The notes beneath the pieces were generated by a model. It was not told the origin of the DNA. It did no database searches and saw only the letters and a program-made list of their open reading frames with translations. A stretch of DNA of 62,987 bases, counting the filler, from Reclinomonas americana ATCC 50394 (taxonomy: Eukaryota): NCBI GenBank assembly GCA_048213135.1. It is 20 parts of 20 records of this genome, joined end to end, with 100 filler letters (N's around TTAATTAATTAA, not from the genome) between each part and the next. Parts side by side here need not be neighbours in the genome. Positions count along the whole stretch, not along the records: positions 48,249 to 49,297 come from AFZH01023942.1; positions 49,398 to 51,954 come from AFZH01023943.1; positions 52,055 to 62,987 come from AFZH01023944.1; 17 more parts are not named here. One strand, 5' to 3'. Shown one piece after another: positions 1 to 62,987 of the stretch (positions are counted from its first letter, which is position 1; the number at the start of each line of letters is the position of its first letter). Position numbers and translations under genes: made by a program.

Positions 1-2574
1 CGGAGTGTGTGCATTCGGACGCGCAGCGACGAGTCGTTTGTGACTGTGGGAAGCAGCGGCGGTCTGCGTGTGGTTGACGGCCAGCGTGTGTCGCCACTGG
101 GAACGGCGACGCCGATTGCGGCCAACAGTGTGTCGCTGACGGTGTTTGGCGTGGGTCTGCAGTCGTCGGATGTGGTGAAGCTTGTGCCGGTGGTGACGGC
201 GGGCGGTGTGGTGACGTCGTCGTGCACGAATGCGTCTGGCGGTGTGGAGGTGACGACGAGCAGTGTGAGTGTGCAGGCGGACGGATCGCAGCGAGTTGTG
301 CGTGTGGACAGTGCGATCAGCAATGGCGCGCGGTACCACGTGTGTGTGCAGTACGGTGGACAGGGTGTGTTCTACGGTCTGAGCAACGCGCAGCAGCGAC
401 GGTTCTCGGCTCTGTCTGTGTCGTCGGTGTCGCCTGCAGTGTTCAACCTGACGACTCCGAAGGATCTGACGGTGTCTGGACTGGGTCTGAGTGCCGACGA
501 TCGGTACTACGCGGTGGCACTGGGAGCCGTGTGCAACAGCAGCGGCAGCAGCTTGCTGAGCGGCAGTGTGGACTTTGACGCGCCGAGTGTGGTGACAGAC
601 AATCAGCAAGTGAGTGTGCGAGTGCGACTGTCGGGTGCGAGTGCGACGAACGGTGTGTCGTTTGTTGTGTGTGTGCAGCCTGGCGGCGAGTCGAGCAACG
701 TGTATGCGGTGAGCGTGAGTGGCAGCAGCGGTGTGTCTGCGGCAGTGGGTCTGTCTGTGAGTCCGAGCCGTGTGCCGGCGTTGAGCAGCGGCACGGTGAC
801 TGTGGTGATTAGCGGTGGCGGATTCCCTGCGGCGGGCAGCAAGGTGCTTGTTGCGGTGGTGAGCGGCACATGCAGCGGCGGCGGCAGCGCACTGGTGGTG
901 AGCGACAGCGGTCAGGGGACTGTGGTGGACGGCACGCGTGTGACGTTTGACGTGTCGACGAGTGGCGCGAGCGGCCAGTACAGTGTGTGCGTGAAGGCGA
1001 GTGCGTCGGAGGCATCGTGGCAGAGTGTGAACGGAGTGAGTGCACTGGCGATTGTGGACGGTGTGCGTGTGAGTCCGGCGGGTCTGGGAGTGCCGGTTGC
1101 TGTGTCGACGGCGCTGACGGTGAGCGGCAGCGGGTTGACGAGCAGTGATGTTGTGCGACTGGTGGAGATTGTGGGAAGTGTTGCGTCGTCGACGTGCGCG
1201 AACGTGCAGAGCGGAAGCATTGTGTCGACGAGCACGAGCAGTGCGGATGCTGGCGGAGCGTCGGTGACGGTGCAGCTGTCGAGCGAGGTGACGAGCGGAC
1301 GGCAGTACCTGGTGTGCATCCGGTTCGGTGGACAGGGAGTGTTCTACCGACTGAGCAGCAGCACGAGTGGCGATTCGGTGTTCACGGCAGTGAGTGCGAG
1401 CAGCATTTCGCCGACACAGTTCAATCTGGTGACGAGCAGCAAGACGTTGACGGTGAGCGGCAGCGGTCTGAGCATGCAAGATGTGTACTACGCGGTGCAG
1501 GTGGGCCAGAGCTGCAGCGGCACGAGCGAGGCGCGTGTGTCGCTGAGTGTGCCGAGCGAGACGACGTTTGGACAGGTGTACACGGTGATTGCGAGTGTGA
1601 GCGGCGGCAGCAGCGGCGTGTCGTTCCGCGTGTGTGTGCGTCCGAACGGGAACGCGACGGTGGCGCAAGCGGTGAGCGTTGCGGGCGGTCAGGTGGTGTC
1701 GGCGGTGACGATGAGCAGCTTCAGTCCGCCGGCGATTCCGGCTCGTGGAACTGTGGTGGTGAGCATTGGCGGCAGTGGGTTGCCGGTGGGAAGCGACACG
1801 GTTGTTGTGCGAGTTGTGAGCGGTGCGTCGTGCAGCGGTGCAGTTGGAGGTCTGGCGGTCAGCAATGTGCTGGTGGGCAGCGGCGGGACGAGTGTGAGCT
1901 TGTCGGTGGTTGCGCAGACGGCGACGGCGCCGAGCACGATGCTTGTGTGTGCGACGGCTGAGCGTGACGGCAGTGGGGCGGCTGTGAACTTTGTGCAAGT
2001 TGGCAGTGTGGGTGTTGTGCTTGCGGATGTGCGCAGTGTGTCTCCGTTGGGCATTGGAGTGTCGGTGCGACGGCGGGTGCGTCGTTCACGGTGAGTGGTG
2101 CATCGATGGATGTGAGCGATGTGCTGCGGCTTGTGCCGTTGGCGTCGCTGCCGTCGTCGTGCACGGGAGCCGACAGTGCGGCTGGGTCTGTGCTTGTGGA
2201 CCAGAGTCGTGCGGTGAACGGGGCGGCGTCGCAGTACACGGCACAGCTGTCGGCGAGCCTGGCGAGTGGCAATGTGTACCGCGTGTGTGTGCAGTTGCGA
2301 GGTGCGGGCGAGTACTACGGCATGTCGGATGCGACGGCGGATCAGGTGTCTGTTGTTGCAGCGACGGTGTGTCGCCGACGCAGTACAACTTTGCGGCGTC
2401 GCAGACGTTGGTGATTGCGGGCAGCGGTCTGGGTGTGCGCGACACGTACTATGCGGTGACGACTGGTCAGAGCTGTGTGGGGACGAAGGAGACGCGTGTG
2501 TCGATTGGCAGCGTGTCTGTGATTGTGGGCACGACGCAGGTGCGTGTGACGGTGACGATTGGCGGCGGCAGCAG
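1..2574 (+). CDS. Fragment of giant repetitive surface protein with tandem Cys-containing Ig/IPT-like domains; two apparent frameshifts (~2064, ~2365)
   Basis: ORF 7-2094, continued in other frames (2091-2360, 2365-2574). Recurrent motifs VSPxG..LTVxGxGL, YxVCxxxGGQGVFY, SPxQFN, FxVCVxP(G/N)G, (F/V)SPxx(I/V)PA. Open at both ends. Confidence 0.7.
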
Positions 2575-2674
2575 NNNNNNNNNNNNNNNNNNNNNNNNNN
2601 NNNNNNNNNNNNNNNNNNTTAATTAATTAANNNNNNNNNNNNNNNNNNNNNNNNNNNNNNNNNNNNNNNNNNNN
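2575..2674. other. Artificial contig spacer N44-TTAATTAATTAA-N44 (first of 19)
   Basis: Identical 100-bp spacers also start at 5952, 7919, 11013, 12791, 20523, 22418, 26061, 29210, 33508, 35488, 37329, 39054, 40524, 42340, 46323, 48149, 49298, 51955. The linker has stops in all six frames. Confidence 0.99.
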
Positions 2675-5600
2675 CGTTCCCCAGCCAGTTTACGACTGTT
2701 GTTTCCTCGTCGAAAGTGACGGTGGCCGCTGTCATGTCGGACAATGTCGGTCGTGCATTCCGCGTTTGTGTCCGCCCTGGTGGCAATCCTGACGACTCGC
2801 AAGCCGGCCTTGTGGCCAGTGGACAAGTCGTATCAGCTATTTCAGCAACAGCTATTGTGCCGACTGCGATTCCTGCGTTGTCTGGGCTCACTATCAGTGT
2901 GTCCGGTAGTGGTTTCCCCCTCGGCCCGTCCCTTGTTGCGGTGAAGGTTGTCAGCGATCCGTCATGCATCATCGACGGTTCGCCACTGCCTGTGACCAAT
3001 GTTTCCTCGTCAACCACCTCACTCCTGACGTTTACTGTTGATGCCTCTGCGGCTGTCGTCGGTGTGGACTTGACTGTGTGCGTTGCCGCGTCGACGGTCT
3101 TTGTTCCTGTGGGTGGGTTGGGTAACAATTTGCGTGTAGTGTCGGCCCAGTCTGTGGCTCCGTTGGGTCTTGTGGTGCCTGTTGCTGCTGGCACAACTTT
3201 GTCAATCACTGGCGGCAATTTGTCAGCAAATGACGTTGTGGCTCTGGTTGCTGTCGATGCGGCCGGCATTGTGACGTGCTCAAACTTGCCGTCTGCCACG
3301 CAGTTGACGACGGTGAATCGAACGGTGGTGAATGCTCGATTGCAAGTGCGACTGCAGGCAGCCATCGCTGCTGGTGCCACGTACCGCGTGTGTATTCAGT
3401 TTGGTGGCAGTGGTCCATTCTACGGGCTCTCAGATGTGGCACGCGACCGCTTCTCCGCCACGTCGGCCTCCGCTGTGGCTCCGTCGCAGTTCCGCTTCGT
3501 GACCACTCCATCGTTGACTGTGTCCGGCTCCGGTTTGAGTGCGCGCGATATGTTCTACGCTGTCGGTGTGACAAGCGTGTGCACATCTCCCACGCTCTCC
3601 ACTGTTGTGTTCCAGGGCGTTTCGATGACTACCTTCAACGCATTGGCTGCGACATCGTGGAGGATCACCAACAACACTGGCCAGTCTTTCCGCATCTGTC
3701 TCCAACCGGGCGGTAATCCGGATGTGACGCAAGCCATTGCTGTTGCCTCAGCAGCTGTGGTCTCTGCTGTCCAGATCGGTACCTTCTCGCCGATTGCCAT
3801 CCCGGCGGTCCCGAGCGTGTTGTTTACCATTCTTGGTGCCGGTTTCCCTGTTGGCTTGGACACTGTCACCATCAAGGTGGTGGAGGGTGTCACTTGCTCA
3901 GGGTCGGTCAATCCACTGACCGTGAGTAACATTGTGGCGTCGGATACGCAACTCGGCTTTGTGATCGACTCGACGGCTGCAATCAGTGGCATTAGTCGGT
4001 CGGTTTGTGTCGCACCTGATGGCGGTGCTGGTCAGGGAACGGACTTTGTGGCCGCTGGTGGCAGTCAGTTGCTTCGGGTGTCCGACGCGCAGGCAGTTGC
4101 ACCTCTTGGTCTCGCACTTCCGGTGCTGGTTGACTCGCAGCTGTCGGTGACTGGCGTCAATCTTAAGACTGCTGACATTGTGAAGTTGGTTCCTGTCAGC
4201 AGCAACGGTCTGACGACGTGCAACACGCTGGGAGGAGAGACGTTTACGTACTTGCCCGCTCTTGTTGGCTCCGCTCTGCGTGTGAACGTCGCTGCGACGA
4301 TCAGTGTTGGCTCTCAGTTCCTAGTGTGCATTCAGTACGCCGGTCAGGGAGTGTTTTACGGCCTCAGTGTGTCTGGAAGCGAGAGATTTTCGGCCGTGAC
4401 CGCCACTCGTATTCAGCCAGTTCAATACAACTACAGCAGTCCGTTCCGGCTGACGGTGTCTGGCGCTGGTCTCACAGACCGCGATCAGTACTTTGCTGTG
4501 GCCTCGGATCGTATCTGCAGTTCGTCTGCTGTGACCGGCATCACGGTGGCGTTCCCCGCCACGCAGGTTACATTCAATACGATGTTTGCGGTGGATGTTT
4601 CCATTCTGTCGGCGAATGTGCAGGCCTACCGTCTTTGTTTGCGGCCCGGTGGGAACCCGGACGTCGCTGCGGTCATTGATGTGGCGTCGTCACAGATTGT
4701 GTCTGCAGTCCGTGGAACGTCCTTTAGTCCAACGGCTGTTCCGCGAGTGGCTTCGGTGCTGATTACTGTCACTGGGGCCGGCTTTGTGCCGGAGAGTGTG
4801 ATCACTGTTCGCGTTGTCAGTGGCAGTTGCTCGAGCAGTTCGCTCCCTGTCACAGTGCAGCCGATCACAAGCACCTCCGCATTTGTGTTCTCTGTGGACA
4901 CGACATCAGCCACTGCTGGTGTTGCACGAACCGTCTGCGTGTCTGCTGACACATCGGCGTCGCCAGTGTTTGTGGTGGTGGGCAATGTTGGTGATCTCAG
5001 GATTGCGCAAGCGGATGCAGTCACGCCAGTTGGTCTACCGGTGCCTGTGATCGTGCAGTCGAGTCTGGTTGTTTCTGGCACTGCTCTGTCGTTGACAGAT
5101 GTTGTGCAGCTGGTGGTCGCCGTTAGCGCCACTGCGCCAACTTGCAGCCAGACCCAGGGCAGTGCAACTGTGAGCACAACCTCGACGGCAGTGGACGCCA
5201 CCAATACGAATCTCACGGTATCGTTGGCACAAGGCTTATCGACTGGTGCTGATTACCTCGTTTGTGTTCGGTTCAATGGTCAAGGTGTATTCTATCCGCT
5301 GAGCCAGTCAACGAGCAGCCGATTCTCTGCTGTTGCAACGTCGATCGTGTCACCAACACTGTATTTCCTGGACGCAATCAATCCCACTTTGGTGACAATC
5401 ACTGGTCAGGGACTTACTTCTCGTGACGGATATTTCACGGTGTTGGCTGGTCAAAATTGCCAGGGCACTCAGTTGGCCGGACTTTTGGCTGGAGCACCGT
5501 CGGTTGTCACATACGGCACGCAGGTGACTGTCGGTATCACATCTCAAGATGCTGTCGGTTATGCGTACAGCCTGTGTGTGAGACCTGGTGGCAATTCCGA

Positions 5601-5951
5601 TTTGACGCAGTCAGTGACGGTGGCGAGCGGCCAAGTGCTGTCAGCAGTGGTGCTGCAGTCTTTCTCGCCGACGGCTATTCCCGCCGTCGCCGGCATCTCT
5701 ATGACTGTGGTCGGCCAGGGCTTTGCTGCAGCGAATCCAGTGACAGTCAAGGTCGTTGAAGGCCCATGCACTGGCACATTGGAAGCTCTGCAAGTGTCTC
5801 TCGTATCCGTGGCCACCTCTACCAGAGTGTCCTTTGTTGCCGACGCCAGCGCTGCTATTGTGGGTAGAACGCGCAGCGTGTGCCTGGCTCCTGTGGGCTC
5901 CAGCACATTTAGCGTTGCGGGTTCAACAGCCGCGCTGACTGTGGTCGACGC
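2675..5951 (+). CDS. Giant repetitive surface protein fragment (same three-domain cycle)
   Basis: ~1090-codon open frame across the whole contig. Motifs YRVCIQFGGSGPFYGLS, FRICLQPGGNPD and FSPIAIPA recur about every 300 aa. Confidence 0.85.
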
Positions 5952-6051
5952 NNNNNNNNNNNNNNNNNNNNNNNNNNNNNNNNNNNNNNNNNNNNTTAAT
6001 TAATTAANNNNNNNNNNNNNNNNNNNNNNNNNNNNNNNNNNNNNNNNNNNN

Positions 6052-7918
6052 CTGCGGTGGTCTCCAATCCACGCACTGTGTGTGTCGGAGCCAGCGCGCA
6101 GTCATTGTTGGTTGCTGTTGGTGGTTCTGGTCGCCTCAGTGTGGTCGACGCGCAGACGATTTCTCCCCGTGGTCGCGCAAACTCTCTTCCGTCGGGAACT
6201 GTGTTGAGTGTCGATGGTAGTGGGCTCGCGTCCTCTGACTCCGTCCGACTTGTGGAGGTCAATGCAGCCAACACGGCGACGTGCACGAATCCGCAAGGCG
6301 GAGCTGTGGTGTCAACAACGTCTACCGGCCTTGTCGGCGCAACACTGCAGGTGTCGGTGCTGTCGAATGTCTCCGCCGGCACTGTGTTCCTCGTGTGTGT
6401 CCAGTACCGCTCACAAGGTGTCTTCTACCCGCTGAGCTCCTTGACTGCTGCGCGCTTCTCTGTGGTGTCTGTTGGTGCAGCGCAGCCTCTGCAATACCTC
6501 TTGCAGTCACCGTTCAACTTGCAGCTGTCGGGCGCCGGTTTCAGTACGCTGGACACTTACGATGTCATTGCAGCCGGTGCAACGTGTGGTGCCGCATCGC
6601 TTGGTGGCGTTTCTGCAGCAGTGCAAATGGCCACCACGTTCACGTCTGCCAGTGTTGCCGTGAGCATCAGTGGTTCAACTGGCATCTCTTTCGTTCTTTG
6701 CCTGCACCCTGGTGGCGAGCCGGCGGCCAGTCGTGGTATTCTGGTTCTCGGTGGTCAGGTGTTTTCGGCCATGTCCTTTACCGGTTTCCAGCCCGTTGCT
6801 GTGCCCGCCGTGTCGTCACTCGCGTTCACGCTGAGTGGGAACGGTTTGCCAGCTGGCGGTGTGGTGGATGTGACAGTTGCGGCCTCTCGATGTTACTTCA
6901 GTCTTTCAGTTGTTTCTCACTATTTCTATTTGTTTGTGTGTGTGTGCTCGTGTTCACAGGTGGTGCAAGGCTCTTGCAGTAATCCAACTACCTCTTTCAG
7001 TATGACCAGCGTGGCGGTACCCGCGACCGGGCGCGTCACAGGCCTGCTGGATATGACGAGTGGTTCCAGTGGTGCAACGTATACTGTGTGTGTTCGTGCG
7101 GCAGCCACTGATCTCACGGCTGTTGTCGTCGGTGGTAACAATGGCCTGACGGTTGTGGACGGTCAGTCTATTGTGCCACTGGGTTTGGCTGTGCCGGTGG
7201 TGTCGGGTACCGAGTTGACCATCAATGGCGTTGCGCTGGCATCAACCGATGTTATTCGGCTGGTGCCCGTCACCAGTGTCACAACGGCTGCGCCAGCGTG
7301 CGCTGACACGTCTGTGGCACTTAGTGACACGCTGACTACAGCGTTTGCGCGCGTATTGCCTGACGGCACGCAGCTTGTGGTGACGACTACCACTGAGCTC
7401 GTGACTGGTCGGCAGTATCGTGTGTGTATTCGGTTCCGCTCGCAGTCTGTCTTCTATCCAATGTCGACATCATCGGCGTTCTTCTCGGCTGTTGCTACCG
7501 ACGTCACTTTGTCGCCAACGCAGTACAACTACGTGCGCACAAAGACTCTGACGGTGGCTGGAGTCGGCCTCAGCGCGCAGGATCGGTACTTTGCGGTGGC
7601 CTCCACTGCTGACTGCACGGCTGCGCCGATCGCTTCGATGACCATCGGCCTCCCGCAGTTTGTCTCCGCAGACACGCAGTCTGTGTTTACGATTGCGGTG
7701 ACTCTACCGAGTGCAAACGGCTTGGCGTACCGGGTCTGTTTGCGACCTGGAGGCAATCCGTCGTCGGCAGCCTCAGTGGCCGTGGCCGGTGGCAGCGTTG
7801 TGTTCGCCATCCAAGCGAATACCTTTGCCCCTGTTGCAGTCCCAGCAATTTCCGCTGTCGTCATTAGCGTCTCTGGCAGCGGCTTCCCGGTGGGCGCTGC
7901 GCGTGTTGCTGCTTCGGT
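6052..7918 (+). CDS. Giant repetitive surface protein fragment; in-frame 84-nt intron 6876-6959
   Basis: ORF 6057-7918 with the same motifs. Removing the T-rich GTTGCG...CACAG insert restores VVDVT|VVQGSC, matching other repeats. Confidence 0.85.
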
Positions 7919-8018
7919 NNNNNNNNNNNNNNNNNNNNNNNNNNNNNNNNNNNNNNNNNNNNTTAATTAATTAANNNNNNNNNNNNNNNNNNNNNNNNNN
8001 NNNNNNNNNNNNNNNNNN

Positions 8019-8461
8019 CGAGCTGCGGAAGACGCCGTTCAGGTGGCCGATAATCTGGCGCAGGGTGCGGTAGTCTCGGCGCTGCACACAGAAGGAGAAG
8101 AAACCGGATGAGCACACGCGCGGTTCAGACCAATGTCCCTCCCCTTCTCCTCCCCTCAGCCCATGCCAAAAAAATAGGGGAAAGAAGCATACGGAGGGTT
8201 GTGGACTGACCCCGCACCCGCACTCGCCCAAGCCGCTGGACCCACGATGTATCGGAGCAGTTCGATTTGCTGTCACAGTGAACACCCGACCGCCGTCCGC
8301 CACGGCGTGATCCGTTTCACACTCGCTGCTCTTCTGCCTCAACCACTCACCGCCACTCTCAGCTCCTCAGTGCGCCCAGCGCGGCCGCCGCCGTACGCCA
8401 CCGCCGCCAAGCACGCAAACAGCGCCACGAACAACAGGAGGTTCTTGTTGACAGACATCAT
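8019..8461 (-). CDS. 5' part of a secreted protein (signal peptide), multi-exon, cut off by gap
   Basis: MMSVNKNLLLFVALFACLAAVAYG... followed by a GTGAGT donor. Further short exons QIELLRYIVGPAAWAS and RRDYRTLRQIIGHLNGVF follow CAG acceptors. Confidence 0.6.
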
Positions 8462-8897
8462 GAAGGATTGGGCTTGCTAACTCTCCACGCGACTCGAAAA
8501 CGACGACTATGCACCCAAAGTGACCAACACAACGAACAATTTTGCATGATTTTTTCCGATGCCGAAACGGACTTCTTTTGTCTCTGCGTGCGGCTCACAG
8601 CGTGTCGCCCTCCCCCCATGCATCGTGCAGGGTGCAGATGAGTGGACGAGGAGAAAGCTGAGAGGACGGCGCAGCGAATATTTTCGACGCTCGACGTTCG
8701 ATGCTCGACACAAACAAAGATGCTCCGCAGCAGCTTGTGCACGCGTGTGGGTAGTGTTGTATGACAGCAACACGCAGCACTCGGCGTCGCGCGATTTGCG
8801 GCGACGACGGCAGGGGACAATCCGCCACCATACGTACCCGACAGAAATCGCGAGCGCGTGTCGGAGAGAGAGAGAGCTGCTCGCAAAACGATCCACC

Positions 8898-11800
8898 ATG
8901 GCTGAGCGTGCAAGACTGGCTGCGGAGGCGGCACGAGAGACCGACGCCGACTGGAAGCGATGGGGTGCGTGCATCTCAATTTCGTTCTTTTGCCTCACAA
9001 ACATCGCCCTCACTCGCTCGTTCTCTGTCTTTTCTCCGCATACACAGGCCCATATGTGAGCGAGCGACAGTGGGGCACTGTGCGTGAGGATTACTCGGCG
9101 ACTGGCGATGCGTGGGGTTGCGTTTTCTTCTTCTCGATGCAATCGGCTCTCTCTTTTCGCTTTCTGTCTGGCTCACATTTGTTGCGGAAAAGGCTACATT
9201 TCGCACGATGCCTCTCGATCGCGTGCGTATCGGTGGGGCGAGGACGGCATCATGGGCTTGTGCGATCGGCAGGTGCGTGTGGCGTTTTGCCGGTCGACGA
9301 GCACGTGCGCAGTGGAGAGACTGATTTTGTGTGTGTGATGCAGGCACGCCTGTGCTTTGCGGTTGCTCTGTGGAACGAGCGCGATCCGATTCTCAAGGTA
9401 CTGCTGCTACTGCTGCTGCTGTTAACGTTGGTGCAGTCGATGCTCACTGCGCGCGCGTGTATGTGTGTCACAGGAGCGACTGTTTGGACTGACTCCACAG
9501 TTGCGATGTTCCGCGCGCCGGATTCTTCCGTCTCATCCGCGTTCCTCACTGTTCACGCGTGCACAGAGATGGGGCTCCGCACGGCGAAGACGTCAAGGAG
9601 CTGTACTACTACCTCGACTCGACTCCGACCCACAGCTACATGAAGGCGTTGTACAAGGTTTGTGGTTCAATCGTCTGTAGTCTCGTCCACCCGATCGGTG
9701 CTCACCCACCCCTGCGCAGTACCCGCAAGCTGCGTTCCCGTACCAGCACCTCATTGATGAGAACCGGCGTCGCGGACCGCGGGATCGCGAGTACGAGCTG
9801 CTGGACACGGGCATCTTTGCCGAGCGGCGCTACTTTGACGTGCAAACCGAGTACGCCAAGGCCGGCGACAACGACATTCTCATTCGTATCACGGTCACCA
9901 ACTGCGGGCCGGATGAGGCGCCCATCCACGTGCTGCCGACGCTGTGGGCACGCAACACATGGAGCTGGGGCTCGAGTGGTGAGGGTTCGTGGCCCAAACC
10001 ACAAATGGGCATGGCCTGCGAGACGCACCGCAACATTGTGGAGGCCACACATGAGTCACTCGGGCACTTTTTCTTTGCGGCCTCGCTGCACCCGTGTGGC
10101 GACCACCGAGTGCCACACTTTTTGTGGACGGAGAACGAGACGAACTGCGAGAAGCTGTTTGGTACGACCAACGAGAGTCCCTACACCAAGGACGCATTTC
10201 ATCGTTATGTTATCGACGGCGACGAGGCGGCGGTCAACACCAGCGAGATGCGTGGCACCAAGGTGGCACCGCACTATCGTGTGGTGTTGCCACCGAACGG
10301 CGGCAGCGCGGTCATAAAGGTGCACGCCTTTTTGCTTCTCTCGCTCGTGTGTGTATGTGTTCTCACAAAAATGCATTCCAGTGCCGCTTGTGGCGTGCCA
10401 AGGACTCCGGTCCTCAGGACTTTGACAGTGCATTCACGGCCGAGAGCTTCGACGGCATGTTTGAGGAGCGCATCTTTGAGGCAGACGAGTTTTTCGAGTG
10501 CCGTGTCGACCCCAACGTGGCGGCCAGCGATGCGACCGCCGACCACAGCGCTGTGTGTGTGGTGTGTATGCGATTGTCGTCGAACAGCTGCGTTTCCGTC
10601 GCTTGACGTTTCGCTCACTGTGCACAGTTGAAGAAACTCTCGGCCGATCAGCGCATTGTGTCGCGCCAGGCACTGGCCGGACTGTTGTGGACCAAGCAGT
10701 TCTACTACTACGTGGTGAAGGAGTGGCTGGAGGGCGATGCCATGCCACCACCAGCTGAGCGGCGTCGTGGGCGAAATTCAGAGTGGACACACTTGGTGCG
10801 TGCACTTTCTGTGAATCATCTGCCAGTTTTTATGCGTAGCTCATCGTTTTGCAGCACTGTCGCGACATTATTTCCATGCCCGACAAGTGGGAGTATCCGT
10901 GGCTGGCCATGGTGTGTTTTCTTGTCTGCGCGCGCGCACTCGTCAGTTCCGCTTGCTCACTACGTCGTCAGTGGGACTCGAGCTTCCACATGGCCGTGAT
11001 GGCAGTGGTGGANNNNNNNNNNNNNNNNNNNNNNNNNNNNNNNNNNNNNNNNNNNNTTAATTAATTAANNNNNNNNNNNNNNNNNNNNNNNNNNNNNNNN
11101 NNNNNNNNNNNNTCCCGACTTCGCCAAACAGCAAATGATTCTCTTCCTCCGCGAGTGGTACATGCATCCGAGTGGACAAGTTGCGCTTGCGGCACTGGGT
11201 GTTGTTGGCAGTTCCTGCATGGCTCACTGGAACACTCGTGCACAGTTGTTTGCGTACGAGTGGAATGCCGGTGACGTGAACCCGCCAACGCATGCGTGGG
11301 GCTCATGGCAAGTGTACATTCAGACTGGCGCGCCTGGTGAGCGGCGCTTGCGAGCAAACAATCGGGGAAGTCTCCCTGTTGCTAATTTGCCACACAGGGT
11401 GCCGCGATGTGGATTTCCTCGCCCGCGTGTTCCACAAGCTGCTCATCAACTTTACTTGGTGCGTCGCCATTTTTGTGGCTTCTGTAGCGACCTGTGTGCC
11501 CCCTTCCTCACGGCAGTGGCCGCAGGTGGATCAATCGCAAGGACCCGGACGGGCACAACATTTTCGGAGGTGGTTTCCTCGGTCTCGACAACATCTCCGT
11601 GTTTGACCGCTCGCGACCGCTGCCCACCGGCGGCACACTATCGCAAGCCGACGGCACGGCTTGGATGGCGTTCTATTGCACCAACATGTTGAAGATTGCA
11701 CTTGAGCTGTCGCGGAGCGATTTGGTGTACGCTGACGTGGCGTCCAAGTTTTTCGAGCACTTTGCACAGATTGCGCACGCGATCAACACGTGGGGTGGCA

Positions 11801-12790
11801 CCGGCCTGTGGGTAAGTGGTCACACATGTCGAAAGAAAGCAGTACTTGCTGATCCCCCTCTCATTCTGCTGTGCTGCTTGCTTGTAGGACGAGGAAGACG
11901 GCTTCTACTACGACCGCATTCACTTTAGTGGCACCACAATTCCACTCCGAGTGCGCTCGCTGGTCGGCCTCATTCCGTTGTTGGCGGTGGAGATGCTCGA
12001 CACGGGAGTGCTGTCGGAGATCGAGGGCTTTGGCGATCGCATGCAGTGGTTCATGAAGTACGCCGACCTGGCGCAGCACATTCAGTTCCGAGAGACTTGC
12101 GCTGCCACTGGTCGCGGACTCTACCTGCTGGCCATTCCTTCGCGGACGCAGCTGGAACGCGTGCTGGCCTACATGCTCGACGAGGACGAGTTCCTTTCGC
12201 CGTTTGGTATCCGCTCGCTGTCCAAGGTGCGTGCGCAACGAAACACACACGATCTCCAATGGAAGACTGACACCATCCGCAGTATCACGAAGCGCACCCG
12301 TACGAGTTCTCGGCCGGCAGCGAGGTCCACCGAGTCGAGTACGTGCCCGGCGAGTCCAACTCGTACCTCTTTGGCGGCAACTCGAACTGGCGCGGTCCCA
12401 TCTGGTTCCCTCTCAATCTCCTTCTCATTGATGCACTCGAGCAGTGGTACGTTGACGGCACTCTTTTTTCCTTTGCTCGTCTCGCATCTCACTCTCGCCC
12501 ACCAACGCAGGCACGTGTTCTACGAGGACGACTTGCTCGTCGACTTCCCCACTCGCAGTGGCCACAAGATGAATCTGCAGCAGGTGGCCGACGAGCTGCG
12601 TGTTCGTCTCGTGCGTCTCTTCCTGCCAGACCGCACCGGCCGACGTCCATGCCACGGGCGCGATCGCGTGTACACCGAGCAGCCCGACTGGAAGGGCCTC
12701 GTGCTCTTCTATGAGTACTTCCACCCCGAGACGGGCGAGGGTCTCGGCGCCAGTCATCAGACCGGATGGACGGCGGTGGTGGCTCGCCTG
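8898..12790 (+). CDS. GH63-related glycoside hydrolase (MGH1-like / yeast YMR196W-like glucosidase), ~15 short introns, last codons missing
   Basis: The spliced product has family motifs [100 protein letters not shown] and [22 protein letters not shown]. Introns include 8965-9047, 9117-9192, 9273-9343, 9398-9473, 9500-9566, 9658-9719, 10320-10381, 11180-11245. Confidence 0.92.
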
Positions 12791-12890
12791 NNNNNNNNNN
12801 NNNNNNNNNNNNNNNNNNNNNNNNNNNNNNNNNNTTAATTAATTAANNNNNNNNNNNNNNNNNNNNNNNNNNNNNNNNNNNNNNNNNNNN

Positions 12891-13830
12891 AATCGCATGT
12901 GCGTACGTGCAATAACTATCTGACAGCTTCACAGGTACGCTCCACACTCTGCGCTGTGACCGCCAGCCCCCCCCGCCCGAGACAGTGCCTGCAACGAGAG
13001 AGAGAGAGAGCGACGGACGACGCGACCATGTCGACCCACAAAAAGTACACTCTCGCTTTCTCTTCTCACGCACACCCTGGAACTTGTCATTTTCCACCAC
13101 AAGATAGATCACCATTGTGACATCAGCACGCACACGTACTATCGTCACTCAAAACAACAGCAGAGAAGAGAGCTGCAGTGGGCACACAGGACATGGCCTC
13201 GTACCGCGACGCAGAAGCACGCTCCGCATGCGCGCGGATGTTTGCGGCACATGCACACTACAGCCGCACTCACACACAAATAAAGAGAGAGCGAGAGAGC
13301 GAGAGAGAGTGGCAGATGCACTCGTGCGACCAGAACCTATAAAAAGACGCGTCCCTGTCTGTCACTCACTCAACTCACTCGCTTTCTCACTCTCGACACG
13401 CAAACACGCTCCTCACACAGACCACAAACACACGCGCGTCCACCACCACAACGCACGCGTGCAAGGAGAGCAGAGGGGCACGGCGCACATGTGCATGCCG
13501 CATGCACCCCACAACTTCTTCACGACTCAACCCAGACTGCGTTCTCTCTCCACCCCCCTTCTCTCCCCCCTCACGACTGTGTGTGCCGAGGGTCCACTGC
13601 GCCGCAATCCAAACTCACCATGATTGTACGTGTGCGCCTGCCAAAGCGATAGAAAAAGTGAGAGAATTCACCGTCCAGGCCGGCCAACGGACAATGATCG
13701 CCGTTTTGTCGACGATCAATCAAGCGCACATGCACGCCTTCCGCCGCAAGCGCAGTGCGGGCACAGGGCGGACGGCGCCACTGAGGCTCTTCCAGCCACC
13801 ACGTTGCGCACCACGACCTCCAATTCTCTC
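12891..13830 (-). CDS. Putative multi-exon gene with very small exons, unknown product
   Basis: Minus-strand GT..AG-bounded, CT/GT-rich intron-like tracts alternate with short codon-like blocks (AHTYNHGEFGLRRSGPSAHTV, SGLSREEVV, FWSHE, VRADVTMVIYLVVENDKFQ). The model is not resolved. Confidence 0.35.
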
Positions 13831-13952
13831 GCACACGCACCTCACTCACTTACAAATCAACAGCGCTCGCCGATGTCGGTGGAGTGCCGGAGGTGGCCCC
13901 AGCGTCACAGCCACCATCAGTGTCGTCATCGACCGCGACACCTGCGAGTGGC

Positions 13953-15700
13953 ATGGGTGACAATGCCGGAGGTGGTGGAGGAGGCGGAGGAGGCGGAGAT
14001 CGTGTGGGTAGCGGAGGATCACGCAGCACGTCGGCGTTCCGACTGGCGGCGCGTTCAGCGGGCTCCTCTCGTGGTGGTGTCAATGGCAGTGTGAGCACCA
14101 CATCGGCAGCCGTGGCAGCGGCCATGAGAGGCGGTGCCGGTGCACGCGCGTCACTGGCGGTCGGACAGAGCGGTGGGCGCAGTGGCGGCAATCGGAATGC
14201 GCGGACCACGGTGCGCGTGCTCGATGGGTTTGTCATGCTGCGAGCGTCGCGAGTCGACGATCCGCTCGACACGGTGGAGCTGGAGGTGCACGGCGATCGT
14301 CCGTACAACTCGGTGGCGGCCGAGGATTTGTGCTTCTATCAGAACCTGACGTACTTGGATGTGAGTGAGAACACGCTGCCGCTGGAGCCGTTCGCGTTCC
14401 TGCCAGCGCTTCGCGAGCTGCACATTCACTGCAACAACATTCATCGCATGCGGCCGGACCCTGCTCTCGGTTTCGCCAATCTCGAAATCCTCAATCTGGC
14501 CTACAATCAGGTGGACCCACGCGACATTCTCGAGCTGGCCAAGCTGCCGCAGCTGCGCGAGTTGGACCTGTCGTGCAACAGTCTGCAGGCGTTGCCGTTC
14601 GACATGGCGCACTTTCGCAAACTGGAGCGACTGGCGCTGGAGAAGAACCAGCTGGCCGGCGACGCCGTCATGTACGCTCTGTCACGCATGCCGGCGCTGC
14701 GGGAGCTCAACCTCGACTACAACTTCTTCGAGCGCTTCCCTCAGTGTGAGGAGGGCTGCTTCACCGAACTCGAGATCATCTCCATGGTCTCCAACGAGCT
14801 TGTGTTCCTCGAGGACCTGTGGGCGCTGTGTGAGTGCCCGCAACTCGTCAGCGTCAACGTGGCTGGCAACCCCATTGTGCAGCGCACGAAAGGTGTGTCT
14901 CTCCTTCTTTTAAGGTAATATGTGTATGTTTGTTTTGTGTTAATCACTCCTTTCCCTGCCCGCACAGAACTGCATCCGTTCATCACGGAGATGAGGGATT
15001 GTGGCATCGACGTGTTCTACACGGATGCACCGCTGGTGCCGTACGGCGTCTTCTACGCCTCACTAACGCTGTGTGAAGTCGACGATGCGTGGGAGGCCAT
15101 CCGCAAGAAGACGGTGCAGCAGAGGAAACGAATCGCACGAGAAAAGGCGCAGCAGGATGGGGCCGCCGCGGCGTCGAGGTCGCCACCGGTGGTTGCACGT
15201 GCGCGCGTCGCTCCACCGCCGCCCGCCACCACAACCGGCGACTTTTTCCTCACGCAAGGTGCTGAATTGCTGGACGAACTCACCAGTTTCCAGCAGCTGG
15301 TGGAGCCCGATGGTTTGAAGCGACACACTGTTTCGTGGCAGCGCACGTCATGCTCAATGCACGCCCAATTTTGCAGCGTCAGTGGATGACACGGATGAGT
15401 CGCTGGATCGTGTGCATCGCGTCGTGACGGACCCGTTTACCGAGTTGCGAAGAGTGCTCGACACGCATCAGCCTGTCGAGCAGGTGGTGGCACCGAAGCG
15501 CTCATTCGCACGTGGTACCGCGCTCACTCAAGTTACGTGAATCACTCCCGAAAGCAAAGTCGGTTGCACGCCGAGAGACTCACCTCTGCTTGTTCCTTTC
15601 GGAATCGTGCAGTTACGAGACGAGAGTCGGAGTGCACCAGGCGCGGCACTGGCCGCCATGTATTGAATGCGTCCCTCCGGTCGTTGCTGTTAATATGTTG
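13953..15700 (+). CDS. XRRA1: XRRA1-like leucine-rich repeat protein (3' end approximate)
   Basis: VLDGFVMLRAS..DDP..EDLCFYQNLTYLDVSENTLPLEPFAFLPALRELHIHCNNI followed by ~7 LRRs ending VNVAGNP. Intron 14893-14968, then further exons. First in-frame ATG at 13953. Confidence 0.75.
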
Positions 15701-15774
15701 ATTGGAAAAAATGTAGTTGTTAGTAGTAGTCGCTTGTACAACTTCTTGGTAGTAGTACACTGCTGGCACACGGT

Positions 15775-18700
15775 TTACACGCCACGACTCTTGTCGCCGC
15801 CAGCACTGAGGCGTCGGCGCGGCGACGACCGCGATCGCGCTTGTGCAGTCACCGTGGAGGACGATGATGCATTGCTTGGTGCAGGTCGCGGCGGCCGAAT
15901 GGGAGGCGAAGGTAACCGACGAGCAGAGTTGGCCGCCGACTGCACTGCCGACTGCGACATTTGGCTCAGAGGCTTGCTGGGAGGACTCGGCGGTACAGAA
16001 CTGCGAGTCGACGACGGGGCCAAGTAGCTCGGCAAGCCGCCCAGAGCTGCCGCACACGCGCGCCACGATTCGTCCGGCTTGTCGTTCTCCGTATCCAAAA
16101 TGGTCGTCAGCGGCATGGTCGCCGCCAACGCCGCTCCACTGTAGAGACCGTGCGGTCGCTGCTGGGGAAGTCGTCGTCGCTGCGAGTACGACACGACGGG
16201 TCCCTCCTCAGGTGACTCGTTCATCTGCGCCACGAATCAGCAAGAGACACAAGAGCGATGGATTCGTGACACACAAGTGGAGAAGCGCAACTGCCGACAG
16301 CTTGAGCTCTGCGATCGCGGGACGACTGCATGCAAGATAACAACAAGAACAATTGAGAAATCTGTCACAGGAGGAGAGCAAGACAACTACTGCCCACACG
16401 CCACCTTTGCGGAGAGGCATTCTTGCTGGACGGGCGCACTCCACCGCGCGACTTGTACACGTCAGGCGACGGCGATGCTGGCGAATCACTTCCCGACTCG
16501 TCGGTCTCCGGGGCCACACGACCGAGATCTGACGACGACTGTGCACCCAGCGGTACCGCCTTGCGCTTTGCCAGCGGCGGCGCATCGGCCGCGTACACAA
16601 CACCCGGCACCACGCGATCACCGACCTTTTGGGCTGCCGCCGCAACTGCGGCCGCCGAGTCACGCGCACGCGCACTCGTGTTGGAGGCAAGCAGCAGCGA
16701 CGTGGCGCGTGCAGGAATGGATGCTGGTCGTGACAGCGTGCTTAGTGGTCCACTGCTGGAACGCTGCAGACGGGTGGGCGGTGCGGCTGCCACGACGGTC
16801 GCGCCCGGCACAACCTTGCTGTCCGCCGGTGCGGGTGCTGGTGACGGACGCCGGCCTTCACTCGTCGGTCGACTGCCGCCGAACGAAGCAACGCGTGCAT
16901 CCAACGACCGATTCGCACTCGTCGGCACCGTAGTCACAGCGGCGACAGCGGCGTCCGAACAACCCACATCATCGTCGGCCGCGTCCGGCAGCGAGCCCGT
17001 GGATCGCACGCGAGACATACCTCCGCGACGCACGGGGTACTCGGACTCGGCACTCATGGACGGACTCGACGAACCGATGATAGAAGCAGCTGCGGCGGCC
17101 ACTGCTGCCACCCGCCGTGGTGACGCTTGTGGAATACCGCTGCTGCTACTGCCGCCACCGACAGCACTCTCGGATACTGTTCGCCTCATCTCCGCGGCCT
17201 TGACGGTGCGCGCCACACGCGAGCCACCGAGGCGCTGAGCAGCGGCCTGCTGCAGCGTGGGGACACCGTCCGAGCTGCCCGAGGCGGGAGACGGCAACGT
17301 CAAATTCACACGTCGTCGCGCATCGGCCGATCTGCAGCCGCCGTGTGGCATGAGCAAGAGAGCACACAAGTAACGAGAAGGGTCGACAAGACACGAACCG
17401 CGCGGCAGCCGTCATGGCCACCCGCGGCAGCTTCCGAGGAGCACTGCGACAGATGCACAACTTGAGTGGAGATAGCGGGCGGTGACACGGAGACGCGCCG
17501 CCATTCAAAGCACCTTCCGTTGGTGCGGAGTCGATTGACAATCCACTTGCGCGCCTCAACCAGACTGGAGAACACGTCGCTGCTGCCGAGACCACTGGTG
17601 ACACCCGTCGGTACCGAGTCTGTCAGACGCGACAGCGGGTTGAGACCCTCCAGGTCGAGCAGAGCCACAACGATTGCCTGAATGGACATGGTGCGTGTCA
17701 CAATGTGAAAGGAATGGGACGGAGAGTTGCACGGTAAAACGCGAGCGCACCTTGCCCACATGCTCAAATGCGCGCTGGTCATAGAAAATCGGTGCCGGCT
17801 CTTGCCTTACGGGCGACAGATTGCCCCGAGACGAGCCTATGCAAGGAGACATGCAGTGAGTGGACAGAAGAAGAAGACACATTCACATGATTGCCTTTTT
17901 TCCCTACAAACCTGCGCGAGTTGGAACCTCGATTTGTCGCACGTGATGATCGCGCGGGCCGTAATTGTAGTTGAACTCTAGCGTGTAGCAATGCGTGATT
18001 CCGGTCAGTCGGTAGACTGCCACACGCCCCGCGCCCTCCTTGCTGGCGCCGTCCTTGTCTTTCGACATGTTCTTGTCGGAGAAGTCGCAGGCCTCGAAAT
18101 CAAAGAATGGCGAGTTGACGCTAATGAGCTTCGGGTACAGCATGTTCGTCACTTGCTCCTCGGCGTCTTGCTGCTTGTGCGTGTACATAGGAGTGGATGA
18201 GACACCTCGAGAAGCAGTGACGCGCGAGGGCACATCCAGCAACACACCAGATTGTTGCCAAACACAAAACAGCCAGTCTTCGTCGCATGAGCATGGAGGT
18301 CCACGTACAGAAACAGTCGCTCGTCGGAGCTCAGCTGCCGCAAAAGCTGGAACAGTGGATGACGATGAGCAATCGACGAAGAACAAGCGATGAGCGAGGG
18401 TGGATCTGGTACTCGCCTCACGAATGGCGTACACAGAAGGATGTTCCGCAATCGTCGGTGCATCGTAGTATCGATTCAAGTTGCTTCCACGCGTGTCGCT
18501 GCGTACACAACTCTCAGCGAACCATGCATACTCGACAGTCCACGAATGGAGAGTCACGCACGCACACTCACTCACTCTCCCACTCATTGCGCTCACCCAC
18601 TCACTCACTCACTCACTCACTCTCCCACTCACTGCGCTCACTCTTTCTCTCTCTCTCTCTCACACCATCGGTAATGTCCACGAGCGACGCCGTCGGGATT

Positions 18701-20429
18701 GATGATTGGAACGAGCATGAATACAAAATTGTCGCGCAGAGCACGAGAGCGTGGATCATCTGCGCGCATCAATGATCAGCCTGTCTGCACACAACAGGGC
18801 GCCAACAGAGGCAGCAAGTATTCACCCTCGTTGAGCAGCATGTCAATCACTCCGTTGAACATGTGTGACGCGGGCGTCTCCCCAGGATGCACGCGGGCAC
18901 TGATGAACACAACGCGCTTGCTTCCCTCGAACTCGAACGCCCGCTCCACCGGCGGATTCTCCGAGCTACCAATGCCCGCTGCACATCGGCGTGGTCAGCC
19001 AGCCATACATACTTGCACAGCGTGACCATCACTGAAAAGAAGAAGCTCACCAACTTCACGATTCCTTGTTCGTCGAATGCCATCGTACGACGAGATGGTG
19101 ACGAGATCCACACGCCGACCATCCAGACTCCGCGTCAGCAACTCACGGTGGTAGTAGATGTCCGAGTGCTCACTTCGAGAGTGAGGGAGTGAGGGAGTGA
19201 GTCTTGCGGTGACGCGTGGAGAAGAAGAAACACACAACACACACCGGAACATGATATCGAAGGCCGACAACTTGTGCTGCGTCTCCTCGTACGAGTACGG
19301 TACGCAGAATGCAAAGTAGGTGACGGCAAAGCAACCGCCCTCACTTCCCAACGGCACATCCTCGCCACCAGCTGGTCCGCGCTCGTAGCTGTGTGGTGAA
19401 TACACGCCTCCGCCCTCGGCCACATTGTTCCACGCCTGCCGTCTCAGCGTTTTGCGATCCCACGTGCTGGTATACAGCGAATCAACAATGAGCGATCTCA
19501 GAGAGAGAAGAGCCTTCTCCTTGAGCTCGTGACAAGCGCAACTCGGGTGGTCCACGCGCTCGACATCCGATCTCGGCCGGCGTCGGCTCACGCTCCAACA
19601 TGGCCGCCCCACTGATTGTGTGCTCAAAGCGCATGGAGAACTGATTGGTGGGCTTGTCAAAGTCGCTATGCACGCGGCCGGGCACACGACGCCAGCCACC
19701 ATCGTGCGGCACCGTGCGATAGAACGGCCGCATACCGTTCGAGTACATCTTGCTCTGATTGTTGAGATTCATGAGTCGAAAGGAGAGTGTGACGCCCTCT
19801 GGAACGCCAGCCACTCCAAAGTAGAACCACGTGCGATGCGAGGTCTGGAACGCGGTGCCAGCTGCATCGGGACTCGTCCACAGACAGAAAGGCACAGCGC
19901 ACGAAGAAGAGGAAGCCAGCGGCGGTTCCAGTGCATCGCCGCTCACCACTTGACCAACATCGCGCTCGACTCTACAAGAGCACAGCGGTTGGCGGAGAAA
20001 GAGACGAGAGTGTGCGTGTGTGTGCAACGCGCGACCAACCGTTGCAGATTGGCTGAGCAAAAGTCGGCCACAAAGGTACACACGAACGGCTCACCCGTGT
20101 CTGGGTGATTGCACACAAACGCCTGCCGCATGACGAGTGTGCCCTCTCACTCGTTGCCCAATGAGACACTTGAATGAGATGTCACCGGAAACGACGGATG
20201 TCCCATTGAGTGTCCTGTCGAAGTGAATGCGCTCATGTGCCGCGGTGGCGCTTCTCGTTAGCGCCGCGTGTTTGTTGCTTAGCGCAATCACATGCGGAGT
20301 CATTGTGCGTCTCATTCCCTCCTCTGCCAGTGAGGACGTCTCGTCTGTCGCAGTAGCAGAGGGAGGTTGGTGCGCAGTGGGTGTTCCACTGCACTGGCCG
20401 TGGTGGATGGCGTTCCCGGCAACAGCCAT
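15775..20429 (-). CDS. AGBL5: Cytosolic carboxypeptidase (M14, Nna1/CCP family, CCP5/AGBL5-like tubulin deglutamylase) with long low-complexity C-terminus
   Basis: Exons encode FCSANL, RTWFYFGV, YFAFCVPYSY, IYYHRELLTRSLDGRRVDLVTISS, SARVHPGETPAS, INPDGVARG, NLNRYY, YVDLHAHATKTGCFVFGN, KEGAGRVA and YTLEFNYN. Multiple short introns. Confidence 0.9.
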
Positions 20430-20622
20430 TGTTGGCTTCTTCTTTGTGTATGCCAACTGGCTGGCCTTTATGCTGTACAGACACAACTAACACAACGCGA
20501 GAATGAAGAAAAACATCTTTCANNNNNNNNNNNNNNNNNNNNNNNNNNNNNNNNNNNNNNNNNNNNTTAATTAATTAANNNNNNNNNNNNNNNNNNNNNN
20601 NNNNNNNNNNNNNNNNNNNNNN

Positions 20623-22334
20623 TAACACCGTTTGCAGCTTTCGTCGTGCGGCAATGAGCACCGCCTCGGGTCGCACAAACGCACGCAGCACGGTGCTCAC
20701 CAGTGCGTCCTCGCGAGCGTTGCTGAAGCTCGTGAGTGCATGCAGCGCAGCGTCTACTGCACGCACCTCGGCCGCCTCTTGTTCCTCTGCGGTTCGTCAC
20801 CGAGTGAGATCACACACACACAGCACGTTCTCTCCCTTTCCATATTGTCGTACCAATGTCGACCACATGATAAAAGGTGACGGCACCACTGCGATCGCCA
20901 GTGGCCAAGTACCCGTCGGTGTCGGCGGCCAGACAGTAGATGCCACCACCGCTGTTGGCGGTGATGGTGTGCAGGCAGTTCATGCTTGGCGCGTCCCACA
21001 AACGCACCGACCGATCCCACGACCCGCTGGCCACCAGCGTGTCGCTCACCCACTGCACACCCCACACCGCACCACGGTGACCGAGACCGAGCTCCACGCG
21101 GTGCGTCGCAGTCGTCGGCGACTCGAACATCAGCACGTGGTACGGACCGGGATAGCCGGTGCCGACGGCGAGACGCGAACCGCTCGGACTCCACGCCACC
21201 GACAGGTACTGATCGGTGCGCGAGTGGACGCCGGGTCGTCGCAGAAAGCGCGGTCGGTGGTGAATACCACCCCGACAAGCGGCTTCGCTCCACAGATGCA
21301 GCGAGCCGTCGAGTGAGGCGCCGGCCAGCACACGGCCGTCGGGCGACCAGGCCAGTTGTCGCAGAGTGCGTGGACCTGTGTCGGACATTGGCAGCTCATC
21401 GGCCTGCACAACGTCGTCATCCACCTCCAAGTCCTCCTCATCCAGTCCACCGTCGTCGTCTTCGTCATCGACAATCAATGACGACGACGATGACAATGGC
21501 GATAATACTGAAGTGGCAGTGGCAGTGGTGTTTGTGGTGGAAGAAGAACAAGAAGACGAAAAAGCGGACAAGCACGGCAGGTGATGCGGAAGCGGTGTGC
21601 CAGACTGTCTTGCTGGACATGCGGCTGTGGTTGCGGGCGGGGGAGGAGTCAACACGGCAATCTGCCGACCGACAGTTATCCGTGGTCCTTGCTTGGAGCG
21701 AGCCGGATGCAGCTGGAACGTGACAATCATGCCATCACGACCGCCCACAGCCAGCATGTGCTGATCGGGCGACACTGCGAGACAAGCGTCGCTGCCTGTC
21801 AACTGCGAACCACCAGCTCTTGCAGTGAGTGACTGATGATTGTGCGTCGTCGCATGTGAACACACTGACCTCGGCGCAAGGCGTCTCCACGGGCCTGTCG
21901 ACGTGGCTGATGCCAGGATTGAGGACGGCACACGCCCACACGGTGACGGCAGGCGATGTTGCACCGACCGCCAGCAGAGTGGCGCCGCCGTGAGTGTCAA
22001 CCACAGCCTCCACGGCGGCGATCGATGCATCGTAGGTGAGGCGCCGTGCGGGTGCATCGCGGCCTGTGCGGCTGCGCACATCCTTGTCGAAGACCTGCAC
22101 GGTACCCTCCATGGTGCCGACGAATATGCGAGGGTGTGGAGACACGCTGGTATGCGAGCGATGGTGCGCCAGTGCCACACTGAGCACGCGATCATCGGTG
22201 ATGCTCTCGTCCTCGTCCTCTTCCTCCTCCTTCCTGTCGCCGTCGCCGTCGCCACCTCCTCCTCCTCCACCTCGTCGTCCCGTGTGGAAGCGACCAAGCG
22301 TGCGCACGCGCAATGGGCGGCGTGCGTCGCTCAT
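20623..22334 (-). CDS. WD40-repeat protein with acidic/low-complexity inserts and helical C-terminal tail; introns 21802-21869 and 20787-20853; stop lost in gap
   Basis: WD motifs LAWSPDGRVLAGASLDGSLHLW and GHRGAVWGVQWVSDTLVASGSWDRSVRLWD. Last exon reads EEQEAAEVRAVDAALHALTSFSNAREDALVSTVLRAFVRPEAVLI. Confidence 0.85.
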
Positions 22335-22517
22335 GGCTGGCGTGGTGGTGGTGGTGGTGGTGGTGATGATCACGGATAGATGATGGAATTTCTGCTCAGT
22401 TGTTGGTCAATCATGCGNNNNNNNNNNNNNNNNNNNNNNNNNNNNNNNNNNNNNNNNNNNNTTAATTAATTAANNNNNNNNNNNNNNNNNNNNNNNNNNN
22501 NNNNNNNNNNNNNNNNN

Positions 22518-25500
22518 CTGAGGCGGCCGCGTCCGGACCCGCGGCGCCGGCCTTGTCTGTTTTATCGCCCTTATATGCTGTTCTCGATCCGGTCTTGGCG
22601 ATACGCGGGTGATCATCGACAGGGGCAACGGGAGCCGTCCTCGCGTTGTGTGCCACGGCGTGCACGGCATCTGGATTGGTTTGTCGCAAAAGATGTGCGC
22701 GTGCCGCATTGGTAGTGCTTCTGACAGAGGCGCTGCGCGCGCGTGACGCAAAGAAAATTAGCCCGACAATGAATGACACACGCACTGCGCACTGATCGTG
22801 CACGCGTGTGACAAACCCGATAACCATGCTATCGAAAAAACAGTGCCCGAAAAGAGGCTGAAACTCGCCCTCCGTCGCATTCTCCGTGAGATTGTCAAGG
22901 AGAATGACACGGTGCTCGTCTGACTCCCAGATCGCCTCGAGCACCAGTGTGGGATCCCCGTCTGCAGAAGCGATCAAGGTTGCCACTTCTTTCGAGCATG
23001 GGAGGCCGAAATATGTGGGCAAAAATCTGCACGCGCGCATGCAGTGAAGAAGAAAGTGTCAGGAAAGAAGAAAGTCACACGCAGGACCGGACATGAACAA
23101 ACACGACGAACATTCCGCCAGCGAGACTTCCAGCTGCAGTCTTGTCGGGAACAAGCTCGAAGCCACCGTGTGTACGGATGACAGGAAGTTCGCATTTGGC
23201 CGTCAGCACACCGTGCTTGTAGAAATAGACGCCACACCTTGTTTGTGGGAGGAGGCGAGAGTATGAGTGAGCAAAGAGGACGAACATGTCCGAATCAACG
23301 CTGATTTGAATCACTCACCTCCCGCCCGTCGTGCATGCGGCCTTTACATGGCTCGCATATGCCTTGACCATGTTATCCAACGCCATATTAACACGGGTCT
23401 TGTCCTGAGCGATGTGATGCAAGTGCAACTCGTCGTCGTCGTCGCTGCAGAGTCGACGATTGCAAAAAAAGCTTGAAAGTGAGCGGAAATGCTGATGGAT
23501 CGATGACAACAATGATGGTGGCTCACCTGTCGCCCCCTGGCCACTCCAAAGCCAGGAAGTGCTGTCTACTGTCTTCCGTCTTACACGTGACCGCCTCCAC
23601 AAAGCGCGATAGACCACCAGCTCGATGTCGAAAGAAGCGTTTAAAAGGCGATGCAGGCGCACGAATGGCGTCAAGCAGAAGGGACGGCAGATTTCCCTTC
23701 CCGTCAGCCATCTTGGCAAGGGCTTTGACGGTGTCGTTCGCCTCAAAGACCGTCGAGGCGTGGCAGAGTTGAAACATGACGGTCTGAGGCCGCGCGCAGC
23801 AAACCGGTGAGTACAAAACAGAGAGAGAGAAACAAAACACGCATTCAAATACGCAGCATTGTTTTCCGCCCGGGCGTGAGTGGCCAGCATGCAGAGCAGG
23901 AGACGAATTACGTGGATTGTGAGTACAGTGGTCCACACGATACGTCTTTGGCCAAGGTGCCCGATGCGGCCGAGGCCGTAGGCAGGCGTCGCGCGCTGCA
24001 TCACCGGGCGCAGCGATTGGACAGTCCAGTGAGACAACAAGTGGCAAGATGTACCACACAGAGCACCGAGAGGTACTCACCACTCGGGTCTTCGGTGGCT
24101 CTTCGCTCGTCGACGACTGTGTGTGCACACAAAATCGGTGGAGGAGTTATCGAACAAAACGATGATGCAATGTTCGCACCTTGTCCACCGCAGCTGGTGC
24201 TGGATTCACTCGCACCGACACGGCATCCACCGCGACTGCTGCTGCCGATTGTGCGGGCGGCGTCGCGAGAAGATCATCCTCGCAGATGACGGGAATTTCG
24301 GCGCCACGGGAAAGTGCCACAAATGTCCGATTGACATGGTGGGAGAAAAAGAGACGCAATGTTTCCTCGTTGGGGGTGTCCTTCGATAAACCCAGTAGTT
24401 GCAGCCACACAGTACTGCAGAAAGTATGAATCTTGTCGTCAGCAAAATGGGAAAATATCACAGCGAGCAGTTACTATAGCTAATGTCAAAAGAGAACGCA
24501 CGGCACGCCTTCGTTCCGAGCCTTTGCGATCCTGCCGCCGTGGATGAGGTCCAGCATCACTCTGAAGGATTCACGCATCGGCAAGGACACCGCGCTGCGA
24601 ATCGCAAAAAGAGAGAGTGTTTGAGTGGACTGGATACGTGCGCCGCAACAACACACATAAAAGGGTGTACGCAGCTTGCGACAAGCGAGATTTCTACAAG
24701 TGGCGGCAAAATCCGCTGACGCCTTGGCCAGCGTGCCGGCCAGTTCTTTTTCTGCCAGCGTGCGCCGAACATTCGCGCAATCGAGGTACACGCCCTCCAG
24801 CTCATCGGCACCGGCGACGTCGCACATGTACAACCGGGCCAACTCATGTCGTTGGACAGTATCCCAAAGGATCGGCAGTCGGACGAACCTGTCGGCAAGC
24901 ACATACAGTGTATCCACCGCTGCCCCGGCACCTGGCCATGGATCATCATCATCGGCGGGAGCCGCCGGCCCGCGAATGCGCTGAAATTGCTCGGAAAGAC
25001 GACTGAACACATCTGCTGCCTGCAGCGCAAAGTCGACGCCACCTTGACAGGCACTCGCAAACAATATGTTGGCACTGTAACAACAACCACGCGTCAGTGC
25101 CCACCAAGCGCAGCGCTTGGCACTGACATGTACTTCGCGCGCTCAACTGGAGTGCCGACGCAATGATGAACAGGTATTTCACAGTCTGTGTGTTGGGCAC
25201 GTTCAAGTCTCGTCTGCGTGCTGCACTCTCGTCCGACAGTGCCCCCCCCCGTGCGCTTCTTTTTCCCCACCGCGAAATACAACGGCAAGATGTCGGCATC
25301 TGAGTTCATGCATGAAGAGCAAACGGTCACAACGTTAACATGCATGTCGCCACTCACACACACATGTACAGCGCAGCGGCATGTTAACATGCTGCGAACC
25401 TGTGTATGCCAGCAAGTGCCGTCGCATCGCCGCTTCAAAGTTTATGAAGCGCTGTCGCTGCCCTTCAGGGGTGCGACGTAGGAAGTGGTCTTGTGCCTCT

Positions 25501-25945
25501 CTCAATCTCCCCATCTACGACAAATCAATACGGTAAGTTACACACAAACTCTTTGCAGGCAGTGCGCGTACATGCGGCATACCAGAATGTCGCGGATGCG
25601 TCTCTCCACAGCGTTGCCTGTGTCAGCCACTCCCCCTTGGTCCTCCAGCAAGCACTCGATGTCACCAAGGTGCAGGGCCAAAAAGTCGTGCAAGGGGCCT
25701 GGCGCGCCGCTCCCCACATTGGCCAGCTCACTCATCAACAGCATCGCGTGTAGTGTTGGTGACATCTGTGCAGCATTGGAGAGCCTGTCCATCCTCGCCT
25801 CCGTGGCCAGCACCTGTTGCTCCCCGTCGCCGTCGACCTCCATCACCTGCAATTGTGGTGGCGCAAGTTCCTCTACGGCTTCGTGCACACCGTCGACCTC
25901 CATCACCTGCTCTGTCGGCGGCGGTGGTGGCGCAAGTTCTTCCAT
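22518..25945 (-). CDS. Hypothetical multi-exon protein, no family recognised
   Basis: Coding-like minus-strand blocks separated by ~60-90 nt intron-like tracts. N-terminal duplicated motif EELAPP..QVMEVDG at 25835-25945. Some Cys/His clusters. Confidence 0.55.
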
Positions 25946-26581
25946 GTGTCGGTGATCTGGAGAAACAATTGCGAGGTGAGAGGGGAACATGTCGTGCAAT
26001 GACGCGCACACACAAAAAGCGACGCTCACAAACAAACATGCTCTGTCACTCTTCCTACTCNNNNNNNNNNNNNNNNNNNNNNNNNNNNNNNNNNNNNNNN
26101 NNNNTTAATTAATTAANNNNNNNNNNNNNNNNNNNNNNNNNNNNNNNNNNNNNNNNNNNNTGAGAGAGAGAGAGGGGGGGGAGATCTGGTGTGTGTGTGT
26201 GTGTCTGTGGATGATTGCTTCCCCCTCATGCACTTTTCGGGTTGCATGTTTTTGCATGACTCTTTCTTGGTATTCGTGATGCTGACGCACGTGTGTATGC
26301 GTACGTGCGGGTGTGCCTGTCTGTCATGATCCTGTCGACATGTCTTTCACTTCCGTTTTTCTACCTTCTTGTCGCACTCGACTTTTGCCGCTAGATTCAG
26401 TGTCCCTGTCCTCCACTCATATGCATCTCGCCATGTCTTTTTCCCCTCCTGTCAAGATCGCCTATTGTGCGCGACTATGGCAAGTCGGCACATGTGATCA
26501 TGAGTGGTAGCGATCTTGCACTCAGTGATTTTTGCGCCACGAAATCCTTTTGAGGCCAACACGCGTTTGCTTGGCTTTGTC

Positions 26582-40400: not shown

Positions 40401-43400
40401 TGCCACCGGTGATAGCTCCCGAAGCCACAATGTCACCCGGTGTTGTGAGACTGCCAACGCGACCGACACCAGCAATCAGCAGCGAACCAGCGCTGGTGAA
40501 GCTACCAGAAGTTGCCAGTCCAGNNNNNNNNNNNNNNNNNNNNNNNNNNNNNNNNNNNNNNNNNNNNTTAATTAATTAANNNNNNNNNNNNNNNNNNNNN
40601 NNNNNNNNNNNNNNNNNNNNNNNTCGAGCCCGCTTGTACCAGACCAGCAGTGGTCACACTGCCAGCCGATACGAGACCAGTGACAGTCGCACTTCCGCTC
40701 GTGTCCAACGAGCCGCCCCGAACGACGCCAGCAGCAAGCACTGTGCCACTGGTGGTGAGGCTGCCGGCCGTGACGAGACCAGCAGACTGTATAGTACCGG
40801 CAGTAGTCAAACTGCCACCCATGACAACGCCCACGGCCACAATGGTGCCGTTGGTCGCCAGACTGCCACCGGAAACCAGGCCGCTGGTGGAGATTAGTGC
40901 CGCCTGCACCCAACCACTCGTAGTAACACTTCCGCCAGTCACCAGTGCTGCAACCGTCAACGTGCCACTGGTGCTCAGCAAACCACCGACAACAGCGTTG
41001 GCTGCGACCACGGTTCCGGCAGTGCTCAGGCTGCCACCAGCCACAAGGCCCGCTGCACTCATCACGCCACCCGAGATGACACCGTTGCCACCGGTCACAG
41101 AACCGTTGGATGAGATGGTGGCACCGAGCAGCCGGCCAGCAGTGGTCACACTGCCACCGGTAATAATACCAGCCACGGTGGCGTCGCCAAGCGTTGCAAA
41201 ACTGCCACCTGTCACCAAACCAGAGGCCACCAGGGTTCCGCCCGTAGAGAAGCTGCCGCCAGTGACTAAGCCAGTGACGGTAGCCGTCGCAGAAAGCGTT
41301 ACTGCTCCGCCAACAGACAATGCACCAGTCACAGTGGCCGCCGTCGCTGTTACGCCACCGTTGAGTGTTGTCGATCCAGTAGTAGTTAGAGGTCCGGTAA
41401 CAGACACCGAACCACCAAAGGTTGATGCGCCATTGCCAACGGTGAAAGGTTGCGCGTTGTCGACAGAGACTGAAGAGCTGAAGCGCACAGGCGCAGTGGA
41501 CGTGAGCGCACCATTAAGCGTGGTCACGCCTGCCACAACCAGTGCGCCGTCAGCGGTCAACGTAGTTGTCGCTCCCACAACTCGAATGTCGCCGGTGAAC
41601 GTCGACGAGCCGCCAGCAACAGCAAGAGCGCCATTGAGTGACGTGAGTTGACTCACGGTCAGCGTGCCGCCGAGAGTGGCGGCTCCCGAACCCACCGTGA
41701 GAGTGCTTGCATTCTGCAGAACTACGTTGCCGTTAAACGTGGACGCGCCAGTCACTGTCAGACCGGCGCCGGCAGTTACGAGGCCGGCAATACTGAGAGC
41801 GCCACCGAATGAACTGCTGCCGGAACCAACGACCAATTTTCTCGTACCCGTGATGCTAACATCGCCGTCAAAGGTGGCCACACCTGCCACTGACAGAGTG
41901 CTGGACAGTGCGGCCGCGCCTGTCAAGCTGAGTGCGCCTCCGAGAGTCGTGACACCGCCGCCACCAACCTGCAAACAAACCATCATCGACAAGTAATGAG
42001 TTGGAAACGCACACTCACGGGATACAGCCGAGGAAACACGAGGCAACTCACCCAGAGGTTGCTGCTTGCACCAGTGACAGAGAGGGTGCCAGCAACGGTC
42101 GCACCGGCTGCGCCACTCAGAGCGCCGTTGATTGTCGCGGCACCAGTCACGGACAGAGTGCCACCAAGGCTGGTTGCTCCTCCGCCAACAGTGAGAGTGC
42201 TGGTGGGTCCGGAAACGGCGACTGGGCCAAGGAATGTGGCACCCGTCATTCCGGTCAACAAGCCGGTGACTTGAACCGTGGATGCGAATGTCGCCGGTCC
42301 ACCAAACGCTGCAGCTCCCGTGCCGACTGTAAATGTGTTNNNNNNNNNNNNNNNNNNNNNNNNNNNNNNNNNNNNNNNNNNNNTTAATTAATTAANNNNN
42401 NNNNNNNNNNNNNNNNNNNNNNNNNNNNNNNNNNNNNNNGGATCCTTGCACAGACACGGCGCCGCTGAACGTCGCGGTACCGGCTACGCTAAGATTGCGC
42501 TGAACCGCCGTGTCGCGCGTCACATTGAGATCGCCGCCGAACGACACCAAGCCAGTACCAACAGTCAGCGTGTTTGGCGACGCAATCGACACACTGGCCG
42601 AAAACGTACTGTTACCGCCGACAGTAAGCGTACTGAGCAGTGACGTGGCCTGTGCCACCGACAAGGTGCCTCCCAATGTTGCGGCACCTGTGCCCACCGT
42701 CAACGTGCTCGCACCGGTAATGGTGGTGTTGGACAGCGAGGTGGTCCCGTTGGCACTCAGCGCCGCATTGAAAACCGCTGAGCCGCCGACCACCAGCGAC
42801 GATTGCAGCGACGTGGCGCCAGCAACATTCACCGTGCCACCGAGAGTGACAGACCCGGTGCCCACGGTGAACGTGCTCGTGGCGCCAGTGATCGCCACAC
42901 TGCCGGCGACAGCCAACGTACCACCGAGAACCGTGGCCCCCGTGCCCACTGTCAGGGTACTCGCTCCCGCCACTGAGACGCTGCTTTGGAAAACCGACGC
43001 GCCGCTAACGGAGAGGGCGCCACCGAGGCTCGTGGTACCGCTGGCCACCGACAGATTGCGCGTGCCGGTAACATTGACGTCGTTGTTGAATACAGAGGTG
43101 CCAGTGACGACCAAGTTGCCGCCAAGGGACGTGGCACCACCGGCGACCACCAGCGCTGCAGTGCCTGGCACAGTCACACCGCCCAACATAATACTGGCTC
43201 CAGTGACCGACAAGGCGCTGCCAAGGTACGTGGAGCTAGTCACGCTCAAACTCGACGACAGAGTAGTGACGCCTGACACGTCGAGTGTGCCTCGCAGCAC
43301 TGTAGGGGTTGTCGTGGCCACAGTAAACGCGTTGTTAATGGTTGTCACACCAGCCACCGTCAGCGTGCCGCCGAGAGTGGAGGCCCCACTCGCCACAGTC

Positions 43401-46400
43401 AAATTGGCCGCCCCAGTGAGCGACACGTTGCCGGCCACACTTAGAGTGCCTGCCAGATCAGAAGCGGTGAGCAGGCGCAGTACTTAGCACTCGCGATGAC
43501 GTCCCACGACGCACCTGTGACAGTCGTAGCAACGACGGGGATGGTCATCAAGTTGACTGCGGCATGACCGAGAGTGATAGCAGTCGGTTGCAGCCGCATG
43601 TACACATCCACACCCATTTTGAGCTCCAGAATACTGGAGGCAGTGAGTTCCGCCTGCGGTGTGTGGCGTGAACACATATTCTTGGCATGTGCAACTCGCA
43701 GAAAAACATGCATCAAACAACACAAATGGGAAAACTGCAAAGCGAACCTCAGGAGCACTGGCCAGCCAACGATTCGGTGAACTTGTCGATCCGTTTGCTC
43801 CGAGTGTCAACAGTACGTCACCATACGCACTGCTTCGTCGCTGCAGCGCGATTGTCTGCCCCACTCCATCGATCACAACTTGCGAAAACTGCGTAGCAGA
43901 CACGCGAGCCACTGAGGTGATCTGGCTCGTCGACTGCAGCAGAGTCTGTGCTGAGAGCAGAGTGATCTGAGTGGTGCCATTGGTGCCATCGGCCGACACG
44001 ACAAAGCTGTTTGTGGCTTGCAAGTTGACGTTGTTCAGAGCCGTGTCGGCATTCCACTGCGCACCACTCTTGTACACAGTGAATGCCGTGGACAAGTCGG
44101 CCTTTTGCACTTTGAACTCCTGTGGAACAACATGGAATTCAGAATAAGAATATGCACGACGAAGTGATTGCGAGTCACGCAACAAGTCCTTGAACCGCAG
44201 TCGATGTCGCTGTCCCGACTGATCCGAGAGTGATGGTGGTGGATGTCACTCCGAAACTCGACGCCGTTGCTTGTACCGATGTACCCTCAATTGTTACCTG
44301 TCAAAGAGAGAGATATATCAATGACCACGTCAAATCTCCAGCGTAAACACGCGACGCACAAGTGGAGAGGCCTGGCCGGAGGCACCAATCGCCACATTGC
44401 CGTTCACGCCAATGCCGTTGCCACGTCCGCCCGTAATGCGCAGCGTACCGCCTGCCGTGTCCGTCACTGCACGCGCAGTACGAGCCAACACAAACTCCGT
44501 TGAAGAGTCCGGCCCAAACTGTACTGTGCTACCAGCGGTGGCAAGGACGCGTGACGTGACGGCCAGTGACAAATCGCCGGCAACCTGCACCTTTGTTGTG
44601 AGGCACAGTCGCGTGCAAAATCTACACACAGTGGACTGCGAGGCTCGAACCTGGGTCGTCGCTGACGACAGTACTGTACTACCGGCTCCCGAGCGACCAA
44701 CTGTCACACTCTGTGCATTGGTCACACCGATATTGACAGTACCTGGCGTGCCAACACCAGCACCAGCATCCACATAACTGCGACATTGGAGAAACAAAGA
44801 GAAAGAGAGAGATTAGTACAAGGGCAGGAGCTTGGAGGAAGAAGCTAAACAAAAGCGAGCAACAAAACATTGAACCAGCCGTGAAGCCCCCTGAGGAAGC
44901 GTCCTGACCGAGCAGACGAATATCGGAGCCAGCGGCACCAGCAACTGTCGGTCGTGTGAGTACAAAATCGCCGACAGCAGCAGTTGTGCCAAACAGAAGG
45001 CGCTTGGTGGGTGGATCCAATGTCAAGTCGCCTCCTGAAGATGTCACCGTGGACGCCACAGTCAACAGGCCTCCAATAGTTACAGAGCTTGCTGCGGTGA
45101 CCTGTGTGACACGAAAGGGGGGGCGGATGAGAAACATCATCGATTAGTCCGACGAGAACGGGAGTTGGCGTAGCGGCGACATACCGGGCCGAGAAGAGCC
45201 GTCGTCGCGCCAACACGACCGATTTGTACAGCAGGGCTCGTACCGGCTGTGCCTATTTGTACAGCCACTGACGCATCAATCACGACACTCCGTGCCTCAG
45301 TCATCACCTACATGCGTTGCCAGGTGTGTGAGCGAGAGGAACACGGACACCGTTGGCAGCAGCTGTAAGCAGCAGCGACGCAACGGCATTGGTACTCGAA
45401 GAGCCCAAAATGACATTCGCGGACACCACATTAGCGTTGGTGCCGGGCGACGCAGCCAGCCGGACAGTACCGCCGAGTGCATTGGCACCAGTCGGAGTCG
45501 GACGAGTAACAATAAACTCACCGCCGTCGGGGAATCCAAGCAACAACTTGCTTGACGGCGCAAGTAATGCCCCAGCGACCGACGTCAATTCCAAATTGCC
45601 AGCCACCTGGAGAGAAGAGACCATGTGTGACGCGACCATTGCAACGAGGGGGGAGAAAGCGACCACGTGCACATACTTGAACATTACTGGAAAATACGGT
45701 AGCGGCGCCGACCTGGACTTGTGCGGTATTCGCCGTGCCCAGCAGAAGATTGCCGGCGGTTGCTCCGCTACCGCCGGTGAGTACTCTGTACGGATTTTGT
45801 ACATTGGCGAATCGTGAGAAAACCCCACGCACAATAATACGAGATTAGCGGGCAATGAGACGCAACAGATTGCCACCCGTGTTGCCGGGATTCGGCTGGC
45901 CAGTAATAGTTGTGATGGTGGCCACTGGACCCGTCGTGAAATTGGGACGAGTGATGGTGATGTTGCTGGTGGCATTGCCGATAGAAATGGTTCCATTTTG
46001 TGGCTGAAGCGACAGTGTTCCGGCTGAATTCTTAACTGTCGCCACATCGATGAAGGATCCGATCGTCAACTGCAGGTGGTGGCGCACAAAGTAAAATCGG
46101 TCAAATGTTTGTTACTTTTGGTCGGAAATACGAGAGAGCGACGTACCGATCCCAGAATGGATGTGTTGACAGCCGCACTGCCAATGAAAATGGCAGGCGC
46201 CGTCGGAGCAATGTAGACAGCAGTAGCTGAGTCGACAGTGGTGGACGTGGCCGACAGAAGATTGGCCTGCGTACAGACGTCAAGGTCAAGAGGTACACAC
46301 ACACACACACACACACACACACNNNNNNNNNNNNNNNNNNNNNNNNNNNNNNNNNNNNNNNNNNNNTTAATTAATTAANNNNNNNNNNNNNNNNNNNNNN

Positions 46401-46422
46401 NNNNNNNNNNNNNNNNNNNNNN

Positions 46423-46517
<95 letters not shown>

Positions 46518-48148
46518 GACCGGCACTCGTCAGACTGCCAAGTATCAACTTGCCATTGGCTGCCACACCAGTGCCTGGCAGAATTACCACATCGAGGCCC
46601 ACAGACGCTGGCGCGGTGAGACTTGGCCGCGCAAAGGTGAAAACCGGCTGACTGGTGTTGCCCAGGGCGATGGAGCCCGTGGGCGACTGCAGCGAATTGA
46701 ACGTGATGGCAGTGCTGCTGGAAAACACGACAGACGACAAGGTTGTTGTGCCGTCGAATATCACGGGACCTTGGAAGCGCGTGGCACCCGTGGGGTTGCC
46801 AATAGTGACCTGTGAATAGAAGAAACGAAAGACCAAGCAGGGCAATAAATAGCCAGCTCATCACGCGAGACACTAGTGACGTCAACAACGGCAGTAACCT
46901 GAGTTGGGTTCTGAGTGGCAATCAGCACGTCACCACGAGTAAAGTTGCCGTGGCCGCCTTCGATCACACTTTACGCAGGAAAAAAAACAGACACCAGGTT
47001 AGCCGTGCGGCGCATGTGCGCGTGCGTGTGTGCAATGACAAAAGTAGCACAATCACTGACGCACACATTGCCACCGTTGAACACTGCGCTCTGGCCGTTG
47101 ATGATCAGGTCGTCTCCGTCCAGCAAATCAGTGCGTGCCGGACGTCGCAGCGTGAACGCTCCGGTGGCGTCACCAAACTCAACGGCGTTTGCCGTGCTTC
47201 GAATAGTCAGTGGTGTATTTGCCGTAGCACTTGTCACAACGTCGGTGGCCAGTGAGGTGTCGACCTACGAGGGCGTGGAGGTGGTGATTTAGCTGATACG
47301 ATCTAGATTTCACAGAGTCGGCCGAGAAAAAGAAAACGCAACAATTACAGGCTTTCTTGCACCCGGACTAAGCACGATGGAGTGCGCGGCCGTGGTCACT
47401 GTCAGGCCGCGTCCAGTCGGCAGCAACTCCATTGTGGCCACCGAGCCTGCAACATTCAACACCAGCTGCGCCGCCGCACCTACACGCCCACAAAGAGAGA
47501 CAGAGAGAGAAGAGCACGCTCAGTCCATTTTCAACGACACAACAGAGGGGGCTTTGTGCACTGACCAGCAACTGGCGTGACGGCCGCAAGCAAGGCATTG
47601 GCAACAGTGCCAGTGACTGTAATCGAGTCGATAAACGCCAGCGCACTCTCCAACTGGAATGAACCGGTTGCTGGAAAGCTCACGACCGGAACGCCGGACG
47701 GATTGTACAACTTGAGCGCTTGCCCATCTGCTTTCCACGAAAAGTACTGCGACATGTCGGTATTGATGCCCATGCGCAGCTCCGAAGTGCTGCTGGCGGT
47801 ACTGTTGGAGCCAGGAGGTCGAATCTGCAAAGCAATCAGGCGCAAGGCGAGGCCAGCCAACAATTGGAGTGGCACACGCACCTCCACCGCACTGCCGTGC
47901 AGCTGCACCCGACCAGCTCTACTGGCGGTAGACACCGACCCGCCGGCCACGTACGCAAGACCGCCATTGATACCTACGGAAGATTACGGGGAAAGAGAGA
48001 GAGAGAGAGAAAGAGAGAGTGAGTGAGTAGGCGCAAAAGTAAAGGCACATCGCGAGGAAATGAACGAACCAGTGCCACCAATCAAAGACGCTGTGCCACC
48101 AGCTGCTGTGGTGCTCGTGCCAGCACGGATCTCGACACCGCCGCCAGG
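37429..48148 (-). CDS. Giant G/S/T/A/V-rich beta-repeat (fibre/adhesin-like) protein, spanning five contigs, both ends missing
   Basis: Open frames across 37429-39053, 39154-40523, 40624-41969 and 42440-43480, with repeats GLVTGGSLTTAG and LTVGTGATTLGGTLSV. The N-terminal region 43500-48148 is split by many short introns (e.g. 44120-44183, 45786-45866, 47265-47342). Confidence 0.8.
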
Positions 48149-49273
48149 NNNNNNNNNNNNNNNNNNNNNNNNNNNNNNNNNNNNNNNNNNNNTTAATTAA
48201 TTAANNNNNNNNNNNNNNNNNNNNNNNNNNNNNNNNNNNNNNNNNNNNAAAGCAGGTGTGTGACCTTGCTCCTCTTGATCTCTCTTTCCTTCTTCCCTCC
48301 CACTCACCTCATTCATGCAGGTCGTGCATGTCATAGAGAGCGTGGCGTGGGTGGGTGGACGCATGCGTGTCGTGATGTGCGACATGGTGGCCTGGCCGGT
48401 GGATCGTTTTCAATCCCGGCTGGCAAGTCGGAGCAGATCGATGATGTGCGCTTCTTAGTTGCTGCTGTCGCCGCCAAGTAATGATACTGGTGGCCATGGG
48501 AGACTGCAGACGCGCGCGTGGCCTGGTGCGTACGTGTTCTGCATCTGCGTTGAGGAGTAAGTTGGTGAGACTTGGAGATTGACTAACTCAAGTCTGTGTG
48601 ACAGGCGTGCTGGCAAGTGACTCGTCACTGGCATGCGAAGACACGTGGTTCCGTGCCACACAGTGCATGCATGAGACAATGCACCGACCGACTGTGAGTG
48701 TGATTGAAGGCACGAGGCATTGATTGTGACGTGGATGAGAGGAGGCGAGTCTCACGACGCTCCATCGCTGTGCACGTGCTACTGTACTGGTCGCTGCTCT
48801 CCTGTTCCCTGTGACTCTCCATCAGCGTCGTACCATCATGACGTGCACCTCGTCAGCTTCGCTGTGGGCCGAGCCACGGAGGTGTGCGGTTTCGATGACT
48901 CGGTGCGGTGGCTTCAGCACAGCTGGACCACAGCTGCATATCCAAGCAGCCCGACATTCCAATCCTCGTTGGCAGAGAATGCAGGTCAGTCAAAAGAGAG
49001 TGTCGCTGGTCAGCAGCACGGTGCAGTGGAGCGCCACCTTGTGCCACCACCACCATGCTTGACCATTCTGCCGATTTCTCATCGACGAGTCACATGTCGG
49101 TCTTTGAAAGCTCACACGCATCAAAGAAGCCACGTCGCTCACACTGCCGGTTGCTGTTGATTGCTGACTGCAGCCTGGCGAGGGATGGACGACGTCTCGG
49201 AGCAAGGCGGGAGAAGAAAGGCGGGAAAGGGTGACAATCCCGAGCGAGCAAGTCACACACACACACACGGGGA

Positions 49274-49874
49274 ATGGCAACAAAGGTGTGAATGTGTNNN
49301 NNNNNNNNNNNNNNNNNNNNNNNNNNNNNNNNNNNNNNNNNTTAATTAATTAANNNNNNNNNNNNNNNNNNNNNNNNNNNNNNNNNNNNNNNNNNNNACT
49401 CCCGACGGTCAGCATATCGTGAGTGGCGGTAGGGACAAAACGGTGAGAGTGTGGTCACTGACGAGTGGAGAAGAAGTGCGACGACTAGAAGGACACACTG
49501 GATGGGTGTCGTCTGTCACCATCACCTCCAATGGCCAGCATGTCGTGAGTGGGAGCGAGGACAGCACCGTGCGGGTATGGTCTCTGGAGAGTGGCGAGGA
49601 GGTGCGGCGGTTGGAGGGACACACGCACCTGGTGATATCCGTCGCCGTCTCTCCCGATGGTCAGCACATTGTGAGCGCGGGTGGCTACGACGAGACCGTG
49701 CGAGTGTGGTTCACACCGCGTGGCCTTGCTCGCTCTGAACTCGACGCTGCGCGCTCGGCCATGCATGCCGTGCAGGAGATGCAGGAGGAGGAAGTAGATT
49801 CACGATGCCTTCCCGAGCTGGTTCTGCGCTGCTTTATCGTCGAGGATGCCGAGGTCGTCCTTTTCCGGTGCTGA
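49274..49874 (+). CDS. WD40 repeat protein, array copy 1 (exon 1 MATK 49274-49285; middle lost in gap)
   Basis: ATGGCAACAAAG|GTGTGA before the gap. After the gap are the last ~2.5 WD repeats and the tail TPRGLARSELDAARSAMHAVQEMQEEEVDSRCLPELVLRCFIVEDAEVVLFRC*. Confidence 0.85.
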
Positions 49875-52054
49875 GTTGGTGAGTCGGAGAGAGGGAGAGC
49901 GGTGGCTGCTGGTGATTGTGAGTTGTTTTTTCGTGTCTTGCGAGGGAGAGTGGGTGGGGGAAGAGAGGACGATTGAGGGAGAGAGAGAGGTCATTGATGA
50001 AAAATTGTTCTCTGTGTTTGTTGCCCTTTCATGTGAATGATAGTCTGCGGTCGTGAAGGATGTCTCCCTCTGTGTGCGTATCTCTTTCTCACCTCCGTTT
50101 TGTGAGCAAGCTCGATGAATCACCTGGGAGTCTCTTGCGTTTTTTTGTCTTGTTGTGAAGTCTGTTGTGTGTGCACCTTATTCGTGCATGTGTGTGTCTC
50201 AGGAGAGCGAGCCGCCGATGATTGTTTCCCTCGCGTCTTGTTTGCACACTTTCTTGGCACCGCTGTACTCGCTTTCCATTGTGCACGTGCGCTGCGGACA
50301 TTCTTCTTCCGCCCTGAAGAATGCCTGTCTTTCAGCTCTCTTTTTCCTGCCTCCTGCAGAGTCTATCTCATTCTCCGCCATCTCGCTGCCTTTGTGCGCT
50401 CATCTGCTTCCCCAGCCATCCACCCCTCCTTGCCGCACGCTCGAGGTCGAGCTGCTGGTCCGCTCACCGTGTTCCGATTGCCATCCTGCCAGTCCATCAT
50501 GGTGAGTTTCCCGATGCCGAAGTGTGTGAGGTGGCATACCTGCATACTGACTCTGCTCCTTCTCTCCCTTGCAGGATGGTTGTGTGAGCATCCCTCGCCT
50601 TGCCTCTTGCCCAAACGCGTGTTGGTATCAGGTGCTGATCGGTGTGTTTGTCAGTGAGACAGAGCAGATTTCTCTCCCCGTCCTCCATTCTTTTTTCTCA
50701 CAGCACACCGGCATGCAGAGGCCATGGAAAGCATGTCGTGGCGTTGACAGGCGTGATGTGCATTGCCCGTTGTCGACCGTCACCTCACTCACTCGGCTCC
50801 CCACTCGCATCCCACCGTGAACTCAGCAGGTGTGTGGCCTTGATCGTCCTGATCTCTCTTTTCTCCTTCTCCTCCCACTCACCTCATTCATGCAGGCCAT
50901 GCATGCCACGGAGCGTGGCGTGCCGTGAAGTGCGCCGGTGGCCTGGTCGGTGGATCGTTTCAATCCCGGCTGGCAAGTCGGAGCGGATCAATGATGTGCG
51001 CACCTTGGCTGCCGCCGTCTCTGTCGAGTGATGATGCTGGCCACGGGGGACTGCAGACGCGTACTCGGCAATCTACTCATGGGTGGACACATGCGTGTCG
51101 TGTTTCCCGATGGGTGGCCTGGTTGGTGGATCGTTCTCGATCCCGGTTGGCAAGTCGGAGCGGATCGATGATGTGCGCTTCTTGGTTGCTGCTGTCGCCG
51201 CCAAGTAATGATGGTGATGGCCATGGGAGACTGCAGACGCGCGCGTGGCCTGGTGCGTACGTGTTCTGCTTCCGCGTTGAGGAACAAGTTTGCGGGACTT
51301 GAAGATTGACTGACTCCATTCTGTGTCACAGGCGCGCGTGCTGGCAAGAGGCATGCGACATGACCACATGTTGTTCCGTGCTTCACAGTGCATGCGTGAG
51401 ATGATTCACCGACCGACTGTGAGTGTGATTGGAGGCATTGATTGTGAGTTGGGTGAGAGGAGGCGAGTCTCACGACACAGCTGCCTCGTCCATCGCTGTG
51501 CACGTGCTACTGTACTGGTCGCTCCTCTCCTGTTCCCTGGGACTCTCCTTCTTCGTCGTACCATCATGACGTGCACCTCGTCAGCTTCGCTGTGGGCCGA
51601 GCCAAGGAGGTGTGAGGTGTCGCTGACTCGCTGCTCAATTGATTCTCGGGTGTGCCGTGGCATCAGCACACCAGGGCCACAGCTGCATATCCAAGCAGCC
51701 CGACATGCAGTCCTCGTTGAGAGATAATGCAGGTCAGTCGAAAGAGAGTGTCGCTGGACAGCAGCACGGTGCGGTGGAGCGCCACCTTGCGTCCACCCTG
51801 CTTGTCCATGCTGCCGATTTCCCATCGACAAGTCCCATGTCGGTCTTCAAAAGCCCACAAGCATCAACAAAGCCACACTATCGCATGCTGCTGTATGTTG
51901 TGTGGCTTGCTGGCTGCAGCCTGGCGAGGGATGAGGGACGTCTCAGAGCAAGGCNNNNNNNNNNNNNNNNNNNNNNNNNNNNNNNNNNNNNNNNNNNNTT
52001 AATTAATTAANNNNNNNNNNNNNNNNNNNNNNNNNNNNNNNNNNNNNNNNNNNN

Positions 52055-52352
52055 AGAGGCACGCCTGGTTACACAGAAACAGTTTAAGACGGGTGACATG
52101 GTGCGCTGCGCGCGACTCCGTCCGCCATTTTCACACACACACACAAGCGCGCCCACAACCCGCGAGTACATCCACGCACGTCGTGCGACTCACCATGCGA
52201 GACGGCGACGAGCAGGATGATGACGCACAGCAGTGGCACCAGGAGACGAGAGGCGACTGCGCAGAGGGAGGCGGAGAAACAATCAGACAAACAACAAAGG
52301 AGAGTATGAAGCTGACGCCAGCACGGCACCACTCACCATGTTTGGTGGACAT
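52055..52352 (-). CDS. 5' exons of a secreted protein (signal peptide)
   Basis: MSTKH|VASRLLVPLLCVIILLVAVSH| with two GTGAGT donors and a GCGCAG acceptor. Runs into the gap. Confidence 0.65.
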
Positions 52353-52798
52353 TGTTGTTCACTGCAAGGGGGTGGATGGGTGATGGCGCTTCTTTGATTG
52401 TTGCGTGTGTGTGCGTGTGGGTGCGGTGCGTGCGTGTTCGATTTTGCGAATCTCGTTTTTCCGAACACTTGTCCTCCGCAGGGTCGCTTGCTGCTCGGGG
52501 CTCCTCCATCCCAGATGATTGCGATCTCACTCTCTTTCTCTCCGTGTCGGCGAACCTCGTCAATGTGCATCACTTCGACTGCACTTCGCGACGTCGATAT
52601 CAATTAATTAATATTCTGCTCGAGCGCTCACGAGCTTCATGAACTGCCACTGCATGCAGTTTAGTCCGTGATATAAATTCTCTAGTACCGCACACACTGC
52701 AATATGCGACTCGTTTGTAGCCTGCAGCTGTCGACGTCGCTGCAGCTGCGCGACAATTGCAAGCCAGGTTGACGCGTAGTACATCGACGTACCACCTC

Positions 52799-53048
52799 CA
52801 AGCGGCCGTTGGACATAGCTGATCAGCGCCTTGTCCTACAACGGGTAAAGGGTCAAGGGTCAAGGGTACAGAAACAACGATTCCACGCGAGCGATGAGGT
52901 ATATAGGGTAGAAAAAGACGCTGATCACACTCACGAATCGGTTCAAGGGTAGAGGGTTGATCAATTGAGGAAGACACTGATTTCACGTGATTTCAATGCA
53001 AATGGACAAATTTAGGCAAGGCGCTGATCAGCTTTACTGCAAGCGGCC
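52799..53048. mobile_element. Possible MITE-like element: ~21-bp inverted repeats 52817-52838 / 53013-53033 with nearby 9-bp direct repeats
   Basis: AGCTGATCAGCGCCTTGTCCTA versus TAGGCAAGGCGCTGATCAGCT (one indel). CAAGCGGCC at 52799-52807 and 53040-53048. AT-richer interior. Confidence 0.4.
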
Positions 53049-53206
53049 ATGCGCGGCACACACCCGAGGTTTCCAACAAGCCGCATGCTGTGGCGAAGCG
53101 CGCGCGGATGTTGTTCGGTCCGTGTCCTGCTTCTCACACACCTTGTCGTCGTCAACGAAGCGCGCGCAAAAACAGCGCCCTCTTCTGTAAGCCTGCCACT
53201 CCCGGC

Positions 53207-54505
53207 ATGGCACGCCTCTCTGCGCCTCTCCTTCTCCTTCTCGGCCTGGTGACCATCAGCTGCCTCCTCATCTCCTCGAGTGAAGCGCAGAAGTTACCGC
53301 CGCGCCTGAGCGATCGTCTCCTCGAGTTGCACTCTGGCGACTTGCTTGCCCGCCACACTCGCATACGAACGCATGCAGTCCACCGCGAGACAGACCGCGT
53401 GTCGGCGGCTGCGGCTGGTCCAGCAGACGATTTCAGTGTCCGCGCGTCACCGTCACCGCTAGCGCCAGCGCCAGCAAGAGTGTACGAGCCCAGCGCTGTT
53501 GCGACGGCGGCTACTGTGTGCACGGGTGAGTTGTGTGGAGAGCGGGGATTGCATTAGATGAACCTGTTCTGTCCCCTCTCCCTCGTGTCTCGCTGACGCC
53601 TTCTTGCAGTCTTTGTGTCGCCGACCGGTTCAACGAATGCCGCAGCCTGTGGCCTCACGGCCGACAACGCCTGTGCCCTCTCCGCGACGGTGCTGTCGTG
53701 CTCATCCGCGCAGTCGTTTGACGCGCAGTCGACCGCGTGGTCACTGTCCGTGCTGATGCTTGGCGGTCTCTACAACGTGACGCAGGCCGGCACTCAGTTG
53801 ACCGTCGTTGGTGAGTTTGTTTGATCCAAGTGGGCGCGCTTACTGTCCAGTTCGATGTCCGCCATTTCTTCCCTCTCCTTGACTCCCCACTCTCTTCCCA
53901 CAGGCCGCTCCGTCTCCGTCTCCCCCTCCAACAACGCAATGACCCCCACCATCCTCGCCGGCTCCTTCAGCGCCTTCAACATTACGCAGTCGGCGCAAGT
54001 CACTTTGTCTGGCCTCTCGTTCAGCGGAGGCTCCGCGAAGGCGCCAGTCATCTGCTGGGCACCGCGGCCGTTGTCTCGCCACAACTGACCTTTTCCAGCT
54101 GCACATTTGCCGATGCAACGGCCGGTGCCATCTCGCTCGACTCGACAGCTGCGCCCTCCACTACGCTACCGCTGCTATTGGTCACTGGCTGCGTGTTCTC
54201 TCGCATCACATCCACCGCCGGAGGTTTGGCGGGTTACGCCATTTCGTTGAACGGCAAGTTTCTCAACGTGACGGTGACGGACTCTTCGTTTGCATCCTGT
54301 GCAAAACTCGGAGCGAATGCCAGCGGAGCCGCGCTTTCTCTGTGGGGTCTCGCCTCCAACGCCACCGTGTCTTTGCAGCGTTGTAGATTTTTCAACAACA
54401 ACGTGGACGCCACCGGTACCACAACCACCAAGTCGATCAGCTATCGAGGTGGCGGTGCGGTGCTTGCTGTTGGCACAGCGCTCTTTTCGGTCAGTACATC
54501 GCAGT
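53207..54505 (+). pseudogene. Secreted right-handed beta-helix (pectin-lyase-like/Pmp-like) protein, frameshifted at ~54050 and truncated by the WD40 unit
   Basis: Signal peptide MARLSAPLLLLLGLVTISCLL. Motifs VFVSPTGS..CG....NAC, FSSCTF, GAALSL, CRFFNN, GGGAV. Introns 53526-53609 and 53811-53903. The sequence switches to array spacer at ~54500. Confidence 0.7.
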
Positions 54506-55755
54506 GCATGCATGTTTGATACTCGCATCCCACCGTGTACTCAGCTGGTGTGTGACATTGTTCGTCTTGATCGCTCTTTCTTCTTTCTCCCACTCAATTC
54601 GTTCGTGCAGGCCGTGCACGCCATGAGGTGCGTGGCTGGGTGGGTGGACACATGTGTGTCGTGTGCGACTTGGTGGCCTGGTCGGTAGATCGTTTTCACG
54701 CCCGGCTGGCAAGTCGGAGCGGATCGATGATGTGCGCACCTTGGCTGTTGCTGTTTCTGCCGAGTGACGATTGTTGTGGCCATGGAAGACTGCAGACGCG
54801 TGCTCGGCAATCTACTCATGGGTGGACTCATGCGTGTCGTGCTGTGCGATGGTGACCTGGTCGGTGGATCGTTCTCGTCCCGGTTGGCAAGTCAGAGCGG
54901 ATCGATGATGTGCGCTTCTTGGTTGCTGCTGTCGCCGCCAAGTAATGATGGTGATGGCCATGGGAGACTGCAGACGCGCACGTGGCCTGGTGCGTACGTG
55001 TTCTGCTTCTGCGTTGACGAGCTAGTTGGCGGGACTTGAATTCATGAAGATTGACTGACTCCATTCTGTGTCACAGGCGCGCGTGCTGGCAAGTGATTGG
55101 CCACTGGCAGACAAGCAGCATGACGACACATGGCTCGTTGCATCGCAGTACATGCATGGGACGATTCACCGGCCGACCGTGAGTGTGATTGAAGGCACGA
55201 GGCATTGATTGTGACGTGGATGAGAGGCAAGTCACACGACACAGCTGCCTCTTCCATCGCTGAGCTGCTGTGGTGGTCGCTCCTCTCCTGTCCCTCGTGG
55301 CTCTCTTTCTTCCTTGTACCATCATCAACCTTGCTGTGGGCTGGTTCAAGGAGGTGTGAGGTTTCGATGACTCGGTTCTCATTGGATTCTTGTGACGACA
55401 TGAACAACAGGGCCACAACTGCACATCCAAGCAGCCCGACATGCCAGTCCTCGTTTAGAGAGAATGCAGGTCAGTCGAAAGAGAGTGTCGCTGGACAGCA
55501 GCGCGATGCAGTGGAGCGCCACCTCGAGCCACCACCCTGCTTGTCCCATCTGCCTATTTCTCATCGACGAGTCCCATGTCGGTCTTCGAAAGCTCACACG
55601 CATCAAAGAAGCCACGTCGCTCACACTGCCGGTTGCTGTTGATTGCTGACTGCAGCCTGGCGAGGGATGGACGACGTCTCAGAGCAAGGCGGGGGAAGAA
55701 AGGCGGGAAACAGTGACAATCCTGAGCGAGCAAATCACACACACACACACGGAGA

Positions 55756-56930
55756 ATGGCAACAAAGGTGTGAATGTATGCGCACTTTTGCGTGGTTGTT
55801 GTCTGTGCGTGCATTCGTGTGCTTGTTCATGTGTGCAGTTGTTGTTTGTGTTTATGTGCGCGTGTGCCTTCGAATGTGTGCATGCGTCTCACCGCGAGTG
55901 ATTGATACAGATCATTCAGAGTCTCGATATGGTGCGATTCGTCGTCATCACTCCCGATGGCAAGCACATTGTTGGTGGGTGTGTGGACGGAATTATTCGA
56001 GTGTGGTCTCTGGCGAGCGGGGAGGAAGTGCGACGGCTGGAAGGCCACTTTTTCATTGTGTATTATGTCGCCGTCACCCCCGATGGTCAGCACATCGTGA
56101 GTGGAGGTGGAGACTGTACCGTACGTGTGTGGTCGCTGGCGAGTGGAGAAGAAGTGCGACGGCTGGAGGGACACACCAGCACGGTGAACTCTGTCGCCGT
56201 CACCCCTGATTGTCTGCAGGTCATCAGCAGCAGCATCGACAAGACAGTTCGAGTATGGTCACTGGTGAGTGGGAAGGAGGTGCGACGGTTGGAAGGAGGC
56301 ACTGGAGTGGTGTATTGTGTCACAGTCACTCCCGATGGTCAGCACATTGTGAGCGGGGGTGGAGACAAAACCGTGCGGGTGTGGTTGCTGATGAGCGGGG
56401 AAGAAGTAAGACGGTTGGAGGGACACACTGACACGGTATACTCTGTCGCCGTCACTCCAGACGGTCAGCACATCGTGAGTGGCGGTGGGGACAGAACGGT
56501 GAGAGTGTGGTCACTGGCAAGTGGACAGCTAATGCGACAGTTGGACGGACACGCCCATGCGGTACATTCTGTCGCCATCACTCCCGACAGTCAGCACATC
56601 GTGAGCGGGAGCGGGGACAACACAGTGCGGATGTGGTCTCTGGCGAGTGGCGAGGAAGAGCGACGGTTGGAGGGACACACAGAATGGGTGTCGTGTGCGG
56701 CCGTCTCTCCCGATGGTCAGCACATTGTGAGCGTCGGTGGCCACGACGAGACCGTGCGAGTGTGGTGCACGCCGCGTGGCCTTGCTCGTTTCGAACTCGA
56801 CGCCGCGCGCGCGGCCATGCAGGCTGTGCAAGAGATGCAGGAGGAAGAGGTAGATTCTCGATGCCTTCCCGAACTGGTTCTGCGCTGCTTTATCGTCGAG
56901 GATGCCGAGGTCGTCCTTTTTCGGTGCTGA
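55756..56930 (+). CDS. Seven-bladed WD40 protein with conserved C-terminal tail, array copy 2 (exons 55756-55767, 55911-56930)
   Basis: MATK|IIQSL..., then seven ~42-aa repeats EEVRRLEGHxxxVxxVAVTPDGQHIVSGxxDxTVRVWSLASG, then the tail to TGA. Confidence 0.92.
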
Positions 56931-58736
56931 GAAGGTGAGCCAAAGGGTGGGAGAGAGAGATGGCTGCTGGACAATGTGAGTTGTTTTTCGTGTCTTGTGT
57001 GGGGGTGCGGGTGATCATGCGGGATGGAGGTGGGGAAGAGAGGATGACGGAGGAGGAGAGAGAGGTTGTTGTTGATGATGAATTGTTCTCCCGTGCATGT
57101 TGTCGTACCATGAGAATGACAATGCGCGGTCGTGAAGCATGTCTCCCTCTGTAGGCGTGCGTTTTCCTCACCTCAATGCGTGTGTGCAAGTGCAATGACG
57201 CTTGGGAATCTATTGCGTATTTTTCGTCTCTTTGTGATGTCTGTTGTGCGTGCATCTTTTATCGCTGATATTCGTGCCTTATGAGAGCGAGTCACCGTTG
57301 TCTGTTTCCCTCGCGTCTTGTTTTTCGCACCTCCTTGGCACCGCTATACTCTGCTTCCCATTGTGCACGTGCGCCGCGGACATTCTCCTTCCGACTGCGA
57401 AGAATGCCTGTCTTTCAGCTCCCTTTTTCCTGCCTCCTGCAGAGTCTATCTCTTTCTCCGCCATCTCCCTGCCTTTGTGCGCTCAACTGATTCCCCAGTA
57501 ATCCGCCCCTTCTTTCTGCACACGCTCGAGGTCGAGCTGCTGGTCCGCTCACCGTGTTCCGACTGCCATCCTGCCAGTCCATCATGGTCAGCTTCCCGAT
57601 GCCGAAGTGTGTGAGGTGGCATACCTGCATACTGACTCTGCTCCTTCTCTCCCTTGCAGGATAGTTGTGTGAGCGTCCCTCGGCTTGCTTCTTGACAAAC
57701 GCGTGTTGGTATCAGCTGCTGATCGGTGTGTTTGTCAGTGAGACAGAGCAGGTTTCTCTCCTCTTCCTCCAGTCCTTTTGCTCACAGCACACCGACATGC
57801 AGAGACCATGGAAAGCATGTCGTGGTAATGACTGGCGTGATGTGCATTGCCCGTTGTCGACCGTCACCTCACTCACTCAGCTCCCCACTCGCATCCCACC
57901 ATGCACTCAGCAGTTGTGTGGCCCTGTTCTTCGTGATCTCTCTCTCCTCCTTCCCTCCCACTCACCTCAATTATGCAGGTCGTGCACGTCATGGAGAGCG
58001 TGGCTGGGTGGATGTACACATGTGTGTCGTGATGTGCGATGGATGGCCTGGTCGGTGGATCGTTTTCAATCCCGGCTTGCAAGTCGGAGCGGATCGATGA
58101 TGTGCGCTTCTTGGTTGCTGCTGTCGCCGCCAAGTATGGTTTCGTGCCTCACAGTGCATGCATGAGACGATTCACCGACCGACTGTGAGTGTGATTGAAG
58201 GCACGAGGCATTGATTGTGATCTGGGTGAGAGGAGACGAGTCTCGCGACACAACTGCCTCTTCCATGGTCACTCCTCTTCTGTTCCTGGTCATTTCTCTT
58301 CTGTTCCGCGTGGCTCTCTTTCTTCCTTGTACCATCATCGTGCCCTCATCAACCTCGCTGTGGGCAAGGAGGTGAGGTATCGATGACTCGTCGTGCTTAC
58401 TGCCAACGTTGCACATCCAAGCAGCACGACAATCCAGTCTTCGTTGGCAGAGAATGCTGGCCGGTCTCGATGCAATGGAGCGCCAACCTCGTGTCACCAC
58501 CACCACCTTGCATGTCTGGTCTGCCGATTTCGCATCGACGAGTCCCATGTCGGTCTTTGAAAGCCCACACGCATCAACGAAGCCACATCGTTCACACACT
58601 ACCGCATGCTGTGCGGGGTGCTGGCTGCAGCCTGGCGGGGGATAAACGACGTCTCAGAGCAAGGGGGGAGAAGAAAGGCGGGAAACAGTGACAATCCAGA
58701 GCGAGCAAATCACACACACACGCTCCGTCACGGAGA

Positions 58737-59880
58737 ATGACAACAAAGGTGTGAATGTGTGCGTGGTTAGTGTCTGTGCGTGCATCCGTGTTCCATGTGT
58801 GTGGTTGTTGTTTGTGTTGTTGTGCATGTCTCCGAATGTCGCTGAGCGTGTGCGCAGATCATTCAGAGTCTCGCTTCTGCGGCGCGGTCCATTACCGTCA
58901 CCCCCGACGGCAAGCACATTGTGGGTGGATGTGAGGATAGCACCGTTCGAGTGTGGTCTCTGGCGAGTGGGGAAGAAGTACGACGGCTGGATGGACACAC
59001 CGACATGGTGACATCTGTCGCCGTCACAAATGATCAGCACGTCATCAGCGGCGGCTGCGACAACACAGTGCGGATGTGGTCTTTGGCGAATGGGGAGGAG
59101 GTGCGACGGCTGGTTGGACACGCCGGCACGGTGACGTCTGTCGCCGTCACCCCCGATGGGCAATACATAATAAGTGGGAGTGACGATGAGACAGTGCGAG
59201 TGTGGTCTCCGGCGAGTGGGGAAGAGGTGCGACGGCTGGAGAGACGCGCTGGATGGGTGTGCTCTATCGCCATCACCCCCGATGGTAACCACATCGCGAC
59301 TGGGAGCGGGGACTGCACCGTGCGGGTGTGGTCGCTGGCGAATGGCACGGTGCGACAGCTGGCAGGTCACACTGCAGCTGGGTGGGTGAATCGTGTCGCC
59401 GTCACCCCTGATGGACAGCGCATCGTGAGTGGGAGTGGAGACCGCACCCTGCGAGTGTGGTCACTGGCGAGCGGGGAAGAGGTGCGACGGCTGGTTGGAC
59501 ACGCCGGCACGGTGTCGTCTGTCGCCGTCACTCCCGATGGTCAGCACATTGTTAGTGGGAGTGGAGACAGCACCGTGCGAGTGTGGTCGCTGGCGAGCGG
59601 CGAGGAAGTACGACGGTTGGATGGACACACTGGATGGGTGTCGTGTGTGGCTGTCTCTCCCGATGGTCAGCACATTGTGAGCGCGGGCGGCAAAGACAAG
59701 ACGGTGCGAGTGTGGTGCACGCCGCGTGGCCTTGCTCGCCTCGAGCTCGACGCCGCGCGCTCGGCCATGCGAGCTGTGCAGGAGATGCAGGAGGAAGAAG
59801 TAGATTCACGATGTCTTCCCGAGCTGGTTCTGCGCTGTTTCATCGTCGAGGATGCCGAGGTCGTCATTTTCCGGTGCTGA
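58737..59880 (+). CDS. Seven-bladed WD40 protein with conserved C-terminal tail, array copy 3 (exons 58737-58748, 58858-59880)
   Basis: MTTK|IIQSL..., seven repeats and the same tail. Phase-0 GTGTGA..CGCAG intron at the same position as in copy 2. Confidence 0.92.
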
Positions 59881-60946
59881 GTGTGAGTCGAAGGGAGGGA
59901 GAGCGGTGGCTGCTGGTGATCGTGAGATTTCGTGTCTCGTGCGGGAGATTGGTTGGTCATGCGGGACGTGGAGCAGTGGTTCAAGAGTTGCGTGATCGTG
60001 TCGTGTGATGTATGTGTGGTTGTCTGACGAAGCCTGACCGCGTGTTTAACACGCAGGTGATGATGGATTGGAGACCACTTGCTCGGTTTTAGCTCGACAT
60101 GAGTGAGTTTGTGAGAAAGTGTTGTGTGAGCGTTTTTTCTTTCTGTTTACTTCGATACGGTGTTGTGGTGGTTGTCACTGCTGCGTCTCCTTCGTTGTTG
60201 TCGTTGTGTGCTGCAGATGAACAGAATGTCAGCAATCTCTATTGTGACGCACAGGACGATGAACTCCAGGTGCACGACAGAGATCAGGAGCGTGAGCAAG
60301 AACACAGGGACAGTTTGTTCACTGTCGTCTTCCACGATTCAAGCCGCGTGTTGACTGACGGCTGATAAGGGTGGCCCATGCAACGCGGGACCGTTGTCTT
60401 CGAGTGCATCGTTGTAGCTGGTGAGCTTCCGCGTGAGCAATCACTCATCTGCACGGCAGGCGACGACTCGCTCCCTCTCTGCAACTGACAGAGTGCTGAT
60501 CACCGACGAGACCCCTGCTGCAACACCGATTCAACAACAGCAGCAACAAACTTGCTTACGCAAACAACAACACAGCTACATAATCGTGAGTTGGGCACCA
60601 GAAACTCAGACATCGAACACGTGATACACTTGCTGCGTTGACGAGAGGGCGAGGCTGCTGACGAAAATCCACGCGCATTCAACAAGCGTTCATTTCTGTG
60701 ACAGCAATGCGAGCTCAGGCATGCACTGGCAAAGCGCCATCGGGAATCGACATAATCTTGGTGACGATTCGAACAAGCTGCGCTCTTCGGAAAAACTTTC
60801 CATGTACGCGCTTTCATCACTTCGTCATTTCTGCATCCCGGTGAGCACAGACAAGCACACACGCTCTCTCTCTGTCTCACTCTCCCCTCTTCCCATCACT
60901 CGCTCACTCGCTCGCCACGCGAATGCATATGTGCAGCGGAATCGCG

Positions 60947-62090
60947 ATGCACTCGAACATCCTGCATTTCGCCGCCTTTGTTGCGCTGGCCCTCGTGGTG
61001 GGCGCACTCACTGTGCCTGCTGCGAGTGCCCTCTCCCGCGACACTTTCTCTCCCTCGGTGCGTGTGTGTTTGTTGCCTGACATGAGCGTGCATCACGACT
61101 CACGTATGTCCCGCTGGGGACGCACAGGGGAACCGCACACCCTCCTCGCGCATTCACCTCTCGTTCCACACCACTCCCTCCTCTTCTCATTCTTCGTCGG
61201 CGCACCATGACGTGCTGCCTGCGAGTGTGCGCACGGTGGAGGATGCGGCGCTGTTTCACGTGCGTCGCCTCGTGAGTGCGGAAATGTCCGCCGCGTCTTC
61301 GACTCGCACTCGTCGTCAGCGCAGCTTTGGAGTGCAAGCGACACCTGCTGGTGAGTGGTGCAGAGAGCAAGAGAGCGGGAGAGTGGGAGAAGCGTGTTTC
61401 CGTGTCCTGTTTTTTCAGCATCGCGAATCATGCATGTCGGACTTGCAATTGCATTGTTTCTTGCTGCTCTCTCCGCTTCGCTCTTCCTTCTTGCCCATGA
61501 CAATCACTGATAGAACACCACAGCGTGTGGTCTTGCGTGGTTTCTATCAGGGTCATGGCACACACAGTTTTTCCGATGCGTGTCCGATGTGTGCTCACTC
61601 TTTACTCTCTCTTCTCCTTCCCGCCGCCTCGCAGCCGAGTCCGCCTCCGTCTCCCTGCATGTGGCTCGTGTGGTCACCTCACTGCACGGTGGGCGCGTCG
61701 CAGCCGCGCACGTCCGCCAGTCGGTCCACGGTGTGGAGGTGTTGAATAGCGAAGTTCGCATGCTTCTCCACCCGACCTCGTTCCAGTTGCTGTCGGCCAC
61801 TGGATCGCTGGTCGACGTCGCCTCCTTCACTCCCGCCTCCGAGCACCACGTCGCCTCCTCGTCTGTCGATGGCGCCTTCGCGGTGCCCGCCGACGTCGGA
61901 CAGTACAAGCAGGCCCTGGTCGTGGCGCTGAACGCTCACTTCGGCGCCGACAACGCCGTCAGCGTCGACGACCTGCACGTGGAGGAGTTCACGCGCCACG
62001 GTCTGCACAGCGATGTGTGGTTGTTCACGAGTGAGGGCGCGGCGGTCTCTGTGCGCAGTCCGCACGGCAGTCGCGTGAGGAAGGTGTGCA
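60947..62090 (+). CDS. N-terminal part of a secreted metalloprotease precursor with FTP (fungalysin/thermolysin) propeptide-like region, M36/M4-like; continues beyond window
   Basis: Signal peptide MHSNILHFAAFVALALVVGALTVPAASA. Exon with AAHVRQSVHGVEVLNSEVRMLL..LLSATGSL resembles the FTP motif. Catalytic HExxH is not in the window. Confidence 0.55.
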
Positions 62091-62987
62091 AATGGGGAAG
62101 TGCTCGTCTCTTCTGTCACTCGTGATTCACCAATCCCTGTTCTCTTGTGTGTACTTGCCTTGCTCCTCACTCTCTGTCTCTCCCCCGGTACTCCTTGAGC
62201 CTGCTCTCTCCTGTTGCTCTCTCCTTCGCTGGTGCCTCATCAATCCACTTTTCTCTTGTGTGCACTCGCCTTGCTCCATCACGCTCTCCATTCTCGCTTT
62301 CCCTCACTCCCTCCATTGCTCATTGAGCCTGCTTTCTCTTCTTGCTCTCTCCCTCGCTCACTCATTCTCTCCACCAGTCTGCAACTCTCTTGTGTGTTTG
62401 AACGTGCCTTGCTCCTCGCTCACTCTCTCTCTCTCTCTCTCTGTTGCTTTCTATTCCTCTCTCTCTCTCTCTGCGCTCAATGCTAAGCGGACCAGAAATC
62501 CACTGTTCTCTCTCGTGTGACCGTGCCCTGCTCTCTCTTTCTATCTCTGTGCTCTCACTGTTCCACTCTTCTCTTCTCCCACTCTTTCTCCCCTCTCCGC
62601 ATCACCTTAGCTGAGTGCACTGTGATGAAACTGACTTAGATGATCCTTGTTTCTCAGCTGATGCCCTCTGCCGTCTTCTCCCTCGAACCAACTTCCCCGT
62701 TATGCCCTCTCGCTTTTCTCCTCATTCGTCATCCGTTTTCTTCCCTTCCACTCATCTTTCCTCTCTTAATGCCGTGCAAGCACCCGTCCAGTCGTCACTC
62801 TCCCTTTATCTCATCGGGCCTCTTGTCCTCTCCCTCTCTCCTAGTTCCGCGCCCCTTCCCTTCACCCTCCCTTCTCCCTCCCTTCATTCCTTCCCCTCAC
62901 TCCTTCCCCTTCCCCCTTCCCCTCACCCCTTCCCCTTCCCCTTCCCCTTCCCCCTTCCCCTCACCCCTTCCCCTTCTCCCCCTTCTC
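62090..62987. repeat. Pyrimidine-rich low-complexity tract ending in (TTCCCC)n; probably a long intron
   Basis: C/T-dominated sequence following a GTGTGC donor-like site. Confidence 0.7.

Follow-up and report, generated by a model that had tools for sequence, protein, structure and literature searches.

Tandem WD40 propeller genes with a variable top face and a constant C-terminal tail in DNA of a probable jakobid

The stretch of DNA analyzed here (the window; 62,987 nt, made up of contig pieces joined by 18 linkers, each 44 N + TTAATTAATTAA + 44 N) comes from a deep-branching protist, probably a jakobid, and encodes a small family of WD40 proteins. On balance, and with confidence somewhat better than even, these are interpreted as small cytosolic adaptors of a lineage-specific family, whose specificities diverge while the partner of the tail is shared. 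Each protein is predicted to consist of one closed seven-bladed WD40 propeller and a constant tail of 54 residues. The top face of each paralog would bind a different ligand or peptide, the tail would link all paralogs to one common partner, and the family members could stand in for one another as adaptors, or as substrate receptors, of a machine used by all. By analogy with receptors that combine WD40 with a short box, the most likely class of the putative tail partner would be a ubiquitin-ligase adaptor; no such box was detected in the tails.

Searching the window with tblastn revealed three WD40 loci, all on the plus strand: two complete genes (g2 and g3) and one present as a 3' fragment (g1). 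Together with a promoter-only copy, recognized by blastn, they belong to duplicated units of approximately 3 kb, in agreement with the three paralogs and fourth upstream region counted in a previous sequence-only reading. In g2, exon 1 (MATK; positions 55756 to 55767) is followed by a GT..AG intron, GTGTGA...ACAG (55768 to 55910), and by exon 2, which encodes seven WD40 blades, the tail, and the stop (55911 to 56930, coding to 56927; protein P0001, 339 aa). The g3 gene has the same layout, with exon 1 (MTTK) at 58737 to 58748, an intron at 58749 to 58857 that shares 79% identity with the g2 intron, and exon 2, again with seven blades, tail, and stop, at 58858 to 59880 (coding to 59877; P0002, 340 aa). 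Both exons 1 were read, and the g2 intron was inferred, from the sequence. An upstream mini-exon is required because the exon 2 frame of g3 has no Met before blade 2. The complete proteins thus comprise 343 and 344 aa, each encoded by a four-codon exon and, after one intron, a single exon with seven 42-aa blades, whose 126-bp period was detected by TRF; this is the gene structure that had been proposed from the sequence. The open reading frames are intact, and the ATG and GT...AG sites are conserved among the copies. In g1, exon 1 (ATGGCAACAAAG, MATK; 49274 to 49285, plus strand) starts with the ATG at 49274, is identical to exon 1 of g2, and is followed by a GT donor; the piece ends at 49297, and a linker occupies 49298 to 49397. 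The 3' fragment (49398 to 49874, plus strand; coding 49398 to 49871, stop 49872 to 49874) carries the last 2.5 blades (the end of blade 5 and blades 6 and 7), the 54-aa tail, and the stop, and matches residues 182 to 339 of P0001 with 79% identity (tblastn). Exon 1 and the 3' part of g1 lie on different pieces. Physical tandem order is evident for g2 and g3 only.

The surrounding units, all on the plus strand, are similar outside the coding sequence as well. The promoter and 5' untranslated region (5'UTR) upstream of g1 (unit U0, 48249 to 49273, on its own contig piece) is 81 to 87% identical to the three other upstream copies. The upstream-only unit U1 (50803 to 51954) shows 80% identity to positions 54521 to 55690 (blastn) and runs into a linker about 66 nt short of the point where the ATG is expected, slightly closer than the ~75 bp given in the sequence-only reading. 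The upstream region of unit U2 (54521 to 55755) contains a 178-bp internal tandem duplication (54641 to 54978), and a downstream noncoding block at 57300 to 57900, devoid of codon periodicity, is 90 to 95% identical between U0 and U2. The best-conserved stretch of the unit surrounds exon 1 of g2 (95%, positions 55677 to 55796). Identity is 84 to 95% in the 5'UTR and promoter and 87 to 90% in blade 7 and the tail, and it falls to 67 to 79% in blades 1 to 6, where divergence is higher than anywhere else in the unit. Synonymous differences are more frequent in blades 2 to 6 (64 of 137 sites) than in blade 7 and the tail taken together (16 of 61; Fisher 0.008). Which copy is the odd one out varies from segment to segment of the unit (chi-square 27.5, df 8, p = 0.0006), and the units carry a mosaic history.

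The domain content of the complete proteins is simple. In Pfam, PF00400 scores 236 bits (cut-off 27) and matches P0001 and P0002 in seven stretches each; the best 25 of the 55 matches listed for these proteins all belong to beta-propeller families. AlphaFold2 predicts a closed seven-bladed propeller with 27 blade strands (pLDDT 92.4, pTM 0.87), in which a short N-terminal strand, contributed in part by the four-codon exon, completes blade 7 in a velcro closure. No NACHT (NOD) or other domain was found upstream of the blades, and in a Pfam scan of 13 further plus-strand open reading frames (11 intergenic in the units and 2 of the neighboring gene) all matches were below threshold. The earlier description of these proteins as stand-alone and NACHT-less therefore holds for both the proteins and the 13 frames, the propeller being complete with the four-codon exon.

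Foldseek aligns the predicted structure with seven-bladed propellers at a root mean square deviation (rmsd) of ~1 Å. The closest solved structures, PDB 5yzv from Thermomonospora, the "highly repetitive propeller" 2ymu, and 7big/7bie (WRAP-T), match over 283 to 287 columns with E values of 1e-32 to 1e-30, rmsd of about 1 Å, and 39 to 40% identity. These bacterial repetitive or designed propellers have the same consensus-like type of blade, but none of the matches covers the tail, and the protist genes contain a spliceosomal-type intron. WDR5, LIS1, and the C-terminal domain of Tup1, also among the structural matches, share the single closed seven-bladed propeller; propellers of this type bind a peptide or protein by the top face. 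They are, however, products of conserved single-copy genes with about 26 to 33% identity to the proteins described here, which are tandem paralogs whose top face diverges and whose tail is an orphan.

Variation among the blades is concentrated on the predicted top face. Column entropy is highest at blade positions 2, 3, 5, 21, and 23, and seven columns (2, 3, 5, 6, 20, 21, and 23) were classed as variable. Positions 3, 5, 21, and 23 were picked in advance from the article of Paoletti et al. 2007 (PMC1805685), which assigns these positions, in the D-A loop and the B-C turn, to the top face and describes four positively selected blade codons there in fungal HET-E. At these four positions, g2 and g3 differ at 20 of 28 sites, versus 54 of 231 outside the variable columns (Fisher 7e-7), and the minimum number of residue changes among orthologous blades is 10 in 10 column-groups, versus 22 in 95 elsewhere. 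The entropy peaks and the Fisher test agree with the proposed concentration of changes at paired top-face positions, and all ten residue pairs listed in the sequence-only reading are present. The same loop positions are variable in WD40 proteins generally (consensus of 36 sequences), and variability by itself is therefore a generic feature of them. The scaffold had been called nearly identical, which overstates its conservation: mean residue identity between blades of the same gene is 62% in g2 and 65% in g3, none of the 21 blade pairs in either gene reaches 85%, and blade-to-blade DNA identity is 57 to 88%. The blade framework is under purifying selection (dN 0.15, dS 0.78).

The tail, in contrast to the top face, is nearly constant, as had been claimed. 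It occupies positions 56766 to 56927 in g2 and 59716 to 59877 in g3 (both on the plus strand); in g2, a helix precedes the conserved DSRCLPELVLRCFIVE core. Each pair of tails differs at 4 of the 54 residues, with dN of 0.03 to 0.05 and dS of 0.29 to 0.35 (dN/dS about 0.1), indicating purifying selection. Its sole relative among 1.84 billion protein representatives is an EST-derived protein of Reclinomonas americana, 65% identical over 107 aa, with an invariant DSRCLPE.VLRCFIVE core; a relative is therefore transcribed in a jakobid. The fold of the tail is uncertain in the predicted structures, and its only Pfam match (RRM_1, E = 0.093) is at chance level. The core sequence LPELVLRCF may be loosely like F-box and BC-box helices.

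In our own implementation, applied to 17 blades from 3 genes on a fixed tree and with the proviso that gene conversion can inflate omega, codon models give omega of 3.3 for the four top-face codons in orthologous blades (LRT 6.79, p = 0.009) and 4.95 when the full set of 17 blades is fitted under a common synonymous rate (p = 4e-9). The dN/dS comparison suggested in the sequence-only reading finds omega above 1 in two of the three codon-model tests, but loses significance in the third, in which the four codons have their own synonymous rate (omega 2.5, LRT 1.75, p = 0.19). Such a loss fits ordinary duplicated WD40 paralogs with unconstrained top-face loops (omega about 1) and copies that drift or subfunctionalize; the higher values would then stem from saturation, from synonymous rates that are uneven, from gene conversion, or from the small size of the sample. 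This explanation, less probable than the adaptor family but to be taken seriously, also accommodates the near-neutral parsimony counts at the four codons (60 nonsynonymous and 16 synonymous changes, no single site being significant), the NG86 estimates with the four codons' own dS (dN 1.37 versus dS 1.17), and the variability of the same positions across unrelated WD40 proteins; in addition, the mosaic history breaks the assumption of a single tree. It does not readily account for the result on orthologous blades, which does not assume the deep tree, or for a coding core that diverges more than the introns and flanks, the opposite of an ordinary conserved gene.

A different role is suggested by the fungal HET-E, HET-D, and HNWD proteins of Podospora anserina, NACHT-WD40 NLRs that have 42-aa blades of the same GH...TPDGQ..SGS.D.T.R.W type. 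The most variable positions of the blades described here, two on either side of the conserved V (D-A loop) and two on either side of the conserved D (B-C turn), match in location the four codons reported as positively selected on the HET-E top face. The propellers could then form a NOD-less innate repertoire that senses pathogens or non-self, with the tail docking a death or defense effector and with repeat shuffling of the HET-E/HNWD type. The coincidence of the hypervariable positions with the four HET-E codons, omega above 1 in two of three tests, exchange between copies of tandem genes, and the constant tail all fit this proposal, which nevertheless appears improbable. The genes in the window have neither HET nor NACHT domains, Pfam detects no NOD or effector domain in the proteins or the 13 further frames, only four units are present in the window, and no other protein family was seen to carry the C-terminal tail. 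Their blades, at 62 to 65% identity, are far from the about 85% of the fungal repeats and from the over 85% that Dyrka et al. 2014 set as the criterion of high internal repeat conservation. Synonymous sites, which differ by about 0.8 from blade to blade, have reached half saturation. The number of blades is exactly seven in each complete copy, and no conversion tract between blades was significant by permutation (best global p = 0.058, between orthologs). The mechanism of near-identical, shuffling repeats, proposed in the sequence-only reading, accordingly finds no support here. Blade-to-blade exchange left no significant trace, but the history of the copies does change from segment to segment, and their synonymous differences are more frequent in blades 2 to 6. 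There is only a slim chance that tandem stand-alone propellers of a deep-branching, jakobid-like protist, with top faces held diverse by positive selection and inter-copy exchange and all coupled to a common effector by the one orphan tail, make up a recognition repertoire; if they do, they would represent a NOD-less receptor architecture separate from NLRs in which recognition relies on the four positions per blade that HET-E uses in fungi.

Families of ubiquitin-ligase adaptors in nematodes and plants, reportedly found by Thomas in 2006 to be expanded and positively selected, follow a comparable multigene logic. The propellers might accordingly each select different substrates for a ubiquitin ligase of the cullin-RING type, with the tail as a divergent adaptor-binding box similar to the C-terminal SOCS box of WD40-SOCS proteins or an F-box helix. 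A variable recognition domain with a short constant C-terminal docking element parallels the WD40-SOCS-box receptors, as in the domain scheme of PMC4812663, and the F-box-WD40 receptors. Yet Pfam searches of the three window tails and the Reclinomonas fragment found no SOCS box and no F-box at E values up to 10, the LPEL of the tail does not fit the Cul5-box motif LP-hydrophobic-P, and only ~20 residues follow the LPE motif, too few for an F-box (PF00646, about 45 aa). With the fold of the tail uncertain as well, this specific assignment is doubtful.

For the preferred adaptor family, the practical yield is modest: a clean gene model, the orphan motif DSRCLPE.VLRCFIVE, and the hypothesis of a shared docking partner. 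Should the pattern hold on the full gene set, WD40 evolution with a variable top face on a constant framework, known from fungal NLRs, would also occur without a NOD module, in a lineage near the base of the eukaryotes, and would be tied to a conserved tail usable as bait for the partner; should it fail, this would be one more lineage-specific cluster of WD40 paralogs. Another set of WD40 proteins limited to jakobid-containing lineages is Gcp1-3, Pex7-like proteins that accompany the T2SS of mitochondria in jakobids, heteroloboseans, and malawimonads (PMC8134430). As described there, Gcp1-3 are well conserved across species, related to Pex7, and often carry PTS1; set against that description, the proteins encoded in the window have FRC or MYL as their last residues and are tandem paralogs with blades of the consensus type.

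Two complete members of the WD40 gene family, g2 and g3, lie on the plus strand of one unbroken contig piece, separated by 2981 bp. With introns placed from sequence features, the two predicted exons of g2 are 55756-55767 (MATK) and 55911-56927 plus the stop codon, split by a GT...AG intron (55768-55910); those of g3 are 58737-58748 (MTTK) and 58858-59877 plus the stop codon, split by an intron at 58749-58857. In support of these models, all copies that reach the sites share the ATG, the GTGTGAATG donor, and the CAG|ATC acceptor, conservation within the duplicated unit is highest around exon 1 (95% identity), and the exon 2 frame of g3 has no Met ahead of blade 2. A tblastn search with the g2 product identified three plus-strand loci (49398-49871, 55911-56927, and 58858-59877) and one weak match to an unrelated WD40 ORF at 20912-21364. 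The unrelated 506-aa open frame on the minus strand at 20813-22330 has its WD40 repeats confined to the C-terminal third, shares 28% identity with the tandem WD40 family, and has an N-terminal part without any family match.

The record contains 18 linkers within 63 kb, each consisting of 44 N, TTAATTAATTAA, and another 44 N, and is therefore a chain of short contigs, of which the pieces 48249-49297, 49398-51954, and 52055 to the end bear WD40 units. The third gene, g1, is broken by a linker: its 5' part (49274-49287, plus strand) has the same ATG and donor as the other copies directly before the linker, and its 3' part (49398-49871, plus strand) resumes with the end of blade 5, followed by blades 6 and 7 and the constant C-terminal tail. 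A fourth unit, U1 (50803-51954), is represented by upstream sequence only, as a linker cuts in ∼66 nt before the expected ATG. Two contig breaks fall within ∼70 nt of a WD40 gene start, which suggests that the assembler was unable to resolve this repeated family. The genes themselves are neither pseudogenes nor assembly artefacts: the reading frames are unbroken, there are clear signs of purifying selection, and one uninterrupted piece carries both g2 and g3.

These genes encode intact stand-alone propellers that are under selection, with a top face that differs between paralogues and a tail that stays constant. The exon 2 product was modelled by AlphaFold2 with a mean pLDDT of 92.4 and a pTM of 0.87, showing 27 blade strands and a short N-terminal strand that provides the outer strand otherwise lacking in blade 7; the mini-exon and the following IIQSL accordingly align with EEVRRLEGH, the corresponding strand in the other blades, and close the ring. 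In this model, the family proteins (343 and 344 aa) are thus complete propellers, with neither room nor need for an extra N-terminal domain. Read by eye, the start MATKIIQSL has no hydrophobic stretch resembling a signal peptide, and the best 25 of 55 Pfam matches to the proteins are to propeller families only. An ORF scan yielded 11 intergenic plus-strand ORFs of at least 80 aa, which, together with 2 ORFs of a neighbouring gene, gave only sub-threshold Pfam matches (E values of 0.001 to 0.045, all under the curated cut-offs). A full-protein search retrieved nothing but generic WD40 proteins (identity of 59% or less), with the propeller covered but not the tail; the exact family sequences were absent from the protein collection searched. 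Among solved structures, the propeller comes closest to highly repetitive WD40 domains from bacteria and to consensus designs (39-40% identity, rmsd of ∼1 Å).

Seventeen blades from the three genes were aligned in a 42-aa register, with positions counted from the residue after GH. Column entropy peaks at blade positions 2, 3, 5, 21, and 23; positions 3 and 5 flank a conserved V in the D-A loop, and positions 21 and 23 flank a conserved D in the B-C turn. These two pairs correspond to the HET-E codon pairs 7/9 and 25/27, which the available text of Paoletti et al. 2007 (PMC1805685) describes as positively selected and places on the top face of the propeller. Positions 3, 5, 21, and 23, taken beforehand as the partition set, differ between g2 and g3 in 20 of 28 cases, compared to 54 of 231 positions outside the seven variable columns (Fisher test, 7e-7). 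Among clearly orthologous blades, the minimum number of residue changes was 10 in 10 column-groups at the four sites and 22 in 95 elsewhere. The tail differs at 4 of 54 residues in every pair of copies. These loop positions also vary in a consensus built from 36 WD40 proteins of diverse origin, and variability at these positions is a general property of the WD40 fold.

Whether the top face has been diversified by selection depends in part on how synonymous change is treated. By the NG86 method, all blade pairs gave a dN of 0.15 and a dS of 0.78 for the framework and a dN of 1.37 with an own dS of 1.17 for the four sites. A custom-written GY94-type maximum-likelihood codon model with a fixed tree and one synonymous rate returned an omega of 4.95 at the four sites and 0.31 elsewhere (LRT against omega = 1, 34.4; p = 4e-9), but a separate synonymous rate for the four codons lowered omega to 2.5 (LRT, 1.75; p = 0.19). 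A parsimony count on a framework-derived tree was close to neutral, with 60 non-synonymous against 16 synonymous changes at the four sites and no individual site significant (best p = 0.069). With branch lengths left free, the codon model gave an omega of 3.3 at the four sites (LRT, 6.79; p = 0.009) in three independent sets of orthologous blades, namely the blade-7 triple, blade 5 of g1 and g2, and the blade-1 pair. The case for faster-than-neutral change of the top face after the paralogues diverged is moderate, not decisive; the sample comprises 17 blades, the implementation is custom-written, and tests of this type can be inflated by gene conversion. The tail, with a dN of 0.03-0.05 and a dS of 0.29-0.35, is under strong purifying selection.

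The sequence-only reading of this family as stand-alone propellers with top-face variation and a constant tail was largely right, but the scaffold it took to be nearly identical is not: blades share on average only 62% of residues within g2 and 65% within g3, and none of the 21 blade pairs in either gene reaches the 85% taken as the criterion for high internal repeat conservation. Blade-blade DNA identity is 57-88%, about half of the synonymous sites differ, and both complete genes have exactly seven blades. A GENECONV-style permutation test on the blades found no globally significant shared tract, the best pairs (global p = 0.058) being blade-7 orthologues. Repeat shuffling of the HET-E type, which that reading had proposed, is thus not seen in the blades of g1-g3; the low blade identity and the absence of a significant tract indicate that the framework is kept by selection on the protein rather than by recent homogenisation.

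Exchange is implied at a larger scale. The duplication spans the whole ∼3-kb unit beyond the gene itself, with identities between copies of 81-87% in the upstream regions, 79% in the intron, and 87% in the downstream kilobase of U0 and U2 (the units of g1 and g2). In a sliding comparison of U2 with U3, the unit of g3, identity was 84-95% in the 5'UTR/promoter, 67-79% in blades 1-6, and 87-90% in blade 7 and the tail, so that the putative ligand-binding core is more divergent than the intron and flanks. Framework dS is 0.52-0.93 in blades 2-6 and ∼0.3 in blade 7 and the tail, compared to a flank divergence of 0.14-0.22; synonymous differences number 64 of 137 in blades 2-6 and 16 of 61 in blade 7 and the tail (Fisher test, 0.008). 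Which copy is the odd one also depends on the segment (chi-square, 27.5; df, 8; p = 0.0006): upstream it is g3, with 118 unique sites versus 42 and 36, in blade 7 it is g1, with 11 versus 3 and 6, and in the tail none stands out. The copies did not evolve as simple duplicates. The pattern fits homogenisation of the flanks, blade 7, and tail, but not the core, between neighbours, and it also fits cores swapped in from other, unseen copies; either reading implies that segments were exchanged among members of the family.

The non-coding block downstream of the WD40 genes (57300-57900 and 50230-50800) is 90-95% identical between units, above the coding blades, and may represent a 3'UTR, a regulatory element, or a recently converted tract. 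It is not a second gene, as mismatches in 57300-57900 follow no codon periodicity (16/16/14) and the copies differ by an indel that breaks the frame. Rfam gave no matches over 47000-62987 at E values up to 0.1. In the upstream region, a 178-bp segment is present as two tandem repeats, 82% identical to each other, at 54641-54978 and also at 50918-51244; the U3 counterpart matches only partly (57887-58136), so the duplication appears to be shortened or absent there.

In the full AlphaFold2 model (numbered by the 339-aa g2 exon 2 product), the tail forms a helix at residues 288-310 (block-mean pLDDT of 82-91), followed by a low-confidence end whose last 11 residues have a pLDDT under 50; the tail-only model was unusable (mean pLDDT of 52.5), and a homodimer prediction for residues 280-339 scored 0.00, which weighs neither for nor against binding. 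Pfam found nothing in the three tails beyond a chance-level RRM match (E value of 0.09), the best ESM Atlas scores (0.75-0.76) were under the lead level, a word-index search among shorter proteins scored neither of its 2 candidates, and a metagenome scan with the tail alignment hit patterns at 350 stretches, none confirmed by tblastn. A HMMER search of 1.84 billion representatives gave a single match (E value of 6e-12), a 116-aa EST-derived protein from the jakobid Reclinomonas americana, with 65% identity over the last blade and tail, an invariant DSRCLPE.VLRCFIVE, and a different end. Given its EST origin, a jakobid transcribes at least one member of the family. On this single match and on the distant RPF2 relatives described below, the source of the window is a deep-branching protist and probably a jakobid.

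Each paralogue may bind a different ligand on its top face while the tail ties all of them to one partner, so that the family would consist of mutually exchangeable adaptors. If WD40-SOCS-box and F-box-WD40 receptors are taken as a guide, the partner would most naturally be a ubiquitin-ligase adaptor. Neither a SOCS box nor an F-box is detectable by Pfam in the tail, which also lacks the LP-hydrophobic-P motif that the available text of PMC4812663 reports for WD40-SOCS-box proteins. An immune or non-self role is possible, though less likely.

Five stop-free minus-strand ORFs (568, 574, 489, 607, and 363 aa) at 35532-43483 each fill a whole inter-linker piece and are probably parts of one giant repetitive gene split by assembly gaps; their sole Pfam match is a sub-threshold FapA beta-solenoid on 39156-40521. 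The plus strand at 2623-7970 carries a pair of long open frames (1126 and 656 aa) with only a linker between them; the first includes a TIG/IPT domain, and the pair may represent another large surface or secreted protein gene. A plus-strand gene at 53207-54520 has a signal-peptide-like start (MARLSAPLLLLLGLVTISCLLISSSEAQ) and short GT-AG introns and matches a right-handed beta-helix family below threshold (E value of 0.001). It abuts the start of WD40-unit homology at 54521, so that its 3' end may be truncated by the duplication boundary. The RPF2/Brix ribosome-biogenesis gene (30033-31499, plus strand) has its best database relatives in amoebozoans, green algae, and animals alike, at only 32-43% identity, indicating a lineage without a close sequenced relative in the database searched.
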